Part shown: positions 1-64,000 of the stretch, piece after piece
Layout of the letters: the number at the start of each line of letters is the position of its first letter
Position numbering within the stretch: position 1 is the stretch's first letter
Position numbers and translations under genes: made by a program
Source of the DNA: an uncultured Thermoplasmata archaeon
GTDB taxonomy: Archaea > Thermoplasmatota > Thermoplasmata > JAGHBH01
Direction: 5' to 3'
Assembly: GCA_964601625.1 (NCBI GenBank)
Contig: CAZROC010000005.1
Location: forward strand, 21,077 to 85,076
Length of the DNA: 64,000 bases
Notes under the pieces: model-generated
Seen by the model: only the letters and a program-made list of their open reading frames with translations
Database searches by the model: none
What the model was told of the DNA's origin: nothing

Positions 1-323
1 CGGAGGCGGAGATATCTCACATGGTCAACGACATAGAGCGTGAGCTGCGCAACATGGACACGATAGAGGTGCCCAGCAGCGTCATAGGTGAGATGGTCAT
101 GGACCGTCTCAGAGACCTGGACCACGTGGCCTACATCCGTTTCGCCTCGGTGTACAGGGAGTTCGCCGACGTGGAGATGTTTGAGGAAGAGATAAGGAAA
201 ATACTCCGCGAAACAGCCAGAGGCAAAAGGGGGCGGATTGGAGCCGGGAAAAGAGGACCGGGGAGGAGAGAGACGGAGAAGATGAGAGAAAAAGAAACAG
301 AGGAGGAATACGAAGATGAATGA
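1..323 (+). CDS. ATP-cone domain regulator, NrdR-like; 5' end lies outside the window
   Basis: Frame 3 is open from base 3. Translation contains VAYIRFASVYREFADVEMFEEEI, which matches the ATP-cone of NrdR and RNR N-termini, followed by a basic/acidic tail. Stop TGA at 321-323 overlaps the nrdD ATG at 316. Confidence 0.45.
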   Translation, partial: EAEISHMVNDIERELRNMDTIEVPSSVIGEMVMDRLRDLDHVAYIRFASVYREFADVEMFEEEIRKILRETARGKRGRIGAGKRGPGRRETEKMREKETEEEYEDE

Positions 324-2829
324 AAAAGGGACAGGTATACTGGCCGATATGAAATCTGAGATAAGGTATGTGAGAAAGAGGGATGGAACAGTCGTGCCCT
401 TTGAGGGCGAGAGAATAAAAAACGCCATACAAAAAGCGTTTCTGGCTAAGGGCTACAATCCGGACATGAGCGAACTCCTCTCCCGGAACCTCGCAGAAAA
501 AGTCGTTGAGAAACTGGAAAAGAGATACGCCGGCGAGATACCGGGGATAGAAGACATCCAGGATCTCGTGGAGGCCACTCTGATAGAGGAGAACTTCACA
601 AAGGTTGCCAAGGCGTACATCCTCTACAGAAAACAGCGGGAAGACGCCAGAAAGATCAAAGAAACCCTGCTGGAAGTGGACAAAATCATGGACGGGTACC
701 TGGGGCGCACAGACTGGCGGGTGAAGGAGAACAGCAACTCCGACTACTCCCTCTCAGGTTTGCTCATGCACGCCGCCGGGTCCGTGGTGGCGAACTACGT
801 GCTCACGAAGATATACCCGAAAGAGATCGCAGACGCGCACAGAAACGGCGATTTTCACATCCACGACCTCTCCCTGGGCATAGCCGGCTACTGTGCGGGG
901 TGGAGTCTGAAACAGCTCCTAATGGAGGGTTTCAACGGGGTGCCCGGAAAGGTGGCCTCAACTCCACCAAGACACCTTGAAACAGCACTGGGCCAGATGG
1001 TAAACTTTCTGGGGACCCTCCAGAACGAGTGGGCGGGCGCTATGGCTTTTTCGTCCTTTGACACATACCTCGCCCCATTCGTCAGAGTGGACAATCTCTC
1101 CTACAGAGAGGTCAAACAGGCCATCCAGCAGTTCGTTTTCAGCCTCAACGTGGCGAGCAGATGGGGCGGACAGACACCCTTCACCAACATAACACTTGAC
1201 TGGGTCCCCCCCGAAGACCTGCGGGACGAACCCGCCATAGTGGGCGGCGAACTCATGGATTTCACATACGGAGAACTCCAGGAAGAAATGGACATGATAA
1301 ACAGGGCGTTCCTTGAGGTCATGATGGAAGGAGACGCCAACGGGCGGCCCTTCACGTTCCCCATACCAACATACAACATAACAAAGGATTTCAACTGGGA
1401 CACGGAGAACGCCAACCTTCTCTTCAAAATGACCGCCAAATACGGGCTGCCTTATTTCCAGAATTTCATAAACAGCGACCTCAAGCCAGGCGATGTCAGG
1501 TCAATGTGCTGCCGCCTCCAGCTAGACCTCCGCGAGTTAAAGAAAAAAACCGGCGGCCTCTTCGGCTCCGGGGAGAGCACGGGCTCAATAGGTGTTGTGA
1601 CGATAAACATGCCAAGAATAGGATACCTTTCCAAAACGAAAGAGGAGTTTTTTGAGCGGCTAAGCCGTCTCATGGACCTGGCTAAAGAGTCCCTGGAGAT
1701 AAAAAGAAAGGTCGTCCAGAAAAACATGGAAAACGGGCTGCTGCCGTACACAAAGCGGTACCTGGGGACGCTGGAAAACCACTTCTCAACCATAGGACTG
1801 GTGGGGATGAACGAGGCCCTGCTCAACTTCATGGGTGTGGACATAGGATCTGAGGAGGGAAGGAAATTCGCCCTTGAAGTCCTGGACTTCATGAGAGAGA
1901 GAATAAAACAGTACCAGGAGGAAACAGGCCACATATACAACCTTGAAGCGACCCCCGCCGAGGGCACCTCCTACCGCCTGGCAAGAATAGACAAAGAAAA
2001 ATATCCGGACATAATCACGGCGGGAGACGAAGAGCCATATTACACCAACTCCACCCTGCTACCAGTGAACTACACCGAGGACATATTTGAGGCCCTTGAC
2101 CTCCAGGACGAACTACAGACAAAATACACCGGCGGGACCGTCTTCCACGGGTTCCTCGGAGAGGAACTCCAGGACGTTGAAACCTGCAAACTCCTGGTAC
2201 GCCGGATAGCGGAAAACTACCGCCTCCCATATTTCACCATAACGCCCACGTTCTCAATATGTCCAGAGCACGGATACATAGCAGGGGAACACTTTGAGTG
2301 CCCCAAGTGTGGCCAGGAAACAGAGGTCTACTCAAGGGTTGTTGGATACTTCCGCCCGGTGAAGAACTGGAACAACGGCAAACGTGAGGAGTTCAAACAG
2401 CGTCTGGAATACCGTGTGGAACAGATACCACCGCAGAAATCGCCGGGTGAAAAGAGCGGGGAAGAAAGGGAAGAGGAGATACCCCCCGAAAACTTGGTAT
2501 CCGTGGCGGGAGGGAACGGCGGAGACGGAAACGGCATGGCCGTAGCCGTAGCCGGGGCCACCACCACACCCCTCCCGGGCATGGAAAAAGAAGGTGTGGC
2601 CAGATACCTGTTCTTCTACAGCAACCACTGCCCCCACTGTCCCGCCGTCAAACTCTACCTGCAAAAAGTGGACATACCCGGGGAGCACATAAACGTGGAA
2701 GAAAAGGCGGGATACGATCTGGCCCTGAAATACAACGTGATGGGAACTCCCACGGTCATACTCCTGGACGCAGGCGGGAACATAATCGGAACAGAACACA
2801 GCGTTGGAGGGCTGAAAAAATGGCTGTGA
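316..2829 (+). CDS. nrdD: anaerobic ribonucleoside-triphosphate reductase (class III RNR) with C-terminal redoxin-like (CPHC) domain
   Basis: 837-aa ORF with an AGGAGG SD at 301-306. It has an N-terminal ATP-cone (IRYVRKRDGTVVPFEGERIKNAI) and the glycyl-radical motif RVVGYFRPVKNW. A Gly-rich linker leads to a thioredoxin-fold tail, FFYSNHCPHCPAVKLYLQK...MGTPTVILLD. Confidence 0.9.
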   Translation: MNEKGTGILADMKSEIRYVRKRDGTVVPFEGERIKNAIQKAFLAKGYNPDMSELLSRNLAEKVVEKLEKRYAGEIPGIEDIQDLVEATLIEENFTKVAKAYILYRKQREDARKIKETLLEVDKIMDGYLGRTDWRVKENSNSDYSLSGLLMHAAGSVVANYVLTKIYPKEIADAHRNGDFHIHDLSLGIAGYCAGWSLKQLLMEGFNGVPGKVASTPPRHLETALGQMVNFLGTLQNEWAGAMAFSSFDTYLAPFVRVDNLSYREVKQAIQQFVFSLNVASRWGGQTPFTNITLDWVPPEDLRDEPAIVGGELMDFTYGELQEEMDMINRAFLEVMMEGDANGRPFTFPIPTYNITKDFNWDTENANLLFKMTAKYGLPYFQNFINSDLKPGDVRSMCCRLQLDLRELKKKTGGLFGSGESTGSIGVVTINMPRIGYLSKTKEEFFERLSRLMDLAKESLEIKRKVVQKNMENGLLPYTKRYLGTLENHFSTIGLVGMNEALLNFMGVDIGSEEGRKFALEVLDFMRERIKQYQEETGHIYNLEATPAEGTSYRLARIDKEKYPDIITAGDEEPYYTNSTLLPVNYTEDIFEALDLQDELQTKYTGGTVFHGFLGEELQDVETCKLLVRRIAENYRLPYFTITPTFSICPEHGYIAGEHFECPKCGQETEVYSRVVGYFRPVKNWNNGKREEFKQRLEYRVEQIPPQKSPGEKSGEEREEEIPPENLVSVAGGNGGDGNGMAVAVAGATTTPLPGMEKEGVARYLFFYSNHCPHCPAVKLYLQKVDIPGEHINVEEKAGYDLALKYNVMGTPTVILLDAGGNIIGTEHSVGGLKKWL

Positions 2830-3584
2830 CCCCGAGCGATGCAGAGACAACTCCGCCCATAACCCCCCTGCCCCTCTTTCCCCCGGAGGAGATATATATC
2901 AACGGTCTCCAGAAGGTCTCTTTCATAGACTACCCCGGGCACATAGTGGCAACCATTTTCTTCGGGGGATGCAACTTCCGCTGTCCATACTGCCACAACA
3001 GCGGTCTCGTGCACAACATAGGCCTCCCCAGGATACCCGTGGAGGAACTCTACGAACACCTGGAAAACCGCCGTGGAAAACTGGATGGTATATGCATAAC
3101 CGGCGGAGAGCCAACGCTCAACCCCCACCTGCCCACGATAATAGAGGGAGTGAAAGAGAGAGGGTTCAAAGTTAAACTGGACACGAACGGCACGAACCCG
3201 CGCATGCTCGGAGATCTGCTCAGCAGGGGAATGGTTGACTACGTAGCCATGGACATAAAAGCGCCCCCTGAGAGATACGGGGAAGTCGTCCGCAGACCAG
3301 TAAGAATAGACGCCATACAGAGGAGCATAGACCTGATAAGGACCACGGCGCCCGACTACGAGTTCAGAACAACCATAGTGAGAGACCTCATAACAGCCAG
3401 AGACCTCCAGAAAATAGGCGAATGGCTCCACGGCTCAAAAAGATACGCCCTCCAGCAGTTCCGCCCGACAAACACCCTGGATCCCTCATACAGACACAAA
3501 AAAGCATACACACTTGAAGAGATGGAAGAGTTCGCAGAAATGCTCCGACCACACTTTGAAGAGGTGGTGGTGAGAGGGAAGTGA
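2820..3584 (+). CDS. nrdG: anaerobic RNR activating protein (radical SAM)
   Basis: Carries the GGCNFRCPYCHN radical-SAM cluster motif. Overlaps the nrdD stop by 10 nt. Confidence 0.85.
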   Translation: MAVTPSDAETTPPITPLPLFPPEEIYINGLQKVSFIDYPGHIVATIFFGGCNFRCPYCHNSGLVHNIGLPRIPVEELYEHLENRRGKLDGICITGGEPTLNPHLPTIIEGVKERGFKVKLDTNGTNPRMLGDLLSRGMVDYVAMDIKAPPERYGEVVRRPVRIDAIQRSIDLIRTTAPDYEFRTTIVRDLITARDLQKIGEWLHGSKRYALQQFRPTNTLDPSYRHKKAYTLEEMEEFAEMLRPHFEEVVVRGK

Positions 3585-3804
3585 GGTTTTAGTGGATCGG
3601 AAAAAGTGTGGACCCATGCGGGCTTTTTATGTGCACCATCCGGTACACAGCCGTCGCATGGCCTTACCCACACGTACAAATACATACACATATCTCTATT
3701 TAAAAGTTTTGACCTTTTTTACTCTATTAAACGTGGGATTAAATGTGAGATTTTTACCGAATTCTGAATAAACTATTTACACCCCTCCCGCTTTCGGTTG
3801 GCCG

Positions 3805-5730
3805 ATGCGAGACGATGCCGGTGTTGATGGCGGAGACGACTTTGACCCACGTGCGCTGGGTTTTCGCTGCGGGCTGGAGATCCATCAGCAGCTGGACACG
3901 GAGAAAAAGCTGTTCTGCAGATGTCCGGTCGGGTACAAAAAGGGCGAGGCGGATATTGTGATTTTGAGGCACATGCGTCCCACTCTGTCGGAGATGGGGA
4001 CCTATGATGGCACTGCTCTTATGGAGTTTAAGACCAGGAAGGAGATCTTGTACGAGGTTTTTGAGGACTCCGTCTGTACCTATGAGATGGACGACACGCC
4101 CCCTTTTCCCATAAACAGGGAAGCGCTTGAGATAGCGCTTGAGATAACCATGTTGTTCGGGTGCAGCGTTGTTGACGAACTCCACGTCTCCCGCAAACAG
4201 TATCTTGATGGCAGCATTCCCACCGGTTTTCAGAGGACCGCCATAACCGGCATAAATGGGCGTGTTCCCTACAAAGACAGGTTTATACGGATACGACAGG
4301 TGAGCGTTGAAGAGGACGCGTGTCGGGAGATGTGGGACAGGGGCCACACGATAGCGTTCAGGACGGACCGCCTGGGCACTCCCCTGGTTGAGGTTGTCAC
4401 GGAGCCGGATATTCTCTCTCCGGAAGAGGTGGCGGAGGTTGCGGGCCTGCTGGGGCGGGCCATGAGGGGGACCGGAAAAGTCCGCCGTGGGATGGGTGCC
4501 ACACGCCAGGACATAAATGTGAGCATTGAGGGCGGTACACGGGTGGAGATAAAGGGGGTTCCGAAGCTCCAGTGGATGGAGGCGCTGACGCGCAACGAGG
4601 CGAGGCGTCAGAAGGCGCTGCTGGACATACGGGACGAACTCCTGGGGAGGGGTTTGAGCCCGGAGAAGGTGGTGGGAGAGAGGGCGTTTATAACGGATCT
4701 TTTCCGGGACAGAGAGGGGTTTTTTGCTCCCATAAGAGAGGCGGTTGAGATGGGCGGTGTTGTGGGCGGCGTGTGTCTCAAAGGGTTCGGGGGGATTTTG
4801 AGGTGGGAGACCCAGCGCTCTCCGGATGGAAGTGTGCCTTTTCTGCGGGAGTTTGAAGGACGTGTCCGGGTGATAGCGTGTCTGGATGGGGAGCCGAACC
4901 TCCTTGACCTCAGAGGCATGGAGGAGAACGGTTTTCCACGCGACCTGTTAAACGGGATCAAAAAGCGGCTGGGCTTTGAGGACGGGGACGATGTGATCGT
5001 TGTCTGGGGGCCCGAGAAAGACGTGAAGACGGCCCTGGAAGAGGTGGCGACGAGGGCAAAAGAGGCCCTAATGGGTGTCCCAAACGAGACTCGCCAGCCG
5101 TTTCCTGATGGGACGACGGGTTTTGAGAGGATTCTCCCGGGGCCGGACAGGATGTACCCTGACACAGACCATCCCCCTGTCCCGCTCACGGAGGAATTTT
5201 TGGAAAATGTGGCCAGGAAGCTGTCAACGCCTGCGTGGGAGAGGGAGAATAGGATGATCGCCGAGGGTGTCCCCTCTGTGTGGGCAAAGCACATCTCCGC
5301 CGACCCTGTTCTCTGGGAGTTTTATGGTCTGGGCGTTGATGCAGGCCTCCCACCCCCCAGGGTGGCGTGGGTGCTCTATGATGTTTTCAGGTATCTGAGA
5401 CGCCGGGGGGTGGACATCCGGGAGATGGACAGGGGCAGGGTGAAGAGGGCGTTTGAGGTCCTGGCAGGGGGTGTTCCGGCGTGGCGGTGGATTCGCTGGC
5501 TGGGGGATGAAGCGGAGGAGCCCCATGTCCCGTCCTATGAAGAAGTGGCGGGGGCTGTTGAGGAGTTTTGCCTTGAAAAGGGCGGCTGCGACTTCCGTTC
5601 TCTGTTTTCTTTTCTCTTGGAGCGGTTTGATGGGTGGGTCCCGGTAGGTGTTGTGAGAGAGGTCGCCGAAAAGTATGGGATTGGCCCCGGGGCGGGGGCG
5701 GGCGACGAAAGCGCACTTCAGAGGGGGTGA
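3805..5730 (+). CDS. gatE: Glu-tRNA(Gln) amidotransferase subunit E
   Basis: 641 aa. The N-terminus GLEIHQQLDTEKKLFCRCP is a GatE/GatB family signature, and the length is typical of archaeal GatE. Confidence 0.85.
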   Translation: MRDDAGVDGGDDFDPRALGFRCGLEIHQQLDTEKKLFCRCPVGYKKGEADIVILRHMRPTLSEMGTYDGTALMEFKTRKEILYEVFEDSVCTYEMDDTPPFPINREALEIALEITMLFGCSVVDELHVSRKQYLDGSIPTGFQRTAITGINGRVPYKDRFIRIRQVSVEEDACREMWDRGHTIAFRTDRLGTPLVEVVTEPDILSPEEVAEVAGLLGRAMRGTGKVRRGMGATRQDINVSIEGGTRVEIKGVPKLQWMEALTRNEARRQKALLDIRDELLGRGLSPEKVVGERAFITDLFRDREGFFAPIREAVEMGGVVGGVCLKGFGGILRWETQRSPDGSVPFLREFEGRVRVIACLDGEPNLLDLRGMEENGFPRDLLNGIKKRLGFEDGDDVIVVWGPEKDVKTALEEVATRAKEALMGVPNETRQPFPDGTTGFERILPGPDRMYPDTDHPPVPLTEEFLENVARKLSTPAWERENRMIAEGVPSVWAKHISADPVLWEFYGLGVDAGLPPPRVAWVLYDVFRYLRRRGVDIREMDRGRVKRAFEVLAGGVPAWRWIRWLGDEAEEPHVPSYEEVAGAVEEFCLEKGGCDFRSLFSFLLERFDGWVPVGVVREVAEKYGIGPGAGAGDESALQRG

Positions 5731-5734
5731 ACGT

Positions 5735-6592
5735 GTGGGACGTGTGATTGACGGTAGAAAGATCGCCGCCGGCTTGAAAGATCGGCTGAGGGCTTTTGTT
5801 GAAGAAAATGGGCTGGACCTCACTGTTGTGGGGGTGGTGGCTGGCGGCAGGGATGCGGACAGGGTCTATGTTCGCATGCGTGAGAGGGCGGCTGCCGAGG
5901 TCGGCGCATCGTCCAGGAACGTTTTTTTGCCCCCGGATGTCTCCCAGGGAGAGCTCCTGGATGTCATAAAAGGCCTGAACGAGGACGACGGGGTGGACGG
6001 GATAATAGTACATTTTCCTCTCCCCCCGCCTATTGACAGAGCGGCTGTGGCCCATGCCCTCTCCCCTGTCAAAGATGTGGATGGGATAACCCCTTTTAAC
6101 AGGGGACGCCTTTTTTCGGGGGACGAGGTTCTTCCCCCCGCCACCCCCGCTGCTGTTGTTTATATGCTGAACGCTGTTGGGGCGGTTTTTGAGGGACGTG
6201 AGGTTGTGGTTGTGAACCACAGCGAGGTTGTGGGAAAGCCCCTGGCTGTCATGCTTTTGAACAGGAACGCCACGGTCCACGTTTGCCACGTTTATACCAG
6301 GGACCTTGCCAGGTGGACAAAAGAGGCGGAGGTTCTTGTGACGGGTGCCGGCGTGCCCGACCTTATAAAACCAGGCATGATAAGGGAGGGCGCTGTTGTC
6401 GTGGACGTCGCCATGAACCGCCTGGCCGATGGCTCCCTGCGCGGGGACGTGGAGTTTGATGGGGTTCTGGCAAGGGCGTCCTATGTTACCCCTGTCCCGG
6501 GGGGTGTGGGGCCGGTGACCAACGCCATGTTGTTGAGAAACCTGGTCCGGTGTGCTCTTTTGAGACGTGGAGAGGATCCTCTGGCTGTTTGA
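5735..6592 (+). CDS. folD: FolD-family methylenetetrahydrofolate dehydrogenase/cyclohydrolase
   Basis: VIDGRKIAAGLKDRL...VVGKPLAVMLL...PVPGGVGPVTNAML is a FolD-like pattern. The ORF is open from 5675, which overlaps the gatE end. The GTG at 5735 or 5744 is the more likely start. Confidence 0.75.
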   Translation: MGRVIDGRKIAAGLKDRLRAFVEENGLDLTVVGVVAGGRDADRVYVRMRERAAAEVGASSRNVFLPPDVSQGELLDVIKGLNEDDGVDGIIVHFPLPPPIDRAAVAHALSPVKDVDGITPFNRGRLFSGDEVLPPATPAAVVYMLNAVGAVFEGREVVVVNHSEVVGKPLAVMLLNRNATVHVCHVYTRDLARWTKEAEVLVTGAGVPDLIKPGMIREGAVVVDVAMNRLADGSLRGDVEFDGVLARASYVTPVPGGVGPVTNAMLLRNLVRCALLRRGEDPLAV

Positions 6593-6703
6593 TGATGCCC
6601 TGGTTATTGTTACCATTATCTTGTCACCGTTATCTTTTTTACTCACCAAAACATGCTGTGATTTGAGAGCACAGGTTGACCTGCCAGACTGGAGGAGAGC
6701 ATA

Positions 6704-7105
6704 ATGATTCCGGGCATGAGGGGCATGAACCCGCGCCAGATGAAACATGCGATGAAGCGGATGGGAATAAAGATGGACGAGGTCCAGGGTGTCACGGAGG
6801 TCCTGATAAAGACGCCGGATGAGGTCTATGTTATCAAAAAACCGGAGGTGCTTATTATAGAGGCGCAGGGGCAGAAGATGTTCCAGGTCGTTGGAGAATA
6901 TGAGGTGGTGTCTCCATCGGAGGTTGAAACCACCGGAGCTGGGCCTGGTGGAGAAGGCGAAGACGGCGTCAGGATCCCCGAGGAGGACATAAAACTGGTC
7001 GCCCAGCAGGCGGGGGTGAGCGAGGAAGAGGCGCTGGAAGCCCTCAGAGAGGCTAACGGCGAGCCAGCAGAGGCCATAATACGGCTGATGTCCCGTAAAA
7101 AGTAG
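6704..7105 (+). CDS. nac: nascent polypeptide-associated complex protein (archaeal NAC alpha)
   Basis: NAC domain (MNPRQMKHAMKRMGIKMDEV) plus a C-terminal UBA-like segment (VSEEEALEALREANGEPAEAIIRLM). Confidence 0.85.
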   Translation: MIPGMRGMNPRQMKHAMKRMGIKMDEVQGVTEVLIKTPDEVYVIKKPEVLIIEAQGQKMFQVVGEYEVVSPSEVETTGAGPGGEGEDGVRIPEEDIKLVAQQAGVSEEEALEALREANGEPAEAIIRLMSRKK

Positions 7106-7144
7106 AAAAAGTAGTAAAACGCTGAAATGTGAGGAGGTGTAGAT

Positions 7145-7444
7145 GTGGCCGGTGAGAGCGCAAACAGATCTGATGTGATACGTCTACATGTGTGGTTTTC
7201 GGGGCTCGTCCAGGGGGTGTTTTTCCGCCATCACACGCACAAAAAGGCCACAGAGCTGGGGGTTAATGGGTGGGTGATGAACCTCCCCGACGGCCGGGTG
7301 GAGGCAGTCTTTGAGGGTCCAAAAAGTGCTGTTGAGATGCTTCTGGATTACTGCGAACACCACCAGCCATATGCCCGCGTTGAGGACGTTGAGGTCGTGG
7401 AGGAGCAACCGATTGGGGAGCGGGGATTCAGGATAAAGCGCTGA
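7145..7444 (+). CDS. acyP: acylphosphatase
   Basis: 99 aa with VWFSGLVQGVFFR...GWVMNLPDGRVEAVFEG, the acylphosphatase signatures. Confidence 0.8.
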   Translation: MAGESANRSDVIRLHVWFSGLVQGVFFRHHTHKKATELGVNGWVMNLPDGRVEAVFEGPKSAVEMLLDYCEHHQPYARVEDVEVVEEQPIGERGFRIKR

Positions 7445-7477
7445 TCTCAACCGGGCGTACCAGCTGAGCATACATGT

Positions 7478-8974
7478 ATGCCTCAATTCTTTAGGCCACC
7501 TTTTACTATGTTCGGTGCTGTTATGGTGTTCGGAAAAAAGCCCGGCAGGCGGAAATACGAGAGGCGAAAAAACGGCGGCGGAGGGGAGCACAGCGTCCTT
7601 TTTGTCCAGCCCGCAAACCCGGAAGAAAAGAGCCATTTCCTCTGTCCCCCATACTGGGTCGCCATTCTCAAGGCGCTGACACCGCCCAACTGGGAAACAG
7701 GCTACATAAACATGGGCTTTGAAACTTTGACTGAGAAGGATGTAGCTGATTTTGATGTGGTAGCCATAGGGATAGTTTCCACGTCAACGGCGTACGAAGC
7801 CTACAGGGTGGGCGACATGGCTATGGAATCCGGGGCTCATGTCGTCATGGGCGGCCTGCACACCTTCATCTTCCCGGACGAAGCGCGCCCGCACTGTCAC
7901 ACGATAATAGTCGGAGAGGGAGAGGGGGCGTGGAGGGAGTTCCTGGCCGATTTTGAGCGGGGAAGACCCAGTCCCCTCTATGTTGGAGGCGTTGTTCCGC
8001 CGGAAAGGTTTGTCGTACCGGACTTTTCAATAACAAAAAAGTATTTCCATCACCACCCGGTGGTTCTTGAGACCATGCGTGGCTGCCCGTTCAACTGTGC
8101 TTTTTGCACAGCTACCCCATATTCCGGAAACACCTATCGTTATTTTCCGGCGGAGATCATCCACGGGACGATAGAACGGTGGTGTGAAGGTAGAAAGATG
8201 CCTGTCCGTCTGGCGAACACGAACATACTGGGAAACGTTGAAAAAACCCGTGAGGTTCTCAAAATTTTCTCAGACCACGATTTTTACTGGTGGGGGCCCT
8301 GTAGCACAAACCTCGTCCGTCACGACGACCTTTTTCCGCTGCTGGCAGAATCAGGTTGTACCAACCTGCGTTTTGGGTTTGAGAGTGTTTCTCCGAAAAC
8401 GTTGCGTTATTTGAATAAAAAACAGAACGTCGTCTCGGAGTACAAACGGCTGGTGAAAAAGGTGCACGACCACGGGATAACAGTTGGGGGCAATTTCATG
8501 TTTGGACTGGACACAGACACGCCGGAAGTTTTCAGGGCCACAGAGGAATTTATAAACGACGCCGACATAGACGTCCCCCTGATTGGCGTGCTCATCCCTT
8601 TTCCGGGCACCAGAATATTTGACGAGTTCCACGCGCAGGGGAGAATCCTGACATATGACTGGTCAAAATACAACGGCCAGCACCTCGTTTACAGGCCTAA
8701 AAACATGACGAAGGAACAGTTACTCCGTGGCGTACTTGAGTTATACGAAAACGTCCACACACCAGCCAGGATACTCAGCCGTTTGACCAACAGCCGGCCG
8801 GGCATACACGCTGTGATGGGCGGAATCATGGCAGGGGTCCTTGTGGTGGGAAAGCGTGTTCTCCAGGGCTTTTTTGAAAAAGCAATAGAGGAAGAGTTTG
8901 AGAACCCGGGAAAATTACTGTACCCTCCAAACAGGTCTTTTGCTCGTTTCGTTGCCGAAACCCGGCACGCCTAG
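7478..8974 (+). CDS. B12-binding-domain radical SAM protein, function unknown
   Basis: The N-terminal part looks like a B12-binding domain and the CPFNCAFCTA cluster motif follows. The true start is possibly internal (Met at about 7514 or 7707). Confidence 0.7.
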   Translation: MPQFFRPPFTMFGAVMVFGKKPGRRKYERRKNGGGGEHSVLFVQPANPEEKSHFLCPPYWVAILKALTPPNWETGYINMGFETLTEKDVADFDVVAIGIVSTSTAYEAYRVGDMAMESGAHVVMGGLHTFIFPDEARPHCHTIIVGEGEGAWREFLADFERGRPSPLYVGGVVPPERFVVPDFSITKKYFHHHPVVLETMRGCPFNCAFCTATPYSGNTYRYFPAEIIHGTIERWCEGRKMPVRLANTNILGNVEKTREVLKIFSDHDFYWWGPCSTNLVRHDDLFPLLAESGCTNLRFGFESVSPKTLRYLNKKQNVVSEYKRLVKKVHDHGITVGGNFMFGLDTDTPEVFRATEEFINDADIDVPLIGVLIPFPGTRIFDEFHAQGRILTYDWSKYNGQHLVYRPKNMTKEQLLRGVLELYENVHTPARILSRLTNSRPGIHAVMGGIMAGVLVVGKRVLQGFFEKAIEEEFENPGKLLYPPNRSFARFVAETRHA

Positions 8975-9003
8975 CTGTCTGTTTGCCGGCTAACAGCGAA
9001 ACA

Positions 9004-9021
9004 TTTATCTATTATTATAGG
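9004..9021 (+). promoter_or_regulatory. TATA-like box upstream of pilin-like gene
   Basis: atttatctattattatag lies about 50 bp upstream of the ATG at 9069, with a GGAGGT SD at 9056-9061. Confidence 0.3.
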
Positions 9022-9068
9022 GTGGGGTGCTCACCCATAACGTATATCTACTTGACGGAGGTTGCAAA

Positions 9069-9524
9069 ATGGGGAAAGTGGAAGCGAAAAAGGCAGAGAA
9101 GGAGTTTGTGAAAAGACGGAATCTGAGAAGGGACAGGAGGGGGGCCCTGGAAGGGTTGCCCCTGTACATGGTCATCCTGGTGGTTATAGCCGCCGTGGCC
9201 ATGGTGATACTCCTGAACTGGACGAAGAGTGTGCAGCACACCGACCTGAAGCGGATTGTGGTTGAGCCAGACACCATAGATGACGGGGAAAAGACATCGG
9301 TCACCATAAGGGCCTACGACACCAAGGGAAACCCCCTTGAGGGTGTGACTATCATACTGGACGGGTGCGGCGTATCAAAGGTTGGAAAGACTTCGTCCAC
9401 GGGAAAATACACCACGTCCATAACACCAGACCTCGCCGGCGAGAGCTACGGCACCATTGATGTGACGGCGAAATACACGGGCACCACTCTCGTGGAGCTA
9501 CACGACGAAATCATTGTCAGTTGA
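9069..9524 (+). CDS. type IV pilin-like protein with class III (prepilin-peptidase) signal peptide and Ig-like C-terminal domain
   Basis: A charged N-terminus ends in RRG|ALEG and is followed by a hydrophobic stretch (LPLYMVILVVIAAVAMVILL), which resembles an archaeal FlaK/PibD cleavage site. The C-terminal region is beta-rich. SD GGAGGT. Confidence 0.45.
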   Translation: MGKVEAKKAEKEFVKRRNLRRDRRGALEGLPLYMVILVVIAAVAMVILLNWTKSVQHTDLKRIVVEPDTIDDGEKTSVTIRAYDTKGNPLEGVTIILDGCGVSKVGKTSSTGKYTTSITPDLAGESYGTIDVTAKYTGTTLVELHDEIIVS

Positions 9525-9656
9525 CGTGGTGTTACAGGAGACAGGGATGTGCGGTCTCTTCCGGCTGCTCCCTTCTCTCTCCGTCGGCTTTGAGTCCACG
9601 CCTCGTATTTTTCCACGCAGTGTGTTTCGTGCCCGGACTGAAAAGTGGTGGTGTGA

Positions 9657-10121
9657 TTGGAAGGAGTCCCGTTGAAATTGCTCGTCAGCGCCGTCTTGCT
9701 GGCCGCTGTCTTGCCTCCCGCCATGACAGCTTTTTCTTCCATCAGAGAGCAGCATCAGGTGGCCATGTTTGAGTCTGAGTTAGAAAATCTCATAAAAACG
9801 GCCCAGTGGGTTTCTATGGGGGGCGCCGGGACCACAGGGGAGGCTGTTGTGGAAGTCCCTTCTTTTGTGGAAAAGGTGGTTTTTGGTTCAAAAGAGGGCC
9901 CGTCCTGTTTGGTAAAGGTGGTTTTTAGCGGTGGAACAGAGAAGAGATATCTGATATCGGACCCCATGGTCTACATGGAAGGGGGGACGGGCGGCGTTTT
10001 TGTGGTCGTTGGCGGAACAGCAGCCCACGTCGTTTTGAGAAACACCGGGTTTGTTGACGTGGACGGAGATGGTTTCATGGACTCGGTGATATGCATCAGC
10101 CGCCCCGCGTCCGGGGGATGA
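9657..10121 (+). CDS. hypothetical membrane-anchored or secreted protein (N-terminal hydrophobic segment)
   Basis: 154-aa ORF with N-terminus LKLLVSAVLLAAVLPPAMTAF. Co-oriented with the pilin-like gene. Confidence 0.35.
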   Translation: MEGVPLKLLVSAVLLAAVLPPAMTAFSSIREQHQVAMFESELENLIKTAQWVSMGGAGTTGEAVVEVPSFVEKVVFGSKEGPSCLVKVVFSGGTEKRYLISDPMVYMEGGTGGVFVVVGGTAAHVVLRNTGFVDVDGDGFMDSVICISRPASGG

Positions 10122-10136
10122 AAAGGGGGTGGTGGT

Positions 10137-10628
10137 TTGTCTGACCTGTTTTTCACAAAGATGATGTGGTTTTTCGTTGCCGCTTCTCTGCTTGTCACCT
10201 CTATAGGGGCGGCGAATTTTTTTGTGTCTCTATCAGAGGACGATGGTACTTCAACGGCTGTATTCTATGCGTCCTGGATAGAGTCGTGTGCTCTGGACCC
10301 CACGGAAGAGTTTGTGAAAGAGGTTCCCCCGCCGCAACGTGGAAACTCGGTTGTTTTTTTCCGGAATACAGTCGTTGTGAGGTCCCACGGCGGCTCTGTG
10401 TCCAGAGGTTTTTCTGTCACCCTCCACATCTGGGACCCCGCGGAGTTGAACGCCACTTCTTTGAACGGCTCCACATGCTTGTCCTCCGGGACTATTGAGA
10501 CCATGGACGGTCTCCACAGGTCTCTGTCGTTTTCTCCCAGCGACAGCGTGTTTTTTGAAAAGAAAAATGTGGTTGTGGACGGTGTTTCCTCGCCCATGTT
10601 GTTTCTCTACAAGCTCCCCAAAGAATAG
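10137..10628 (+). CDS. hypothetical protein with N-terminal TM helix
   Basis: 163 aa with MMWFFVAASLLVTSIGAANFFV and a Ser/Thr-rich ectodomain. Confidence 0.35.
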   Translation: MSDLFFTKMMWFFVAASLLVTSIGAANFFVSLSEDDGTSTAVFYASWIESCALDPTEEFVKEVPPPQRGNSVVFFRNTVVVRSHGGSVSRGFSVTLHIWDPAELNATSLNGSTCLSSGTIETMDGLHRSLSFSPSDSVFFEKKNVVVDGVSSPMLFLYKLPKE

Positions 10629-10718
10629 TTCCGCAGATTTTAAATATAACCTCCCACCCTCTTACTGTGTGGACGCCAGAGGGCATGAGACGGCGTTGAA
10701 AACAAATGTCTGCGGGTT

Positions 10719-11909
10719 GTGTCTATGAAAAAGCTGATATTGTGTGTGGACAGGGACGACGACCTGGGGGTTAAAGGGGGCCTGAACACACCCCTCCTGG
10801 GAGAAGAAGAGGTCAGAAGCGCCGTTTTTTCTCTTGGTCTCAGGGACCCGGAGGATTCGGACACAAACTGTCTACTGGCTGGTTTAAAGCTTTACAAAGA
10901 GATGAGGGAAGAAGGGGAGGATGTTGAGATAGGAGTGATAGCCGGCGACGCCTCTCTTGGAAGAAAGGCGGATGAAGCCCTGGCAACACAGCTTGAAAAT
11001 CTCCTCTCCGCAACAGGAGCGAGTTCTGTCATACTGGTGAGCGATGGGGCCGAGGACGAGAGCTTTTATCCAGTGGTTGCGTCCAGGGTGAAAGTGGACT
11101 CTGTTAAAAGGGTCTATGTTAAACAGGCCCCCGGAATTGAGAGCATAATACACGTTTTTATGAAAACGATGAAAGAGGAAAAGATACAGAGAAAGGTCCT
11201 CGTCCCACTGGGTCTCGCACTGGTTGTCTACGGCATCTGTGCTGTGAGCGGCGTCGCATACGCCGGGGTTGGTGCGATAGCGATAACCCTGGGGGCATAT
11301 TTTTTCGTCCAGGCATACCGCCTTGAGGGGAACGTGCTGGCGTTTTACAGAAATGTCCGCGTGGGTGTGGAAACGGGCCACGTGTCTCTGCCCTTTTCCA
11401 TCCTATCTCTGATACTGATCTCTGGCGGTGTGCTCCTTGGCTGGGGTGCTGTGCTCGCCATGAGAGAGTCTCCCCTGGCTATTCTGGTCATAACGTTTTT
11501 CAGGGTGTCTCTCTGGTGGTTTGTGGTGGCGGCCGTGGTGTATGGCCTCGGGAAAACAATTGACGTCTACCTCAGAAAGGGTGTTCTGATGTGGAACTTT
11601 TTCACGGTCGTTGTGAGCCTGGTCGCCATGGGATTTTTGATGTCCGGTGCCCTGGGCCTCATTGATTTCATAGTTAATTTCACACTGGAACAGCCGCAGT
11701 CGCCTGAGGTTTTGAAAGACGTCTTTTTCAATATGGTTGTTGGGATCTCCCTGGCAATGGTGGGAGGATACCTGCACCATTACATGAGTGAGAGATCACG
11801 CTCCGAGGACTTGGGGGAGGCACAGGCAGAAAAGAGTTTTTCTGAACAGGAACAGTCCGGCGCGGGTGTGGAGAAAGTTGATTTGGTTGAGGCGGGCGCT
11901 GACAGGTGA
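10719..11909 (+). CDS. DUF373-like archaeal integral membrane protein
   Basis: N-terminal soluble domain (ILCVDRDDDLG...) followed by six or more TM helices. The architecture is recalled as DUF373. Confidence 0.5.
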   Translation: MSMKKLILCVDRDDDLGVKGGLNTPLLGEEEVRSAVFSLGLRDPEDSDTNCLLAGLKLYKEMREEGEDVEIGVIAGDASLGRKADEALATQLENLLSATGASSVILVSDGAEDESFYPVVASRVKVDSVKRVYVKQAPGIESIIHVFMKTMKEEKIQRKVLVPLGLALVVYGICAVSGVAYAGVGAIAITLGAYFFVQAYRLEGNVLAFYRNVRVGVETGHVSLPFSILSLILISGGVLLGWGAVLAMRESPLAILVITFFRVSLWWFVVAAVVYGLGKTIDVYLRKGVLMWNFFTVVVSLVAMGFLMSGALGLIDFIVNFTLEQPQSPEVLKDVFFNMVVGISLAMVGGYLHHYMSERSRSEDLGEAQAEKSFSEQEQSGAGVEKVDLVEAGADR

Positions 11910-11969
11910 CGTGGACATGGTGACAGGCGGCGTGGACGGGGTTTATCTGAGCGTGTCGGGGGCGGTGTT

Positions 11970-12842
11970 TTGAACCTGTCTGAGTGGATGTTTTTCTATG
12001 AAAGGATATGCCGTGACATGGGACACAGCCCGGTTGACGACCTGCGGGGTGCAGCTGTTCTGGCAGGGATGATAAAACCGTCCCGCCAGTTTGAGGGAGT
12101 TGAGCTTTTCAAAAAAAAGGTGTCCATGCAGGAAGTGGTGCTGGTGGCTCCCTCTCTGGGAGAAAAAGAACTGTCTTTTATAGAGGGGTTTGATGGCGTG
12201 GTTGTGGCCACAGACAGCTCTCTACATGTTCTGAGAGAAAAAGGCATTGGCGTTGACCTGTTTTTCACGGACCTTGACGGGAAAGAAGCGATCCTTGTGG
12301 ATACGAACAGAGATGGGGTGCTCGCTGTCGTGCACGCCCATGGAGACAACATCAACCGTTTGATGAGTGTTTTTCCAGAGATGTCTGGCCCGGTTTTTGG
12401 CACCTGCCAGGTTGTTCCCCCTCCGCCGCTGGTGAATTTTGGGGGCTACACCGATGGCGACAGGGCGCTGTCTGCCATACTTGAGAGCGGCGCCAGGCGG
12501 GTCTATCTCGTGGGGTTTGATTTTGAAAACCCTGTTGAAAAACCATGGCTTTATAAAAGAGGAGATAATTATGGGGGGCGACAGGATGGCGGGGAGAGAG
12601 GAACTCCAGAAACGGAAAGGGTGGAGATGGAGAGGGGTGAGATGGGAGGTGCAGATGTGGGAACAGCAGAGATGGAGATAAAGGCGGGGATGGGGGGGTT
12701 AAACGCCGAAATGTCTCGCTTCCTTCTTGAGAGAAAAAGGAAAAAGCTGGCGTGGGCAAGGGAGATAATATTCTATCTCATGGAAAAACACCCTGGCCGA
12801 ATTTTTTTCCCGGCTCTGGAAAAAAACCAGGGTAGCGAATAA
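11970..12842 (+). CDS. mptE: MptE-like 6-hydroxymethyl-7,8-dihydropterin pyrophosphokinase (DUF115) with low-complexity C-terminal tail
   Basis: FFTDLDG...VVHAHGDN...LVGFDFENP motifs of archaeal DUF115/MptE. The 80-aa G/E/M-rich tail overlaps a convergent gene and may be read-through. Confidence 0.55.
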   Translation: MNLSEWMFFYERICRDMGHSPVDDLRGAAVLAGMIKPSRQFEGVELFKKKVSMQEVVLVAPSLGEKELSFIEGFDGVVVATDSSLHVLREKGIGVDLFFTDLDGKEAILVDTNRDGVLAVVHAHGDNINRLMSVFPEMSGPVFGTCQVVPPPPLVNFGGYTDGDRALSAILESGARRVYLVGFDFENPVEKPWLYKRGDNYGGRQDGGERGTPETERVEMERGEMGGADVGTAEMEIKAGMGGLNAEMSRFLLERKRKKLAWAREIIFYLMEKHPGRIFFPALEKNQGSE

Positions 12843-13359
12843 CGCACAAATACGCGCGAAATCGTTGTCCAGTCTCACGAGGCCCATGTGCTCTCCACCG
12901 GCGGGTTCAAGGGTCACAACGCCAACCTTTGGACCATATCTCGCCGTGTAGTTGAAAAGGCCCAAGGTTGGAACGCCCATCCCGGTCGGTATCGGTATGA
13001 AGGGAAACATTATCTTTTTGCCCAGTATACCAACAGCCCCGCACACTGCTATCAGCCCGCCGCCGTTTTCCACATATGACAGAAGCGGGCCCCTTATCTC
13101 GGTGCCTATGGTTTTCAGGGTTCTGAAAAAAAGCCCCCGGCCCGCCCTTTCCATGGTGCCTGAAAGGAAAGATTCCCGGAAGAAAAAAGACGTCCAGATC
13201 CTCCAGCCCGCCGCCCAGTATATCCTCTCTGGTGTATTTTTTGTATGGTATGTCGTTCTTTTTCAGCGCTTTTTCTTCGTATCGTTCCGCGATTGCTTCG
13301 TCGGTGTATATGCCAATCCGGTAATCTGAAAAAGCGTTCCCATTTTTCATCGCTGTCAC
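12699..13359 (-). pseudogene. class I glutamine amidotransferase-like protein, split by frameshift
   Basis: Two overlapping minus ORFs. One ends DLDVFFLPG and the other continues ENGGGLIAVCGAVGILG, the GATase nucleophile-elbow motif. The shift sits at a T7/G5 run near 13130-13160. Confidence 0.4.
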
Positions 13360-13415
13360 CGGCGTGTTCTATCTTCCATCGGCTCCCGCCCACCCCGTGT
13401 GTTAAGAGAGGTTTC

Positions 13416-14872
13416 TCAAATATTTTTTCTCTCGTCCACTATCCTTTTCGCCTTTATTGATCCGCCCATCTGGTTGAAAAGGGCGTCGGTGCTGCCCCAC
13501 ACGACGACACTCGGGGTTATCTCAAGCCTGTCAGAAACCAGACGCTGTATGTCCCAACCCTGTCTTTTTCGCCTTTTTTCTCACAGAAACGTTTATCGTC
13601 AGCACATCAACCTCGTAGGGGTGTTGTCCTTTTTCCCTACGACCACCTGCCACTCTTCAACATCGGGTATTGTGGGCAGTATCTCATAAAAAGCGTGGAG
13701 GTTCACAGGGGTCCCTTTATGTTCGTGAGATGGATGGTCTCCTCATAGTAGTGGCTCCGCCTTATCGGGCCGATTAGACGTGGGACCGGCGAACTGCATC
13801 TGGGACAGCGGTCGTACACTATACCCCCCTCAAATATGTCCCCTATCAGATACCTCATTACCGTGCTCCCTCGCCCATCTATGCTGGTTATGGCCAGAGC
13901 CCCCCTTTCTCCGGGGCCAAGCTGTTCCCCTGTTTTCGGATCCACAATCTCGGTTATCAAAAGATCAGGGTGTGTGTGGAACTCCTGTGTCAGTGGCCGG
14001 CACTCGGTGAAAGCGGTTCGCATCTCCGTAGCACCGTAGACGTCTATTATGTCCACCCCCGGGCTCCCCATGTCCACCAGCATGCGCTCTATCTTTTTCT
14101 TGGACCCCTCGGGGAATCTCTCACCGGCCCCCATTATGCGGGTTATCGTGGACAGGGGCTTGTGGAGTTCAACGCTCTTTCTGACCATGTGATAGAGATA
14201 GCTGGGGATGCCTATCAGGGTGTCAACCTGGAGTTTGCGGGCGAGGTCTATGGCCTTTTCAGTGCTGGTGACATCCCCTCCCCCGGTGTGGTACACAAAC
14301 CACCCGCCCCTCAGAGCGGCTATCAGTGTATGGTAGAAGGCGAGGTGGGGTGCAAACGGGAACAGGTTGAGGGCTTTTGACTCCGGGGTTATTCCGCCGA
14401 CAAGAGCGTTTCTTATGAAAGAACGTCCGAATATTTCAAGGTCGTACTGTGTGTAAACAAACGGCACGTTGTTTCCCGTGGTGCCCGATGTGGCTATTAT
14501 GAGACTGGGAGCGTATTCTTCTCTGAACTCCTCGGCTACGTCCACGCCAAAACTCTTTTTCATTCCCATGACCAGCAGGCGGTTCATTGGCCACGCGGAT
14601 AGTATCGTTTTTTCATCCGGCTGCAGAATGAAATCCTTGTACACCTCCGGGTTTTTCTCTGTCGGGAGGATGTCCTTTTTTGTTGTGAGAGGCAGCTTTT
14701 CCAGGTCTTCTATGCGTTTTATGGAGGATGGGTCTATTCCCAGTTTTTTGAATACCCTCCTGTAAAAAGGGTGGAAGGGAATCTGGTATCTTATAAAAGC
14801 CCTGAGTTTTTTGTTCTGCATGCGGCGTATCTGTCCAGGAGACATTCGCAGCAGAGGGTCTTTGAACAGCAA
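13416..14872 (-). pseudogene. paaK: phenylacetate-CoA ligase (PaaK/coenzyme F390 synthetase-like), two or more frameshifts in C-terminal domain
   Basis: 389-aa ORF (13703-14872) with an adenylate-forming N-domain. Manual translation shows the C-terminal domain continuing in other frames (LHAFYEILPTIPDVEEWQVVVGKKDNTPYEVDVLTINV, then RLVSDRLEITPSVVVWGS...KAKRIVDE). Shifts are at C4 and A6 homopolymers near 13700 and 13590. Confidence 0.65.
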
Positions 14873-14995
14873 TATATCACTCCTTCACTTCTATCTAAAC
14901 TCCTGTGTACGTCTGGAATTTGAACTCCCACATAATTTTTTTGTCACATATACCGGGTTTTCTGGTGCATATTCACATTTCTAGTTGGCGGTGGT

Positions 14996-16018
14996 TTATA
15001 TACTTTGACAGGAGTCCACTTTTTGCTGAACAGGGAAATCCGAATACCCGATATATAATTTTGCCACGTTAACACCCACCGGCGCCCCTATGTGCCTCGC
15101 AATGGGCCAGCACTTCGTTCTCAGCAGAAAAAGAACGGGTGGGAGCCGCCGCAGAACCTCATTCTCGGACAGCGACTCAAAGTTCGCCATCCCCTTGGAT
15201 ATTATGAGGCCAGCAGAGTAGAGAACGTCCTCCGTGTCCGAGGGCAGGCGGCTCAGGTCAATTCCCACGCTCCCCGTGCCGGTGGTATAAAAACCATCCG
15301 CCATATCAGAGAGGCCGAGATTTTTCACGTCTTCCATGGTGGCATCAGTCAGGATGGGCCTGCCCTTGACCACGACATAAACCCCGAAGCCCATGTCCCG
15401 GAGGACACCCCAAACGATGGAATCAAAGACTATCTCCCCACAGTTGTCGGTGAGATAAACCACACCGTTCCCGCCGTCTTTCCCACCACTTTTGTCCCCG
15501 GTGAGCAGTTCCAGTGCACGCCTCACATCGTTTATATAAAAGCCCTCGTCCACTATGCCGTGGAACAGATTCCCGAACTCGCCGGGGTCTCCCAGCGCCC
15601 CCCTTATGCCGAAGTCCAGAACGTTCCCGGCCACGCTGGCAAGGGCGGCTCGCTCAAACACATCTACACCACCCTTTTTTCCCTCGCCGAACACATATCT
15701 CTTTGCCTGCCCAAGCATGTCTATTGCTGAGCGGTTACTCTTTTCTTTCAACCCGGCATAGGGGTCGTCTGTTTTGAGCATTCTGTAAGCGAGACGGTGC
15801 ACCTCTGTGGCCACATCTGTGGAAACAGCCGGCTCTTCCGGGTTGTAAAGGTCATACAAACGCTTCGCACACGCACGCACAACGTCACCAACGGTGGAGT
15901 CCACTTCTCTCACGTCACGCCCAAAAACAAGCCGGCTCTCATACAAAACACGGTTGAGAAGACAGGGAACACACTCAGGAGCCAGTCTCATCCACACCAC
16001 CCATGTTTTTTCGGCCAC
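14996..16018 (-). CDS. DUF89 (ARMT1-like damage-control phosphatase/methyltransferase family) protein
   Basis: 340 aa with an N-terminal CVPC motif. The overall pattern is recalled as DUF89. Confidence 0.6.
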   Translation of the reverse strand: MAEKTWVVWMRLAPECVPCLLNRVLYESRLVFGRDVREVDSTVGDVVRACAKRLYDLYNPEEPAVSTDVATEVHRLAYRMLKTDDPYAGLKEKSNRSAIDMLGQAKRYVFGEGKKGGVDVFERAALASVAGNVLDFGIRGALGDPGEFGNLFHGIVDEGFYINDVRRALELLTGDKSGGKDGGNGVVYLTDNCGEIVFDSIVWGVLRDMGFGVYVVVKGRPILTDATMEDVKNLGLSDMADGFYTTGTGSVGIDLSRLPSDTEDVLYSAGLIISKGMANFESLSENEVLRRLPPVLFLLRTKCWPIARHIGAPVGVNVAKLYIGYSDFPVQQKVDSCQSI

Positions 16019-16021
16019 ACT

Positions 16022-16741
16022 TTACACGTTGAACTTCTCCGGCTTTCCGGTTTTCCCGAACCGCTTTTTGAAGAGGAAAAAAAGGTTGTTCAGTCCGTCC
16101 CGCCACGTGTTCAACTTGACCTCTCCCTTCCTGGAACTGTACCTTATCGGCACCTCTTTGCACCTGAACCCTTTTTTCCAGGCTTCAATTTTTATCTCTT
16201 CGCTGAAAGCCATCTCATCGCTGGTCAGTTCCAGGTCTTCCAGGATGCTCCGCCTGAAAACCCACATACCGCTCTGGCTGTCTTTTAGAGGTATGCGGAA
16301 AAGGAGGCGGGTGGTGGCGGCGAGTACCCAGTTGCCGAACCGGTGGCCAAAGCTCATGGCACCGGGTTCCATCATGCTCAACCTGTCCGTGGTTATGAAA
16401 TCCAGGTCCTCGTCGTAGAGCGTCTTCACAAGGTCCGGTATAACCTCCGGTGGATATGTGGTGTCTCCGTCCAGTGTGACGATCACATCCCCCCTGGCAT
16501 GGGCAAAACCGGTCTTGTAGGCCCTCCCGTATCCACGCCGTGGCTCATCAACAACAATGGCCCCCTTGGACCGGGCTATTTCCCTGGTGCGGTCCTTGCT
16601 GTTCGTGTCAACGATCATAACCTCAACGTCCGCAAAATCCCTGGGAATCCTGTCCAGCACCTCCCCTATGGACTCCTCCTCGTTCATCGTCGGGATTATC
16701 ACAGTGACCCGGGGCTTTTTTTCCTCCTCGCTGCCGGCCAT
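16022..16741 (-). CDS. GT2 glycosyltransferase, dolichyl-phosphate mannose synthase-like
   Basis: VTVIIPTMNEEESIGEVL...VMIVDTNSKDRT...VTLDGDTTYPP, the GT-A DxD pattern. The start is reassigned to the Met at 16741 (MAGSEEEKKP), which is preceded by a GGTGGAG SD. The upstream part of the long ORF is antisense to the KaiC-like gene. Confidence 0.75.
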   Translation of the reverse strand: MAGSEEEKKPRVTVIIPTMNEEESIGEVLDRIPRDFADVEVMIVDTNSKDRTREIARSKGAIVVDEPRRGYGRAYKTGFAHARGDVIVTLDGDTTYPPEVIPDLVKTLYDEDLDFITTDRLSMMEPGAMSFGHRFGNWVLAATTRLLFRIPLKDSQSGMWVFRRSILEDLELTSDEMAFSEEIKIEAWKKGFRCKEVPIRYSSRKGEVKLNTWRDGLNNLFFLFKKRFGKTGKPEKFNV

Positions 16742-16837
16742 TTTCTCCACCTGCAACCCCCACAAAAAAGAGAGATATAAAAAATGTGCGTGAAAATCAC
16801 ACAACTTATTTATTTCTCTTTTCCTTTCCTCTTTTTG

Positions 16838-17710
16838 ATGAAAAAGATAAAAAGCGGTGTTTACGGCCTCAACGCTCTGATGGACGGGGGGATAAATCAG
16901 GGCTCTACCACGGTTGTGATAGGGTGTGCCGGTGCTGGCAAGACCACCTTTGCCACCCAGTTCATAAGGCGGGGTCTGGAGGATGGCCAGGAGGGGATAT
17001 TTGTCAGCCTGGACGAGAACAAGGAACAGATTGTGAAAGAGGCCGTTGAGATGGGTTGGAGGGACATACTGGATTACATTGACGACGGCCTGCTGGTTTT
17101 CATTGACGCCTCCGGGAAAGAGTTTTCCAGGTTTATCAAAGAGGAGCTGCCGGGCTTCGTTGAGGAGTGGCGGGGTGCTGACGCCAGAATAGTCGTTGAC
17201 CCCCTGACACCTGTTATCTGGGCGGTCCAGGACAGGTACACCCAGAGAGACCTTCTGTCTTTCATGTTTAAGCAGCTGCGCCGGGTGGGAACCGTTGTGT
17301 GCACCCTTGAAGAGCACGGGTCCGCGGGAGACCTTTCGGGGAACGAAGTGGTCATTCCGATGTACCTCGCTGACACGGTCATACACCTCCGCTATCGTTT
17401 GACGGATGAGGGCGTTAACCGGATGCTTAAGGTGGCGAAGTGCAGAAGCAGCAGGCACAGCGAGTTCTACCACCCCTATCACATTATACGGGGTTTTGGC
17501 ATAATCGTTGAGACGGGCAGGTTCCGGGACGTGAAAACCCGGAAGGCCCCTGAACGGCTCAGGGAACTCCTGCGTGATAACGCCAGAAAACTACCGCCGA
17601 GGGTAGTCCAGCGTCTCATACGGGCCATAAATGATCTGACAGATGCGGATTTTGAAAAGATCCCGCCCGAAGAGGTGATGGAGAAGATAATAAGAGAGTA
17701 CTCCGATTGA
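16838..17710 (+). CDS. KaiC-like RecA-superfamily ATPase
   Basis: GLNALMDGGINQGSTTVVIGCAGAGKTTFATQF is Walker A in a KaiC/RadA-like context. The ATG at 16838 sits after a TATA-like gatataaaaaa. Confidence 0.7.
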   Translation: MKKIKSGVYGLNALMDGGINQGSTTVVIGCAGAGKTTFATQFIRRGLEDGQEGIFVSLDENKEQIVKEAVEMGWRDILDYIDDGLLVFIDASGKEFSRFIKEELPGFVEEWRGADARIVVDPLTPVIWAVQDRYTQRDLLSFMFKQLRRVGTVVCTLEEHGSAGDLSGNEVVIPMYLADTVIHLRYRLTDEGVNRMLKVAKCRSSRHSEFYHPYHIIRGFGIIVETGRFRDVKTRKAPERLRELLRDNARKLPPRVVQRLIRAINDLTDADFEKIPPEEVMEKIIREYSD

Positions 17711-17711
17711 G

Positions 17712-18494
17712 ATGAGTGGCTGTAAAAAAGTGTGTGTAAAGCGGATTCCGGGAACCGGGATTACTATGAAAAAAAGGATGGGAAAGGCCCTTGAAAAAGC
17801 TATAAAGGGGGGGGATATGAGAGAGGAGCGTTTGCCGGTGGAAAACCCCCTCCTGAACAGGCAGAGGAGCAGGATATATTCTTTTCTCACGTTCCGGCCC
17901 CTGTCTTCTTTTTCCAGCGCCGCGAGACACCTGGGTGTCAACGTGACAACGATCCGCTGGCATGTTGAAAAACTGTGGGGCCACGGTTTTGTGTCCTTTT
18001 ATGAGTCGCTCCCATACCCATCCGGTCTTGTGGACGCCAGGGACCTCCCCCTGTTAAGGGCTCTGGGCTCTTCTGCCGGCACAATCTTTTTCTACGTGGT
18101 CAAAAACCCCGGTCTGACGCTCGGAGAAATCCATAAACAGGTGGGCTTTTCATATTCCCGCACGTCAGCGCTTGTGTCGGAGCTTGAAAACCTGGGCCTG
18201 GTGGCCAGGGTAAAAGACGGCCATAGGACGCGGGTTTATCCCACCGAACTTTATAGGGAGAGAATGGAAAACCAGCACACTGTCGGGCGGAAACACGTTG
18301 AAAATCTCATCTCACGGCTCAGGGCGGGCGGAATTGATGTTGAGGTTGTTAAGAGGGGGGATCTCACCGTGCTGGTTCTCAGAAAGGGCCGTGTGGCAAC
18401 TGGGCTGAACATCTGGACAAACCCTTTTCTATCTCTGTTGGAGGAGTTCAACAAACAGCTTTTTGAAAGAGACTACCAGGACCCCTCCGAGTAG
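17712..18494 (+). CDS. transcriptional regulator with two winged-HTH domains
   Basis: Two segments resemble ArsR/MarR-type wHTH (AARHLGVNVTTIRWHVEKL; GLTLGEIHKQVGFSYSRTSALVSELENLGLV). Starts one base after the KaiC-like stop. The true start is uncertain. Confidence 0.45.
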   Translation: MSGCKKVCVKRIPGTGITMKKRMGKALEKAIKGGDMREERLPVENPLLNRQRSRIYSFLTFRPLSSFSSAARHLGVNVTTIRWHVEKLWGHGFVSFYESLPYPSGLVDARDLPLLRALGSSAGTIFFYVVKNPGLTLGEIHKQVGFSYSRTSALVSELENLGLVARVKDGHRTRVYPTELYRERMENQHTVGRKHVENLISRLRAGGIDVEVVKRGDLTVLVLRKGRVATGLNIWTNPFLSLLEEFNKQLFERDYQDPSE

Positions 18495-18887
18495 GACGCC
18501 GGCGATGTTTGCGCCCATGTCCGGAAAAGAAAAAGACCTCGCCGGCACAGACAGCTGATACGCCTCACAGAAGACGCCGTAAATGGCAGCCAGAGAGATA
18601 GGTAGAACAGGTTTTTTCCACCGGCTCATAGCTGCCAGCGCTCCGAGTACGAAGAACATGCCCCCGTGGATGATCTTGTCCAGGTTGGGTATGGCCTGTT
18701 CTCCCGGAGGAGACGGGGGCGAGGGCGTGGCGATGATGTAAAAAATGAGCACGGCATATGCCACGGCGGCGACGATGTACACACGTCGGTCCACGGAGAA
18801 AAAGAAGCCCACCACACGGCCGATCAGACGTCTCAAGTTTTTGTCCCCTGGCCGTTTTCCATCGCCGCTTTCTGCGTCATCCTTCAT
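18429..18887 (-). CDS. VanZ-like membrane protein
   Basis: Four TM helices with a DKIIHGGMFFVLG motif similar to the VanZ family. Confidence 0.45.
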   Translation of the reverse strand: MKDDAESGDGKRPGDKNLRRLIGRVVGFFFSVDRRVYIVAAVAYAVLIFYIIATPSPPSPPGEQAIPNLDKIIHGGMFFVLGALAAMSRWKKPVLPISLAAIYGVFCEAYQLSVPARSFSFPDMGANIAGVLLGGVLVVSFKKLFVELLQQR

Positions 18888-18948
18888 TTTAGCGCCTCCA
18901 TGCTCATTTTAATATCTTTATCCTACCTATGACTTTCCCCGTTCTGGC

Positions 18949-21942
18949 TCAGTCCCAGAAACGTCTGGTCCGGGCGTATTCCACCTCCGCCCTTAAAATA
19001 TCTTTCAACAGCTCGTCTTCGTTTCTGTAAAAGGCCAAAATTCTCGCCGCCCTGTCTGGCCCGACACCCCTGGCCCTCAGCACCATGGCCGCGGTTTTCC
19101 CATGGGTCACGTACAGGTCTGCCGCCGTCCTGGCACGCCTGTATTCTGCGAGTTGCTGTTTTGAGAGTTTTTCGTCTTTTTTCCCGCCCTTTTTCCCACC
19201 TTTTTTCATCGCCCGGACCACATCTACAACGTCTTTCGCTCTGGCGGGATGTACGGGGGCGAGGAGAGAGCTGCCACAGACGAGACATCTGCCATGGTCA
19301 GGGACATCCCGCACACGCATTGTCCTCGTGGACCCGCAGCTCATGCACACCAGGGACACCTTTTCTTCTTCAAGCCGTTTCTTGAGCGTTGCCAGAACCC
19401 CGGCTGTCGGTTCTCTGCTTATGACAACCTCGCTGGCTCTCTCAAAACCCGCCATGCCAATGGGGGAAAAGCCGCTGGCCACGACCACTTTTATTTCTCC
19501 AGAGAGAATTTTTTCAAGCACATTTTTCGTCCTGGACACATCAAGCTTTTCAAAGACGACCTTTTCCATCGCCGCCCTGAAAACAGGCGTGTCCGTGTAC
19601 TCTTCCATCACCCTGTCCATGTTCACCCGTGTGTAGTCAAAATCCCGCCGTAGAACCCCGAACTTTCTGGCCACGTGGATGAACTGCCATCTCATATAGC
19701 CGGTGTTTCTTAGAGACATCCTCAACAGGTCTTCAACGACGTCCGGTTTTATGCTCAGGAGAGTTTCGCGCACCTTTTCAGGTGTCAACGAGAAAGGCCC
19801 GTGGAACAACACCCTGTATGGGTCGCTTTTGACGTTTACACTCTGACCAAACCTCGCAGCCAGGAGGGGGCCAAGAAGTTTCGCCAGGGTCTCGTTAACC
19901 CGGCTGCCAAAACAGGCGTTGACTATAACATCACCGTTCTTTCCCTCCACCAGTACTGTTTCGTTGTCAGGGACAGGGAAACCCCCTTTTTTGTGTTCTA
20001 CCACGTGGTCTCTGAAAACTTCTATGGCGTGCTCGGAAACGATCCACCCCCCACTGCTCTGTTTGTCAGCAGGCGTCTCCGGGAGAGTGCCTTTTTTCCT
20101 GTACCATCCCACCTCCTGTGCTATCTCGTATGGGACTGGCAGGTCTTCTCCAACCCAGTGTGGAACCTCCCCTATGTCCCCCGCCTCTTCAACCAGCACC
20201 TCGTCTTCTCCGGTACCAACGACCTCCCATGTTTTTCCGGCGACGATTAAAAGCGCCCCCTCTTCCACGTATGAGGCGAAAAAATGCTCGTCCAGATGAC
20301 CTATCACTCTTCTGGTGGCGGCATCAACGAGTTTGAAAACCCTCTCGTCGGGTATCATGGATATGTTTTCATAGAAATACTTCAGCCCACGCCGCGACAC
20401 AGAATGCGGGACTATGTTGACAAGACTACCGCCCGTGTTGTTCTCCTGTCCCTCGCCAACCTCTATGCCCACCTCGTCCCATCTCCCATGTTCTTTCCAC
20501 TTTGGGCGTATGAGATAGTTGTTTTCAAGGAACTCCAGAACCTCCCTGTATTCCTTTTCCGTCAGGTCCCAGAAGGGATACGCTCTCTTTATTATGAAAA
20601 AGAACTCTAGGGGACTCTTTCCCTTCCCCTCGGCACCAAAATATGATATCAACTGGTTGGCCAGCACCTCCAGCGGTTTTTTTCTTATCCGCAGCTCTTC
20701 CACATCGCCGCCGACACTTTTTATCGCTATCGCCGTCGCCTCCGCAAGCTCGTCAGGGTGTGTGGCCAGCACTTTCCCCAGGGACACCCGGCCCACGCCA
20801 TGGCCAGAACGGCCCACCCGCTGTATCATCCTGGACTGGGAGCGAGGGGAATTGTAGTGTATGACCAGGTCTGCTGTGCCTACGTCTATTCCAAGCTCCA
20901 GCGAGCTGGTACAGATGAGACACTTCACCTCTCCCCTCTTGAACATCTCCTCCGCCTCTATCCTCATGTCCCGCGAGAGAGAGCCGTGGTGCACCCGGAT
21001 CATGTCCCCGTATCCCAGGAGGGCAAACCGCCCGCCCAGAGCTTCTGCCGTGTCCCGTGTGTTGACAAAAAAAAGCGTTGAACGGTGCTTTTTTATCAGT
21101 TCCACAGCTCTAAGGATCACGCTGGCCAGTTTTTCATCGCCCCTTATGATCTCAGCCGCTTTTTTCTCTCGCTCGCCGATGGGGGGACATTCTATGTCTA
21201 TCCTCATTTGCTTGGTCCCGAAGGTTTTGATCACTTTCACGTCTCTTTTTTTTCCTTCGCTGTTTTTGCCTCCGAGATAAGCCGCCACCCCCTCTATGTT
21301 CCCCACTGTGGCGGAGAGCCCTATCCGCTGGAATTCCCCCGCCAGTTCAACGAGCCGCTCGAGGGCAACGCTCATCTGCCCTCCTCTGTCGCTGGATGCG
21401 AGTTCGTGGATTTCATCCACCACGACCCATTTCACATTTGATATGTGTCTCCGGAGGTGCTTTCCGGTGAAAAGAACCTGCAACGTCTCAGGTGTTGTTA
21501 TGAGCATGTCAGGCGGTTTTTTCTTCTGTTTCTTTCTCTCAGAGGGGGTGGTGTCCCCATGTCTGACTGCTATGGTTATCCCGAGATATTCTCCAAGGGA
21601 CCTGAGGCGCTGTAAAAGGTCTCTGTTGAGGGCGCGCAGGGGTGTTATGTATATTATTGAAGTGGGGGGAGCCTTTTGCTCAAGTATTCTATGAAACAGG
21701 GGGAGTATCGCCGCCTCTGTCTTGCCGAGACCCGTTGGAGCTATCACGAGCACGTGTCTGCCGGATAGGATGTGCGGTATCGCTTCTGCCTGTGGTCCGG
21801 TGGCTTCTCTCCAACCTTTTTCACGCAGAAAAGAGGTTATGCGGGGGTGGAGGCCCAGGGCTGTGAAATCGTCTCGCCTTTCTTTTTTCCGTTCACCGTG
21901 ATTTCCACGGCCATTTTCTTTGTTCATCCTATGCCACCTCAC
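18949..21942 (-). CDS. lhr: Lhr-like large ATP-dependent helicase (Lhr-core)
   Basis: 997 aa. Has helicase motif I (VIAPTGLGKTE), DEIHE and SAT motifs, and a long Lhr-type C-terminal region. ATGA-coupled to the upstream MPE gene. Confidence 0.85.
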   Translation of the reverse strand: MRWHRMNKENGRGNHGERKKERRDDFTALGLHPRITSFLREKGWREATGPQAEAIPHILSGRHVLVIAPTGLGKTEAAILPLFHRILEQKAPPTSIIYITPLRALNRDLLQRLRSLGEYLGITIAVRHGDTTPSERKKQKKKPPDMLITTPETLQVLFTGKHLRRHISNVKWVVVDEIHELASSDRGGQMSVALERLVELAGEFQRIGLSATVGNIEGVAAYLGGKNSEGKKRDVKVIKTFGTKQMRIDIECPPIGEREKKAAEIIRGDEKLASVILRAVELIKKHRSTLFFVNTRDTAEALGGRFALLGYGDMIRVHHGSLSRDMRIEAEEMFKRGEVKCLICTSSLELGIDVGTADLVIHYNSPRSQSRMIQRVGRSGHGVGRVSLGKVLATHPDELAEATAIAIKSVGGDVEELRIRKKPLEVLANQLISYFGAEGKGKSPLEFFFIIKRAYPFWDLTEKEYREVLEFLENNYLIRPKWKEHGRWDEVGIEVGEGQENNTGGSLVNIVPHSVSRRGLKYFYENISMIPDERVFKLVDAATRRVIGHLDEHFFASYVEEGALLIVAGKTWEVVGTGEDEVLVEEAGDIGEVPHWVGEDLPVPYEIAQEVGWYRKKGTLPETPADKQSSGGWIVSEHAIEVFRDHVVEHKKGGFPVPDNETVLVEGKNGDVIVNACFGSRVNETLAKLLGPLLAARFGQSVNVKSDPYRVLFHGPFSLTPEKVRETLLSIKPDVVEDLLRMSLRNTGYMRWQFIHVARKFGVLRRDFDYTRVNMDRVMEEYTDTPVFRAAMEKVVFEKLDVSRTKNVLEKILSGEIKVVVASGFSPIGMAGFERASEVVISREPTAGVLATLKKRLEEEKVSLVCMSCGSTRTMRVRDVPDHGRCLVCGSSLLAPVHPARAKDVVDVVRAMKKGGKKGGKKDEKLSKQQLAEYRRARTAADLYVTHGKTAAMVLRARGVGPDRAARILAFYRNEDELLKDILRAEVEYARTRRFWD

Positions 21943-22709
21943 ACGATATCGGCGGCTTTTCCCAGATACACGCCGTTCAGCAGGTATATGTCCATTTTTT
22001 CCGGGACAACCAGCCTGTTTTTGAACAGGGGGCCAACGCCTTCACCCATGTTGACTGCGCACCCGGTGTGGAGGTCTGATATTGGGGGTACGATTATCAC
22101 TTCTCGCGGGTATGTCTCGTATCTCTCCGCCATTTTTTCAGACACAACCGCTCTCACCCAGCACGGGACTCTCCTCCGTGTTCCTATCTCTTCTCTGAAC
22201 TCAACGTGCGGGTGGACGTGTCCCATTATCAGGAGTTTTCTGGCTGCTATTGAAGGTGAGGGCCAGGCGTGGCCATGTACGAGGCCCACATTTTCTATGC
22301 TTATGCCCCTGACAGGGTGCAGGGCAACGTTTTCTGGCAGCATGTGGTATATCATGCCGTCGTGGTTTCCGGGGATTATTTCAACGGAGGACACTTTTTC
22401 TGTGAGACAGGCGAAGAAGTTTTTCACCCATTTCGCTTCTCTTTCACTGTCTGGTGCGATCCTGTGTTTCACATCCCCCAGAAAAATAAGACGGTCCGGC
22501 CTGTTTTTCTCTGCTGCGTTGAGAATCATGGAGCAGATCTTTTTCCATCGAGGAGGGATGTACACGCCCTTTTTCCGGTATTCCTCTTCAATTCCTATGT
22601 GCGGGTCAGATCCCACGAGAGCTTTTTCGCCGTTTTCTCCCTCTATCATCAGGAGTGGCGTCCCGTGGATCGGGTTTATGTCCATGTTAACGGAACCCGT
22701 TTTATGCAT
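21939..22709 (-). CDS. calcineurin-like metallophosphoesterase (MPE nuclease partner of Lhr)
   Basis: GDVKH...GNHDG...HGH motifs of metallophosphoesterases. Its stop overlaps the lhr start by 4 nt. Confidence 0.75.
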   Translation of the reverse strand: MHKTGSVNMDINPIHGTPLLMIEGENGEKALVGSDPHIGIEEEYRKKGVYIPPRWKKICSMILNAAEKNRPDRLIFLGDVKHRIAPDSEREAKWVKNFFACLTEKVSSVEIIPGNHDGMIYHMLPENVALHPVRGISIENVGLVHGHAWPSPSIAARKLLIMGHVHPHVEFREEIGTRRRVPCWVRAVVSEKMAERYETYPREVIIVPPISDLHTGCAVNMGEGVGPLFKNRLVVPEKMDIYLLNGVYLGKAADIV

Positions 22710-22768
22710 AGATAAAGATGACGGTCAAAAAATAGTGTTTATTGTTATCATGTATCACTCTTCCTTTG

Positions 22769-22806
22769 AAAAAAAAAAGTGCGTGGGGGGAAAATCCCCC
22801 ACGCAC
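22769..22806 (-). terminator. perfect 11-bp-stem hairpin followed (on minus strand) by U10 tract
   Basis: The plus strand reads A10 (22769-22778), then GTGCGTGGGGG-gaaaat-CCCCCACGCAC (22779-22806). On the minus strand this is a GC-rich hairpin plus T10, the classic terminator geometry. Confidence 0.4.
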
Positions 22807-23162
22807 TGGTGGTTTGGGGGGTCTTTGGAGGGGTTTAGGAGGGTTCAGCGTCACAGGTATGTGGGAGGGGCATTCCGGAGAACGTCCCTCCCTGTTGGGG
22901 TTGCTTTGGGGAAAGTGGTCAGCGCCATTCTCTGAAGGACCCATATTGATGTTAACATTTTGTTAACATTAACCCATATAAGCGGATGTAGTATTTATAC
23001 CTTTCGCCAGATTGTCTATTTTGTTCCATTCAACACCCCTTTTTTAGACCACATGGTTCAGCTGTTACCATCTAGACGTAGATGTGTAACTTATTCTTAT
23101 AATTTTCTTTGGACGAATGGGATTATCCCATGCTGCTTTCCGGAAATAAACCACAGCAACGT

Positions 23163-23172
23163 TTAAAAATAC
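23163..23172 (+). promoter_or_regulatory. TATA box (tttaaaaata) for Zn-ribbon/aEF-1beta operon
   Basis: AT-rich box about 30 bp upstream of the ATG at 23197. Confidence 0.35.
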
Positions 23173-23196
23173 CACGTGTATCTCTCCGCTGAGGTA

Positions 23197-23361
23197 ATGG
23201 AAATGGTGAACTGCATATCATGTGGAGCGCCGGTGACGGAAAAGGGAGGAACTGTGTTCCTGTGCCCTAACTGCGGAAAGGTAGAAATAGGCAGATGTGT
23301 CCACTGCCGGGACCAAGCAGTGCCATATGAGTGTCCGGAATGCGGTTTCAGGGGGCCGTGA
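23197..23361 (+). CDS. Zn-ribbon protein (translation-associated, COG2888-like)
   Basis: CISCGAPV...CPNCG...CVHC...CPECG gives four CxxC pairs. Its position just upstream of aEF-1beta is typical for archaea. Confidence 0.55.
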   Translation: MEMVNCISCGAPVTEKGGTVFLCPNCGKVEIGRCVHCRDQAVPYECPECGFRGP

Positions 23362-23362
23362 A

Positions 23363-23629
23363 ATGGGAGACGTTCTGGTCGTTTACAGGGTGATGCCGGA
23401 GTCGCCTGAGGTCCCGCTTGAGCGTCTCAGGGGAGACATAGAAAAAGTGCTGGGCCCTGTGGCAAAGCGAGTTTCCACAGAAGAAGAGCCTATAGGGTTT
23501 GGCCTGGTGGCTCTCAAAGTGAGCGTTGTTATGCCGGACCAGGGCGACGTGTCAGGACAGGTGGAAGAGTCTTTGCGCTCAATAGAGGGTGTGAGCAGCG
23601 CTGAGACGATAGAGGTTGGCCTCCTGTGA
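23363..23629 (+). CDS. ef1b: elongation factor 1-beta (aEF-1beta)
   Basis: 88 aa, MGDVLVVYRVMPESPEV...GFGLVALKVSVVMPD, the aEF1B fold signature. Confidence 0.8.
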   Translation: MGDVLVVYRVMPESPEVPLERLRGDIEKVLGPVAKRVSTEEEPIGFGLVALKVSVVMPDQGDVSGQVEESLRSIEGVSSAETIEVGLL

Positions 23630-23684
23630 CCTCAATGCTGACGGGGGCGCGGGCGGTTTTTCCGCCAATACCCCATGATGCGGT

Positions 23685-24086
23685 ATGAACACACGGGAAG
23701 TGAGAGAGGAGATTGAAGAACTGAACCGCATATTCGCCTCCATTTCCGAAGACGGAAACCCTGTGGTTGTGGAGGGGAAAAAGGACGCTGAGGCCCTCCG
23801 TGCGCTGGGGGTGGAGGTGGAGATACTGGTCTTCAACAGGGGCGAAAGTGTGACTGTTTTCTGTGAGAGAGTCGCTGCAGAGTACAGGCGGGTGGTGATT
23901 TTAACCGACTGGGACAGGACCGGGAGACATCTGGCACATCTGCTTGTGGATGGGTTCCGGTCTGTGGGAGTTGAGTGCAACATGGAGTACCGTGCCAGGA
24001 TAGCGGGCCTGTGTCGCAGGGAGACGAAGGACGTGGAAGGCTTGTACAGGCACTACAGGCGTCTCAAGATGGTTGTGTCTGAGTAG
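23685..24086 (+). CDS. small Toprim-domain protein
   Basis: VVVEGKKDAEALRALG...VVILTDWDRTGRHL is a Toprim E...DxD pattern. Confidence 0.55.
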   Translation: MNTREVREEIEELNRIFASISEDGNPVVVEGKKDAEALRALGVEVEILVFNRGESVTVFCERVAAEYRRVVILTDWDRTGRHLAHLLVDGFRSVGVECNMEYRARIAGLCRRETKDVEGLYRHYRRLKMVVSE

Positions 24087-24157
24087 CGGAAAGGGTTGAG
24101 AGAAGAGGTTTCGGCGGAACAGCAAGTGTTTTAACTGTTCATTCCCTCCACCCGTCA

Positions 24158-25021
24158 ATGATGAAAAATTCTGTTGATGAAAGAGAGGGCGGAGAAGAAG
24201 GCGGAAAGGAAGCGGGCGAAAAAGAGAGCACATTTAAGATGGATGAAGATTCAGAGGACAGGGAATCGGAGGCAGAGGCGGACAGAGGGGGAGTTTCCCG
24301 CCCTCCACGGGTCAAGGACGTTTTTTCTGTTGCTGCCAGGATTTACAGCAAGAACGCTCATATTTTCCTCCTGCTCTGGGCTATACCATCCGTTCTGTCT
24401 TTTATTCTTCTCACAACGTTCGTACTCAGTGCCGGGGAAATCTCAGATTCTGGTGGACAGGTTTCTTCCAGCGCGTACTTCTTTTTCTCCCTGACCCTGG
24501 TGGCATCTGCCACCATATACACTTTTTTCAGCGCTCCTATCATTGTCATGGTCTCGGACGAGCTTTCTGGCAGAGAGGTCTCGTTTGACAGAGCTTTTTC
24601 CGCTCTGGGAAGTCGCCCGCTGGTCATGCTGCTCGCATCCGCATTGCTGGCGTCCCTTGTGGTCCTTGGAGGCAGGTACCTCTGCTATCTCCCGGGCATA
24701 CTTTTCTGTTACTGGTGGCTTTTTGCAGTGATCATACTAGTGCTTGAAGAGAGGGGTATAAGGGAATCGTTTGCTATGAGCCGTTCTATTTCCATGCAGA
24801 AGGGCGGTTTTCCTCTGGCCATAGTATTTTTCACAGCTGTGTTTCTCGCCATGTTCCTCGTCCAGTTTTTTGTGCTGTTTTTCTTCAATTCGCCGTCAAG
24901 TGTTTTTTATGACATAGCGGTTTTCACTATTATGACGATATTCTTCTGGTTTTTTTTCCCGTTCTTTATAACGGCGATCGTGGTAGCGTACTTTGGGCCT
25001 GAAACAATGGACCAGGGATAG
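24158..25021 (+). CDS. hypothetical polytopic membrane protein with acidic N-terminus
   Basis: 287 aa with a D/E-rich N-terminus and six or more TM helices. No family recognised. Confidence 0.4.
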   Translation: MMKNSVDEREGGEEGGKEAGEKESTFKMDEDSEDRESEAEADRGGVSRPPRVKDVFSVAARIYSKNAHIFLLLWAIPSVLSFILLTTFVLSAGEISDSGGQVSSSAYFFFSLTLVASATIYTFFSAPIIVMVSDELSGREVSFDRAFSALGSRPLVMLLASALLASLVVLGGRYLCYLPGILFCYWWLFAVIILVLEERGIRESFAMSRSISMQKGGFPLAIVFFTAVFLAMFLVQFFVLFFFNSPSSVFYDIAVFTIMTIFFWFFFPFFITAIVVAYFGPETMDQG

Positions 25022-25166
25022 TAAGAGGTGTGGGAGATACGGGTGGAAATGTTGTAGGTGAAAAATGTGTGGAAAAACGGTTAAGTCCTTATATGAGAAA
25101 GTAGATTTGGGACGGTTGGGACTGAAAAAGAATCTGCGGGAGATGGATGGTTAGTGTTGCATATGG

Positions 25167-26270
25167 GTGAGTCTTATGACCGGCTCGGGAGAAGAACAGG
25201 GGAGCAGAGGCGGGAGCAGTGGTGATTTCCCTGAGTATGGGGGGGGTGTGAGCGGAGAGTTTTCTGTGGTAACAGATGTTGCCAGAAAAATAAGGGACAT
25301 GGAGATAAGGGGCGCTGGTAAGATAGGTCTCTCAGCCTCGGAGGCTCTGGTGGCGTTTTCAAAAAAATGGCTGGAAGCCCGTAGAGGTGAGTGTGGACCG
25401 GGCAGCGAGAACAAAGAGCGCTTCGTCAGTGACCTCGGCCGGGCTGTTGAGATTCTCGCATCTTCCAGGCCCACCGCTGTGTCGCTCAAAAACGCTCTGC
25501 TGTTCACAGTCTCAGGCGTTGAAGAAATGGGATCGGCGGAGGAAATGGCAGGGTTTATAGAATCCCGCCACAGATGGTTCAGGGGGGTTTTTGACACGGC
25601 GAGGAAGAAAATAGCAGAGTACGGTTCCTCTCTGATACCTGAAGACGCCACTGTGATGACTCACTGCAACAGCACCGCCGCTGTGAAGACAATAATAGAG
25701 GGATATAAAAAAGGCTGTGTGAAGAGAGTGTTTTTGACAGAGACCCGTCCCCGTTTCCAGGGGCGCATAACGGCCAGACAGCTCCGGGAGGCAGGTGTCC
25801 CCGCCACGATGGTAGTTGATAGTGGGATGAGATATTTTGTCAGAGACGCTGACATCGTCATAGTGGGCGCTGACACGGTGACCTCCACGGGGGTGCTGGT
25901 GAACAAGATAGGCACGGGGTTGCTGGCTCTGGCGGCGGAAGAGAGCCGCGTCCCGTTTTATTCCTGCGCCGAGTGTTTCAAGTTCTCTCCTTTCACCCTG
26001 GGAGGCGGGCGTGTGGTGATAGAAGAGAGGTCCCCCTCCGAGATATGGCCAGATGAAAAAAGCGGTGGGAAGGAGGGTCTCTCTCCACCCGAGGGACTGG
26101 AATTCCGCAACCCCGCTTTTGAGACAGTGGCCCCCGACCTGATAGACGGTTATATAACCGACATGGGAGTCCTGTCCCCGCACACAGCTCCGATGGTCAT
26201 CTTTGACAGGTTTTTCGGAAAAATCCTGGAAGATAACATCTGGTTTGAAAGGCTTAAAAAGATAGGATGA
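25167..26270 (+). CDS. e2b2: ribose-1,5-bisphosphate isomerase (eIF-2B alpha/beta/delta-like)
   Basis: GAGKIGLSASEALV...TETRPRFQG...VGADTV is the eIF2B-like/R15P isomerase family pattern. Adjacent to AMP phosphorylase. Confidence 0.75.
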   Translation: MSLMTGSGEEQGSRGGSSGDFPEYGGGVSGEFSVVTDVARKIRDMEIRGAGKIGLSASEALVAFSKKWLEARRGECGPGSENKERFVSDLGRAVEILASSRPTAVSLKNALLFTVSGVEEMGSAEEMAGFIESRHRWFRGVFDTARKKIAEYGSSLIPEDATVMTHCNSTAAVKTIIEGYKKGCVKRVFLTETRPRFQGRITARQLREAGVPATMVVDSGMRYFVRDADIVIVGADTVTSTGVLVNKIGTGLLALAAEESRVPFYSCAECFKFSPFTLGGGRVVIEERSPSEIWPDEKSGGKEGLSPPEGLEFRNPAFETVAPDLIDGYITDMGVLSPHTAPMVIFDRFFGKILEDNIWFERLKKIG

Positions 26271-26282
26271 GAATATTATAAA

Positions 26283-26328
26283 AGGAAAGGTGCGACAGGA
26301 AAAGTGCAACAGGAAAGGTGCGACAGGA
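26283..26328 (+). repeat. three tandem ~15-bp direct repeats (aaaGGTGCGACAGGA / aaaGTGCAACAGGA / aaGGTGCGACAGGA) immediately upstream of deoA
   Basis: Seen directly in the sequence. The last copy merges into the GGAGGTGA SD. Confidence 0.5.
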
Positions 26329-26338
26329 GGTGAATACT

Positions 26339-27871
26339 ATGGAAAACGGGTTCAACAGGTTGAAAGTGAAAATGCTGGACATCGTGTCAGAGAGATGTGT
26401 TGCCATTTTGAACGTAAAAGACGCCAGCGAGCTGGGCGTTCGCCAGCAGGATCGTGTCCGCATAATGGGAAAAAGAGGGGAGATCGTTGCACTGGTTGAG
26501 ACCACATCTTCCCTTGTGCCCCCCGGGGAGGTTGGCCTTGTTCAGAACGCCTACGAGAAGATGGAACTGGCGGACCCCGAGGAAGAGGTTGTTGTAGTAC
26601 CGGCCGAGAAACCCACGTCTGTTGATTATATCAAAAAGAAGCTTGATGGTCAGCCCCTGTCTTCTGAGGAGATATTTGCAATCGTGAATGACATTGTTAA
26701 GAGAAACCTGAGCGATATAGAGCTGACCGCCTATGTTTCCGGGGTTTACATAAACGGTATGAACATGGACGAGACAGTTGCGCTGACCAGGGCGATGGTT
26801 GAGACCGGCGAGACGATTTCTTTTGACCGGGGTCCGATATATGATTTTCACAGCATAGGTGGAGTTCCGGGTAACAAGATAACCCTTCTGGTTGTTCCGA
26901 TAGTGGCCGCGGCTGGTCTGATGATACCCAAGACATGCAGCAGAGCCATAAGCAGTGCCTGTGGCACGGCGGACATTTTTGAGGTTCTAGCCCCTGTCTC
27001 GCTCACCATACACCAGATAAAGCAGATAACGGAGACAGTGGGAGGCGTGATAGCATGGGGCGGTGCGGTCAACATGGCACCGGCCGATGACCTGATAATC
27101 CGCGTGGAATACCCGCTTGGCATAGACCCGCACGCGCAGCTCCTGGCCTCAGTTATGGCTAAGAAAAAGGCTGTTGGCTCCGAGCGTCTGGCCATAGACA
27201 TCCCCATGGGACCGGGGACCAAGGTCCCGGATTATGCCACCGCCAGGACTTTTGCGAGGGACTTCATCACGCTGGGAGAGCACCTGGGTATGAAGGTTGA
27301 ATGTGCAATAACCTACGGCGGCCAGCCTGTTGGACGGGCGATAGGTCCGGCTGCGGAGGCGCGGGAGGCCCTCGCGGCCCTTGAAGGCAAACCATCCCCA
27401 AACAGTCTAATTGAAAAAGCAGTGGGTATGGCGTCAATACTCCTGTCCATGGATGGGAGAAGCAACTCCAGGGGGCTGGCCATGGAGATTCTAAAATCTG
27501 GAAAGGCCCTGGCGAAGATGAAAGAGATCATAGAAGCGCAGGGCGGGAACCCTGATGTAACATCCGACGATGTGCCCATAGGAAAATACACCTATGAATA
27601 CACGGCGAAAAGAGATGGCTATGTAAAGGGTATAAGCAACAGAGCCATGGTGAAAATAACCAGAGCCGCCGGTGCTCCCAAGGACAAAGGAGCGGCTGTA
27701 ATCCTGCGGGTGAAAGAGGGAGATGCCATAGACCCCGGAGACGTGCTTTTCACCATCCACGCCGACAACAGGAAAAAACTGCAGGACGCTGTGGACATAG
27801 CCAGGAAAACAGACCCCATAAAAGTGGAGGGCATGATAATAGAAAAAGTGCCGGCCATACATGAGATGTGA
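26339..27871 (+). CDS. deoA: AMP phosphorylase (thymidine-phosphorylase-like, DeoA)
   Basis: N-terminal extension plus a TP-family core (HSIGGVPGNKITLLVVPIVAAAG...). The ATG at 26339 is preceded by GGAGGTGA. Confidence 0.85.
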   Translation: MENGFNRLKVKMLDIVSERCVAILNVKDASELGVRQQDRVRIMGKRGEIVALVETTSSLVPPGEVGLVQNAYEKMELADPEEEVVVVPAEKPTSVDYIKKKLDGQPLSSEEIFAIVNDIVKRNLSDIELTAYVSGVYINGMNMDETVALTRAMVETGETISFDRGPIYDFHSIGGVPGNKITLLVVPIVAAAGLMIPKTCSRAISSACGTADIFEVLAPVSLTIHQIKQITETVGGVIAWGGAVNMAPADDLIIRVEYPLGIDPHAQLLASVMAKKKAVGSERLAIDIPMGPGTKVPDYATARTFARDFITLGEHLGMKVECAITYGGQPVGRAIGPAAEAREALAALEGKPSPNSLIEKAVGMASILLSMDGRSNSRGLAMEILKSGKALAKMKEIIEAQGGNPDVTSDDVPIGKYTYEYTAKRDGYVKGISNRAMVKITRAAGAPKDKGAAVILRVKEGDAIDPGDVLFTIHADNRKKLQDAVDIARKTDPIKVEGMIIEKVPAIHEM

Positions 27872-27974
27872 TGTGTATTTGGTCAGTGAATATTTTATAT
27901 CCTTTACCTAAACCTCTTTCCGAACATCAGAAAATCTTAGAAAATGTTAATATCGTAAGCATCATAACGGTGGG

Positions 27975-29222
27975 TTGATGAATAACTGGGCTAAGATAAT
28001 AATCGGTGATAGCCGAAAAATGATAGAAGTTGGAGATAATAGTGTAGATCTGGTTGTTACGTCTCCCCCTTATTGGCATATTAAAGATTACGAAGTTGAA
28101 GGACAAATCGGATATGGGCAGAGTCTCCATGAATATTTGAAAGATTTATACAGAGTGTGGAAAGAATGCTACAGAATTCTTAAACCGGGACGGAGAATGG
28201 CTATAAATATAGGCGATCAATTCGCTCGTTCTGTAATTTATGGTAGATATAAAGTCATACCATTGCATGCTGAGTTCATAGCTCAGTGCGAGGATATAGG
28301 CTTTGATTATATGGGAGCAATAATCTGGCAGAAGAAAACCACAATGAATACGACCGGTGGAGCAAATGTGATGGGTTCTTATCCCTATCCTCCTAACGGA
28401 ATGATTGAGATTGACTATGAGTTTATACTTATTTTTAAAAAACCCGGAAAAAGTGGAAAGATTCCAAAGGAAATTAAGGAAATGTCTAAGCTAAGCAAGG
28501 AAGAGTGGAAAGAATACTTCTACGGGCACTGGTATTTTGGTGGTGCAAGGCAGATAGAACATGAGGCCATGTTTCCAGAAGAACTACCAAAAAGGTTGAT
28601 AAAGATGTATACGTTCGTAGGCGATACTGTTCTTGACCCTTTCCTTGGAAGCGGAACTACTGTAAAAGCAGCTTTGAATCTGAATAGAAATTCAATAGGT
28701 TATGAAATAAATGAAATGTTTTTAGATGTGATAAAAGAAAAACTGGGATTGAAACAAAGTTTACTTCAATTTAGTGGGGATATACAAATAATAAAACGAC
28801 GTACTGCGATAGAGGTTGATGAGATTAATTATGTCCCGAGAATCAAAGATGCCAGACCAAAAATAGATCCCAAAAAATTCAATTTTAAAAACGACAGACT
28901 TTATAAAGTTGTTGACATCATAGATGAACAAACTATTAAATTAAATACAGGTCTATTCGTTAGGTTCCTTGGTGTAAAAATAGATAAAAAGGAAGAAGCA
29001 TTGGAATATCTTCAAAATCGTGTTTTGAAAAAAGAGGTCTATCTTAAATTTGACAATGGCGTTGAGTTGAACGGAAATATTGTTAGTGCTTATGTTTATT
29101 TAAAAAATAGAATCTTCTTGAATGCGTATCTCATAAAATCTGGAATAGCGGTTCCGGACTTTTCAAAAGATTTTAAATTAAAGAACAAGTTCATCCAACT
29201 ATGGAGGAATAGTAATGGGTAA
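27975..29222 (+). CDS. beta-class N4-cytosine/N6-adenine DNA methyltransferase fused to C-terminal SNase-like (OB-fold nuclease-like) domain
   Basis: Motif IV SPPY comes before motif I DPFLGSGTT, which is the beta-group order. The C-terminal ~125 aa (VYLKFDNG...VSAYVYLKNRIFLNAYLIKSGIAVPDF) resembles the staphylococcal-nuclease fold. Sits in an AT-rich segment. Confidence 0.8.
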   Translation: MMNNWAKIIIGDSRKMIEVGDNSVDLVVTSPPYWHIKDYEVEGQIGYGQSLHEYLKDLYRVWKECYRILKPGRRMAINIGDQFARSVIYGRYKVIPLHAEFIAQCEDIGFDYMGAIIWQKKTTMNTTGGANVMGSYPYPPNGMIEIDYEFILIFKKPGKSGKIPKEIKEMSKLSKEEWKEYFYGHWYFGGARQIEHEAMFPEELPKRLIKMYTFVGDTVLDPFLGSGTTVKAALNLNRNSIGYEINEMFLDVIKEKLGLKQSLLQFSGDIQIIKRRTAIEVDEINYVPRIKDARPKIDPKKFNFKNDRLYKVVDIIDEQTIKLNTGLFVRFLGVKIDKKEEALEYLQNRVLKKEVYLKFDNGVELNGNIVSAYVYLKNRIFLNAYLIKSGIAVPDFSKDFKLKNKFIQLWRNSNG

Positions 29223-29306
29223 TGGCCTGGTTGTTATATATAGTATGAAGAGTTTTAATTCAACAAACGCTACCGGTTTACTCTTTTAAGGTAAGGAAGT
29301 GATAAA

Positions 29307-29981
29307 ATGGCAAAAGAATGGATATTGAACATGGCGACAAACAGATGGGGACTTAATAAGAAAAATAGTGTTGGGCCAGTATCTCAATGGATAAGGGAGT
29401 GTAGTCCAAGAACTATTAAAGATTGGGAACAATTTTATTATAAAAAGCTTGCTGATTTTCTCAAAGTAAAGGGTGTTTCTTTATCTCCTAAGGAGTATAT
29501 TGAAGATTTGGGAAGAAAATTGTATGTGAAAATTACAGAAGTTATACAGGCAGAAATAGAGGAAGTGACAGAAGAAGATTGTATTCGGTACATTTACAAC
29601 CTTGTAATTAACAGGACCTACGATGGCTATTTAACGGAGATAAAAACAATATATGGCAAGTTGCAAAGGGATTTGGGTGTTGATATAAAACCTGCACCGG
29701 ATGAGTGGGATAGACTTTACAATGTGGATTTTTATATACAAATTGGTAAAAATTATATTGGTTTGCAAATAAAACCGATAACTTATGAACAAACACCAGA
29801 AATTTACAGATGGAAAGAGTGGCTTGGTAAAACCCATAAGAAGTTTGAAGAAAATTTTGGTGGAAGAGTGTTTATTGTGTTTTCAATTAAAAAAGACAAC
29901 AAAAAGGAAATTTACAACCCGGAGATTATTGAAGAAATAAAAAAAGAAATTGAGAGGCTTAGAGAGAGGAGTTGGTCGTAA
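29307..29981 (+). CDS. putative type II restriction endonuclease (PD-(D/E)xK-like)
   Basis: D...YNVDFYIQIGKNYIGLQIKP is a PD-(D/E)xK-like motif. It sits immediately downstream of the MTase in the same AT-rich island. No family recognised. Confidence 0.45.
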   Translation: MAKEWILNMATNRWGLNKKNSVGPVSQWIRECSPRTIKDWEQFYYKKLADFLKVKGVSLSPKEYIEDLGRKLYVKITEVIQAEIEEVTEEDCIRYIYNLVINRTYDGYLTEIKTIYGKLQRDLGVDIKPAPDEWDRLYNVDFYIQIGKNYIGLQIKPITYEQTPEIYRWKEWLGKTHKKFEENFGGRVFIVFSIKKDNKKEIYNPEIIEEIKKEIERLRERSWS

Positions 29982-29997
29982 ACCTATCTAATCTTCT

Positions 29998-31347
29998 TCA
30001 CACGCGTATAGCCTTCCACCGCCCTGAGCGGTAGCGGATGAATATAACAGTGCTCCGGGCGTAGTACTCTATGACCATGGCCAGCCAGACTCCATATAGG
30101 CCGAGGGATGTGTGGAAGCCCAAAACCATTGCCAGTGGGATCCTGAACCCGTATAAGCCGAAAAGCGAAGCGTAGAGGGGATATTTTGTGTCTCCTGCCC
30201 CTCTGAGGGCGCCGGCGAGGGTGAAATGGGTCGCTATGGCGATTTCCCCTATTGCGAGTATCCGTATGAAAACCACGGATAGAGTCACAACGGTTTCGTC
30301 CCGTATGAAAACCTCTGCTACCGGCCTGGCAAAAACGAAGAGCAGGAGACCCAGGGAGCCCATGGTCAGAATGGCGAGTTTGAGAGAGAGCCAGCCGCTC
30401 TTTTCTGCCGTCTCGGGGGCTCTCTCCCCGAGGTAGCGGCCGGACAGGGCGGTCGCGGCGGTGGCGAACCCCAGACCAGGCATGAATGAAAGGCTCTGGA
30501 CCCGCATACCTATGCTGTGCGCCGCGACAGCGGCGTCTCCGAACCTGACCACCATTATCATGTATATCAGAAAACCTATCTGGATGGCCACTTGCTCCGT
30601 TGCGGCAGGGAGCCCTATGCGGACTATCCTCGTCATCATCTCTCCATCGGGGACCAGGGCGCCTGGCACTATTTGCACATCTCTTTTCTTGGAAATGAGT
30701 ATGGAAGCATATATCATCGCTCCCACTAAAAAAGAGAGGAGAGTCCCCAGGCCAGCACCTTTCACTCCCATGGCCGGCATGCCGAGTTTTCCGAAGATGA
30801 AGATGTAGTTGAAAAACACGTTGAAGGCGTTCGTTGTTCCGTTTATACACATGGGCGTTTTTGCGTCTCCGGTGGCTATAAAAGAGGCTGCTGACACGGC
30901 CATGACAGCGAAGAGGGGAGAGCCAGCAAAAACAAAACGGGTATATTCCGCTGCCAGAGCTGATACGTCTAGGCTCGCCCCGTATATTCCCACGACGATG
31001 TCCGGTCGGAGTGTTCCGAGGAAGAAAAAAGGGATGCTTATCACGGCAGCGAGCAGGTAGGATTGTCCCACGGCCATGTCTCTATTCTTTGTCTCACCGG
31101 AACCTGTGAAGCGGGAGACGAGAGCCACGGTCCCCGCGGTCACAGCGGCCAGAACGGTCATAAGGATGAAAAAGACCTGGCCGCCTATGGTTACGCCGCC
31201 GACCGCTTTTCGTCCGAGGGTGCCCACCATTATTATGTCCGCTGTGACAGCCAGTGTCTGGAAAAGATTGTTGAGTATGGATGGCCAGGCGAGATGAAAA
31301 ACCTGTTTTATTAAATTATCACCTTCTGACACAAACGGGCTTAACAT
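29998..31347 (-). CDS. MATE family efflux transporter
   Basis: 449 aa, 12 TM helices, and an N-terminus (FHLAWPSILNNLFQTLAVTADIIMVG) typical of MATE. Confidence 0.85.
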   Translation of the reverse strand: MLSPFVSEGDNLIKQVFHLAWPSILNNLFQTLAVTADIIMVGTLGRKAVGGVTIGGQVFFILMTVLAAVTAGTVALVSRFTGSGETKNRDMAVGQSYLLAAVISIPFFFLGTLRPDIVVGIYGASLDVSALAAEYTRFVFAGSPLFAVMAVSAASFIATGDAKTPMCINGTTNAFNVFFNYIFIFGKLGMPAMGVKGAGLGTLLSFLVGAMIYASILISKKRDVQIVPGALVPDGEMMTRIVRIGLPAATEQVAIQIGFLIYMIMVVRFGDAAVAAHSIGMRVQSLSFMPGLGFATAATALSGRYLGERAPETAEKSGWLSLKLAILTMGSLGLLLFVFARPVAEVFIRDETVVTLSVVFIRILAIGEIAIATHFTLAGALRGAGDTKYPLYASLFGLYGFRIPLAMVLGFHTSLGLYGVWLAMVIEYYARSTVIFIRYRSGRWKAIRV

Positions 31348-31379
31348 TATCGTGATATATTAGTTTTTGTCCGTCGCAC

Positions 31380-32135
31380 TCATTTTTCTTCTGCAATATG
31401 TTCTTTTTTCGCAGGTCTTGTGCCTATTTTTTCTTCCCGCCCATAGAAAACAAAACCATAATAGGAGATGTAGGAGGACAGGAGCATGCCCACGAGAATT
31501 ACCGGGTGGAAAGGGTGTGTGAAGGGGTTGTCACACCTCGAGGCAGCGTTGAGCCCAAAGCCCACTGCGTAGAGAGAGACGGTTATTATAAATCCGTATA
31601 CGGTCATATAAAGACGTGTTTTTTCAATTTTCTTTATTCTTCTGGCAGCGTTCTGAAGGAAAACGGCAGGTACGAGTGTGAAAAAAGCGGCGTACGTCGT
31701 TCCCAGAAAAACCATGAGTGGTTCAAGGTCCTGGTGGAAGGTTTCGTTTATGTCGCTCCTGGGAGGATGCATGTAAAATACGAGCCCGCAGACGAATATG
31801 GCCAGAAAAAGGTTGACGCCTATGAAAACCCTCCGCCACCCCCGGAAATCCCCATACAGGAGCTTTAGAGCGAACCCGGAGAAGAAAAACGGTGTGAACG
31901 TCAGGAAGACCCTTGAGACCAGGAACGTGTTTATTCCTCCCGCTCCCACGACCATAAACGGTCCCAGCAGGAGAAGGGTTCCCTGTAATATCAGGGCAGA
32001 AGAGAACCAGAGGGCGCTTCCCTCTTCTTTTTTCATGGACAACACGGCCAGGCCCATTAAGAAGAGTATGAGACCGGTTATTGAATACAGTGACAGGGAT
32101 AGATATAGAGAGATGGTGTTCAACCGCACCACCAC
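31380..32135 (-). CDS. hypothetical polytopic membrane protein
   Basis: 251 aa with seven or more TM helices. Confidence 0.35.
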   Translation of the reverse strand: MVVRLNTISLYLSLSLYSITGLILFLMGLAVLSMKKEEGSALWFSSALILQGTLLLLGPFMVVGAGGINTFLVSRVFLTFTPFFFSGFALKLLYGDFRGWRRVFIGVNLFLAIFVCGLVFYMHPPRSDINETFHQDLEPLMVFLGTTYAAFFTLVPAVFLQNAARRIKKIEKTRLYMTVYGFIITVSLYAVGFGLNAASRCDNPFTHPFHPVILVGMLLSSYISYYGFVFYGREEKIGTRPAKKEHIAEEK

Positions 32136-32716
32136 CCCACCGGTTTAAAACCGCTGTTTTCAAGGCTCTCGGTGAACGATGGAAGGATGAGCGGGATCAG
32201 AACCAGACAGGCCACAATGTTGCCGGCAACCCACACAAGCCAGACATGGGGAATTTCAGAGAGCGGGGTGTACCCCCATAGATGCGAAAGAAAAACGCCC
32301 CATGTTGCCCCCACGATGTGCGGGACGGTGAAAACCCAGAGAGCATTTCGCTTTGTGAAAATGTCCCTGAGACTCCTGGGCGTCGGGGTGTGTATGTACG
32401 CTGCCAGTGGGATAAGCACCTGGACAAAATCTGAGGACATGACCAGGGCGCTATAAACGGGCGGAAAACCATAGACGTATGCGGCCATGGAAGACCCGGC
32501 CCACACTCCGAGAGCGCCCCACATCCTGAACCAGAGGGCAAAAGAGATCATGAACGCTATGGCCGGATAAAAAAAAGTTACACCGCCAGATATGTCGTTT
32601 GTTATCAGCGCGTGGTAAGCGAGAAAAAAAGAGGCGACCATTGAGACGCTGAAGCCAACTCCGCGCCTCTGCCACCGCCCGTTAAAACCCTTTTTGTAAG
32701 CACCTTCCCCTTCCAT
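32120..32716 (-). CDS. hypothetical polytopic membrane protein
   Basis: 198 aa with five or six TM helices. Confidence 0.35.
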   Translation of the reverse strand: MEGEGAYKKGFNGRWQRRGVGFSVSMVASFFLAYHALITNDISGGVTFFYPAIAFMISFALWFRMWGALGVWAGSSMAAYVYGFPPVYSALVMSSDFVQVLIPLAAYIHTPTPRSLRDIFTKRNALWVFTVPHIVGATWGVFLSHLWGYTPLSEIPHVWLVWVAGNIVACLVLIPLILPSFTESLENSGFKPVGWWCG

Positions 32717-32822
32717 CTCCTTTCACCGGGTCAATGTTTGAGCCGTCCCTTTTAACCACGGCGCCAGTGCATGTATCAAATTACCCATATTTATGGTTTT
32801 TCTATTTCTCAGCCTTTTTGAC

Positions 32823-33815
32823 TCAGTCTTTCAATTTTTCAAAATGGACGAATAGAGACCAGAAAACAGCCACCCATACGACGAACAGAAAATCTCCAAG
32901 GTGTGTGTGCACCCACATCATCGTAGCACTGTCCCGGTAGTACATTATGAGGACAAGCATGACCATGCGCAACAGGTTTATGAGAAAAGCGCCGGACACC
33001 CCTATTGCCATCCAGAGGGCTTTGCGCCTTCCGGGAATGGGGAGCGGGATGATCAGGGCAGAGAGTATGAAAGCGAACATGAGCAGACTTCTCAGACCGG
33101 TGCACCCCCATGCGATGACCAGCGTGCTGTTTTCGTTCAGGCCGAAAACCGTGAGCGCGCCCGCCTCTTCCACCAGACCAGAAGGTGAAACGTATTGGGG
33201 GGGAATCCCATAGGGCAGGGCTCCCTTGTAAACGGGATATCCCATCCCCCCCGGCCCCGTTATCCAGACCACAACATCAACGAACCAGTCCGCGACGGTC
33301 TCAAAAAAATGCTCGTAGACCAGCTGCAGACCTTTAAGGGCCCCGGCCAGTCCCACCACCAGGACGATTGGAACCGCCACCTCTCTGATATGTCTGTAGC
33401 CAAAGAAGAAAAGTATCACCCCGAGGACGAATATGACATAGTCCGTCTGGCCATATCCGCCGCCGAAGATCCCCCGCGTGGCCAGGTCAAAAACAAAGCT
33501 GCCCGCACAGACCAGCAGGCCTACGGCCATCTCATCAATTTCCGGGATAGGAATTTTCCTATACCTGTCTTCGTCCTGGTAGACTATCACAAAGACGAGG
33601 AGAGAGTAAAAGAAGAGGTTGAAAAACCCCTGTGTTGATATTACACTGAGGAGTGGGCTTATAAAAAGCGCGGAATAAAAGAGAATCATCCTGTTGTTCG
33701 AAAACCACACACGCATTTTAACGGTTTTTTCCGGGGATATGAGTCGGGAGGGGGGGACGACTGAGATTTTTTCTCTCCCACCATCCCGCACCACGGGCAG
33801 TTCTTTTTCTCTCAT
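32823..33815 (-). CDS. archaeosortase/exosortase-family protein
   Basis: Polytopic protein carrying IAWGCTGLRSLL (the Cys-x-G-L-R active-site region of exosortases) and a later INLLRMV (N..R) motif. The start is possibly the internal Met at about 33716. Confidence 0.5.
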   Translation of the reverse strand: MREKELPVVRDGGREKISVVPPSRLISPEKTVKMRVWFSNNRMILFYSALFISPLLSVISTQGFFNLFFYSLLVFVIVYQDEDRYRKIPIPEIDEMAVGLLVCAGSFVFDLATRGIFGGGYGQTDYVIFVLGVILFFFGYRHIREVAVPIVLVVGLAGALKGLQLVYEHFFETVADWFVDVVVWITGPGGMGYPVYKGALPYGIPPQYVSPSGLVEEAGALTVFGLNENSTLVIAWGCTGLRSLLMFAFILSALIIPLPIPGRRKALWMAIGVSGAFLINLLRMVMLVLIMYYRDSATMMWVHTHLGDFLFVVWVAVFWSLFVHFEKLKD

Positions 33816-34723
33816 TTTTCCTCTCCGTCCAGAAGGAGCTCTTCAAGCCCTTTTCTCAGAGAGACCCGGGGATAAAACCCGAGGACCTCCCTGGCCAGGG
33901 TTATGTCACCCCTGCTGTGCATGATCTCTCCGGGTATCGGGTCAGCGTATTCAATTCCCAGGGCGTCCGCGCCTGTTATCTCAAGCATGATCTCTGCGAG
34001 CTCTTTTATTGATGTTGACTCGCCGGTGGCGCAGTTGAAAACGGTCCCGACAGCGGCGGGGTTTTTCAGGAGCAGATCCACCATCTCCACAACATCTTTC
34101 ACATGGATGAAGTCCCTGGTCTGTTCCCCTGTGCCATATATCAACGGCGGCTTTTTTTCCCTGATTCTCTGTCTGAAACGCGTTATGACACCGGAATACG
34201 GGTTGTTCGGGTCCTGGCGGGGGCTGTATATGTTGAACGGGCGGAGTGCTGTTGCTTTCAGCCCGTGAGTGGCATAAAATGCCATGGTGTATTTTTCGCC
34301 TGCCAGTTTGCTGACGCCATATGGCGACAGGGGGGCGAGGCTGTGGCTTTCGGAGATGGGGAGTGCGGTGGGGTTCCCGTATACGGCGGCGCTTGAGAAA
34401 TAAACGAATCTCTCAACGTCCACCGCGGCGGCTTCTTCAAGAAGCACTAACGTCCCTGTTATGTTGTGGCTCTCGTCTTCCAAGGGGTCTTTTATAGAAG
34501 CGACAACGCTCACCTGTGCCGCACAGTGGACAACGGCGTCCACGTCTGCTATGACCTTTTTAACGTCCTCTCTTTTTCTTATGTCTCCTATCGCTGTGAC
34601 CTCGTCCACGTCTCTTATTGGCGAATGACGCAGGTCGATGCCCACGACGTCGTGAAAGTCTCTAAGATGTTCTACCAGATATGAACCCACCTGTCCGGCG
34701 CTTCCTGTGACCAGGATTTTCAC
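33812..34723 (-). CDS. NAD-dependent epimerase/dehydratase (UDP-sugar 4-epimerase-like SDR)
   Basis: ILVTGSAGQVGSYL Rossmann motif and a YxxxK catalytic pair (YGVSKLAGEKY). Confidence 0.8.
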   Translation of the reverse strand: MKILVTGSAGQVGSYLVEHLRDFHDVVGIDLRHSPIRDVDEVTAIGDIRKREDVKKVIADVDAVVHCAAQVSVVASIKDPLEDESHNITGTLVLLEEAAAVDVERFVYFSSAAVYGNPTALPISESHSLAPLSPYGVSKLAGEKYTMAFYATHGLKATALRPFNIYSPRQDPNNPYSGVITRFRQRIREKKPPLIYGTGEQTRDFIHVKDVVEMVDLLLKNPAAVGTVFNCATGESTSIKELAEIMLEITGADALGIEYADPIPGEIMHSRGDITLAREVLGFYPRVSLRKGLEELLLDGEEK

Positions 34724-34900
34724 GGCATCACCTCTGTGTTCAGATACTTTGTTTTACAGATAAAGGAGGTGTTGGTGTTAAAAAACATTTTCTCTAATCT
34801 GCCAGATGCGAGGTGCCAGATGTGAAACCGAGATGCGAAGACCGAAGACCGAAAAAACTTTTAATCCCGAGATACATAGATACAATAGTGAGGAGAGAGA

Positions 34901-37900
34901 ATGCTGGCTTTTTCGGATAGAAACCCCGTGTTTTTTCGCCAAAAAGGAAAAAAAGGCCCCTTTTTCTCCGGCCTCTCAGTATTTTTTCTGTTTTTACTTT
35001 TGTCTTCATCGCTCCTTCTTCCAGCGCTTTTAGCCGGCGAGGCGTTTTTTGTGGGCGATGCACACGCCTCTGGTGAAAGAGAGGGTGGATGGTGGAACAG
35101 GGACTGGGAATACCGGATACCTGTAACCGTCAGGGATGCAGCGGACCACGACCACACGCCTTTTCTGGTGGACCTCTGGCTTGATCTGTCAAAGTACGAT
35201 GTGGCCAATTTCACGGCTGAGTGCAGAATAACGGAACTGTTTCCCTCGGGCGAGAAGGAAATACCCTTTCAGGTGGTGAACGACAGGAACATAAACGGCC
35301 GCTCTTATGAAGCGAGGGTGGTATTCCCCGTGGAAAACCTGCGTGCTGGCGAGACCATAGCATTTTACATTTACTTCGGGAACCCCGGGGTCCAGCCTTC
35401 CACACTGCAGAGAGATTTCCACCCGGAGACGATAAAGAACACGCTCTACAATCCCACGCCGGAAAACAACAATTACCGCCTGTCCGGGCCGACGGATGTT
35501 TTTGTTGATGAAACCGGGAAAATGTACGTGGCTGATAGAGGCAATCAGAGGGTCCAGATATATGACTCAGATGGGAGATATGTTATGTCTCTGGGCGTGT
35601 TTGAGCGGGCAGGCAGCGACACCGCACACCTGAACCATCCATCGGGCGTATGGGTCTCTGAGACCACGGGGTACATTTATGTTGCTGACGAGGGAAATAA
35701 CCGTGTGCAGGTCTTTTCTTCCTCGGGCGCCTACGTGGACACTTTTTCGGCGAATCTCTCATCTCCGTATGATGTGGCTGTGGACGAAAACGGCAGGGTT
35801 TTTGTCTCCGACACCGATAACAACCGTGTCGTCGTTTTTGCTCAAAACGGCAGCGTTGCTGGAGAGATAAAAGACGCGTATGGGGTCCCGCTCAGGTACC
35901 CGGGCGGTCTATGGTTTGACTCCGGTGTTCTGTTTGTTGTGGACACGGGGAACCACCGTGTGGTGCTTTTCAATGCCACCTTCCAGCCCATAGATATGAT
36001 AGGAAAGGGTACACTTGGCACAGGTCACGGGGAGTTTTCTTTTCCCTCCAACGTGGTGGTCCATGGCAGGCGAGTATTTGTCTCAGACACAGGCAACAAG
36101 CGCATAGAGGTGTTTGATAAGAACTCCCTTTCCTATCTATACAGTGTGGAATCCTCTTCCACAGGAGAAGAGACCTTCATGGAGACCCCCCGCGGGATTT
36201 TTGTTAGCGACGGCACTGTGCTGGTGGCCGATCAGGGGACAAACCGTGTGCTCTCTTTTTCAAGCTCTGGTGCCCTCATATCCTCTTTTGGTTTTGGTGC
36301 ATCGCCCCTGAGCCCCTTCTCTCTTAAAAACCCACGTGCCGTGGACGTCTCTCCCAATGGAACCGTCTATGTGGCGGACTGGGGAAACCACCGTGTGGTT
36401 GCTTATTCTTCAACAGGAGGACACCTGTTTACGATAGGCGTGCCCGGCGAGATAGGCTCTGATGTGTTCCATCTGGCAAATCCAAACGATGTGGTGTTCC
36501 ATGATGGTGATCTTTTTGTGGCGGACAGGTATAACAACAGAGTCCAGGTTTTCAATGCCACAAATGGAATGTTTGAACAAACACTCGGCGGCGTGGACGG
36601 TGGCACGGAGAGCTATGGCGGGTTTAACCAGCCGTGCGGTCTCGCGGTTGACGAAGAGGGCAGAATTTACGTCGCTGACACATATAACAACAGGGTTCTT
36701 CTTTTCAACTCTGCGGGGGAGTTCGTGTCAGAGATTGGAAACGGGCAGGGGACTGGTCCAGGCGAGTTCAGACACCCCTATGACATTGAGATATACGGAA
36801 ACATGATATATATACTGGACACGGACAACTTCAGAGTTGAGGTGTTTTACAAACAAAACCTGACGTATGCGGGGACGTTGCTGTCCGGCTCTCCGGGACT
36901 GGGCCCATACGATGTGAGATGGCCCTGCGGCTTTGACATAAGAGATGGGAAAATGGCGATAGCAGACACGTACAACCAGCGTGTACAGGTATATATTATA
37001 ACGGCGCCTCTCAACGTGACATATCTTTTCACTATTGGGACAAACGGAACGGTTGGGGTGGACAACCAGCATTTCATGCGTCCCAGGAAAGTTGACATAG
37101 GACCCGATGGAAAAATATACGTGGCGGACGCGGACAACAACAGGATACAGGTTTACAGTGAAAACGGCGAGCACCTCTCAACTATAGGGGCAGAGATGCA
37201 ACCCGTTTATGACGATTTCTCCCTGGCTTCACCCACAGACGTGAGTGTTGACAGAGAAGGGAATATATACGTGGCGGACAAGAACAACCACCGGGTTCAG
37301 GTGTTCTCTCCGATGGGAGAGCATGTTATGACTTTTGGCTCACGTGAAAAGAGAGAGGCTGGTAGCGATAACAACCACCTTTTTGTACCGGGGGGTGTGA
37401 GTGTCAGCGGAGACATCGTTTACATCGCCGACACCGGGAACGCCAGAGTGCAGGTTTTCAACACCACTGGAGAATATCTGAAAACGATAGACGTTGATTG
37501 TTATTCCGTTGAGGTGGACTCTGGTAGAATTTACTACGCTGAGGCCCCGTTCCACGCAATACTCATAACATCAGAGGAAGGTGAGACGATCCAGCTTTTT
37601 GGAACCCCCGGGGAGAGCGGGACGGACATGGAGCACCTCAATTTTCCTCTCGCAGTTGACGCCGACTCAGATGGGAACGTATACGTCGCTGACACCGGCA
37701 ACCACCGGGTGGTGATATACAGAGGGGTGGAGGACAGGGTAGGAGACGAAGTCTGGGGGGAGACAGGGGTTAAAGGCACAGATATCACACACTTCTCTTC
37801 CCCAGAAGGGATAGCTGTCTGGAACAACATGGTTTTCGTATCGGACACAGGGAATTCCAGAATACAGGTCTTTACCACTGAGGGAGAATATCTTTTCACA

Positions 37901-38758
37901 CTCGGCGTTTCGGGAGAGTCTGGTGTTGATAACAGCCATTTCTCAATGCCAGACGGGATTTTTGTGGCTGATGATGGGACAGTATATGTCGCTGACACAG
38001 GAAACAACAGGATAGTGAGGATAGTAAACGCAGAGGTGGAAACCGGGACCATGGAAAAAAAGCCCGTACAGGTGCCATGGTATGTGAGGGGATTTGGTCC
38101 CTTCCCCATCCCGCTATGGATCCTGTTTTCTCTTTTCCTGATCTCCACATTAATATTTTTGACAGCATTCAAAAGCAGACATAAAAAAGAAATGGGCGTT
38201 TTTCCCTTTAAGAAAGGAGTTTTTTACAGAACAGAAAGCCCAGAAGCGCTATATGGGATCTATAAACAGGCGGTGGCGGGAAACATGCCCGGGCTGATAA
38301 TATCACGCACTCCCCCCGACGTTCTTGTGGAAAAATACAATCTTTCGCCTGCACTCCTTGGAGGGTCATCTGCCAGAGAGTCGCCTACCAGAGAAACAGG
38401 GAAGGCAGAGGAAGGGGCCGAAAAAAAGGAGAAAAAACGCAGAGAAGAATTGTACTGGCTCACAAACACGCCGGGTAAAAACACGGTCTCCCCGGGGGAC
38501 ATCAACCGCCTGCTCTTCCTCGTGAACCGTTTCGCGAAAGAAAACCCCGGCGGCATCGTTGTACTGGACGGTATGGATGCGATATCTACACGTCTTCCAG
38601 AAGAAAAATTTGTTGATGTCGTAGGCCGTTTGAAAGAGATAGCAGCGTTGGGGGGCATTTACTTATTTGGGCGGTTCAACATGCGCGCATACGACGAAAA
38701 GACACTTGCACTGATAGAAGAGGAGACGGAAAAAGCGCCTGAATTAGAAAAAACATGA
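34901..38758 (+). CDS. large surface protein: signal peptide, DUF2341-like N-domain, ~20+ NHL repeats, TM segment, cytoplasmic DUF835-like domain
   Basis: N-terminal signal-like segment, then a WEYRIPVTV... module. Many Y(V/I)AD(T/R)GN(N/H)RVQVF NHL repeats follow. At about aa 1080 comes GFGPFPIPLWILFSLFLISTLIFLTAF-KSRHKK, then a ~190-aa tail with GGIVVLDGMDAISTR (DUF835-like by memory). Confidence 0.8.
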   Translation: MLAFSDRNPVFFRQKGKKGPFFSGLSVFFLFLLLSSSLLLPALLAGEAFFVGDAHASGEREGGWWNRDWEYRIPVTVRDAADHDHTPFLVDLWLDLSKYDVANFTAECRITELFPSGEKEIPFQVVNDRNINGRSYEARVVFPVENLRAGETIAFYIYFGNPGVQPSTLQRDFHPETIKNTLYNPTPENNNYRLSGPTDVFVDETGKMYVADRGNQRVQIYDSDGRYVMSLGVFERAGSDTAHLNHPSGVWVSETTGYIYVADEGNNRVQVFSSSGAYVDTFSANLSSPYDVAVDENGRVFVSDTDNNRVVVFAQNGSVAGEIKDAYGVPLRYPGGLWFDSGVLFVVDTGNHRVVLFNATFQPIDMIGKGTLGTGHGEFSFPSNVVVHGRRVFVSDTGNKRIEVFDKNSLSYLYSVESSSTGEETFMETPRGIFVSDGTVLVADQGTNRVLSFSSSGALISSFGFGASPLSPFSLKNPRAVDVSPNGTVYVADWGNHRVVAYSSTGGHLFTIGVPGEIGSDVFHLANPNDVVFHDGDLFVADRYNNRVQVFNATNGMFEQTLGGVDGGTESYGGFNQPCGLAVDEEGRIYVADTYNNRVLLFNSAGEFVSEIGNGQGTGPGEFRHPYDIEIYGNMIYILDTDNFRVEVFYKQNLTYAGTLLSGSPGLGPYDVRWPCGFDIRDGKMAIADTYNQRVQVYIITAPLNVTYLFTIGTNGTVGVDNQHFMRPRKVDIGPDGKIYVADADNNRIQVYSENGEHLSTIGAEMQPVYDDFSLASPTDVSVDREGNIYVADKNNHRVQVFSPMGEHVMTFGSREKREAGSDNNHLFVPGGVSVSGDIVYIADTGNARVQVFNTTGEYLKTIDVDCYSVEVDSGRIYYAEAPFHAILITSEEGETIQLFGTPGESGTDMEHLNFPLAVDADSDGNVYVADTGNHRVVIYRGVEDRVGDEVWGETGVKGTDITHFSSPEGIAVWNNMVFVSDTGNSRIQVFTTEGEYLFTLGVSGESGVDNSHFSMPDGIFVADDGTVYVADTGNNRIVRIVNAEVETGTMEKKPVQVPWYVRGFGPFPIPLWILFSLFLISTLIFLTAFKSRHKKEMGVFPFKKGVFYRTESPEALYGIYKQAVAGNMPGLIISRTPPDVLVEKYNLSPALLGGSSARESPTRETGKAEEGAEKKEKKRREELYWLTNTPGKNTVSPGDINRLLFLVNRFAKENPGGIVVLDGMDAISTRLPEEKFVDVVGRLKEIAALGGIYLFGRFNMRAYDEKTLALIEEETEKAPELEKT

Positions 38759-38807
38759 CCCGGTACATGAAATATGGTCCACTTGGATATATGAGAAGTC
38801 TGTTTTG

Positions 38808-38895
38808 TGGTGCGGGGGTCGAGATTTGAACTCGAGAACTCCTACGAGACCAGACCCTCAATCTGGCGCCTTTGACCTGGCTTGGCTACCCCCGC
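38808..38895 (-). tRNA. tRNA-Leu (anticodon GAG), type II with long variable arm, CCA encoded
   Basis: Cloverleaf folded by hand: acceptor GCGGGGG/CCCCCGC, anticodon stem CCAGA/TCTGG with loop TTGAGGG, T-loop TTCAAAT, 3' ACCA. Confidence 0.85.
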
Positions 38896-38968
38896 ACAGA
38901 GGTGCCATTTCAATATTTGAAGTGTGTGTTTATAAATCTTGCGCATCGGTGGTTGTTGGGACATGTGC

Positions 38969-39799
38969 TTACACTATGTCTCCGAGAGACGCCCTGAAGT
39001 CCTCGTAGAGGTCCTCCAGCACTTCAAGAGCTTTTATGAAAGCCTCTTTTGCGGAGAGCGATCCGTCCGTCTCAAACCTCAAAACAACCCTGCTCTCGTC
39101 ACCCTCAACAGATATCCCATCTCTGGGGCAGATCTCAACACAGGTGTTGCACAGAGTGCAGGCCTCTGGTTCGCTCACCTCCACTTTTTTGCCTTTGACA
39201 GAGAGTATTTTGACCGGGCACATGTCAACGCAATCGCCGCAGCCGTCGCATGTCTCTTTTACAGTTATGACCGGATAGTATTTGTATCCCACAGCCTGGC
39301 ACACCTGCCACTTTGCATGCTGCCTCCCCGTTCCGAGTTCGGCTGTGGCATAGATAAGAAGCGCCTGGTCTTCCCGGAGCTTCACAATGGGTATCAGGGG
39401 GTCTTTGACCTGCAGACTCTTGTCGCCTAGCGGCTCCAGGTCTCCGCTGTAGACGGTGCATGGTCCTTTTTTGTTCAAACTGTAAATGATCGTACAGTTA
39501 GGGCAGCCCTCTCCGCCACAGGTGCACTCTTTTCTGAAGTTGAACCGCTTGAGGTCTGTTGGTAGAGGAATCATACCCAGGCGGTGGGCTATTATCTCAT
39601 CAAAAAGAGGGGCAGCGGATTCATACTCTTTCCCGCTCTCGTCCAGAATTGTGCCCATGTGAAACTCCACGTCCTCAATAGCCATTTTTGGTATGTCCAC
39701 CATCAGCGCTCTCCTTATGGCGTTAGCCACAGGCGGTGTTATGTCCGTCAGGACCAGTCTGGCGGTTTTTTCAGAGAGCTCACGAACTTCAACGCCCAT
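38969..39799 (-). CDS. rpoD: DNA-directed RNA polymerase subunit D (Rpo3) with ferredoxin-like 4Fe-4S insertion
   Basis: RpoD dimerisation motifs plus CTLCNTCVEICP and CDGCGDCVDMCP. Confidence 0.85.
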   Translation of the reverse strand: MGVEVRELSEKTARLVLTDITPPVANAIRRALMVDIPKMAIEDVEFHMGTILDESGKEYESAAPLFDEIIAHRLGMIPLPTDLKRFNFRKECTCGGEGCPNCTIIYSLNKKGPCTVYSGDLEPLGDKSLQVKDPLIPIVKLREDQALLIYATAELGTGRQHAKWQVCQAVGYKYYPVITVKETCDGCGDCVDMCPVKILSVKGKKVEVSEPEACTLCNTCVEICPRDGISVEGDESRVVLRFETDGSLSAKEAFIKALEVLEDLYEDFRASLGDIV

Positions 39800-39800
39800 C

Positions 39801-40184
39801 TTACACTCTCCTTCCTCTTCTGCCGCCCTTGGGTTTCGTGCCGTCGTGCGGTATCGGCGTCACGTCTTCTATGCGCCCCAGGCGAATCCCCGCTCTGGTC
39901 AGCGCTCTCAGAGCTGCCTGTGCCCCTGGACCTGGGGTTTTTGATTTGTTTCCACCGGGAGCCCTGATTCGCACATGAAGTGTGTCAAAACCCTTCTCCT
40001 TGGCTATCTCAGCCACACGCTCAGCAGCGCGCATGGCGGCGTATGGGGAACTCTCATCTTTGGCGGCCTTCACCACCATACCACCGGTGCATTTTGCTAT
40101 CGTCTCTGCGCCGGTTATGTCCGTAACCAGGATGAGTATGTTGTTGTATGACGCATATATGTGGACTATGCCCGTTCTTCCCAT
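39801..40184 (-). CDS. rps11: 30S ribosomal protein S11 (uS11)
   Basis: [21 protein letters not shown]...[11 protein letters not shown] is the uS11 signature. Confidence 0.9.
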
Positions 40185-40927
40185 CAGCTCTCACCCCTCT
40201 CTTCGCCGCTTTTTGCGGGGGCTTTCTCTGGAGTCTCAGTTTTTTCTTCTTCTATTATACCCTCTTCGCTCTCGTCTCCCTCTTCACTCATCTTTTTTGC
40301 CTCTTCAATGACCTTCTTCGCTTTCTGAGATATCTTTATTTTCTCCTTCTTCTCCTGTTCGCCACCCTTTTCAGATTCACTGGGTGATGTCGGAGCAAAA
40401 TCCTCCTCTTTTGGTCTGGCAGGGTGGAGCTCGTCGCTCAGGGGAGAAAACTCGCTGTATTTTATTTCCTCTTCCTCCTTTTTGGTTATGAGACGCCCAG
40501 GAGTGTTCACAACCCGATCCCCAATCGCTATGTGTCCGTGGACGATGAACTGTCTGGCCTGGCGTGGGGTCCGTGCCATCCCTTTCATATAAACCACGGT
40601 CTGGAGCCGTCTGTTCAGTATGTCCTCAATGCTCAGAGCGAGGATGTCGTCAAGGTCGCCCTCCGCCGGAAGCAGACCCAGCCGGAAAAGCTTTTTCTTT
40701 AACTGGTCCACCTCTTTGAGGGCCTGTTCGTCGTGGACTCTGATACGTGCCATGAGATCTCTGGCCTGTTTCCTGAAATTCCTCAAAACCGACTGGGCCT
40801 TCCATATCTCCCGTTTGTTTTTGAGCCCATATTTTTTGACAAGATCTTTTTCTCGCTCAATTCTGTCCTTTTCCCACGGGTGCGAAGGTGTGTAATACTT
40901 TTTTCTGCTGAACTTTGGATCACCCAT
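40184..40927 (-). CDS. rps4: 30S ribosomal protein S4 (uS4) with ~65-aa acidic/Lys-rich C-terminal extension
   Basis: uS4 core ([17 protein letters not shown]...) followed by an E/K-rich tail. Confidence 0.85.
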
Positions 40928-40937
40928 ACTACCACCA

Positions 40938-41396
40938 TCACTTCCTCTTCCTGCTCACACCCAGGGTCAGACCCGTACGGCCGTTGGACCTGGTTCTCTG
41001 TCCTCTCACCTTCTGCCCCGTCTCGTGTCTTATACCGCGGTAACAGCGTATCTTTTTCAGCCTGTTTATGTCATCGTTTCTATAAACATCCACATCGGCA
41101 GAGATCAGGTGGATGTTTTTTCCCGTCTCATAGTCCCTCTGCCTGTTCATGTGCCACCCGGGGAGGCGGTTTGAGAGCTCTGAGAGCACCTCTGCGAGCT
41201 TTTCCACCTCCTCGTCGCTCAGGTCACCTATCCTCCTTTTAGGGTCAAAACCGACCATCCGCACAATGGACAGAGCAGTCCTCCGTCCCACACCTTTGAT
41301 GTCTGTCAGAGCATAGGCTAGCGGTCTGTGTCCGTCCAGGTCGGTGTTCGCAAGCCGGACGATGTACTTAAACGTGGCACTCTCTTCTTCTGCCAA
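40938..41396 (-). CDS. rps13: 30S ribosomal protein S13 (uS13)
   Basis: KYIVRLANTDLDGHRPLAYALTDIKGVGRR is the uS13 signature. Confidence 0.9.
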   Translation of the reverse strand: MAEEESATFKYIVRLANTDLDGHRPLAYALTDIKGVGRRTALSIVRMVGFDPKRRIGDLSDEEVEKLAEVLSELSNRLPGWHMNRQRDYETGKNIHLISADVDVYRNDDINRLKKIRCYRGIRHETGQKVRGQRTRSNGRTGLTLGVSRKRK

Positions 41397-42422
41397 GGCA
41401 CTTCACCCTTAAACTGTTCTGGGAGACACCCTTTAACTGACACTCTCATATAAATGTTTCTCCACCTTTTCCTTTTTTGCCATTGCAGACTGCCATCTCC
41501 CGGGTGTTTAAGAAGACAACCTTTTTCTATCCAGTCTTGTTGTCTTTCGGTGTATGTGTGTGTCCTGTGGTCTCTGGGGTTCTCCGAGGTGTCCTCTGGA
41601 CAGGCGGTTTTTTAGGTGTTGGTACGAAGGCACTGAGTGTCCCATATACTTGGGCGGCGGCGACAAGACAGCGGTGGGCAGGTCTTTTACGCTCGCAACC
41701 GGTCTCTGGGACGTAATCAAAAAAGGATGGGACAGCAAAGACGTCTACATAAACGCCAGCGACATATCCGGAAACACTGTGGAGGTAAAAGGACACGCCA
41801 GGGGGATGAAGCAGCCATAGACTACATAATATCAGCACTCCAAACCGTCTGGAACACCATAAAACACGTGGGAGAAGCCATAGCAAACGCTCTGGAGAAG
41901 ATGGTGGACTGGGTGATTGTGATTGATAAGATAAAGTGTGCCGTGTGTGCTGCTCTGTTTCCGATTTTGAGTTTTGTTTATTCCCAGATGGGCTGATGGC
42001 TTTCTTTATTTTCTCGGAGAATTTTTACCTCTAGGTATTGGCACGCGGCCGTTCTGGTCTGGAGATTACCCGTAGTGGAAGCGGGTTAAATGAACAGCGG
42101 ACAGCACACCCTCAAAGTATCCGAGGAAGTACTGGTCAACGGGGGTTTTCGCCTGCGCTCCCTGGAGTTTGAACTGTTGTCCTATGGGAAACCCGGTGTC
42201 GCTTACGACCTTTATTTCGTGTGCGTTCTCTTCAATCCTTGTCTCCCCCAACCGGTGGCCAGGGTGTTTTTCTGAGGGCGTCCCAGACCCACCCTCTCTA
42301 CCGTTTTTGTCCATCTTTTACACCGATGGACAGAGGTCCGGTGGGTTAACTTTTTTATCCCGCCCACCTTTCCGTTCCCGGTGACGGATTTGACGGCCAT
42401 CCGGGATGTGGACAAGAAAGCG

Positions 42423-43019
42423 ATGTCAGGGTCAGGCCCTCTGTTGTCTGAAAAAGAAAAAGAGGCCCTCATATCGGACCTCCTGAGGTGTGGGGCGGTG
42501 AAGTTCGGGGATTTCGTCCTGACGTCTGGGAAACGGAGCACTTATTACGTGGACATAAAACAGGCAAGCACCGACCCGGCTGTTTTGAAAAAGATTGCGT
42601 TTTACATGGCCCGTTTTATCCGCAAACAATTCGGAGAGGCGAGAAAAAGCGTTGAGCACATAGCCGGAATGGAACTCGGTGCAGTGCCGCTGGCAACTGC
42701 TGTATCCCTCGAAACCGGCATCCATATGCTCATAATAAGAAAAAGAAAAAAAGAGTATGGTGTGGGAGAGAGGGTCATCGGGTCTTTTAGGGGGGGCGAA
42801 AATGTGGTCGTGGTGGAAGACGTCGTTACCACAGGCGGCTCGTCTCTGGACGCTGTGAGAGTTTTACGTGAGAGCGGGCTGGATGTGCTCGTGGTCATCT
42901 GTGTGGTGGACAGAGAAGAGGGGGGACCGGAGGCGCTTCAAAAAGAGGGAGTTCCCCTATTTTCGCTTGTAACAGCCGGAGACCTGCTCTCACATAGCGA
43001 TGTATCGAGTGGGAGTTGA
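42423..43019 (+). CDS. pyrE: orotate phosphoribosyltransferase
   Basis: KFGDFVLTSGKRSTYYVD and the PRPP motif VVVVEDVVTTGGS. The start is reassigned to the Met at 42423. Confidence 0.8.
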   Translation: MSGSGPLLSEKEKEALISDLLRCGAVKFGDFVLTSGKRSTYYVDIKQASTDPAVLKKIAFYMARFIRKQFGEARKSVEHIAGMELGAVPLATAVSLETGIHMLIIRKRKKEYGVGERVIGSFRGGENVVVVEDVVTTGGSSLDAVRVLRESGLDVLVVICVVDREEGGPEALQKEGVPLFSLVTAGDLLSHSDVSSGS

Positions 43020-43023
43020 TAAA

Positions 43024-44133
43024 ATGGAAAGCGCAGATAGCAGGAAAAGAAAGAAGAAAGAGCTTCTTTCCACCCCAGTTAACCAGATCGCCATAGAAGA
43101 AGACATGCGTGTTGACGACCTCGTTGAACAGATGGCGGGCATGTCCATACAGGCTAGAAACCTCGGCCTCTGCGCTCTCATTTATGAAAAGATGCTGACG
43201 GATGAAAAGCGCCCAACGGTATTCCTCGGTCTGAGCGGGCCTCTCATAGCCGCCGGCCTCAGGAGGGTTATACGGGATATGATAGAGAAAAATCTCGTGG
43301 ACGTGGTGGTCTCAACGGGGGCCATCCTGTACCAGGACTTCTACCAGGCCCTGGGGGGGGACCATTACACTGGCTCGCCGGACATGGATGATGTGCTGTT
43401 GAGGGACCTTTACATTGACAGAATCTACGACACGCTTGTGGACGAAGAGAAGTTTGGTGAGACGGATAGATACATAGGAGAACTGGCTCTGTCTCTTGAG
43501 CCGAGGGGATATTCAAGCAGGGAGTTCCTTGATTTCCTGGGTTCTCAGGTAGATGATCCGGACAGCATACTCGCAACGGCCCACCGCCACGGGATACCCG
43601 TGTTTTCGCCTGCTCTGAACGATTCAAGCATAGGGATAGGTCTCACGTATGCGTATGCCAGACAAAAGAAAAACAGATCTGAGAAAAATATCTCTGGCGG
43701 CGGTGGAAGCGGTGGAGAAAAGTTTTACATAGACCCGATAAGGGACAACTATGAGCTGACACAGATAATAATTAATTCGCGCTCCACGGGGGCTGTTTAT
43801 ATAGGGGGCGGGACTCCGAAGAACTACATAAACGACGCTGTTGTGATGGCAAACTACGGCCTTGAGAGAGAGGTTGAGGGACACGAATATGCGATACAGA
43901 TAACCACTGCCACCCCCCTGGACGGCGGGCTGAGCGGTTCTACCCTGGGGGAGGCGCAGAGCTGGGGAAAGATTTACAGGGAGGCAAAAAAGGCCATGGC
44001 ATTCGTTGAGGCCAGCATAGGGCTGCCCCTCATAGCTGGCTATCTTTTTGGCAGAAGAGTCGGAGAGAACAGGACCCGGCTGCGCTTTGTGTGGGACGGA
44101 GACGCGCTGGTTTCAATGGAACCGTACCGCTGA
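43024..44133 (+). CDS. dys: deoxyhypusine synthase
   Basis: FLGLSGPLIAAGLR...VVSTGAILYQD...YIGGGTPKNYIND are DHS family motifs. The Met at 43024 is taken as the start. Confidence 0.85.
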   Translation: MESADSRKRKKKELLSTPVNQIAIEEDMRVDDLVEQMAGMSIQARNLGLCALIYEKMLTDEKRPTVFLGLSGPLIAAGLRRVIRDMIEKNLVDVVVSTGAILYQDFYQALGGDHYTGSPDMDDVLLRDLYIDRIYDTLVDEEKFGETDRYIGELALSLEPRGYSSREFLDFLGSQVDDPDSILATAHRHGIPVFSPALNDSSIGIGLTYAYARQKKNRSEKNISGGGGSGGEKFYIDPIRDNYELTQIIINSRSTGAVYIGGGTPKNYINDAVVMANYGLEREVEGHEYAIQITTATPLDGGLSGSTLGEAQSWGKIYREAKKAMAFVEASIGLPLIAGYLFGRRVGENRTRLRFVWDGDALVSMEPYR

Positions 44134-44148
44134 GCGTGTGCCATGTTT

Positions 44149-44445
44149 TCAAAGTTTTTCTTCAACGGACCTGACCTTTTTTTCCATGGTGGCTTCCCGG
44201 TCTATCCGGTGGTCTATTTTTATTGAGACCACCACCCTCTTTGCGCCCTTCTGGAACACCCGCTTTTCTGCTTCTTCCACCGCCTTCCAGAGGGTTCCAA
44301 GGTTTTCTACTTCCAACACTGTGGCCATGGGAGTAAGGGTGTGCTTTACACCCATTTCTCTGAACGCTTTTACTGCTTCCGCCACGTATTCGCTCACGCT
44401 TTCCCCCTTGCCCAGCGGAGTTATGCTGACCTCTGCGATTATCAC
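44149..44445 (-). CDS. MTH1187/YkoF-family (thiamine-binding-like) small protein
   Basis: 98 aa, MIIAEVSITPLGKGESVSEYVAEAVKAF, the DUF77/MTH1187 pattern. Confidence 0.65.
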   Translation of the reverse strand: MIIAEVSITPLGKGESVSEYVAEAVKAFREMGVKHTLTPMATVLEVENLGTLWKAVEEAEKRVFQKGAKRVVVSIKIDHRIDREATMEKKVRSVEEKL

Positions 44446-44555
44446 CTTTTCACCCCCGGAGTTTCACCCTGTGTTCTGTCCAGTTGTTTCTGCCGGCCGG
44501 TCACACTCTTCCTATGTCATGGATGTATATCATATATGTCTGACCTTTAAGAACA

Positions 44556-45101
44556 TTATTTCAGATATATCTTATACACACATGCGTCGTCTCCTTTGAA
44601 AACACATTTTTCTTCAACGACATCCGCTTTCGTGTGCGTTAGCTCTGTCAGACCTATGTACGCTCCGAGCCAGGCAGCACAGTCCTCTTTTATTCTGTTG
44701 GGCGTGTCTCTCATCTCTATGATTATCTGGTCTTCTTCATACTGTGCGCGCACGGATCCGTATTTGTAAAGCTCTTTGTATATTGTCATAGCTCTTGCGA
44801 TTATGCGCTCCAGGGACGACCACATAAGGAGGTATTTGAAGAGGCCCAGGTCTTTTACGGTGTACCGCCCTCCTTCTTTAACGGCGTCCATGCCTTTCTT
44901 CTCAGATATCCAGCGCAGAACGCTGCTGAGCAACTCCCTGTCATAGAACTCCCCGTCTTTTATCTGGGAGTGGTTGAACCCGACGTCTTTTTCAAGTTCT
45001 GCCACCCCATCTTTGCCCCATTTCTTTTTGACGTATTTGAAAAAACCGTTTATGACGGAGCCACGCACTTTTTCTACGGCATTCACATCTTTTTTCATCA
45101 T
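44556..45101 (-). CDS. hypothetical protein, possibly V4R-like small-molecule-binding domain
   Basis: 181 aa with the C-terminus EEKCVFKGDDACVYKIYL. Only weak similarity to V4R, recalled from memory. Confidence 0.3.
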   Translation of the reverse strand: MMKKDVNAVEKVRGSVINGFFKYVKKKWGKDGVAELEKDVGFNHSQIKDGEFYDRELLSSVLRWISEKKGMDAVKEGGRYTVKDLGLFKYLLMWSSLERIIARAMTIYKELYKYGSVRAQYEEDQIIIEMRDTPNRIKEDCAAWLGAYIGLTELTHTKADVVEEKCVFKGDDACVYKIYLK

Positions 45102-45274
45102 TTAAGCACCTCTTATTCTATTGGCGTTTTATCAGCGTATGATATATATGTCCTGGTGCTTACTTAAATTTTTCAACAAAACCAGGGGCTAATTTATGAA
45201 ACAGTCTAATTTATTCGCCGTGTCTCTGACATTTTCGCATACACTTTTGCACACAACTTGTCAGATGTTGACTG

Positions 45275-46693
45275 TCAGAGCGCGGTGGCGTCCATGCCTG
45301 TGTGAAGAGACAAGCGTGGTCTTATCATACAGTACTCCAGTTTTCGGGTTCGGTCGTCAAAGATTATAGCAAGTCCCCTCCTGGAATCCATTGTGCTGAC
45401 GAGAGAGGCAAGGTCTCTTCCTTTTCCCATAAAACTCTGCCTGGCCTTTGACAGACTCGTTATGTCCGGCTCTGCGGTTATCTGGTGAGAAATCACCATA
45501 TCCGCTTGGCGTATGGCCGTGTCGTGGATGGCAGAGGGCTCCTGTGTGGCCAGCACGATGCTGAGCCCCGGGTGTCTCCCCAGTTTTATCCAGTCAATAA
45601 GCGGTTGCGAAGAAATCGTGGTCCCATCTGATGGGAGAAAAAGATGCGCCTCGTCTATGACGAGATATACCAGCGGGATGCGTTTCTTTTTTCCGCCGCC
45701 CCCTTCCAGGTCCCATTCTTCTTTGCTCTCCCCGCTGTTTCCCAGCAGTCCCGCCAGTTTCTGCATCTCCACGGTCATTTCAACGGTTTTTTCATGCAAC
45801 AACCTCTCAGCAATAAGCGCGACCACAAAAGACCGCATGTCAAGGGTGCCCATTCTCCTAAGCCCGCTTATGTCAAGTATGGTTATCCTGCCTCCCTCCA
45901 CCAGAGATTGTCCGCTCCCGTCTTTGTCCTCTGAAAAAAGCCCGGTGTTTTTCGCCATTCTGAGAAGGGCAACAAGTGCTTTTCTGGTCTGCTCGTCCGA
46001 GCCCATCTTTTCCGCTGTTTGTATCATATCACTCAGGGTGTACCCGGCGTGTCCGTGTCTTGCATATCCGTGTTCCGCGCCGTCCGGGTATCCATCCATC
46101 TCTGCCCTTTTTCTGTCTCTGAGGCTTTCCAGAACGTCCAGCAGGAGAGTGCCCACAGGGTCTGTTGGGGAGAGGTGGAAAAGCGAGAGCCACATGTGCT
46201 GGCTGACCTCGTCGGCCCGGAACTCCAGGAGCCGGTCCATGTACGGTTTCTGCCCGGTGGATTCAAGCTTTTCCACGGTCTTTCTGGGCATGGCTATCAA
46301 AACGTTGTCCAGCCCCCTTGGAGCCAGCTCTCTGAAATCCTTCATCCGCTCCACTTCAGCCGCATTTGTGTTCGGGGACTTCAGGCTGTGAAAAACGCTC
46401 ATGGTGTCCACGACGAGAACCGCTATCTTGTTTCTCATCTCCGCCGGCAGAAGAGAGAAATTTTCAAGGAAGACACCGAGGGTGTAAGACTTTCCCGTTC
46501 CACGTTTGCCCAAGACAAGGATACAGTGGGGCGTGGCGAGGTCAACGTAGAGTGCGCCCCCCTCTTCATAGACCCCGCCTGGGTAAGACACCACTTTTCC
46601 CATATAACCGCACCCTTCCGAGCCGTACTTTTTAACATCGCTCTCTCTTCTGCCCAGTATTTCAGTTCTCACACATCTCCCTCCACATGTCAC
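45275..46693 (-). CDS. DUF87-type HerA/VirB4-like P-loop ATPase
   Basis: Walker A (HCILVLGKRGTGKSYTLG), Walker B (LVYLVIDEAHLFLP) and LATQEPSAIHDTAIRQADMVISHQI match the FtsK/HerA/VirB4 clade. The start overlaps the stop of the upstream platform gene (ATGA). Confidence 0.7.
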   Translation of the reverse strand: MTCGGRCVRTEILGRRESDVKKYGSEGCGYMGKVVSYPGGVYEEGGALYVDLATPHCILVLGKRGTGKSYTLGVFLENFSLLPAEMRNKIAVLVVDTMSVFHSLKSPNTNAAEVERMKDFRELAPRGLDNVLIAMPRKTVEKLESTGQKPYMDRLLEFRADEVSQHMWLSLFHLSPTDPVGTLLLDVLESLRDRKRAEMDGYPDGAEHGYARHGHAGYTLSDMIQTAEKMGSDEQTRKALVALLRMAKNTGLFSEDKDGSGQSLVEGGRITILDISGLRRMGTLDMRSFVVALIAERLLHEKTVEMTVEMQKLAGLLGNSGESKEEWDLEGGGGKKKRIPLVYLVIDEAHLFLPSDGTTISSQPLIDWIKLGRHPGLSIVLATQEPSAIHDTAIRQADMVISHQITAEPDITSLSKARQSFMGKGRDLASLVSTMDSRRGLAIIFDDRTRKLEYCMIRPRLSLHTGMDATAL

Positions 46694-48777
46694 GCCAGTA
46701 TGTTCATACCACTGGCCGCCGCAAAGACGAAAAGCGTCATGGCAGCCGGTAGAGAGTGCCCAAGAGATCTTTTAAAGGCGACACGGTCGTCGCCGCCGAG
46801 TATGCCCGTGGTGAAATAGGATGTTGTCACAACAGAGAAAAAAAGAAAAACAGCGAGCACCCCCATGAAGGCGTCTGTTGAAAGAGATGGCCTTGCTCCG
46901 AGCGTTGAGAACTCTCTTGTGAGAAGAGAGTAGAGAGATACAGTGACCCCCATCACAAGCGGGGCGAAAATGATGCTCGTGCTCTTCATCATATCAACTA
47001 CACTCTTCAACTTTGTTTTTATGTCATGGTCAACCTTTTGCATCTCACGCAGATAACTGGAAACGGATATTATCGTCTCGCCAGCAGAAACAGGGTCTTT
47101 TTTAACACATTCAACCAGCGTTTTCATAGCAGCACGTACGCCTCTGCTGTCCATGTTCTCCATCAACCCTCCACGGCCAAAAAGGATGTGGTCAAGCGGT
47201 TTTCTGCTTATTCTCAGGCGGTTTGAAATGTCCACCATGAGGTTGCCCAGGGGTGTGTCGCCCAGGGCCCGGCCAGACTTGTGCACTGCGGTCTCAAGAG
47301 GGTCCCCCTCCAGCAACCTGCTCCCGATGTGAAACAGGGCGTCTGGGAGCTCTTTTTCCATTTTCAGGAGGCGTTTTCGTTCCCTCTCGCTTTTCTCCGT
47401 GGAAACCACAAAAAACACTCCCAGACCATAGCTCACGGAGAGCAAAAAAACAACCACGCCCGGCAGAGCGGAGAAAACAGGGACATCCATGCCGACATCT
47501 CTGAGCGTCAACATGAGAACGGGAAAAAACCCGGCCACGGCACCAGCCAGCACGCCCTTCTTTTTCTCCCGACTCCACCCAACTTTTTCCACCTGTGGCG
47601 GAGCGGAAGTGCCCGGTCTCTTTCCGAGTATGTAATATGCATAGGCAAAGGTCGAGAAAGGAAAAACGACGTCCATGAGAGCCACAACAGCCAGGCCGAA
47701 ATCCCCGCTGCCTTTCTCCACGCTTTCGCCCACGGAGCCGGAGACGTCCTCCAGCTCGTCCACGCCCGTGACACTGTTAGAAGCGCCCGCTCCACCAGCG
47801 GTGACAGATATGTCCATTCCCTGGAGGGGTATAACTGCGCCCATCAGCATGGGGAGGACCACCCCCAGGGCGAAAAGCACGGTTGTTGGGCCGCTCAGAG
47901 AAGAGGCGAACTCTTCCACCTTTTCCTTTGAGCCGTTTATGACTATCATGTGTGCCTTTTCAAGTGCCCGTTCACGCATCTCAGGGGACGCCTCGGAAAC
48001 AGCGCTTTTTATGGTGTAAAGGGCGCGCTTGAACTCCTCACTCCACGCACCCCATCTCTGGGCAAAAACACTCAACGCCTCATCAACCGTTTGATGCCTG
48101 CGCAGAGCTACCTCGCGCAAAACCCTCCTGAAATGTGACGCCAGGGGCTCCTCGCTGTTCTCGGCAGCGAACTCAACCGCTCTCTCAAGAGAAGGCGAAG
48201 TCCTCAGGCTCATGGTCATGTAATTTATTGGCTCCGGTGTCCGACCGATTGAAAGCGCCTGGACCCTTTTTGCGAGAATCTCAGGATACGATGAGAGGAG
48301 CAAGAAAACAATCGCCGGCCCGAAAAGAACAACAGGAAGCAGATATGATCTGTAAAAATCGTAATGGGCGGGAAAGAGGGAGACCAGAGCGTAAAAACCC
48401 ATCAGAAGAGCGGTGAAAAAACAGACAGATACAACAGCAGAGAAACGGACGGCCTCCTGCGGGTAAACGTCCATGCCAAGAAAATATGTCGCCTCTGTAA
48501 AAGATGGCTGAAGAACCTGTCTGCGGGTCTTATCCCACTTCTTTTTTTCCCGTTCATATAGATCCCGGGCGTCCCGCACCTCTGGCGAACCTGGCGGGAA
48601 GTTCATCTCAACACCCAGAAGGTTTCTCTTAGCTGCCAGGAGGCGTTTTTCAGCACTGTACAGTTTTTTTCTGTCCACTCCGCCTCCGCCACCAACGGCT
48701 TTGCAGCCGATATAATACCACCTGCCGTACCGGGGAAAATATGACCGCCGCCGGTCATCGCCGTGCTTGTCCCTCAT
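46690..48777 (-). CDS. TadC/FlaJ/PilC-like polytopic membrane platform protein (two T2SS-F-like repeats)
   Basis: 695 aa. Two cytoplasmic helical domains, each followed by TM helices, give a GspF-like architecture. ATGA-coupled on both sides. Confidence 0.7.
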   Translation of the reverse strand: MRDKHGDDRRRSYFPRYGRWYYIGCKAVGGGGGVDRKKLYSAEKRLLAAKRNLLGVEMNFPPGSPEVRDARDLYEREKKKWDKTRRQVLQPSFTEATYFLGMDVYPQEAVRFSAVVSVCFFTALLMGFYALVSLFPAHYDFYRSYLLPVVLFGPAIVFLLLSSYPEILAKRVQALSIGRTPEPINYMTMSLRTSPSLERAVEFAAENSEEPLASHFRRVLREVALRRHQTVDEALSVFAQRWGAWSEEFKRALYTIKSAVSEASPEMRERALEKAHMIVINGSKEKVEEFASSLSGPTTVLFALGVVLPMLMGAVIPLQGMDISVTAGGAGASNSVTGVDELEDVSGSVGESVEKGSGDFGLAVVALMDVVFPFSTFAYAYYILGKRPGTSAPPQVEKVGWSREKKKGVLAGAVAGFFPVLMLTLRDVGMDVPVFSALPGVVVFLLSVSYGLGVFFVVSTEKSERERKRLLKMEKELPDALFHIGSRLLEGDPLETAVHKSGRALGDTPLGNLMVDISNRLRISRKPLDHILFGRGGLMENMDSRGVRAAMKTLVECVKKDPVSAGETIISVSSYLREMQKVDHDIKTKLKSVVDMMKSTSIIFAPLVMGVTVSLYSLLTREFSTLGARPSLSTDAFMGVLAVFLFFSVVTTSYFTTGILGGDDRVAFKRSLGHSLPAAMTLFVFAAASGMNILA

Positions 48778-51254
48778 TTGACCACCCCACCCCCACCCTG
48801 TTCAAACCCCTTCTTCCACTCCTCAAAAAACTCCGCGGCGTCATCTTCCCCGCCCGTTTTCCACCCCTCGTCAACCATGGACCAGAAAAGCGAATACGCC
48901 CTGCTGACACTCTCCGGCCTGACAGCGCCCGTAAAACCGCTGTTCCCCGCCACCTCCACCAGATACCCGTGTATTTTTCCCCGGACATCAATGTTGTAAA
49001 TCGCTTCTTCAACACGCATGCCCCAGTCCCTTGCTATGCGGGCGACTACCTCGGACCTGTAATAAAAATCGTCTGTTGGGACAAGAGAGTCTTTTACATC
49101 CGAGTATTCCATCAGAGCCCTGAACTCTCCCTCAACGTCTTTGTCTACCTCAGCCACAGAGAGAACCCGCCTCCGAACCCGGTGGCCGCCTCCGGGGCGC
49201 ACCAGACCGGCGACAACCACAACATCTGTGGCAGAAAAAGACGGGAACGGGATGCCGATGTCATGGACCACTCTCTCATAAACCGCCCTGGGGCTGTCGG
49301 CGTGAAAAGTTCCCATGACAGAGGAACCAGCAGTCCCGGTCCTCATGGCCTCATACAGCACCTTTGCTTCTTCGCTCCGTACCTCTCCGAGAACAAGGGC
49401 GCTCTCACCCAGACGCAGCGAAACCCGGAGCGCGTCTCTGCTATCAGAACCGTTTCCCACGAGCATGCTCTGGACCTTATATCCCAGTTTCTGCATCTCA
49501 CGGACAGGCAGCTCGGGGGTGTCCTCTATTGTCAGAACACGCTGGCTCTTCGGGAAAGCAAAAAGCATCCCGCCAAGAAGAGACGACTTGCCAGCACCCC
49601 TGCTACCCGCAATTATTATGGTCGCCCGCCCATCAACCAGAAACCACAGGAGACCACAGGCCATCGGGGAAAGAGACCCGGCCATCAAAAGGCGGGGGAG
49701 TGTCCACGGATCAAGCGAATGTCGCCTCAGAGCAAGTGCCACACCGCCGGGACTCAGAGGGGGCCCTATCAACGTCGCACGGGCGTTGAACTCCGGCATA
49801 TCCGTCTCCAGAACTGGGTTCGCTTCGGAAAAACCCCTGCCGCTCACGTGCCTGAGACGTGAGACCATGCTCTGAAGGTCCCTCTCGCTCAACGTTATGT
49901 TCGTGACCATTTTGGAGGGTATGTCCACGCCGGCGGAGCCAACGACCACGTGTACAGGGTTTTCCTCGCACGGAGCGTTAACATAGATGTCCTGGACATA
50001 AGGGTGTTGTAGGAGGAACTCCAGCACACCAACGCCTGTCGTGTACCTTCCGAGAATTAGAGCCAGTTTCCGCGCCTTCTCGGCATCTTCCATTATCGCG
50101 CCCCGCCTCGTCCTTTTTCTCCTGCGCTGCAGTTTTCTCAGGATGATCCTCTCAGCCAGTCTCTCAACAAAGGCCCTCGCAACATCCGGTTCTCCCATAT
50201 TTATCTCAGAGAGGTCCCTGGAAAGAATCTCCTCAATGGTCTCGTAAACCAGCACGACATCTGATTTTTTCATAGAATACTCGTCCGGTATCATATGGAG
50301 AAAGCCTTCTGTGGAACCTGGCAACCGGTACATCCGTGTCCAGACACCCCCCTCCCTCTTTCCACCCAGCAACGTACCATCTGGCGTCTTCTTCTCTATC
50401 CACGTCGTTGAAAAACACGGGCGAATCTGTCTGGTGCTTTCAAGAAAGGTGTCTATGTCTTCATAAAAGCCGCTCACGTCCACCCCCCTTATTTTGCGTA
50501 TAACATCTCCCAGCAGCGGATGGTTTTTTACTCGTATAGGCCCTCTCTTTTTTCCGTTGTCATCTCCTCCCCCGTCACCCACCCTTTTTATGTGCATATT
50601 GATCCCGGTGCCCTCGGAGATTCCCGCCCCCCCATCCAGGTGTTTTACCACGTGCTCCCTCATGGACTCCGCCATGGAGAGCAGCATAACCACACGATCC
50701 CTGGTCAAAGAAGAACACGAAAAACACCCCCTGTTTTCCCTCACCTGGCTGAAAGAACCGCTCAACAGCAGATCTCTGAGGTACATATAAAAATCTCCGG
50801 GGTCCAGAAAAAGCCGTTTCCTTGCCTCAGTGAAAACGTTTTTGGGGTTAACGGAGCACCTTTCACACCGGAGGCCAAGCAACCCACTCTTCGGTCCCTG
50901 GGACCGGACAAAACTGTCAAGCTCAGCCACGATCGCGCCAATCTTTTTTAACAGATCGACCCCGGGGCCAGGATACATCTCCTCATTATAGTCTTCCAGG
51001 ACAATCCTGTCCACAACAGTTTCCTGCGATACAACCCTTATGGCGCCAGCCCTGCACCGGAGGTTCAAAAGTGTCCCTGCACCAGGGCACGAACGGCACT
51101 GTAGAAAAACTGTGTTTTTGCCCCCATCCTTTTTCACCTCATAGCGGCAGATGGAACTTGAGAGATCAACATCCTCTCGCTCGCCACGGGCACAAACTCT
51201 CTCTTCATCTGAGCCCGAAACGGGATTCACAACACCGTCTTTCCCCATAAGCAA
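48774..51254 (-). CDS. FlaI/TadA/VirB11-family secretion ATPase with ~330-aa Cys-rich N-terminal extension
   Basis: The C-terminal half has Walker A (IIAGSRGAGKSSLL), ALVLGEVRSEEA (Asp/His-box region) and TIEDTPEL. The N-terminal 330 aa are unrelated to the usual FlaI N-domain and carry CRSC, CERC and CFSC motifs. Confidence 0.8.
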   Translation of the reverse strand: MLMGKDGVVNPVSGSDEERVCARGEREDVDLSSSICRYEVKKDGGKNTVFLQCRSCPGAGTLLNLRCRAGAIRVVSQETVVDRIVLEDYNEEMYPGPGVDLLKKIGAIVAELDSFVRSQGPKSGLLGLRCERCSVNPKNVFTEARKRLFLDPGDFYMYLRDLLLSGSFSQVRENRGCFSCSSLTRDRVVMLLSMAESMREHVVKHLDGGAGISEGTGINMHIKRVGDGGGDDNGKKRGPIRVKNHPLLGDVIRKIRGVDVSGFYEDIDTFLESTRQIRPCFSTTWIEKKTPDGTLLGGKREGGVWTRMYRLPGSTEGFLHMIPDEYSMKKSDVVLVYETIEEILSRDLSEINMGEPDVARAFVERLAERIILRKLQRRRKRTRRGAIMEDAEKARKLALILGRYTTGVGVLEFLLQHPYVQDIYVNAPCEENPVHVVVGSAGVDIPSKMVTNITLSERDLQSMVSRLRHVSGRGFSEANPVLETDMPEFNARATLIGPPLSPGGVALALRRHSLDPWTLPRLLMAGSLSPMACGLLWFLVDGRATIIIAGSRGAGKSSLLGGMLFAFPKSQRVLTIEDTPELPVREMQKLGYKVQSMLVGNGSDSRDALRVSLRLGESALVLGEVRSEEAKVLYEAMRTGTAGSSVMGTFHADSPRAVYERVVHDIGIPFPSFSATDVVVVAGLVRPGGGHRVRRRVLSVAEVDKDVEGEFRALMEYSDVKDSLVPTDDFYYRSEVVARIARDWGMRVEEAIYNIDVRGKIHGYLVEVAGNSGFTGAVRPESVSRAYSLFWSMVDEGWKTGGEDDAAEFFEEWKKGFEQGGGGVVK

Positions 51255-51298
51255 CCGCCAACGTGGTCCCTCATGGAGAAGTGGTTTAAAAGGTTTTG

Positions 51299-52315
51299 CT
51301 TTCTTAAAACGAGTGCAGTATCCCGAAATATTTTAACAGTTGTTCCTGTTAGGGGTATGCGGAAGTTGAATGATAGGAAGGTTCGTTGGATTATCAGGGA
51401 GATTGAGAAGGGTTCCAGTATGTCCAGGGTAGTTCGTATTCAGGGGGTTTCCCGTGTGCGTGTTTGGCAGTTGTGGCGGGAATACGTGGCCACTGGAGAG
51501 GTTCCACGGTTACGGAAGCCTGGTAGGAAGCCTGTCCCTATACCTCGGCATGAGAGAGAGCTGGTTTTTGAGATGTATGAGAGATACAAACTCGGCCCCC
51601 TGGCTTTGGAAAGAAAGATCAGGCGGGAGACCGGACAGCATATCCCACACAACAAGATATACCGGATCATGTTGGAAGGAGGGCTGATTGTGGAAAACCC
51701 AAGAAAGAAAAGACAACGCAGATATGTGAGATTTGAAAGAACACACTCGATGAGCATGTGGCAAGGCGACTGGAAACAAGTCCAAATAGACGGCGAAAAG
51801 AAATGTCTCATTGCCTTTATGGATGATGCCAGCAGACGAATAATGTGCTATGGAATCTACGATCATGCGACCACAGAAAACACCATACGGACACTAAGAG
51901 AGGGTTTCCGCAGACACGGGTGTCCTAGGGAGATTCTCATAGACCACGGACCACAATTCACAGCCAACAAAAAAAGAGACAAGAAAGGACGCGGTAAACA
52001 TCCTTTCCCAGAGTTCCTGAGACAACACGGCATAAAACATATTCTAGCAAGGGTCCAACACCCACAAACAAATGGCAAAATAGAACGCTTCTTCGGCACC
52101 CTCGAACAAAAACTCCCACTGTTCAACAACAACATACACGAACTCATACACCGGTACAACTATGACAAACCACACATGAGTTTGGATTTTGAGAACGCAG
52201 AAACACCAGAAGAAGCATTCTGGAGAAAACTCCCACCAGAAAAAATCCTTGAATACGCGGGGTGGTTACTTGAAGCGTAAAATCAATTCAGGATACTACA
52301 CTTTCTTAAAACGAG
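51299..52315 (+). mobile_element. IS481-like insertion sequence (987-bp core 51314-52300) with imperfect terminal inverted repeats and 15-bp direct target duplication
   Basis: Left end TGCAGTATCCCGAA (51314-51327) and right end TTCAGGATACTACA (52287-52300) are inverted. Identical CTTTCTTAAAACGAG copies flank both ends (51299-51313; 52301-52315). Confidence 0.65.
51357..52280 (+). CDS. transposase (HTH + DDE integrase-core/rve domain)
   Basis: DDE region (CLIAFMDDASRRIM...ILIDHGPQFTA...HPQTNGKIERFFGTLEQ) is typical of IS481/IS3-type rve. The Met at 51357 lies within the IS boundaries. Confidence 0.75.
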   Translation: MRKLNDRKVRWIIREIEKGSSMSRVVRIQGVSRVRVWQLWREYVATGEVPRLRKPGRKPVPIPRHERELVFEMYERYKLGPLALERKIRRETGQHIPHNKIYRIMLEGGLIVENPRKKRQRRYVRFERTHSMSMWQGDWKQVQIDGEKKCLIAFMDDASRRIMCYGIYDHATTENTIRTLREGFRRHGCPREILIDHGPQFTANKKRDKKGRGKHPFPEFLRQHGIKHILARVQHPQTNGKIERFFGTLEQKLPLFNNNIHELIHRYNYDKPHMSLDFENAETPEEAFWRKLPPEKILEYAGWLLEA

Positions 52316-52360
52316 CGATTGGTTTATATCCTCTGCTTTTTTTATGAGTGAGGAGAGAGT

Positions 52361-53398
52361 ATGAAAGTAATGATGTGTCCGCCAACTGGAACTCCATATT
52401 TAGATCTGTTGAAACAAGCGTTGGAGGAAGAAGGAATTAGGGTGGTCCCGGTTTCTTGGTTTGGCAAACAGACGGTGTATTCGCTATCTCAGCTTTTTAA
52501 AGGAAAAATAGGTGGGGCGAACATATTACATTTGCATTGGATGCCTTTTAACTGGTTTTACATGATGAGAATGGTGAGAAAGATATCTGGTTTTATTAAG
52601 GCAGAAATGGTATGGACCATTCACAACCTAATACCACATGAACCCAGATATGGAAGCACTGAAAAAGATATAGAGGCAATGAAATATATGGCTAATTGGG
52701 CGGTTGCGGGTATAGCACATTGCGAAAAAACGAAAGAAGAGTTTCATCAAATATATAGAAAAGATATGCCTATTTTTGTAATACCTCATGGTAATTTTAA
52801 TAAATATACCACTCCTTTTATCAAAGATCCAGAGGAATCACGAAAAAAATTGAATATACCGCCTGATAAAATAGTTCTTTTGCTGTTTCCTGCTAATCGT
52901 TGGAACAAGGGTATAAAAATGTTTATTGATGTAGTAAAGAAGCTTCCGGAAGAATATATGGGAATCCTTGCTGGAAAATGCAAAAATACAGAAATAAAAA
53001 ATTATATTAAACGAGAGACACAAAAAAATAGAGATAAATTTATAGTCAACCTTGGGTATCTAACTGATGAGGAAGCTGGATATTATTTTAGCGCCTCAGA
53101 CATATTTTTTATGCCATACACATACATAACTACTTCCGGTAGTGTGATGTATGCATTAGGGTTCAAAAAACCGGTCATTTCTACGCCAAAGGGTAACTTA
53201 TATCAACTTGTGAAAAACGGTATTAATGGCTTTTTATGTGAAAATGAAGAAGAAATGATAGAAAAAATACTTAGTATAGATCGGGAAACAGCTAGAAAAA
53301 TGGGAGAAGAAAGTTATAGAATAGCATCTCAACCTCAATTTAATTGGAGAGAAATTGCTAAAAAAACAATATCTGTTTATGAATATATAACAAAATAA
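52361..53398 (+). CDS. GT1/GT4-family glycosyltransferase
   Basis: C-terminal GT-B pattern (ALGFKKPVISTPKGNLYQLVKNGINGFL). AT-rich codon usage. Confidence 0.7.
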   Translation: MKVMMCPPTGTPYLDLLKQALEEEGIRVVPVSWFGKQTVYSLSQLFKGKIGGANILHLHWMPFNWFYMMRMVRKISGFIKAEMVWTIHNLIPHEPRYGSTEKDIEAMKYMANWAVAGIAHCEKTKEEFHQIYRKDMPIFVIPHGNFNKYTTPFIKDPEESRKKLNIPPDKIVLLLFPANRWNKGIKMFIDVVKKLPEEYMGILAGKCKNTEIKNYIKRETQKNRDKFIVNLGYLTDEEAGYYFSASDIFFMPYTYITTSGSVMYALGFKKPVISTPKGNLYQLVKNGINGFLCENEEEMIEKILSIDRETARKMGEESYRIASQPQFNWREIAKKTISVYEYITK

Positions 53399-53486
53399 AA
53401 GAACAAAATAATATAAAATAAAAAATAATATTAAGAGATATAAAAAACTGGCGGATGGATTTTTATACTGTAGGGACTATTTACCG

Positions 53487-54911
53487 TTGATGTTAGAAAA
53501 CGGAAAGCCAGACATCCTCTTTATAGTCTTGGACACTATGCGAAAAGATTATACTTTAATGCTTGAAAAAGAATTATCAAAATACAATTTTATATCTTAC
53601 GATAGGGCCATTTCTCCGGCTCCTTGGACCACACCATCTCACGCATCTATTTTTTCTGGGATGTATCCTGCTTTCCATGGGGTTCATGAGTCCAAAAGAA
53701 GAAAGCTGACAGATGTGTTTTTTAAAAAAGGGTTAAATAATCTTATTATTTCATTAAAAAATCATAAATATAAAACATGTCTGTTCAGTAGTAATAACTT
53801 TGTAACTCCAATCTATGGGTTTAAACCATTTGACCATTTTTTCTATGTTCACGCGTTCCCTCCCTCCTGGAACTTTTTATCAGATCAGGAGAGAAAAATA
53901 ATCTCTAAAATGAAATTTAATATCGACAATCCATTCCAAATGATAAATTTATTACATAATTCTGATGTTAAAATCACAGCTCTTAAATATATCTCCGAAA
54001 CGACGGCAAATATGTTAATTAGATTTAACGCAAAATTATTTTTTAATTGGCCAAAAAATAAAGGTAATCGCTTATTAACAAATAAAGTAAAAGATGTTCT
54101 TTTAAAAGAAAATAGTTCTTCATCTGATAGATATCCTCGTTTTATTTTTGTAAATTTTATGGAAGTTCATGAGCCATACACCATCAATGAACCAGTTAGT
54201 TTTTTGGATAATCTAAAAGAGAATGGGGCGTCTGAGAGGAATCTCTACGTCTGGAAAAAGAAATATAAGGAATTTTCTGAATATCTAAATAAAAATATAA
54301 TAACATTAATAAAAAACCTTGAAGATAAACTTGATAACATGCTAATCATAATTACCAGCGACCATGGACAGCTTTTAGGAGAGCATGGAAATAAAGTGGG
54401 TCATGGAACATATCTCTATGATGAACTTTTACGGGTTCCATTTTTAATTAGGTATCCGGATTCTTGGAAAAATAAAAATTCTCTTGAAAGATGGGAAACA
54501 ACAGACACCGAATCATGGCTTAGTTTGATAAAAGTAAAAGACATCATTGAAAAAGTTATCCTGTCCGATTCCTCCACTGTCTCAAAGAAGAAAATTCTAT
54601 CGGATATTGTATTCAGTGAAAGTTACGGGATACATCGTCGTGTAAGCTGGCTAAACGATTCTAAATCTCTGGCATCCAACGGAAAAACAGAAGAAATGGA
54701 GATAATCAAAAAAATCACACATTTAGAAAAGTACAGGATCGCAATATATTATAAAAATTCCAAAGTGATATTTAATGTTTCTGACTGGAAAATAGAAAGC
54801 ATTTCTTCTTTTAGTGATAAGATAATTGACGAAAAAGCTCTCATATATGAAGTGAAGAAACACGTCATGAATTTTATAAAAACTTCTACCGTACGCTCTT
54901 TAGTGCGTTAA
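53487..54911 (+). CDS. sulfatase-family (alkaline-phosphatase superfamily) protein
   Basis: N-terminus ILFIVLDTMRKDY...SPAPWTTPSHASIFSG resembles the sulfatase/phosphotransferase metal-site region. SDHG also present. Confidence 0.65.
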   Translation: MMLENGKPDILFIVLDTMRKDYTLMLEKELSKYNFISYDRAISPAPWTTPSHASIFSGMYPAFHGVHESKRRKLTDVFFKKGLNNLIISLKNHKYKTCLFSSNNFVTPIYGFKPFDHFFYVHAFPPSWNFLSDQERKIISKMKFNIDNPFQMINLLHNSDVKITALKYISETTANMLIRFNAKLFFNWPKNKGNRLLTNKVKDVLLKENSSSSDRYPRFIFVNFMEVHEPYTINEPVSFLDNLKENGASERNLYVWKKKYKEFSEYLNKNIITLIKNLEDKLDNMLIIITSDHGQLLGEHGNKVGHGTYLYDELLRVPFLIRYPDSWKNKNSLERWETTDTESWLSLIKVKDIIEKVILSDSSTVSKKKILSDIVFSESYGIHRRVSWLNDSKSLASNGKTEEMEIIKKITHLEKYRIAIYYKNSKVIFNVSDWKIESISSFSDKIIDEKALIYEVKKHVMNFIKTSTVRSLVR

Positions 54912-54956
54912 AAGTATGCCTTTTGTCCTTTTCGTACTTCCGGCGAGGATGTCAAG

Positions 54957-55806
54957 TTATTGCCTCCTTAGGTTGTATATTGTGATGAATGATAGGCACC
55001 ATGATAGTGCTGTTTCTGGTTTGGCGTTGTGTGGCCATCTTTTGTAGAATTGTTTGATTCTGTGTTTGAATATGTGGTACCATTGCTCTATTGGGTTTCT
55101 TGGTCCGAAGGTTTTGTGTTCCCATGTTAGTCCCATTCGTTGTAGGGCCCATGGGTTTGTTGGGAATTGCTTAGGGCAATTCCCCAAATCGTGCGGAATT
55201 TTAACAGAGTTAAAATTCCGTAGATACCATGGGCCCCCGTCTACGTAGATGTGTGGTTTGTTTGTACAGGTTTTTAGGATCTTTCTTAGAAAGATGTATG
55301 TGTCTAGTCCTGAGCGGGTTGTTGTTATTTGTATTGCTAGTATTTCCCATGTTTGTGTGTCTATGGCTGTCCACATGTAGTGCCATTTTCCCTGGATTTT
55401 TATCTTTGTCTCGTCTATTGCTATTGTTGGTCTATGTTTTTTCTCGGGTGTTGATAGTAGGTGTTTTGCTCTGTGGTACCATTGTCTGGCTGCCTCATAG
55501 CTGCCTCCCCCCGAACAGTCTCAGGACTTCCTCTGTTTTCCTATAGGATAGTCCCAGGTAGACTAATAGTATTTCCAGCGCTCTTATTTCCATGGGGGTT
55601 CTTTCTCTCACGAAAACCTTTTTAGCCCTTAACAATTCTACTATCCTCGTGAGCATATCCCATCCCTTCTGGCCCAACAAACCGGACCAAAACAGGGATA
55701 TGCTCACACCAAACTTAACACTTATCTTGACATCCTCTTCCGGCTTTATGGTATGCTTTTTATATAAGAGAGTATATAAGAGATTCTTGAGGGAATGCGA
55801 TGCCAA
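54957..55806 (-). pseudogene. IS6-family-like transposase, disrupted (N-terminal HTH ORF 55495-55806; DDE fragment 54957-55376)
   Basis: The N-terminal ORF (RERTPMEIRALEILLVYLGLSYRKTEEVL) and the C-terminal fragment (WTAIDTQTWEILAI...NPIEQWYHIFKHRIKQF) lie in different frames with a gap, so the element is degenerate. Confidence 0.5.
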
Positions 55807-57389
55807 AACTTATAATCCTAGGTCTTGACGGCGCTACATGGGATATATTAATGCCTCTATTAAACGAAGGCAGGCTTAAAAACTTAAAACGTATGGTTGA
55901 AAATGGTAGTTATGGAAATTTAATTTCTACAATCCCCCCAATAACTTCTCCCGCATGGGTATCCATGGCTACTGGGAAAAATCCGGGGCAGCTGGGAGTC
56001 TTTGATCTGTTGTATAGAGAAAACGAAGAAGAATTAACTTTGAAGCCTGTTTATTTCTATATGTTTAAAGGAAGTTTTTATTGGGATTTTTTGTCTAACA
56101 TGGGTTACAGAGTAGGACTCATTTTTTATCCTTTTCTGTACCCTCCATACAGAATCAATGGAATTATGGTTCCGGGATATGGCGCACCGTCTGAAGAAAA
56201 GATGTATCCATCCACCCTTTCGGATGAAATAAAGAAACGATTTGGAGAAATTAAATTTATGAAAGGTAGCCCAGCAGGTCTAAGCGATGAAAAGGCCTTT
56301 AAAGAGATTGTTTCAATAACGAAACAGCATTTTGAGATAGGAAAATACATCATTGAAAATAATGACTTGGATGTAATAACGTTTGTCATTTCTGGTACGG
56401 ATTGGATTCAGCATTTTTTCTGGAAATTTCTTGATCCAACACACGCGCTTTATGATGAAAAAATCGCTACTGTTTATAGAGAAAAAATATTTAAATTTTA
56501 TGAATATATAGATGAACAAATAGGAGATATTATTGGAATGTTTCCAGATAGCAACTTTATTATAGTTTCTGACCATGGTTTTGGTTCCTTAGATCAATAT
56601 TTCAATTTAGTTAAATGGTTGATTGATAATGGTTATATGGTATTTAAAAGAAAAATATCTGGATATTCAAAATTTAAAAATTCTATATTACAGTTCATGA
56701 GTAAGATAAACAGGCGAATTCCAATAGTAAAGATAATTCCCCGTTCTATATCAAAAAAAGCATGGGCAACCCTCAAAATTGATATCTCAGAAGTTCTTGA
56801 TTTAGAAAGGACAAAAGCATTCTGTTTAGGACATCATACGTCTATGGGAAGCATATATGTAAATAAGACGCTTATTTCAAATAAAAAAGATGTTGAAAAA
56901 ATAAAAAACGATATAAAAAACGGTTTAATAGAAACACTAAAACGTTTTGGCGTGGAGAATGTTAAATTTTATTCAAAAGAGGACATCTACCATGGGAAAA
57001 AAGCTCATCTGGCTCCGGATATGTGGTTCTCTGTGAACGATGGAAGATGTGCAATTATGCAACAGAGGATTGATCATCCAGTTCTGTTTGAAAATGTCCC
57101 ACTGGAAAAACGGATAAATGGAAGTCACCGCTTTGAGGGAATTTTTTTAGCATATGGACCTGATCTGGCGGCGAAAGGAAACATGGGAGATCTGTCCATA
57201 TATGATATTGCACCTACTGTTCTATCGTTTTTCGGTATACCCCCCCCATCTGATATGGACGGCAAAGTAATAGAGGAAATATTACCCCGAGGCAGGGTTA
57301 GAAATATAAAAAGTGTTTCAGCGAGAGACCTCGAAAAGATGCGCATAAAAGAAAAACTCCGCCAGATGAAACAGTTAAAGAACGTATAA
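55800..57389 (+). CDS. alkaline-phosphatase-superfamily protein (type I phosphodiesterase/nucleotide pyrophosphatase-like)
   Basis: ILGLDGATWDIL...SPAWVSMATGKNPGQLGVFD...SDHGFG are metal-site motifs of PF01663-like enzymes. Confidence 0.6.
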   Translation: MPKLIILGLDGATWDILMPLLNEGRLKNLKRMVENGSYGNLISTIPPITSPAWVSMATGKNPGQLGVFDLLYRENEEELTLKPVYFYMFKGSFYWDFLSNMGYRVGLIFYPFLYPPYRINGIMVPGYGAPSEEKMYPSTLSDEIKKRFGEIKFMKGSPAGLSDEKAFKEIVSITKQHFEIGKYIIENNDLDVITFVISGTDWIQHFFWKFLDPTHALYDEKIATVYREKIFKFYEYIDEQIGDIIGMFPDSNFIIVSDHGFGSLDQYFNLVKWLIDNGYMVFKRKISGYSKFKNSILQFMSKINRRIPIVKIIPRSISKKAWATLKIDISEVLDLERTKAFCLGHHTSMGSIYVNKTLISNKKDVEKIKNDIKNGLIETLKRFGVENVKFYSKEDIYHGKKAHLAPDMWFSVNDGRCAIMQQRIDHPVLFENVPLEKRINGSHRFEGIFLAYGPDLAAKGNMGDLSIYDIAPTVLSFFGIPPPSDMDGKVIEEILPRGRVRNIKSVSARDLEKMRIKEKLRQMKQLKNV

Positions 57390-57393
57390 CTTC

Positions 57394-58122
57394 TCAGTTC
57401 CCCGCCGCCTCCAGTATCACCCTTGCGAAATCTGTTATTTTTGGTGTGCCAAGGTCTGTGAAGTTGGTGCTCCAGAATCCGTAGTCGGAGTGGTCTCCAT
57501 ATGCTCCTACGGGTTTCATTCCGTGGTCGGACAGGACTATTTTTTTGCCCGGTGCTTTTGCTTCCGCTGTTTTCACTATGTCTTCTATGTCCCGGTATAT
57601 CATTTTCATGAGCAGTCTGTTTCCAAAGTTGAGGTGGCCTATCACGTCTGCCACGGAGAAATAGCCGAGGACGAGGTCGTGGTCTTCTCCAAGTGCTTTG
57701 AAAAACTCCTCTTTTATTTTTCTGTGGTGGGCGAAAGAGAGGTCGTTGTACTCTTTTTTTATCTCTTTTTTCTTTTCCTCGTCCTCCGCCGAGAAATAGG
57801 CTTTGAGAAGTTCTCTTTCTCTGCTGTGCTGGTTGAGGTCGTAGTTGTATCCGGGGAGATCTATTATTTTTGGGTTGTCAAAACGGGAAAAAAAGGTTTC
57901 TTCCAGGGGAATGCGGGTGTTCCACATCTCTCTGTCTCCTTTTGCGAGTATCTCTGCCTCTTTGTTCTGCCCGGTCATGAATGAGCTCCACAGCACCATC
58001 GTCCTTGGCTGGGAGAACTCTGTTATGTCTGTTTTTCCGTAAAACTTCTGTTTGATTCCTCTGAGGTTAAATTCCTCCACCAGGCTGTACTCCAGCGCGT
58101 CAACGGCTATTATGGTTATCAT
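57394..58122 (-). CDS. small alkaline-phosphatase-superfamily protein
   Basis: IIAVDALEY...VLWSSFMTGQ...LSDHGM is the same metal-site pattern in a shorter protein. Confidence 0.45.
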   Translation of the reverse strand: MITIIAVDALEYSLVEEFNLRGIKQKFYGKTDITEFSQPRTMVLWSSFMTGQNKEAEILAKGDREMWNTRIPLEETFFSRFDNPKIIDLPGYNYDLNQHSRERELLKAYFSAEDEEKKKEIKKEYNDLSFAHHRKIKEEFFKALGEDHDLVLGYFSVADVIGHLNFGNRLLMKMIYRDIEDIVKTAEAKAPGKKIVLSDHGMKPVGAYGDHSDYGFWSTNFTDLGTPKITDFARVILEAAGN

Positions 58123-58160
58123 CTTTTCTTCCTCCCTGTGTCTGGCGTCTCTATTTTGGC

Positions 58161-59447
58161 CTATCCGAGGTGGGTTATTATTCCTCCGCCGGATATGTCG
58201 TATCCTTTTTCTATTACGAAGCGCCCTAGTTCGGGTGTGCGGTTGAAGTCGTCAACCACGACCTCTTTTGTGAAAGAGAGCACGACCTCTCCTACTTCCC
58301 TGTTCTGAAGCGCCTCGGCGTTTTCTTCCAGGGTCTCCAGCGTGGAGGAGTCTATCCGGCGTGTGATTTCCTCAACTATGCATGGCACTTCCTGGGTGGC
58401 AACTTTGAAGGTCACCGTTTCTCCCTTTTTGAGGGGCTCTTTGCTCATCCAGAACAGGTTCCCACGTATCTTTTTGGTCACGGAGGGCTGTTTTTCCTCT
58501 TCACACAAAACGTCGCCTCTGTCTATGAATATCTTATCCGTGACTGTTATTCCCGTGCTTTTTCCCGCCTCCGCTTTTTCAACGTTTTTTTTCATGAACT
58601 CCTCTATCGTGGCAATGGTGGTTTTCTCTCCAGATGGAAGCACCAGCACTCTGTCTCCCACGTGTATTGTGCCCGCTTCCACTCGTCCCACGATTATGCG
58701 CTTGTTGTCGATGTTGTAAACGTCCTGAACGGAGAACCGGAGCGGGTTTTTCTCCCTGTTTTCCATTTTTTTGAATGTGTCCAGTGCCTCCAGTATCGTC
58801 GGCCCATCATACCATGGCATTCTGTCGGATTTTTTTGCCACGTTGTCTCCCTCTTTGGCGGAGATTGGGATTATGTAAGACGGCTCTATGTCTATCTTTG
58901 CCAGGAACTCTTTTATGTCCTTGCTGACATTCTCAAAAACATCCCTGGCGTAACCGACCAGGTCCATTTTGTTTATGGCCACTATCACCTGTTTGAGCGC
59001 CAGCATTCCGAGGATGTACGCATGGCGGCGCGTCTGCTCCTGCACCCCCTCCTGTGCGTCCACAATAAGGATCGCCGCCTCCGCCTGAGACGCCCCCGTT
59101 ATCATGTTCTTTGTGAACTCTCTGTGCCCGGGCGCGTCAATAATGACATAGTTTCTTTTTTCTGTTTTGAAAAATGTCTGGGCGGTGTCTATGGTTATGC
59201 CCTGGCTACGCTCTTCTTCCAGGTGGTCCATGACATAGGCAAATTCCAGGTCTTTGCCCAATGCCTCGCAAATCTTTTTCACCTCTTCTATTTTCTCTCT
59301 GGGAAGGCTGTCTGTGTCAAAAAACAAGCGCCCTATCAGGGTAGATTTTCCGTGGTCAACATGTCCGACTATGACCAGTTTCAGATCCTCCTTCTCCTCA
59401 ACTGTTTTTTTATCCACATCACTCATGCGGCTCGCCTCCATGGTCAT
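58161..59447 (-). CDS. cysN: sulfate adenylyltransferase subunit 1 (GTPase, CysN)
   Basis: G1 to G4 motifs (GHVDHGKST; DAPGH; NKMD) and EF-Tu-like domains II/III. 428 aa, so no fused APS kinase. Confidence 0.8.
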
Positions 59448-59527
59448 AAATCACCTGTCCACGTAAATGTACATATCACACATATCACTTACTTCAGTCA
59501 CTTCAGTCGCTTCCTTCAAAGAGCACC

Positions 59528-60328
59528 TTACATGTATCCAAGCGCTCTCAGTTTTTGCATCATATACGCCCGCTCTTTGTCCTGTGCTCTCCCCGCTCTC
59601 TCGGCTGTTGTGGTGGTCTTCAACTCTTCTATTATCTTGTCTATAGTGTCTGCGTCCGATGGCACAGGGCTGCAGCACGGTTCGCATCCTATGCTCCGGT
59701 ATCTCTTCCCGTTTTTGGCAAAGTAGAGTTCCACGACTGGTATCCCCTCACGTTTTATGTAGTTCCATATGTCAAGCTCTGTCCAGTGGAGGAGCGGGTG
59801 TACCCTTATGTGCTGTTCTCCCTCCTGTTTTGTTTTGTACTGGTCCCAGAGCTCGGGCGGCTGGTCTTTGTAGTTCCACTGGAACGCCTGGTCTCTCGGA
59901 GAAAAGTATCTCTCTTTTGCTCGTATGCCATGCTCATCCCTGCGTATTCCCAGGAGGAGGGCTTTGAACCCGTATTTTTTAATAGTCATCTTCAGAGCCT
60001 CCGTTTTGAGAGCCGTACAGCAGGCTAGTTTTCCCTTATCCGGCCCCATACCAGCCGCTATGGCCTCTTCGTTTCGCCCCACGATGAGATTGAGGTTCCA
60101 CTCTTTCGCCCATTTGTCCCTGAATTCGTATATCTCTTTGAATTTATAGGACGTGTCTATGTGGACGACGGGAAAAGGAACTTTTCCGTAGAAGGCTTTC
60201 CTTATAAGCCAGACGAGTGTGGTTGAGTCCTTCCCTATACTCCAGAGGGCGGCTATGTCTTTGAACTGCCTGTACGCCTCTCTTATAATGTATATGCTCC
60301 TGCTTTCCAGCTCGTCAAGGTGGTCCAA
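59528..60328 (-). CDS. cysD: sulfate adenylyltransferase subunit 2 (CysD)
   Basis: PAPS-reductase-like fold with WSIGKDSTTLVWL (PP-loop) and CysD-type length. Confidence 0.85.
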   Translation of the reverse strand: MDHLDELESRSIYIIREAYRQFKDIAALWSIGKDSTTLVWLIRKAFYGKVPFPVVHIDTSYKFKEIYEFRDKWAKEWNLNLIVGRNEEAIAAGMGPDKGKLACCTALKTEALKMTIKKYGFKALLLGIRRDEHGIRAKERYFSPRDQAFQWNYKDQPPELWDQYKTKQEGEQHIRVHPLLHWTELDIWNYIKREGIPVVELYFAKNGKRYRSIGCEPCCSPVPSDADTIDKIIEELKTTTTAERAGRAQDKERAYMMQKLRALGYM

Positions 60329-60356
60329 TTATCTCACCTCTCTTTTCTCACGTTTT

Positions 60357-60584
60357 TCAATCGAGGTATCCCAGGCTTCTCAGCCTCTCCTTTATCTTTT
60401 TTTCGTCTTCTTCAGACAGTTCAGGTTCTTCCTCGCCAGCGTCTTCCACAACTTCGTTCAAAACAAAGAGCACGTATTCTTCCACGCTGCCAAACCCGAC
60501 GTCTTCAACTCTTTTTTTGAGCTTGTTGTAGAGGTCCATTGGTATTTCCAGCTGATATGTGTCCTCCTTTTTTTCATCCACCAT
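60357..60584 (-). CDS. small ribbon-helix-helix-like protein with acidic tail
   Basis: 75 aa. YQLEIPMDLYNKLKK resembles an RHH beta-strand plus helix, followed by an E-rich C-terminus. Confidence 0.3.
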   Translation of the reverse strand: MVDEKKEDTYQLEIPMDLYNKLKKRVEDVGFGSVEEYVLFVLNEVVEDAGEEEPELSEEDEKKIKERLRSLGYLD

Positions 60585-60767
60585 GTTTTCACCACCCGGA
60601 TTTCTGTCAAATCCACATCACGTTAGAGTCATGTTGGCGATACACGGTTAGACCCATCTCCTATTTAATGTTAACCACTAAAGCCGAATGAAAACACAGA
60701 GAGGCGAGCGATGATGGTGGGAAAAAACTATTAAAGAAAAACGGTTTTAGTGTGCCGACTACCGGGT

Positions 60768-60790
60768 GGGCCCGTGGCTTAGCCTGGTGG
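60768..60790 (+). other. 23-nt fragment nearly identical to 5' end of tRNA-Ile (GGGCCCGTGGCTTAGCCTGGTGG)
   Basis: Compared by eye with the 5' end of the intact tRNA at 60903 (GGGCCCGTAGCTTAGCCTGGTTGG). It cannot fold into a full tRNA. Confidence 0.5.
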
Positions 60791-60875
60791 CCCAGAGGAA
60801 GCTGTGTTTCCTCTTTGCCTCGGCTATCGCCCGGCCCAGAGGAAGCTGTGTTTCCTCTTTGCCTCGGCTATCGCC
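60789..60875 (+). repeat. perfect tandem duplication, 2 x 43 bp (period 44) containing a 6-bp-stem hairpin GAGGAA-gctgtgt-TTCCTC
   Basis: ggcccagaggaagctgtgtttcctctttgcctcggctatcgcc occurs at 60789-60831 and again at 60833-60875. Confidence 0.85.
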
Positions 60876-60902
60876 TCGGAGCGCCTGCCTATCCCACGAA
60901 AA

Positions 60903-60980
60903 GGGCCCGTAGCTTAGCCTGGTTGGAGCGCCCGGCTGATAACCGGGAGGTCCGGAGTTCAAATCTCCGCGGGCCCACCA
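60903..60980 (+). tRNA. tRNA-Ile (anticodon GAT), CCA encoded
   Basis: Cloverleaf: acceptor GGGCCCG/CGGGCCC, anticodon stem CCCGG/CCGGG with loop CTGATAA, T-loop TTCAAAT. Confidence 0.85.
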
Positions 60981-61043
60981 CCCTGGTTAACATCTGGATG
61001 GTTGTGTGGCGCTTTCGTAGAAACATGGACAGGACGGCTTACC

Positions 61044-61844
61044 ATGAACGTATTACTCGTGGGCTGTGGCGTCATCGGAAATTTGATCGCGGAGGCTAGC
61101 GAGTCCATTGAGAAGATAGAGACCGTTTTTTTGTTTGACATTGACAGGGAGAGGGTCCGGTCGCTCGCTGGAAGGTATGAGAAGGCGGTGGCCGTTGACA
61201 CTCTGGACGAGGTGTTTTTTCACGTTGACTTTGTGGTTGAAGCAGCATCCCAGCAGGCCGCCAGGGAACTCGCCATGAAAAGTGTTGACCTGGGACTGCC
61301 CGTTCTTGTCATGAGCGTGGGGGCTCTGGTTGATGACGACTTCCGTGAGACGCTGGTTGAGAAGGGGCGCGTTACGGGGGGAAAAGTTTTGATTCCATCG
61401 GGGGCGATAGCGGGACTTGACGGTATACTGGCCGCCCGAGAGGCGGGCCTGGAATCTGTGCGTCTTACCAGCCGGAAACCCGTGTCAACGATGGCCAGGA
61501 CCAGGTACGTCCAGGAGAATGGGATACGTCTGGCGGAGGACAGGGAGACGGTTGTTTTCAGGGGGAGCGCCCGGGAGGCAGTCCGGCTTTTCCCGAGAAG
61601 CATCAATGTTGCGGCGGCGGTCAGTCTGGCCGGCATCGGGTTTGACAATACCGAGGTTGTTTTCATCGCGGACCCACGGCTGAGGGAGAACGTTCACAGA
61701 ATTGATGTCGTCGGCAAGGCAGGAGAAATCCACATAGAGTGCAGGAATGTGCCGTCGCCGGACAACCCGCGGACCAGTTATCTCGCCGCTCTCTCTGGTG
61801 TGGCGGCTATGAAGCGCCTTGGCTCTGTTTTTGAGTTTGTATAG
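61044..61844 (+). CDS. nadX: L-aspartate dehydrogenase
   Basis: MNVLLVGCGVIGNLIA Rossmann motif plus C-terminal AspDH pattern (VSLAGIGFD...PDNPRTSYLAALS). Confidence 0.8.
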   Translation: MNVLLVGCGVIGNLIAEASESIEKIETVFLFDIDRERVRSLAGRYEKAVAVDTLDEVFFHVDFVVEAASQQAARELAMKSVDLGLPVLVMSVGALVDDDFRETLVEKGRVTGGKVLIPSGAIAGLDGILAAREAGLESVRLTSRKPVSTMARTRYVQENGIRLAEDRETVVFRGSAREAVRLFPRSINVAAAVSLAGIGFDNTEVVFIADPRLRENVHRIDVVGKAGEIHIECRNVPSPDNPRTSYLAALSGVAAMKRLGSVFEFV

Positions 61845-61863
61845 ACCTCTAGGATAGAATTAG

Positions 61864-62511
61864 TTACCGTCCCCTTTCTTCTCCCCATATGATTTTGTGT
61901 AGCTGTGGGAGCACCCGGACGCCGCCCAGACGGTCTTCCACGGCCTTTTCCGCGAGCCATCTGAGGTCAACGCCGCCTACGGGCGTGAATATTACTGGGC
62001 ACGGGGGCGGGTGTTCGTCCAGGACGTTTATTGCGTACTCATAGTCCTCTTCGTCCGCTATAATGAACTTCACCTGGTCTTTTGGGCCCAGGTCTTCTAT
62101 GTACTCTGGATGGCTCATGTGTGCCATTCCAGAGGAAGGGGTTTTTATGTCCATGCTGGTCGTGAGTAGCTCTTCGCATGGGAGTTCTCGTACCGGGATG
62201 CTGCCGTTGGTTTCCAGTACGACGTGCATGTTCCTGTCCAGGAGGGCGTAGAGGAGTTTGTATATGTCTTTCTGGATGAGAGGCTCTCCGCCGGTCACGC
62301 ATACGTGTCCCAGCACTGCCCCATCAAGCGCCCATATCCTCTCCAGCACCTCCTCAACGCTCATCTCTTCACCGCTTTCGGGATCAAGGGCGTATGGCGT
62401 GTCACACCATTTACATCGGAGATTGCACCCTGCTGTGCGGACAAAGACCATGGGCTGTCCCATCCAGACCCCTTCTCCCTGGATTGAGACGAATATCTCG
62501 CTTATTCTCAT
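61864..62511 (-). CDS. queE: 7-carboxy-7-deazaguanine synthase (radical SAM)
   Basis: VFVRTAGCNLRCKWCDTPYA is the QueE cluster motif. Confidence 0.85.
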   Translation of the reverse strand: MRISEIFVSIQGEGVWMGQPMVFVRTAGCNLRCKWCDTPYALDPESGEEMSVEEVLERIWALDGAVLGHVCVTGGEPLIQKDIYKLLYALLDRNMHVVLETNGSIPVRELPCEELLTTSMDIKTPSSGMAHMSHPEYIEDLGPKDQVKFIIADEEDYEYAINVLDEHPPPCPVIFTPVGGVDLRWLAEKAVEDRLGGVRVLPQLHKIIWGEERGR

Positions 62512-62577
62512 ATATTCAACTCTCCTATGATTCTATAGCCACCTCTGATGCCACATTTGATGCCGTCCATCTGCTTT

Positions 62578-63267
62578 TTATCCCCATCCTTTTACTAACA
62601 GCGGGTCAGGTATCCCCGCTTCTCTGAACCCTTTTGCTCTTAGAAGACAGGAATCGCATTTCCCACAGGGTTTCTCTCCTCCGAGGTAACATGACCATGT
62701 TTTTTCGTATGGCACCCCGATCTCTGTGCCGAGCTTTATTATCTCCGCCTTGGTCAGGTTTATCAGGGGGGCCACTATTTTTATCGGCCTGCCTTCTACG
62801 CCCCGCTTTGTTCCCAGATCCGCCACCCTCTGGAACGCTTCTATGTACTCAGGCCTGCAGTCCGGATATCCACTGTAGTCCACAGCGTTTGCGCCGATGT
62901 AGATGTAATCCGCCCCCCTCGCTTCTGCCAGCGCCAGTGCATAGGAGAGGAATATGGTGTTCCTGCCCGGAACATACGTGACCGGTATCTCACCCTGGCC
63001 GATTTCTTTCTCGCTGTGAGATGGGACGTCTATGCTTTTGTCGGTCAGTGCTGACCCGCCTATCACCGACAGGTCTATCTCGACTATCAGATGCTCTACT
63101 GCGCCGTAGTGTTCAGATATCTTTTTTGCGCTCTCTATCTCTTTTTCATGTCTCTGTCCATAGCGAAATGTGAGGGCGATTATTTCGTGGCCATTTTTTT
63201 TCGCTATTCCGCACGCCGTTGAAGAATCAAGCCCTCCAGAGAGCAGCACAACAGCTTTCTGGGCCAA
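62578..63267 (-). CDS. queC: 7-cyano-7-deazaguanine synthase
   Basis: VVLLSGGLDSST PP-loop and C-terminal CGKCDSC zinc motif. Confidence 0.9.
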   Translation of the reverse strand: MAQKAVVLLSGGLDSSTACGIAKKNGHEIIALTFRYGQRHEKEIESAKKISEHYGAVEHLIVEIDLSVIGGSALTDKSIDVPSHSEKEIGQGEIPVTYVPGRNTIFLSYALALAEARGADYIYIGANAVDYSGYPDCRPEYIEAFQRVADLGTKRGVEGRPIKIVAPLINLTKAEIIKLGTEIGVPYEKTWSCYLGGEKPCGKCDSCLLRAKGFREAGIPDPLLVKGWG

Positions 63268-63271
63268 CCGT

Positions 63272-63805
63272 TCATCCTCCCCTTACTGTCTTAATCTCCA
63301 TTGAGACCCATCCCCCCTGGCCCCGTCCCTCGTCAACGCCAACCTCTATCTTTTTCACCCCCGGCGGAAAGGAAGTTTCCGCTGTTATTCGTCGGAGGAG
63401 ATACTCTGCCAGCTTCTCGGCGGACACCTGGGGTATCTCAACGAAGCAGACGTCTTCCAGGGGAAAAACATACCTCTTTGGCTCCGGCGTTTTTACAAGC
63501 ACCTCAACACACCCTTCTTTTTCTTTTTTTGTGATTTCCATCTCGCTTGACAGGGTGGGAATCAATACGTGGTGGTCCATCTCCTCGGCTATCCTTTTGA
63601 GGAATTTTTTGAGTTCTATGAAATCCATGACCATGTGGTTCTCGCCCAGGTCGCCGTATATCCTGACCCGTACCCCGTACACGTGTCCGTGTAACCTACC
63701 GCACTTGGTGTGCCCGGGTATGAAATGGCTGGCGGCGAATTTTATGCCCGTATCCCAGCCATTTAGTTCTATCCAGGCGACCACCACATCCACCTCTTTT
63801 GCCAT
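63272..63805 (-). CDS. queD: 6-carboxy-5,6,7,8-tetrahydropterin synthase (PTPS-like)
   Basis: CGRLHGHVYGV is the CxxxHGH zinc motif of QueD/PTPS. Confidence 0.75.
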   Translation of the reverse strand: MAKEVDVVVAWIELNGWDTGIKFAASHFIPGHTKCGRLHGHVYGVRVRIYGDLGENHMVMDFIELKKFLKRIAEEMDHHVLIPTLSSEMEITKKEKEGCVEVLVKTPEPKRYVFPLEDVCFVEIPQVSAEKLAEYLLRRITAETSFPPGVKKIEVGVDEGRGQGGWVSMEIKTVRGG

Positions 63806-63827
63806 TGTTCATGCCACATGTGCCCGG

Positions 63828-64000
63828 TCACCTTGTGGACAGGGCGTTTATTATCCTCTCAAACACCTCTTCTATTGTTCCGTCTCCATCAACGTTTATG
63901 AGTATCCCTTTTTCTTTGTAGTGTCCTATGAGAGGGGCGGTCTGTTTGAGATATGTCTCCAGTCGGTTTTTCACGGTCTCTTCCCTGTCATCGTCTCTCT
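63828..64000 (-). CDS. adk: adenylate kinase, C-terminal part (5' end outside window)
   Basis: Reverse translation of the window end gives ...DDREETVKNRLETYLKQTAPLIGHYKEKGILINVDGDGTIEEVFERIINAL, the Adk C-terminal pattern. Confidence 0.55.
   Translation of the reverse strand, partial: RDDDREETVKNRLETYLKQTAPLIGHYKEKGILINVDGDGTIEEVFERIINALSTR

Follow-up and report, generated by a model that had tools for sequence, protein, structure and literature searches.

Composition and content of an AT-rich block between deoA and MATE

This locus of an uncultured Thermoplasmata archaeon raises the question of what an AT-rich block lodged between two housekeeping genes encodes, and of how it came to lie there. 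A preliminary description had placed here a restriction-modification (R-M) island, composed of a methyltransferase–SNase fusion and of an endonuclease with no recognisable family, and had considered it horizontally acquired. We followed up these claims by a computational analysis of the whole 64,000-nt stretch of DNA (hereafter, the window), in which the locus is organised as follows.

26339..27871, + strand: deoA, AMP-phosphorylase type, left flank
27872..29997, no strand: AT-rich inserted block of 2126 bp, exactly between the convergent stop codons of deoA (end 27871) and MATE (end 29998)
27872..27977, + strand: non-coding leader of the cassette, GC 0.33, read from the sequence
27978..29222, + strand: type II beta-class DNA methyltransferase (MTase), predicted m4C, from PF01555, PADLOC and PDB 2zie
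29223..29306, + strand: spacer of 84 nt between the two genes (M-R spacer), GC 0.33, read from the sequence and from the gene coordinates of other cassettes
29307..29981, + strand: predicted MjaI-family type II restriction endonuclease (REase), 224 aa, from PF09568, PADLOC and homologs
29998..31347, - strand: MATE gene, right flank

The sharp fall in GC content between deoA and MATE, which the preliminary description had reported and had asked to be computed in windows, was confirmed by this calculation: the block has a GC content of 0.342, compared to 0.509 +/- 0.052 in 2-kb windows elsewhere (z = -3.2), and the GC profile drops from 0.52-0.58 to 0.31-0.39 over about 27750-30000. GC3 is 0.32 in the MTase gene and 0.31 in the REase gene, and 0.60 and 0.63 in deoA and MATE, respectively. 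Elsewhere in the window, a second AT-rich stretch (about 52-56.7 kb) shows a GC content even lower than that of the block.

The coding content of the block consists of two sizeable ORFs on the + strand, 27975/27978..29222 followed by 29307..29981, the minus-strand ORFs being of 51-68 aa each and lying inside the two genes. The notion of an R-M island between housekeeping genes, with an AMP-phosphorylase-type deoA and a MATE gene as flanks, holds. No integrase or transposase, tRNA target or flanking direct or inverted repeats were found at the block, and no Rfam matches in 26000-32000. In addition, no small HTH controller gene (C-protein) is present among the block ORFs, which sets the locus apart from C-protein-controlled type II systems.

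Related cassettes and horizontal acquisition

The MTase-then-REase pair is usual among relatives, and was seen in L059, L060 and L061 (Caldimicrobium, Atrimonas and a metagenome contig). Cassettes with protein identity of 75-92% and DNA identity of 70-82% are found in unrelated archaea and bacteria; the carriers include Caldimicrobium thiodismutans, Atrimonas thermophila, Archaeoglobi, Methanomicrobia and Thermoplasmata MAGs, and one copy from an Archaeoglobi MAG falls in the same 90% cluster. Copies of at least 85% identity occur in Thermodesulfobacterium hydrogeniphilum and Methermicoccus shengliensis, and copies of at least 82% in the cultured Caldimicrobium thiodismutans and Atrimonas thermophila. 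The DNA homology to other cassettes is confined to the two genes and stops at the gene boundaries, and the GC content of the cassette ranges between 0.30 and 0.45, depending on the host. The block shares with this large subfamily of near-identical cassettes the same two genes, their order and the MTase architecture, including its C-terminal domain, but the window copy has the 84-nt M-R spacer instead of overlapping genes and occupies a different chromosomal site. Close MTase homologs also occur as orphans, one of them in a virus-like cluster without REase; a search for the REase in viral contigs gave no match.

A full protein search led to an empty junction in the Thermoplasmata MAG L068, the closest relative found, in which deoA and MATE lie 11 nt apart with no cassette between them. 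Pattern scans for an empty site with deoA in genome and metagenome contigs returned only relatives of <=56% identity, and exact-protein look-ups of deoA and MATE returned only the same contig and one contig breaking 231 nt into the MTase gene. Because the flanking proteins of L068 are only 71% and 64% identical to those of the window, the empty junction may alternatively have originated by a deletion in the L068 lineage. In conclusion, the composition shift, the empty site in L068 and the occurrence of almost the same cassette in bacteria and archaea that are not related lend good support to the horizontal acquisition of the cassette, as had been proposed.

A predicted beta-class m4C methyltransferase

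The following elements were mapped within the MTase gene.

28062..28073, + strand: motif IV SPPY, aa 29-32, catalytic, read from the sequence
28635..28661, + strand: motif I DPFLGSGTT, aa 220-228, AdoMet binding, read from the sequence
28896..29219, + strand: SNase-like OB-fold domain, aa about 307-414, predicted catalytically dead, from AF2, Foldseek and alignments

The MTase is 414 aa long from the ATG at 27978, its ORF opening also at a TTG at 27975 (415 aa), and an identical protein is found in public data (P0121). It matches Pfam PF01555 N6_N4_Mtase with E=1.5e-49 and, over its full length, PADLOC MTase_II PDLC03259 with E=5e-129, a model of 423 positions of unstated specificity. The closest solved MTase is TTHA0409 of Thermus thermophilus HB8 (PDB 2zie), whose catalytic domain is like that of the block MTase (aa 8-258, E=1.6e-56); however, 2zie has 297 aa and is devoid of the SNase-like domain that the block MTase carries.

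Motif IV precedes motif I, that is, the two motifs stand in the order that defines the beta class (PMC5867850), in agreement with the first reading of the gene as a beta-class amino-MTase. Characterised m4C CTAG MTases have SPPY, and not DPPY, in motif IV (PMC5867850), as is the case for M.MjaI, M.MthZI, M.BfaI and M.MaeI, all of them beta-class enzymes, and the block MTase has SPPY as well. Since it reaches 414 aa with an added domain, compared to the 303-364 aa of the characterised CTAG MTases (PMC5867850), it may represent another MTase lineage that accompanies this REase family.

The C-terminal SNase-like domain, most likely nuclease-dead

The C-terminal domain is modelled by AF2 with a pLDDT of 82-95, and Foldseek aligns it to staphylococcal nuclease with prob 1.0, TM 0.56-0.65, 22% identity and an rmsd of about 3 A over 116-126 columns, the OB-barrel plus three-helix fold being common to both. 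The Pfam SNase model PF00565 yields 20.8 bits, which misses the gathering score of 21, and covers model positions 24-78 of 107 only; a weak match of the MTase to the thermonuclease NucI was also recorded. A PDB sequence search with the domain as a single sequence gave no SNase match, and the relationship emerged only through fold comparison and profile alignment.

In the domain alignment, for which the SNase reference sequence was checked against its landmark residues only, D21 of SNase is replaced by Q/H, D40 by I/T/V in 35/40 homologs and R87 by N (37/40 homologs) or I. The domain also lacks the omega loop that follows E43, and E43 itself is aligned, in one alignment register, to a mostly conserved E/D. 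The catalytic constellation D21, D40, (T41), E43, R35 and R87 is not found in the domain, which, compared to staphylococcal nuclease, is without conserved Ca2+ ligands, R87 and omega loop, and is fused to a DNA MTase. Since the catalytic residues are not conserved, a reading of the domain as a nuclease is not warranted, and these alignments and models make a DNA-binding module devoid of nuclease activity the most likely interpretation. Of the proposed MTase–SNase fusion, therefore, the SNase-like fold stands, while the nuclease does not, given the lost catalytic residues.

Tudor-SN is an example of nuclease-dead SNase-like OB domains, and CcrM is a beta-class MTase with an accessory C-terminal DNA-binding domain. 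CcrM (PDB 6pbd) aligns around motif I of the block MTase, and the comparison between the C-terminal domains of the two proteins is made by analogy and does not imply homology. The domain is kept in thousands of MTase homologs, and our literature search found no description of an SNase-like domain on these MTases. It is conceivable, but rather doubtful, that the dead SNase/OB domain represents an important new accessory module of beta-class m4C MTases, or that the cassette subfamily has a specificity other than CTAG.

An endonuclease of the MjaI family

The 224-aa ORF following the MTase gene, previously noted for its string D...DFYIQIGKNYIGLQIK, is present at 29307..29981. It matches Pfam RE_MjaI PF09568 with E=1e-51 and a score of 175.5 bits (gathering score 22.7), the match extending over model positions 1-160 of 164 and protein residues 4-182, and it matches PADLOC REase_II with E=8.6e-37. 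Among 4864 relatives, the best 120 show 73-92% identity and come from thermophilic archaea and bacteria, and close relatives carry the NCBI name 'MjaI family restriction endonuclease'. The MjaI family was catalogued in 2012 as a PD-(D/E)XK type II REase family (PMC3424549). These matches show the predicted endonuclease to be a member of the known MjaI PD-(D/E)XK family and not of a new one, and the idea of a possibly new type II REase without recognisable family had to be given up.

The residues proposed to form the active site map as follows, on the basis of conservation and of the structural model.

29637..29639, + strand: E111, candidate helix glutamate of the PD-(D/E)XK site
29727..29729, + strand: D141, putative 'PD' aspartate (VDF)
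29766..29774, + strand: Q154-I155-K156, putative '(D/E)xK' strand motif, here QxK

The AF2 model of the REase (pLDDT 82) displays an alpha-beta-beta-beta-alpha-beta core, and all Foldseek matches against the PDB are PD-(D/E)XK nucleases, although weak (TM about 0.3, best E 8e-4). D141, at the start of strand 142-146, is the sole acidic residue invariant family-wide, and E111, in helix 89-123 of the model, is at least 90% conserved among 32 diverse family members. Q154 and K156, in strand 149-158, are invariant in the close subfamily; across the family, Q, S or K occupies the first position of QxK, and the lysine is retained for the most part. The position of the second catalytic acid is thus taken by Q and not by D/E, a variant motif common to the MjaI family. 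Taken together, the topology of the model, the Foldseek matches and the conservation of D141, E111 and K156 bear out the PD-(D/E)xK-like core suggested before.

Residues E4, W5, L7 and N8 at the N-terminus are invariant in homologs, which supports the start at 29307; the public gene call starts at 29331, 8 codons too late. The REase keeps every residue that is invariant among 42 homologs.

Leader, spacer and start signals

The leader contains an archaeal TATA-like sequence, TTTTATAT, at 27893-27900, a candidate promoter element of the MTase gene, and a Shine-Dalgarno-like GGTGGG at 27969-27974; it shows no homology to the upstream regions of other cassettes. In a similar manner, the M-R spacer contains a TATA-like TTATATATA at 29234-29242, a putative promoter element for the REase gene, and an SD-like GGAAGTGA at 29295-29302. 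Bacterial cassettes are without the spacer, their M and R genes overlapping or abutting. A MAFFT alignment had hinted at a degraded second copy of the REase 5' end within the spacer, an idea that was dropped because the identity was about 40%. A scan for sigma-70 promoters and terminators gave results at or below the shuffle expectation, the model being bacterial and the host archaeal.

Recognition site

MjaI, the type enzyme of the family, is an active enzyme cutting CTAG (PMC2615612), and its isoschizomer MthZI cuts the same site. The block resembles the MjaI/M.MjaI system (MJ0984/MJ0985) of Methanocaldococcus jannaschii and those of the isoschizomers MthZI and MaeI in having a REase of the same PF09568, an adjacent beta-class SPPY amino-MTase, an archaeal thermophile context and a type IIP two-gene layout; a CTAG site with m4C protection would be a further likeness. 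It differs from them in the longer MTase with its SNase-fold domain and in the REase start codon, which is ATG in the block and GTG in MjaI and MthZI (PMC2615612). By analogy with these systems, the REase probably cleaves CTAG (C^TAG), and we infer that the MTase makes m4C in CTAG.

In four cassettes, which are homologous and hence not independent, CTAG occurs once compared to the 11.0 (Markov) or 23.2 (composition) expected (O/E 0.04-0.09), and is the most depleted palindrome. CTAG is also the lowest or second lowest palindrome in the flanks of all three other cassette hosts, and the host window has 22 CTAG against 66.6 expected. When 39 unrelated archaeal loci served for calibration, 18 of them had CTAG as their most depleted palindrome, and host CTAG avoidance was rejected as non-discriminating evidence of specificity. 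Because CTAG depletion is generic in archaeal DNA, the CTAG specificity is counted here as inferred. None of the m4C CTAG organisms in the Blow et al. supplements (Caldithrix abyssi, Desulfobacca acetoxidans and others) could be linked to the homolog lists.

Proposed working of the cassette and alternative explanations

We propose to view the block as a minimal type IIP R-M cassette of the MjaI family, made up of two genes and horizontally inserted in the 3'-3' gap between deoA and MATE, a reading to which we assign a probability of about 0.8. The REase gene is linked to its cognate MTase gene, whose end lies 84 nt before it in the same orientation. According to this model, the MTase would introduce N4-methylcytosine in host CTAG sites, C(m4)TAG, and the REase, probably as a homodimer, would cut unmethylated C^TAG in incoming DNA. 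Mg2+ would be held by D141 and E111, with K156 as general base and water activator, and Q154 would stand where a second acid is usually found. The dead SNase/OB domain could strengthen the binding of the MTase to DNA in a non-specific manner, much like the C-terminal domain of CcrM. With no C-protein, the order of expression would presumably be set by the promoter-proximal M gene and, in the window copy, also by the 84-nt spacer with its own TATA-like element.

The earlier view that the 224-aa ORF is an unclassified PD-(D/E)xK protein founding a new type II REase family could invoke the lack of an NCBIfam model match and of a solved structure matching by sequence, as well as the distance of the structural neighbours; nevertheless, a RE_MjaI score of 175.5 bits over nearly the full model is alone sufficient to refute it, the PADLOC match, the source annotations and the 2012 catalogue point the same way, and its probability is negligible. 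It is very improbable, too, that the C-terminal SNase domain is an active nuclease and the MTase a bifunctional methylase-nuclease. The clear SNase fold, the near-threshold Pfam score with the weak NucI match and the E/D aligned to E43 in one register would fit an active enzyme, but the replacement of D21, D40 and R87 and the missing omega loop would not; moreover, the domain is retained in the orphan MTase of the virus-like cluster without REase, a setting in which non-specific nuclease activity would harm its own carrier, and a dedicated REase is encoded next door.

A more serious alternative, which we regard as possible but considerably less probable than CTAG, is that this MjaI-family R-M system belongs to a subfamily with another site, as REase families can hold diverged specificities. 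The window REase shares no more than 27-53% identity with the other family representatives (clustered at 50% identity), among which the type enzyme was not located, the partner MTase exceeds the characterised CTAG MTases in length, and the CTAG depletion of the host is generic. On the other hand, CTAG is the target of the characterised family members that were verified or found in citations (MjaI and the isoschizomer MthZI), and the SPPY motif agrees with m4C formation, as in the CTAG MTases. Within the four cassettes CTAG is depleted far more than any other palindrome, and in the flanks of the three other hosts it ranks last or last but one. We consider it unlikely that the cassette is decayed or silent in its host, with the MTase active as a de facto orphan and the REase unexpressed or inactive. 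An insertion of about 85-90 nt parts the M and R genes that overlap in other cassettes, close MTase homologs do occur as orphans, and MjaI and MthZI are poorly expressed in E. coli from native signals (PMC2615612); yet both ORFs are full length, the residues invariant among the 42 homologs are all kept, a good SD-like sequence precedes the conserved REase start, and the strongly deviant GC3 suggests a recent arrival, leaving little time for decay.

Significance

The importance of these findings beyond annotation is little. If the dead SNase-like domain were an accessory module of the MTase, it might act as a DNA clamp for methylation at high temperature, or tune M versus R without a C-protein. 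The locus is, in addition, a clean case of a bare two-gene R-M cassette between convergent housekeeping genes, shared by archaea and bacteria of hot anoxic habitats at 75-92% identity. With it, a Thermoplasmata lineage gains a probable CTAG/m4C restriction barrier, which bears on transformation, methylomes and virus-host links.

A MjaI-like restriction–modification cassette between deoA and the MATE gene

The AT-rich two-gene block between the deoA and MATE genes is best read, from its sequence, as a type IIP MjaI-like restriction–modification cassette, horizontally acquired and with both its methyltransferase (MTase) and restriction endonuclease (REase) genes intact. In 500-nt windows the GC content is 0.31-0.39 at ~27750-30000 versus 0.52-0.58 around it, and the block (27872-29997) has a GC of 0.342 versus 0.509 ± 0.052 in 2-kb windows elsewhere (z = -3.2), so that the drop claimed in the preliminary description is real. 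GC3 is 0.32 and 0.31 in the two genes of the block versus 0.60 and 0.63 in the neighbouring ones. The positions previously proposed for both open reading frames were confirmed, and since deoA and the MATE gene are convergent, the block exactly spans the gap from stop codon to stop codon.

Features of the block and its flanks
26339..27871, + strand, archaeal AMP-phosphorylase-type deoA (flank)
27975/27978..29222, + strand, MTase, ORF A (415/414 aa)
29295-29302, + strand, SD-like GGAAGTGA, upstream of the REase start
29307..29981, + strand, REase, ORF B (224 aa)
29998..31347, - strand, MATE transporter (flank)

Upstream of the block, the archaeal AMP-salvage genes for ribose-1,5-bisphosphate isomerase and AMP phosphorylase adjoin (25167-27871); in a 68%-identical relative (L069/L070 210-3622) a form III RuBisCO large-subunit gene, absent at this place in the window, lies between the two.

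The endonuclease belongs to the MjaI family

The 224-aa product of ORF B matches Pfam PF09568 (RE_MjaI) over model positions 1-160 of 164, with E=1e-51 and 175.5 bits where the gathering threshold is 22.7, and it is also recognised by a PADLOC type II REase model (E=8.6e-37). Among 5.8 billion proteins searched, 4864 relatives were found, the best 120 of which are 73-92% identical, several of these 120 bearing the NCBI name 'MjaI family restriction endonuclease'. MjaI/PF09568 is a PD-(D/E)XK type II REase family of bacteria and archaea, listed as such in 2012 (Steczkiewicz et al. 2012, PMC3424549). Therefore, the earlier proposal of a protein without recognisable family, possibly a novel type II REase, is refuted.

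In the AlphaFold2 model (mean pLDDT 82, 43 sequences), a helical N-terminal part precedes a predicted canonical PD-(D/E)XK core, ordered as helix 89-123, strands 127-129, 142-146 and 149-158, helix 166-184 and strand 185-196. No sequence-level match was found among solved structures; the fold matches are weak (best E 8e-4, TM ~0.3) and all PD-(D/E)XK nucleases, the neighbours being bunyavirus cap-snatching endonucleases, Hjc resolvases and HincII. Across 32 diverse family representatives (27-53% identity), D141 is the sole invariant acidic residue, E111, G152 and P157 are conserved in at least 90%, and the strand carries a (Q/S/K)-[IV]-K motif. The D...QIK string quoted in the preliminary description is present in ORF B, and D141, Q154 and K156 are invariant within the close subfamily. 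Alignment and topology suggest an active site to which the helix contributes E111, the start of strand 2 D141 and strand 3 K156, and in which Q154 would replace the usual second acid.

The public gene call begins at the second ATG, at 29331, 8 codons late (216 aa; L001 11354). E4, W5, L7 and N8 are invariant at the N-terminus, and the conservation of the first 8 residues, together with the SD-like GGAAGTGA, supports 29307 as the true start.

The methyltransferase and the probable CTAG specificity

ORF A contains a complete PF01555 N6_N4_Mtase domain (aa 24-255, E=1.5e-49) and is hit with E=5e-129 by a PADLOC model of 423 positions for full-length type II MTases, its closest solved relative being TTHA0409 (PDB 2zie, E=1.6e-56). 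Motif IV (SPPY, aa 29-32) lies ahead of motif I (DPFLGSGTT, aa 220-228), which bears out the proposed beta class. The SPPY motif is also found in the m4C CTAG enzymes M.MthZI, M.MjaI and M.BfaI and in HVO_0794, these enzymes being reported as 303-364 aa long (PMC5867850), whereas ORF A has 414 aa. In the metagenome cassette (L060 4763-5998) the MTase is called as 326 aa only, although DNA homology to the window MTase already begins 255 nt ahead of that call, pointing to either a mis-called start or a frameshift.

The type enzyme MjaI (MJ0984) is CTAG-specific, with experimentally established activity (PMC2615612), MthZI is its isoschizomer (PMC2615612; PMC11033074), and the MaeI system likewise places m4C at CTAG (PMC10113651). 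Family membership and the SPPY motif thus make CTAG the probable recognition site and m4C the putative modification. The observed and expected counts of the 16 4-base palindromes were compared as a test of specificity. In the whole window CTAG occurs 22 times against 66.6 expected (Markov), second in depletion behind TCGA. It is the most depleted palindrome in the four cassettes (7.7 kb; 1 versus 11.0 by Markov and 23.2 by composition), which are homologous and hence not independent in this count, and it is the lowest or near lowest in the flanks of the three other hosts (0-2 each versus 13.2-21.8, Markov). However, among 39 archaeal loci unrelated to the window (median CTAG O/E 0.52), CTAG tops the depletion in 18, and 21% of the 39 are as CTAG-depleted as the window. 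Since such depletion is common and the cassettes are not independent, CTAG specificity is likely rather than established.

TCGA is the most depleted palindrome of the whole window (18 observed versus 101 expected, O/E 0.18), CGCG having an O/E of 0.40. This hints at TaqI-like (TCGA) restriction pressure, present or past, in the lineage; the island itself carries no system of this kind.

Mobility of the cassette and the empty site

The pair, MTase gene first, was found in three other contexts, namely Caldimicrobium thiodismutans, Atrimonas thermophila, where the neighbourhood is prophage-like, and one metagenome contig. At the DNA level these copies resemble that of the window (70-82%) only within the coding regions of the two genes (~27970-29194 and 29293-29970), and in every host the flanking DNA is less AT-rich than the cassette. 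The 90%-identity cluster holding the exact REase has 211 members, including an Archaeoglobi MAG; no match for the REase was found in viral contigs. In the bacterial cassettes the two genes overlap or abut, whereas the window copy has an AT-rich spacer of 84 nt with a TATA-like TTATATATA.

The host is assigned to the Thermoplasmata, its AMP phosphorylase sharing 71% and 68% identity with its counterparts in Thermoplasmata MAGs and ~60% with those in Methanomassiliicoccales. In the closest Thermoplasmata relative (L068, GCA_021161085.1), the R15P isomerase and AMP phosphorylase genes are followed by a convergent MATE gene, whose product is 64% identical to that of the window over 450 aa. Only 11 nt separate the AMP phosphorylase and MATE stops, without MTase or REase: this junction is an empty site, and together with the GC and GC3 shift it backs the horizontal acquisition proposed earlier. 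No integrase, tRNA or flanking repeats were found at the insertion.

Independent short-read assemblies break in the MTase gene, one (L064) ending 231 nt into it and another (L067) starting just before the REase gene, consistent with a high-identity cassette common to several co-occurring organisms and confusing assemblers.

A second AT-rich stretch (51273-57400), unrelated to the cassette, is larger and lower in GC than the island (0.30-0.33 in 1-kb windows). It opens with an rve-family integrase/transposase gene (51273..52280), followed by genes for glycosyltransferase and sulfatase and by two for type I phosphodiesterase/nucleotide pyrophosphatase, and is probably another horizontally acquired block, for cell-surface modification.

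A predicted nuclease-dead SNase-like domain on the methyltransferase

The extra C-terminal region of ORF A folds confidently from ~aa 309 (pLDDT 82-95) and superposes on staphylococcal nuclease (Foldseek probability 1.0, TM 0.56-0.65, 22% identity), its Pfam SNase score of 20.8 bits falling just below the cut-off of 21. Against an SNase reference sequence checked only at its landmark residues, and with 40 homologs aligned, D21 is replaced by Q (Q/H in 36 of the 40), D40 falls in a column with I/T/V in 35, R87 corresponds in one alignment to N (in 37) and in the hhalign register to I, and the omega loop following E43 is missing. The MTase-SNase fusion of the preliminary description therefore stands as a fold but misleads as a function, the nuclease residues not being conserved.

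An orphan MTase, 88% identical and carrying the SNase-like domain without any REase, was found in L066 (99-3375; GCA_029972165.1, contig JARKUL010000293.1). Its neighbours there are a fragment of a thymidylate synthase and an MTase of 431 aa matching a phage MTase family (E=3e-131). The cluster is thus virus-like and suggests that the MTase is carried by viruses as an anti-restriction orphan. That the domain is kept where the REase is lacking argues for a role in methylation itself; the most likely function is DNA binding, rather than cleavage or regulation of the REase. A limited literature search found no description of such a fusion, and this conserved SNase-like domain, predicted to be nuclease-dead, is the one feature of the cassette not obviously described before, a modest curiosity.

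Follow-up and report, generated by a model that had tools for sequence, protein, structure and literature searches.

A conserved archaeal cysDN cassette beside an AT-rich glycan island in a Thermoplasmata genome and its possible role in glycan sulfation

Introduction

Members of the alkaline phosphatase (AlkP) superfamily that have a threonine nucleophile and a known function, that is, NPP, EptA/MCR-1 and LtaS, transfer or hydrolyze phosphoryl groups. Among archaeal glycans, the N-glycans of Thermoplasma include 6-C-sulfo-fucose (PMC11625862) and an N-glycan of Thermococcus carries inositol phosphate (PMC11407970), while the enzymes sulfating archaeal glycans are described in reviews as unidentified (PMC11625862, PMC11407970). 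The cysDN genes of ANME archaea and Methanoperedens were interpreted as assimilatory (Yu et al. 2018; PMC6286981). Here we analyze a cysDN locus adjoining glycan genes in a window of 64,000 nucleotides from an uncultured Thermoplasmata archaeon (assembly GCA_964601625.1, contig CAZROC010000005.1) and compare it with related loci in other archaea.

Results

The locus consists of two different things side by side, an AT-rich island on the plus strand and a native cassette on the minus strand. The cassette has the order RHH-like ORF, cysD, cysN, mini-AlkP. The sulfate adenylyltransferase catalytic subunit CysD (59528..60328, 266 aa) scores 361 bits with NF003587 (cut-off 195), its translation contains the PP-loop motif SIGKDST, and it ends in MQKLRALGYM. 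The GTPase subunit CysN (58161..59447, 428 aa) scores 391 bits with TIGR02034 (cut-off 336) and has no APS-kinase domain, covering only positions 15–416 of the 632-position CysN/CysC model. Both proteins thus exceed their NCBIfam cut-offs, in agreement with the initial annotation, which had placed them downstream of the island on the opposite strand. Judged by family membership, CysDN should convert sulfate and ATP to APS at the expense of GTP hydrolysis. The tRNA-Ile(GAT) gene found by ARAGORN and Rfam on the plus strand (60903..60980) is divergent from the cassette and is not adjacent to the island.

The first gene of the cassette (60357..60584, minus strand) encodes 75 residues with a ribbon-helix-helix-like N-terminus, an acidic linker and a CysD-like tail, KERLRSLGYLD, and it is kept beside the cassette in other archaea. 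With no match in Pfam or NCBIfam, it is a putative RHH protein. The CysD-like tail is present in all 66 copies of this ORF, and is shared with many large AlkP paralogs and with long-form mini-AlkPs; no LGY tail is present on PD529 or Sulf474, the large AlkP proteins of the window itself.

The last gene of the cassette (57394..58122, minus strand, 242 aa) encodes a minimal NPP-type AlkP-superfamily enzyme of the Phosphodiest family, here called mini-AlkP, at the operon place held by cysC in E. coli. It represents an uncharacterized family with more than 500 homologs at 60–74% identity, in which D7, T40, N52, D158, H162, D198, H199 and H210, the complete metal and nucleophile set, are invariant. 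The closest PDB folds to its AF2 model (pLDDT 94.6) are ENPP5, Xac NPP, ENPP4 and sulfatases, at 10–15% identity.

The island proper spans approximately 52.3–57.39 kb (about 5.1 kb), consists of plus-strand genes and is flanked by IS elements. Its GC content of 0.31–0.38 compares with a background mean of 0.525 (SD 0.025, 1-kb windows, n=109), a deviation of z = -5.5 to -8.5, and GC3 is 0.28, 0.30 and 0.30 in its genes for GT345, Sulf474 and PD529, as against 0.59 in mini-AlkP, 0.615 in cysN, 0.614 in cysD, and 0.56–0.64 in the Que genes and AspDH. The AT-rich character noticed at first reading is thus borne out, both by window and by gene. The left border is an IS481-like transposase gene (51273..52280, plus strand, 335 aa, rve and rve_3 domains) of intermediate GC content, 0.46, whose highest-scoring NCBIfam family, IS481, stays short of its cut-off (192.5 versus 224 bits); this agrees with the border proposed earlier. 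Within the island, an IS6-family element of about 793 bp (54945..55737, minus strand; NCBIfam IS6, E=1.9e-18) retains intact 15-nt terminal inverted repeats (54945–54959 and 55723–55737), while three-frame translation shows its transposase, already annotated as frameshifted, to be broken by a single frameshift into ORFs 55495–55707 and 54957–55376.

The extreme composition and the two IS elements support the horizontal origin suggested in the initial annotation, although no donor was identified, the closest PD529 homolog being only 41–44% identical, and no sister genome without the island was found. In other archaea, low-GC3 glycan genes likewise lie beside cassettes of native composition, for instance 0.57 for the cassette versus 0.33 at locus L013 and 0.55 versus 0.31 at L026, so the island has the appearance of an ordinary variable module for surface glycans and not of a one-off event. 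Of the two AlkP-like genes originally assigned to the island, PD529 belongs there, but the 242-aa gene is not island cargo: its native composition and its location on the cysDN strand assign it to the cysDN operon, where it is conserved in third position.

The island encodes a GT-B glycosyltransferase of the GT4 type, GT345 (52361..53398, 345 aa; Pfam Glycos_transf_1 and Glyco_trans_1_4, PF00534 E=2.4e-15), the sulfatase-family protein Sulf474 (53487..54911, 474 aa; PF00884 E=2.8e-23) and the NPP-like AlkP-superfamily protein PD529 (55800..57389, 529 aa; PF01663, Phosphodiest, E=4e-33), all on the plus strand. The family assignment of Sulf474 stands, but it cannot be a formylglycine sulfatase: TTPSH occupies the place of the expected CxPxR signature, and in alignment with the iota-carrageenan sulfatase (6pt4/6pt6) Thr stands under Cys and His under Arg. 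The predicted nucleophile is therefore Thr. No signal peptide or transmembrane segment was obvious in Sulf474 on inspection by eye. PD529 has a Thr nucleophile within PPITSPAW and a basic C-terminal helix ending in KLRQMKQLKNV; D10, T49, D201, H205, D258, H259 and H443 are invariant among 40 homologs, and the top PDB fold matches of its AF2 model (pLDDT 89.1) are ENPP1-AMP and Xac NPP (E about 1e-16). A Thr nucleophile, predicted in the case of Sulf474, is common to Sulf474, PD529 and mini-AlkP. In Halorhabdus tiamatea, the same trio of GT4, Phosphodiest and sulfatase-family genes adjoins AglB (STT3), with no cysDN within 10 kb, and the PWT(L/T)PSH motif of Sulf474 recurs in Halorhabdus Sulf481. 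An attempted link to Haloferax Agl7, which we take to be AlkP-like, was not confirmed.

Cassette loci were collected from 79 species, 76 of them informative, that is, with upstream sequence. The carriers span most archaeal phyla and include Thermoplasmatota, where the nearest relatives of the window's cassette are found, methanogens, ANME, Hadarchaeota, Bathyarchaeota and 25 DPANN genomes. Methanothrix harundinacea, Ca. Methanoperedens and a Woesearchaeota archaeon with a 919-kb chromosome (CP070803.1) are examples. Mini-AlkP lies 3' of cysN on the same strand in 76/76 informative loci, with a gap of at most 60 nt or an overlap in 68 of them, and in each of the 65 loci whose sequence extends far enough, cysD is upstream. 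Some loci have an additional gene between cysD and cysN: a TauE/TSUP permease in about 15, a DUF2061 membrane protein in about 12, and a HIT-family protein in one. The GC3 of the cassette follows that of each host over a range of 0.14–0.89, indicating that the cassette is resident and not recently transferred.

Among 403 neighboring ORFs, the most common families are Phosphodiest (27), Wzx-type flippases (25), sugar-nucleotide epimerases/dehydratases (25) and UDP-sugar dehydrogenases (about 13); GT1, GT2 and Sulfatase also occur, and enrichment is judged here by inference from the cassette neighborhoods. Where at least 6 kb of flank was available (50 loci), glycan-biosynthesis genes were present in 35 loci, at least two glycan categories in 27, a large island-like AlkP-superfamily paralog in 21, PD529 paralogs in 16, and no glycan gene within 6 kb in 15. 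The cluster L094 combines four AlkP-type paralogs, GT1, a flippase and cysDN, with a thioredoxin and a Cys-rich 503-aa SDR adjoining cysD, while at L063 a Sulfatase-GT2 fusion adjoins the cassette.

The absence of cysC, cysH and sulfotransferase genes described here refers to as much as 10 kb of flanking sequence per side and to 39 ORFs of the window. With tblastn, E. coli CysC had no match in the window and CysH gave only cross-matches to CysD, consistent with the earlier statement that cysC and cysH are missing there. No sequence like E. coli CysC and no cysI were found in 1.03 Mb of flanks from the 79 species, and CysH matches were nearly all cross-matches to CysD; only two loci, L031 and L063, have small additional PAPS_reduct-like genes close to the cassette. 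Sulfotransfer is not among the top neighbor families. The initial annotation also asked whether cysH or sir lies just past the window: neither these nor cysC occur in about 9.8 kb of the 15.4 kb remaining on the contig, which encode Adk, UbiA, Topo VI A/B, MOFRL, a 2-hydroxyacid dehydrogenase and a tungstate-type WtpBC transporter.

Discussion

In most archaeal carriers the cysDN cassette lies in glycan loci, and within the flanks of up to 10 kb it is never found beside cysC or cysI. This comparative context favors the original proposal that sulfate is activated for a modified glycan and not for assimilation; sulfation itself is inferred, and that interpretation as a whole is partly supported. 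We tentatively suggest, with a probability of about 0.45, that AlkP-superfamily enzymes sulfate glycans with APS itself, bypassing PAPS. APS would be neither phosphorylated to PAPS nor reduced locally, and would be the direct sulfuryl donor for cell-surface glycans, with mini-AlkP as the putative APS-consuming enzyme. The AlkP-superfamily proteins would act as ping-pong transferases, in which a metal-activated Thr attacks the sulfur, AMP departs and a sugar hydroxyl then takes up the sulfuryl group; mini-AlkP, strongly conserved, would carry out the shared step on APS, and acceptor specificity could come from the large, variable paralogs. Such a transfer would resemble that of phosphoethanolamine or glycerophosphate by EptA and LtaS. 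NPPs, the nearest structural relatives, attack phosphorus, whereas the proposed enzymes would attack sulfur. By NPP precedent, the outcome would be either hydrolysis of APS, giving AMP and sulfate, or transfer of AMP, which counts against the proposal.

Alternatively, a generic horizontally acquired glycan module could lie by coincidence beside an ordinary sulfate-assimilation operon, with mini-AlkP as an accessory hydrolase acting on pyrophosphate, APS or AMP to pull the unfavorable sulfurylase reaction forward or to proofread it, and with APS reduced by enzymes encoded elsewhere. NPP-type enzymes, the fold matches of mini-AlkP and PD529, do hydrolyze nucleotide pyrophosphate bonds, and the high identity of mini-AlkP across phyla would fit a substrate that is small and universal, PPi or APS for example; the 15 loci without nearby glycan genes, the PAPS_reduct-like genes of L031 and L063 and the assimilatory reading of ANME and Methanoperedens cysDN (PMC6286981) point the same way. 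We nevertheless consider coincidence unlikely, as cysI is absent from the 1.03 Mb of flanks and canonical cysH is too, apart from those two small genes, the carriers are mostly anaerobes from sulfidic habitats, the cassette is accompanied by glycan genes and AlkP paralogs apparently far more often than chance would allow for rare families, and CysD-type tails link AlkP paralogs to it. Moreover, DPANN archaea, whose reduced genomes generally lack amino-acid biosynthesis, make up 25 of the 79 carriers.

The phospho-modified product offered as an alternative in the initial annotation would make PD529, Sulf474 and their relatives phosphotransferases or phosphodiesterases that add or trim phosphoglycerol, phosphoethanolamine, inositol phosphate or sugar-1-phosphate on glycans, any sulfation being left to classical PAPS-dependent sulfotransferases elsewhere. 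This agrees with the phosphoryl chemistry of NPP, EptA/MCR-1 and LtaS, with the NPP-like folds, with the Thermococcus N-glycan (PMC11407970) and with the Halorhabdus trio that adjoins AglB away from cysDN, but it seems improbable, leaving unexplained the invariable presence of mini-AlkP in the cysDN operon, the clustering of large paralogs with cysDN at 21/50 loci and their CysD-like tails; furthermore, no APS kinase was found near any cassette, and Sulfotransfer is not a frequent neighbor. Still less probable is a carbon-sulfur pathway, in which sulfite formed from APS would be attached to a nucleotide sugar by an SDR-type enzyme, the product being sulfoquinovose or 6-C-sulfo-fucose, like those in the N-glycans of Sulfolobus and Thermoplasma. 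The relationship of the window's cassette to those of other Thermoplasmatota, the sugar of Thermoplasma (PMC11625862), the frequent SDR "Epimerase" neighbors (25/403 ORFs), the thioredoxin and Cys-rich SDR of L094 and the extra genes of L031 and L063 are in its favor, yet the cassette has no conserved APS reductase and the required two-electron reduction is impossible for an AlkP-fold enzyme. The neighboring SDRs, too, are mostly of 300–340 aa, the size of ordinary epimerases/dehydratases, as against about 390 aa for SQD1/Agl3-type enzymes.

Thus, the occurrence of the cassette in 76 archaeal species, mostly within surface-glycan clusters, points to an as yet undescribed route of cell-surface sugar sulfation, in which APS may serve directly as the donor.

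A cysDN cassette conserved across archaea

The cassette that comprises a small ribbon-helix-helix (RHH)-like ORF, cysD, an optional TauE or DUF2061 gene, cysN, and the gene for a small alkaline phosphatase (AlkP) superfamily protein, here called mini-AlkP, is found across archaea and is tied to Thr-nucleophile AlkP-superfamily paralogs in glycan loci. In the window it occupies the minus strand. CysN (58161-59447; 428 aa) passes the threshold of the curated family TIGR02034 (391.1 bits, cut-off 336.1) and has the G1-G4 motifs, including NKMD. CysD (59528-60328), encoded 80 bp from CysN, scores 360.7 bits with NF003587 (cut-off 195), falls below the stricter TIGR02039 (267 versus a cut-off of 396.6), and carries the SIGKDST motif of the PP-loop ATP-pyrophosphatases. 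Judged by these matches and motifs, the two proteins constitute a heterodimeric sulfate adenylyltransferase, and hence would synthesize APS. The nearest relatives of the sulfate-activation genes are found in Thermoplasmatota MAGs. The PF01663-like mini-AlkP gene (57394-58122; 242 aa) follows cysN on the same strand.

The order small ORF, CysD, CysN, mini-AlkP is identical in four unrelated contexts. A survey restricted to one genome per species yielded 79 loci from Thermoplasmatota, Methanothrix, Ca. Methanoperedens and ANME-2, other Methanosarcinales, Methanomicrobiales, Methanomassiliicoccales, Methanofastidiosa, Hadarchaeota, Bathyarchaeota, and Altiarchaeota, with DPANN genomes accounting for 25 loci as counted from record titles. 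A few loci are in bacterial bins, and all but one of these lie on short contigs. In 76 loci, cysN is the gene directly upstream of mini-AlkP and has the same orientation, while the remaining three are truncated by a contig edge; the two genes overlap or are separated by at most 60 nt in 68 of the 76. Where there is enough sequence, cysD is always found upstream (65/65 loci). The optional gene between cysD and cysN codes for a TauE/TSUP permease in about 15 loci and for a two-helix membrane protein with DUF2061 in about 12; a HIT-family protein was observed at this position in one Micrarchaeota locus (L078:8305-8748). The GC content of third codon positions (GC3) of the cassette tracks that of the host over the range from 0.14 to 0.89, and thus the cassette is resident in its carrier genomes. 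The genomes nearest to the window (comparison loci L013-L015) have the cassette alone in common with it, with no synteny in the flanks; the cassette thus acts as a unit complete in itself.

Several CysD proteins of 680-707 aa, considered as fusions that could provide Rosetta-stone evidence, were rejected, since the extra sequence consists of inteins. They are encoded at L060:6481-8604 (Euryarchaeota SM23-78), L077:6655-8697, and L079:4726-6801, the hosts of the last two being a "Saccharibacteria"-binned contig and an unclassified archaeon, and use two different insertion sites, one after the PP-loop GKDS and the other after KER(x)F. As the cassette on the 70-kb "Saccharibacteria" contig is of archaeal type and bears an intein, this contig seems to be misbinned.

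The AT-rich island next to the cassette

The plus-strand genes adjoining the cassette form an island with GC content of 0.31-0.38 in 1-kb windows, versus a background of 0.525 (SD 0.025; z = -5.5 to -8.5). The marked AT-richness reported in the initial annotation is therefore outside the genome's own variance. Its left border is an IS481-like transposase gene (51273-52280), and its three cargo genes encode a Glycos_transf_1/GT4 enzyme (52361-53398), the PF00884 Sulfatase-family protein Sulf474 (53487-54911), and the 529-aa PF01663 (Phosphodiest) protein PD529 (55800-57389); per-gene GC3 is 0.28-0.30 in this cargo versus 0.56-0.64 in the native neighbours. An IS6 element inside the island, described earlier as degenerate, indeed has a transposase broken by a single frameshift, and its 15-nt terminal inverted repeats (54945-54959 and 55723-55737) are kept. 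Domain searches agreed with the earlier gene calls (IS481-like, GT1-type, Sulfatase-family, IS6, two PF01663-type, CysN, and CysD). Of the two AlkP-like genes that had been placed in the island, PD529 belongs there, while mini-AlkP is not part of the cargo because it has native composition (GC3 0.59), is on the cysDN strand, and starts 38 bp past cysN.

Horizontal acquisition, proposed in the initial annotation, is favoured insofar as the island combines extreme composition with an IS481-like element at its left border and an IS6 element within. In a donor search, the best homologs of PD529 were only 41-44% identical and came from Freyarchaeota and MAGs, and a metagenome scan for close strains returned none above 66%. 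Identity between PD529 and the protein in the corresponding position of L013 stays at 30% throughout, and the gene therefore contains no recombination junction. In several other genomes the AlkP paralogs have GC3 far below that of the adjoining cassette, a situation typical of variable surface-glycan loci.

The AlkP-superfamily proteins

Over 500 proteins are homologous to mini-AlkP at 60-74% identity, and none bears a more specific name than "alkaline phosphatase family" or "hypothetical". Across 37 sequences, residues D7, T40, N52, D158, H162, D198, H199, and H210 do not vary; the metal motifs of ENPP7 are matched in alignment by the stretches with D158/H162 and D198/H199, and N52 is probably equivalent to Asn111 of the nucleotide pyrophosphatases/phosphodiesterases (NPPs). 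Its AF2 model (pLDDT 94.6) is nearest to ENPP5, Xac NPP, ENPP4, and sulfatases, with identity of 10-15%, TM of 0.4-0.6, and Foldseek probability of 1.00 to NPPs. From these distant fold matches and the metal motifs, we conclude that mini-AlkP is a minimal, distant NPP-type member of the superfamily. The AF2 model of PD529 (pLDDT 89.1) is nearest to ENPP1-AMP and Xac NPP (E about 1e-16), and D10, T49, D201, H205, D258, H259, and H443 are conserved without exception in 40 sequences, with Thr49 as the nucleophile. Both proteins thus combine the bimetal ligand set with the Thr nucleophile of NPP-like superfamily members. NPPs, which bind AMP-containing substrates, are their best fold matches (Xac NPP, ENPP1/4/5); however, the identity is only 10-16%, and mini-AlkP is shorter by about 140 residues and contains a helical insert of its own (95-143). 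NPPs are also not known to be linked in genomes to the synthesis of APS.

Sulf474 shares with type I sulfatases the PF00884 match and the alignment of the C-terminal metal-site region to solved structures, but differs from them in the loss of the formylglycine motif C/S-x-P-x-R: its T-T-P-S-H is aligned under C-S-P-S-R of 6pt4. The same substitution is seen in Sulf481 of Halorhabdus. Sulf474 therefore is not a canonical sulfatase of this catalytic class, and its identification as a type I formylglycine sulfatase was rejected. By sequence, mini-AlkP, PD529, and Sulf474 all appear to have a Thr nucleophile, and all three are probably cytoplasmic, as no N-terminal signal or TM segment was seen by eye in the translations.

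A long-form subfamily of mini-AlkP (P0136-P0270; 263-330 aa) has an insertion after the nucleophile helix, and its genes do not follow cysN. The sole context seen is at L094:8001-8966, in a glycan cluster 6.5 kb from cysDN. A relationship of the PD529 family to Haloferax Agl7, a putative AlkP-like protein, was dropped, as a homology search seeded with the Halogranum protein had no Haloferax or Agl7 entry among its best 120 hits.

Glycan genes around the cassette

The 403 ORFs (130 aa or longer) that lie no more than 5 kb from the cassette in 70 loci belong most often to the Pfam families Phosphodiest (27), Polysacc_synt, that is, Wzx-type flippases (25), Epimerase/GDP_Man_Dehyd (25), and UDPG_MGDP_dh (about 13). 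Also frequent are methyltransferases, GT1, GT2, Sulfatase/SGSH_C, and NTP_transferase. Counted per locus, in the 50 loci with flanks of at least 6 kb, a glycan-type gene occurs within 6 kb in 35, at least two categories of such genes in 27, and a large AlkP-superfamily paralog in 21. For instance, L094 combines a glycan cluster (GT1, methyltransferases, flippase, DegT, epimerases) and four AlkP-type paralogs with cysD-cysN, and in Methanoregula (L063:10869-15223) mini-AlkP is followed by genes for a 1233-aa Sulfatase-GT2 fusion and a 219-aa PAPS_reduct-like protein. Given this recurrence of the cassette with glycan genes, the arrangement in the window is one case of a recurring association. 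The cysD gene of L094 is directly preceded by genes for a thioredoxin and a Cys-rich 503-aa SDR (14063-14371 region).

The three-gene combination of the island recurs in Halorhabdus tiamatea, where overlapping genes for a GT4 enzyme, a 538-aa Phosphodiest protein, and a 481-aa Sulfatase-family protein lie beside AglB/STT3. Compared with the island cargo, the Phosphodiest proteins are 33% and the Sulfatase-family proteins 27% identical, with identical nucleophile motifs; neither cysDN nor mini-AlkP was found within 10 kb of this trio, and no STT3 (AglB) was found by Pfam among the 39 window ORFs scanned.

Absence of APS kinase, reductases, and PAPS-dependent sulfotransferases

A tblastn search with E. 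coli CysC (E ≤ 1e-3) produced no match in the window, in comparison loci L001-L012, or in 1.03 Mb of the 79 cassette loci, and the 428-aa CysN is devoid of an APS-kinase domain. Since cysC is absent from the flanks, mini-AlkP occupies the place that cysC has in the E. coli cysDNC operon. In the window, E. coli CysH only cross-matches CysD, so the earlier statement that the window holds neither cysC nor cysH is confirmed. In the cassette flanks, too, CysH matches fall on CysD, the exception being a separate PAPS_reduct-like gene (197 aa) in L031; the 219-aa gene in L063 is the second of this kind. The NIR_SIR family is not among the listed families of the 403 neighbouring ORFs. The initial annotation had made its reading depend on the sequence just past the window, and of the 15.4 kb of contig that follow the window, the roughly 9.8 kb that we read contained no cysH, sir, or cysC.

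No PAPS-dependent sulfotransferase domain was detected by Pfam among the 39 window ORFs, and sulfotransferase families are missing from the 25 most frequent families listed for the 403 neighbouring ORFs. An ABC system located about 13 kb beyond cysD was considered as a sulfate transporter and rejected, being of the tungstate WtpBC-like type.

A C-terminal tail shared by CysD, the small ORF, and many AlkP paralogs

The tail (K/R)L(K/R)xLGY(L/I/M/F)(D) ends 59 of 62 archaeal CysD proteins (CysD of E. coli ends in ...KKRQGYF), and a tail of the same LGY type is present in all 66 small RHH-like ORFs. Of the large Phosphodiest homologs, 113 of 217 have it (83 of 97 in the haloarchaeal set), as do the three AlkP-superfamily proteins of Halorhabdus, neighbours of the Sulfatase family in L034 and L080, the PAPS_reduct-like protein in L031, and 18 of 103 long-form relatives of mini-AlkP. 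It is absent from CysN (0/73) and, with one exception among 72 in the loci, from short mini-AlkP (0/120 database homologs). PD529 and most of its close relatives have a basic variant, ...KIKxLKxKGKI, which in the window copy reads ...KLRQMKQLKNV. The tail was seen at 60357-60584 and 59528-59560 of the window, at L096:10001-13059, and in many other loci. One possibility is that it serves in docking to a shared partner such as CysN, which would fit its presence on CysD; another is that it forms an amphipathic membrane-targeting helix. Under either interpretation, the shared tail ties together the AlkP paralogs, CysD, and the small ORF.

Other features of the window

The host is an archaeon; genes for topoisomerase VI, archaeal-type QueCDE, a FlaI/T2SSE-like ATPase, and an archaeosortase-family protein are present on the contig and in the window. 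A second AT-rich island (27975-29981; GC 0.33-0.36, GC3 0.31-0.32), which has no relation to the glycan island, holds a mobile type II restriction-modification pair: an N6/N4 DNA methyltransferase whose C-terminal region is SNase-like (27975-29222) and a restriction endonuclease of the MjaI family (29307-29981). A cell-surface cluster (29998-38758) contains genes for a MATE/flippase-like transporter (29998-31347), a protein of the exosortase/archaeosortase family (32823-33815), a sugar-nucleotide epimerase (33812-34723), and an NHL-repeat protein of 1285 aa that ends in DUF835 (34901-38758), and a GT2 glycosyltransferase is encoded at 16022-17482. Immediately left of the IS481-like element, on the minus strand, lies a type-IV-pilus/secretion-like module (45275-51254) encoding a T2SSE-family ATPase of 826 aa that has a long N-terminal extension, a T2SSF-like membrane protein of 695 aa, and a HerA/Zot-like ATPase of 472 aa, possibly a surface-filament or DNA-transfer system. 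Between the region upstream of the cassette and tRNA-Ile(GAT) (60903-60980), there is a perfect tandem duplication at 60789-60875 (2 x 43 nt, period 44; GGCCCAGAGGAAGCTGTGTTTCCTCTTTGCCTCGGCTATCGCC) with a 12-nt hairpin in each copy.

Discussion

The closest known arrangement is bacterial cysDNC (E. coli; P. syringae, structure 1ZUN; M. tuberculosis CysD-CysNC), where the same two subunits are encoded in the same cysD-then-cysN order with a third gene directly after. In the archaeal version, this third gene encodes a 242-aa NPP-type AlkP protein rather than APS kinase, no cysC or sir, and no cysH apart from two small PAPS_reduct-like genes, was found in the flanks examined, the small RHH-like ORF comes first, and TauE or DUF2061 is often inserted between cysD and cysN. 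The rhizobial NodPQ-NodH and mycobacterial CysDNC-Stf systems are dedicated to sulfation of glycans or glycolipids. Like them, the archaeal cysDN is found in, or in linkage with, a glycan-modification locus and not a cysteine-biosynthesis locus. However, those systems make PAPS (NodQ and CysNC have an APS-kinase domain) and use PAPS-dependent sulfotransferases, whereas here neither APS kinase nor a PAPS sulfotransferase was found, and AlkP-superfamily proteins stand in their place. We suggest that the cassette is sulfate activation given to glycan modification, with different, uncharacterised downstream enzymology.

More specifically, we propose, with a probability of about one in four, that the Thr-nucleophile AlkP proteins are a new class of carbohydrate sulfotransferases that use APS directly, without PAPS or APS kinase, and are physically coupled to CysDN. 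The class would tentatively cover mini-AlkP, its 280-320-aa long forms, the approximately 530-aa Phosphodiest proteins, and the "sulfatase" types of approximately 470 aa, and the coupling may possibly involve the (K/R)LxxLGY(L/I/M) tail, also present on the small RHH-like regulator. CysDN makes APS, and mini-AlkP would consume it; APS would be the direct sulfuryl donor, without PAPS, and the AlkP-superfamily proteins would pass sulfate to glycans by a ping-pong route via a covalent Thr intermediate. As mini-AlkP is very highly conserved, its substrate seems more likely to be small and universal than a variable glycan; it is therefore given the common APS-handling step, and the variable large paralogs would provide acceptor specificity. 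By analogy only, this mechanism resembles that of EptA/MCR-1 and LtaS, which form a covalent Thr intermediate and then transfer the group to a glycolipid or glycan acceptor; those enzymes, however, are anchored in the membrane outside the cytoplasm and transfer phosphoryl groups from lipid donors, and Pfam/NCBIfam scans of the window proteins gave no EptA- or LtaS-type match. The AlkP-type proteins are also unrelated, both in sequence and in donor, to the ASST enzymes, which have a beta-propeller fold and a His nucleophile, use aryl-sulfate donors, and are periplasmic. ASST are the only known PAPS-independent sulfotransferases and act by a ping-pong covalent mechanism (PMC11625862).

The precedent of NPPs speaks against APS as sulfuryl donor, favouring attack at phosphorus and thus APS hydrolysis or AMP transfer. 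A hydrolase is what one would expect if cysDN were an assimilation operon with mini-AlkP, adjacent by chance to the glycan genes, merely pulling the reaction through; the lack of sir, and of cysH apart from two small PAPS_reduct-like genes, in the flanks examined, the recurrence of glycan genes and AlkP paralogs beside the cassette, and the CysD-type tails of these paralogs make such an explanation unlikely. Comparative genomics thus strengthens the view of the initial annotation that sulfate is activated here for a modified glycan and not for assimilation, although sulfation itself is inferred. Phosphoryl transfer by EptA and LtaS would accord with the large AlkP proteins being phosphotransferases, with sulfation left to PAPS enzymes encoded elsewhere. 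We consider this doubtful, and no PAPS-dependent family was seen among the 39 window ORFs scanned or among the 25 most frequent neighbour families of the cassette. A sulfite or C-S sugar route fed by the cassette is the least probable alternative. Separate PAPS_reduct-like genes occur in L031 and L063 and would favour it, but no APS reductase is conserved in the cassette.

The first descriptions of sulfated glycoproteins in Halobacterium date from the 1980s. Sulfated N-glycans are made by haloarchaea, whose sulfotransferase is not biochemically defined (PMC3892788, PMC11407970); in the Agl5-Agl15 pathway of Hfx. volcanii, Agl7 is genetically required for sulfation of a Dol-P-hexose (PMC3892788). 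Reviews list only PAPS-dependent and aryl-sulfate ASST-type sulfotransferases, those of archaea being uncharacterised (PMC11625862, PMC11407970). The cysDN genes of ANME, Ca. Methanoperedens, and a few methanogens have been treated as assimilatory, with no mention of the third gene (Yu et al. 2018, PMC6286981), and in ANME and methanogens have been read as a puzzling, energetically costly assimilation (PMC6286981). In the literature searched we found no description of the cassette, of a link between DUF2061 and sulfate, or of an APS-dependent AlkP sulfotransferase.

The cassette offers one testable answer both to the question of archaeal sulfation enzymes and to that of the costly cysDN of ANME and methanogens, and names concrete candidates, a soluble enzyme of 240 aa modelled at pLDDT 95 and its larger paralogs. 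The predicted chemistry is PAPS-free sulfation by enzymes with the fold of alkaline phosphatase. Should the prediction fail, the obligate pairing of cysN with mini-AlkP would still mark a further accessory step of sulfate activation. If it is right, these proteins would be a new sulfotransferase class, possibly useful for PAPS-free enzymatic sulfation, and the scoring of cysDN in metagenomic surveys of the sulfur cycle would change. It would also supply the missing enzymology of archaeal glycan sulfation and explain the presence of cysDN in non-assimilating methanogens, ANME, and DPANN.

Follow-up and report, generated by a model that had tools for sequence, protein, structure and literature searches.

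A rearranged partial copy of a tRNA-Ile(GAU) gene lies between a TATA-like box and the intact gene in an uncultured Thermoplasmata archaeon

The window, the whole stretch of 64,000 nucleotides that was analysed, contains an intact tRNA-Ile(GAU) gene with an encoded CCA. ARAGORN identifies it as tRNA-Ile(GAT), and its score with the tRNA model of Rfam is 67.9 bits against a gathering score of 29. With a cloverleaf and an anticodon in place, the gene has the features of a functional tRNA. Upstream of it lies a partial copy of the same gene, here called psi, which is interrupted by a tandem repeat and preceded by a TATA-like box. The elements of the locus are the following.

60728–60737, + strand: archaeal TATA-like box (ctATTAAAga), the only one in the region
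60765–60777, + strand: leader and psi acceptor strand GGTGGGCCCGTGG, complementary at 12 of 13 positions to the tRNA 3' end (60967–60979)
60768–60790, + strand: head of psi, corresponding to tRNA-Ile nt 1–23 by sequence comparison
60789–60875, + strand: D-loop insert of psi, two head-to-tail 44-nt units (TRF)
60789–60832 and 60833–60875/6, + strand: the two repeat units
60794–60814 and 60838–60858, + strand: 7-bp hairpin AGAGGAA-GCTGTGT-TTCCTCT, one per unit
60878–60902, + strand: remainder of psi GGAGCGCCTGCCTATCCCACGAAAA (second block and tail), which matches tRNA nt ~20–33, possibly up to ~46, in degraded form
60903–60980, + strand: intact tRNA-Ile(GAU) with encoded CCA (ARAGORN; Rfam)

The ORF of 75 amino acids that precedes these elements (60357–60584, − strand) has no Pfam hit. 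Its C-terminus (...KERLRSLGYLD) resembles that of the adjoining CysD (59528–60328, − strand; ...QKLRALGYM), and the two have a C-terminal RL(R)xLGY motif in common.

The head of psi, GGGCCCGTGGCTTAGCCTGGTGG, matches the 5' end of the gene at 21 of 23 positions in an ungapped alignment and starts 135 nt upstream of the gene start, in agreement with the original prediction made from the sequence. It differs from the gene by A9G and by one missing T of the D-loop. Just two occurrences of the 21-mer are present in the window, with 0.01 expected by chance. The length of 23 nt first given for the copy describes the head only, since tRNA sequence resumes past the insert: the segment 60878–60890 (GGAGCGCCTGCCT) matches tRNA nt ~20–33 at 11 of 13 positions, and a weak alignment continues through the tail to 60902, where it reaches tRNA nt ~46. 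The tail abuts +1 of the intact gene. Its global alignment differs from shuffled sequences with p<0.001, for a hand-picked segment whose tested string had one extra 3' G, the G1 of the gene; an unguided local alignment of the second block and tail by itself is not significant. Judged from these alignments, psi appears to comprise the first third to half of the tRNA gene, with the D-loop split by the insert.

Psi was also considered as a second or intron-bearing tRNA, and this candidate was rejected. ARAGORN detects no second tRNA in 60768–60902 with introns allowed, at low thresholds and with two, one or zero repeat units, and an E-value search of psi and the spacer against Rfam returned neither a second tRNA nor a match to any covariance-model family. 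A further 19 nt overlapping the start of psi (60754–60772) match tRNA nt 33–51 at 14 of 19 positions, which is estimated to be the chance level; the match has the same register as the psi tail before the real gene.

The D-loop insert is a nearly pure duplication. TRF reports a period of 44, 2.0 copies, 100% matches and a score of 174 over 87 periodic nucleotides (60789–60875), and 43 of 43 positions match at the 44-nt offset, the last base of the second unit being the one that differs (C at 60832 versus T at 60876). The predicted perfect twofold duplication of a hairpin-bearing unit is thereby confirmed, the stem being the 7-bp AGAGGAA/TTCCTCT. Adjacent head-to-tail copies of high identity are typical of slippage-type tandem duplications, which the 44-nt repeat resembles in full, except that it sits inside the larger psi structure. 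The duplication had been taken to be recent, and it is plausibly young. Logan contigs of two other samples (SRR35108318, SRR7051160) are identical to the window up to 60818 and end there; unique 31-mers extend this far and no further before the repeated unit, so that a duplicated unit would force a k=31 graph to branch at this point. It is therefore unlikely that the repeat is an artefact of one assembly, a concern raised with the prediction: both contigs break where a true repeat predicts it. No copy of the spacer or the insert was found in the remainder of the window, in the fetched loci, in IMG/VR or in JGI metagenome contigs, and the spacer was accordingly rejected as a dispersed or mobile repeat. 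Before the 44-nt duplication, the spacing from head to gene was 91 nt.

The position of the promoter was compared with that in related loci. The common D-arm and anticodon arm were used to fetch 75 loci, nearly all from Thermoplasmatota, with 69 distinct upstream regions (L-numbers such as L072, L089 and L090 are labels of fetched loci or contigs). A YTTWWRW box starts 30–36 nt before +1 of the tRNA in 62 of these 69 relatives. In the window, the TATA-like box (ATTAAAG, ~60730) is located about 38–40 nt upstream of the psi head, and the GC-rich 45 nt before 60903 hold no TATA-like motif. The A+T content between −45 and −20 is 80% before 60768 versus 36% before 60903. On the simplest reading, psi occupies the ancestral start of the gene. 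Because the box is present only before psi, and that of the relatives is at the tRNA, tRNA-Ile would probably be made from a long precursor with a structured leader of ~140 nt. The longest T-run in the leader is 3, which makes read-through plausible. The reading we favour for the 213-bp feature is a single transcription unit, composed of the ancestral promoter, a dead and rearranged psi equivalent to about the first third to half of tRNA-Ile, and the functional gene. A single-copy and presumably essential tRNA thus appears to depend on a promoter located ~170 bp upstream of +1.

The partial copy had been interpreted as a scar of integrase-mediated insertion or excision, and the tRNA as a possible attachment site of an integrative element. 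The geometry fits this idea, as the layout is that of pTN3-like 5'-half integration. Among archaeal integrases, only the pTN3-like family is known to target the 5' half of tRNA genes; the dead 5' fragment stays behind the original promoter with the intact gene downstream, and the reconstituted tRNA is expressed from a promoter of the element (PMC8371274; PMC5495485). The pTN3 target is a tRNA-Leu gene with 41 bp shared and a minimal site of nt 2–44 (PMC5495485; PMC8371274). As in the att sites of pTN3 and TKV4 in Thermococcales, the window has a direct repeat of the tRNA 5' part (the 21/23 head and the degraded block 60878–60890), the dead fragment keeps the promoter, and the intact tRNA is cut off from the original promoter, with a TATA-like box before psi only. 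The pTN3 and TKV4 repeats, however, flank a plasmid or provirus of many kilobases with a split integrase gene, whereas those of the window are 112 bp apart with no gene between them, an insert breaks the repeat in the D-loop and the integrase search described below was negative.

The spacer between psi and the gene contains no ORF, and no element with a tyrosine recombinase gene separates the repeats; as the copies are only 112 bp apart, nothing is integrated between them. Integrases were sought by a Pfam scan of the ORFs near both AT-rich blocks and both tRNAs, together with precomputed Pfam lists. The search yielded only DDE transposases (rve and an IS240-like fragment) and an MjaI-type restriction-modification pair. 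No tyrosine integrase or recombinase is present in the scanned part of the window, 7.7 to 64 kb, and no tyrosine recombinase domain in the ~6.6 kb of contig past its right end. A third tRNA-like or att-like copy was found in the window neither within 3 mismatches nor by blastn-short. The spacer and the tRNA D-arm have no match in IMG/VR viral contigs, and the spacer has none in JGI metagenome contigs. Of the scar interpretation, which is supported only in part, the rearrangement at the tRNA gene stands and a presently integrated element does not, as none lies between the copies. The attachment site finds no counterpart in an integrase or a third tRNA-like copy. The prediction had named the outcome that would speak against it, no integrase and no second att-like copy, and this is what the window presents within the span of the integrase scan given above.

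The adjacent AT-rich, IS-rich region, proposed as an island linked to the tRNA, was likewise examined. The IS-bearing block at 52.0–57.4 kb has a GC content of 35.5% and ends 3.4 kb before the tRNA, separated from it by cysN, cysD and the 75-aa gene, which are of ordinary composition (49.5% GC). Its transposases are of the DDE type only. There is no distal partial copy of the tRNA, and hence no deviant block enclosed between the tRNA and such a copy. Three features of this low-GC island were located.

51273–52280: rve-type IS
54957–55376: IS240-like fragment
57394–58122: phosphodiesterase-like ORF

The content of the low-GC island (51273–58122) includes a glycosyltransferase, a sulfatase and a phosphodiesterase, with no tRNA fragment at its bounds. 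An independent ENA assembly (L008) breaks at the rve-type IS. A separate low-GC block (33–36%) at 27975–29981 consists of an N6/N4 DNA methylase and an MjaI-type restriction endonuclease.

Since the defining element and integrase were sought and not found, the feature is classified as a tRNA gene fragment or partial duplication, outside the integrase-att family. For annotation, the case shows that an integrated element or island cannot be deduced from a partial tRNA copy beside a tRNA gene alone. In Caldiarchaeum subterraneum, a 5' tRNA-Thr fragment is found 1.8 kb upstream of tRNA-Thr-II with a recombinase element between them (PMC3293823), and this 1.8-kb recombinase-encoding element occurs six times in the genome (Sugahara et al. 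2012, PMC3293823). The Caldiarchaeum case is alike in having a 5' fragment upstream of the intact gene, tied there to insertion or intron gain (PMC3293823); in contrast, the window has a unique, non-coding spacer of 112 bp with no bulge-helix-bulge (BHB) motif at its ends. The tRNA gene fragments of Thermococcaceae, which van der Gulik et al. (2023, PMC9897764) describe as by-products of partial duplication, are also partial non-functional copies beside real genes, but they are attributed to integrated transferred elements or CRISPR spacers (PMC9897764), whereas the window has no element and no CRISPR array. All of these closest cases (pTN3/TKV4, Caldiarchaeum and Thermococcaceae) have an element between the copies, which the window has not. 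The absence of an element, the 112-bp spacer, the insert inside the fragment and the location of the fragment between promoter and gene set the window apart from them.

By NadX, the nearest relative found is L089 (52% identity), in which the order tRNA-Ile–nadX is retained and a TATA-like box is present ~55 nt upstream of the tRNA, with no psi in the 124 nt of upstream sequence available. Of the 66 relatives whose upstream sequence is 600 nt or longer, just one, L072 ('archaeon isolate Dive96_bin1.310'), has a psi at tRNA-Ile. No more two-copy layouts were found in metagenomes, and a NadX-based search of GTDB genomes found none. The L072 psi (psiIle) has a head of nt 1–24, a 50-nt insert at the same D-loop point as in the window and a block that matches tRNA nt ~20–35 at 14 of 15 positions. 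Next come a TATA box and, at a distance of 138 nt from the head, the intact gene. The likeness of this spacing to the 135 nt of the window is a coincidence, given the 91 nt that preceded the 44-nt duplication. Deep homology between the two inserts is not detectable (p=0.72).

Scanning of every tRNA in the fetched loci led to the discovery of a second case, psiLeu, in L072. Both psi elements are kept in L090 (GCA_024277315.1), a related MAG whose IPK is 81% identical to that of L072; both genomes belong to the Thermoplasmatota. The additional features of these two loci are listed here.

L072, 3384..3180, − strand: tRNA-Leu(CAA) with upstream psiLeu
L090, 3971–4175: tRNA-Leu(CAA) with upstream psiLeu
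L090, 5107–5197: additional (third) layer before psiIle; this 86-nt block is missing in L072 and has 9-nt direct repeats at its bounds
L072, 3503..3415, − strand: 89-nt block directly after tRNA-Pro(GGG), absent from L090

The plan of psiLeu is that found at tRNA-Ile. In L072, the head extends to nt 24 (23 of 23 matches over nt 2–24) and is followed by a D-loop insert of ~49 nt with two hairpins; after the insert come a block of nt 21–37, a TATA box and the intact tRNA-Leu(CAA). The last tRNA position covered is nt 37 for psiLeu and nt 35 for psiIle, in L072 as in L090. The third layer of L090 joins GGGCCCGTA (nt 1–9) to the T-arm/acceptor-like TCTCAAACTCCGGGCTC and is followed by a TATA box; it reads as an internally deleted copy of a full-length tRNA. 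The 89-nt block of L072 ends in a copy of the tRNA-Pro 3' end (CCGGCCGGGCCCA). A hairpin of this block, GACTTCT/AGAAGTC, resembles the psiLeu-insert hairpin GACTTCC/GGAAGTC. Over all intergenic DNA compared, L072 and L090 are ~85–90% identical, so that conservation there says little about selection. Their differences are mainly indels of 86–89-nt blocks with tRNA-derived direct repeats of 9–13 nt at the bounds, and one insert hairpin is swapped wholesale between them. A 13-nt stretch of the psiIle insert, CTCGAAAAGCTCC, recurs in reverse-complement orientation within the IPK gene of both genomes (at L090 5815 and at the equivalent site of L072), a few hundred nt downstream of psiIle; this could be a templated insertion or chance (~0.02 expected).

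The end points of the psi elements bear on two alternative readings. [quoted passage not shown] Psi would be attL, the original 5' half behind its promoter, the intact gene would be attR with a 5' half brought by the element, and the element would since have been deleted to tens of nucleotides, or would be a miniature non-autonomous one moved in trans. The main argument is that the break points in the D-loop and the anticodon loop are common to Leu and Ile. The pTN3-like att covers tRNA nt 2–44 and leaves the rebuilt tRNA severed from its original promoter (PMC8371274; PMC5495485), to which the psi of the window (~nt 1–33/46, holding the promoter) and those of L072 and L090 (psiLeu to nt 37, psiIle to nt 35, with a TATA box directly after psiLeu) may be compared. 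A classical 3'-end duplicate follows tRNA-Pro in L072, the intact Leu and Ile genes are immediately preceded by segments with a weak mutual resemblance (p=0.03), the layout occurs in lineages that share a habitat, with an L072-clade member in the window's own samples, and Caldiarchaeum offers a precedent of a 5' tRNA-Thr fragment with a recombinase element (PMC3293823). Against this, no integrase or element gene is present at any of the loci or in the scanned 7.7–64 kb of the window, and the putative elements measure 13–115 nt, which would require near-total deletion each time with both att copies spared. Furthermore, psi directly abuts +1 in the window, the D-loop insert breaks the supposed att core, T-arm and acceptor sequence as in the L090 layer is unexpected from a 5'-half att, the spacer and the tRNA D-arm are absent from IMG/VR, and 5'-half targeting is known only from Thermococcales and Methanococcales.

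According to the second reading, psi would be the 5' half of a split or intron-bearing tRNA, with the D-loop insert as an intron and the 3' half located elsewhere or shared with the intact gene. The 5'-half genes of the split tRNAs of Nanoarchaeum equitans and Caldivirga maquilingensis are likewise promoter-bearing pieces ending in the anticodon loop, and archaeal split tRNAs with breakpoints in the D-arm are known from Nanoarchaeum and Caldivirga. The psi elements stop in or at the anticodon loop, psiLeu exactly at nt 37, the classical site of splits and introns. The psiIle of L072 has its own TATA box, and L090 has one directly upstream of psiIle and a second before the extra layer. Split tRNA halves, however, come with a partner half, with leader and trailer sequences that complement each other and with a junction BHB; none of these was found in the window, and an intact gene for the same tRNA coexists with psi. 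None of the five D-loop inserts forms a canonical in-register bulge-helix-bulge under the strict hBHBh' geometry, and they were rejected as BHB introns. The 135-nt stretch of the window, tried as a D-loop intron with a copy of exon 1, was dismissed too, because its BHB-like geometry is at chance level (15 of 1280 site pairs pass, one of them in phase versus ~0.4 by chance). In addition, the psi anticodon stems cannot pair, and ARAGORN reports no second tRNA with introns and low thresholds. This reading is therefore very improbable.

We further analysed the predicted structure of the leader. In the predicted minimum free energy fold of the whole precursor, it is psi, not the true 5' strand, that pairs with the tRNA 3' end, and the GGTGGGCCCGTGG strand, complementary to that end as listed above, could compete with the true 5' strand for it. 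The leader folds far more stably than shuffled sequences, with z = −3.4 for one repeat unit and −4.9 for two. The tRNA-Ile would then need to be excised from a long precursor whose leader holds a competitor of the acceptor stem. Such folding might suggest that psi is functional, either as a structured leader with control over how the tRNA folds or is processed by RNase P, whether through competition for the 3' acceptor strand or through sequestration in its own hairpin, or as a separately expressed 5'-half-like small RNA. The L090 psiIle also folds well (z = −3.9), and pairing of the head with the block or tail, across intervening hairpins, is common to all versions. The psiLeu heads track the lineage-specific changes of their own tRNA (AAGTCAGG in L072 versus AAGCCAGG in L090), as psi heads of these two loci do in general, and psiLeu retains a hairpin whose position is constant and whose sequence differs. 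By contrast, L072, with a G4 mismatch, does not preserve the complementarity to the 3' end, the overall intergenic identity of L072 and L090 makes conservation uninformative, and hairpin B of psiIle decays without covariation. The head–block pairing arises in part from the built-in D-arm/anticodon-arm complementarity of this tRNA, no Rfam family is matched, and 65 of the 66 relatives, as well as the closest one, manage without psi. A function for psi is accordingly quite improbable, and both this reading and that of a split or intron-bearing tRNA are less likely than a duplication or an integration relic.

The reading that we tentatively prefer, at a little under even chances, is a local duplication in which only the promoter-proximal part of the gene was copied, with later decay of the upstream copy and slippage. 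A head-to-tail duplication of tRNA nt ~1–46, by replication slippage or unequal recombination, would have set a second copy directly before +1. Only the downstream copy would be contiguous with the 3' part of the gene, and would for this reason have stayed under selection. The upstream copy would then have decayed and gained a hairpin-forming D-loop insert of ~43 nt, which slippage would have doubled into the 44-nt tandem repeat. The functional gene would now be without its own promoter. Its transcription, driven by the TATA box at ~60730, would probably give a precursor of ~220 nt, from which RNase P would cut between 60902 and 60903, shedding a GC-rich leader of ~140 nt.

Several observations argue for this local duplication. 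The TATA-like box stands before psi and not before the gene, where that of the relatives is found at −36 to −30, and the psi tail abuts +1, as a tandem duplication of nt 1–~46 would produce. The perfect 44-nt tandem duplication indicates that slippage occurs at this locus, and all the events are small and similar in size. The closest relative has no psi in its 124 nt, and L072 alone has one among the 66 relatives. The nested partial copies, the L090 layer with 3' tRNA sequence and the direct-repeat indels are what a decaying tandem array would leave, and no integrase or mobile-element gene is found at any of the three loci. The insert hairpins are perfect and swapped wholesale without covariation, one of them visibly decaying. 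Duplicated tRNA-Ile genes in several relatives point the same way: some Methanomassiliicoccales have two full tRNA-Ile(GAU) genes, each with its own promoter, 1.2 kb apart in L037 and on the same contig in L017/L056 and L039/L044.

Other observations count against the duplication. The same architecture occurs at two tRNA species in two lineages, which random decay does not predict, and the break points in the D-loop and anticodon loop that are common to Leu and Ile are left unexplained. The promoter segments upstream of psi and of the intact genes in L072 and L090 have no significant homology, which argues against a duplication that included the promoter, as homology would then be predicted. 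Finally, the psi head is better conserved (21/23) than the tail (~70%), a difference that requires gene conversion, chance or selection.

The feature of the window by itself is a curiosity; the same plan at two tRNA genes elsewhere is unexplained. Its recurrence at Ile and Leu (a head to ~nt 24, a D-loop insert, a block to the anticodon loop and a TATA box) hints at a site-specific process, which, acting on tRNA genes, would bear on the fragmentation of archaeal tRNA genes, and it prompts one to ask whether integrases that target 5' halves also occur beyond Thermococcales and Methanococcales. It is improbable, though worth stating, that the psi modules are the footprint or working parts of an undescribed process that targets tRNA 5' halves in some Thermoplasmatota. 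Miniature insertions (~50–120 nt, hairpin-rich and promoter-bearing) might enter the D-loop or anticodon loop and rebuild the gene, or expressed 5'-half-like leader RNAs might tune tRNA maturation. If true, either version would link the fragmentation of tRNA genes, split and intron-bearing, to a process observable today.

A member of the L072 clade co-occurs in the three datasets of the window. A placement of the window organism in the L072/L090 clade on the basis of a co-occurring IPK contig was rejected, since the tetranucleotide profile of this contig, which correlates with that of the window at r=0.50 versus r=0.89 with that of L090, marks it as coming from a different organism. In one of the datasets, the Logan contig L005 (SRR7051160) begins inside the tRNA of the window, at the variable loop (60948). 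This start implies a second sequence in SRR7051160 with the same 30-mer GGTCCGGAGTTCAAATCTCCGCGGGCCCAC, which may come from a related strain or from another tRNA with an identical T-arm and acceptor. Among the fetched loci, archaeal tRNA-Ile contigs of the Methanomethylophilaceae type (L021, L045, L046, L054, L075, L079, L083 and L087) occur in bins to which GTDB gives the names of gut bacteria (Ruminococcus, Bacteroidaceae, Lachnospiraceae, Bifidobacteriaceae, Dialister and Prevotella), and are likely bin contamination.
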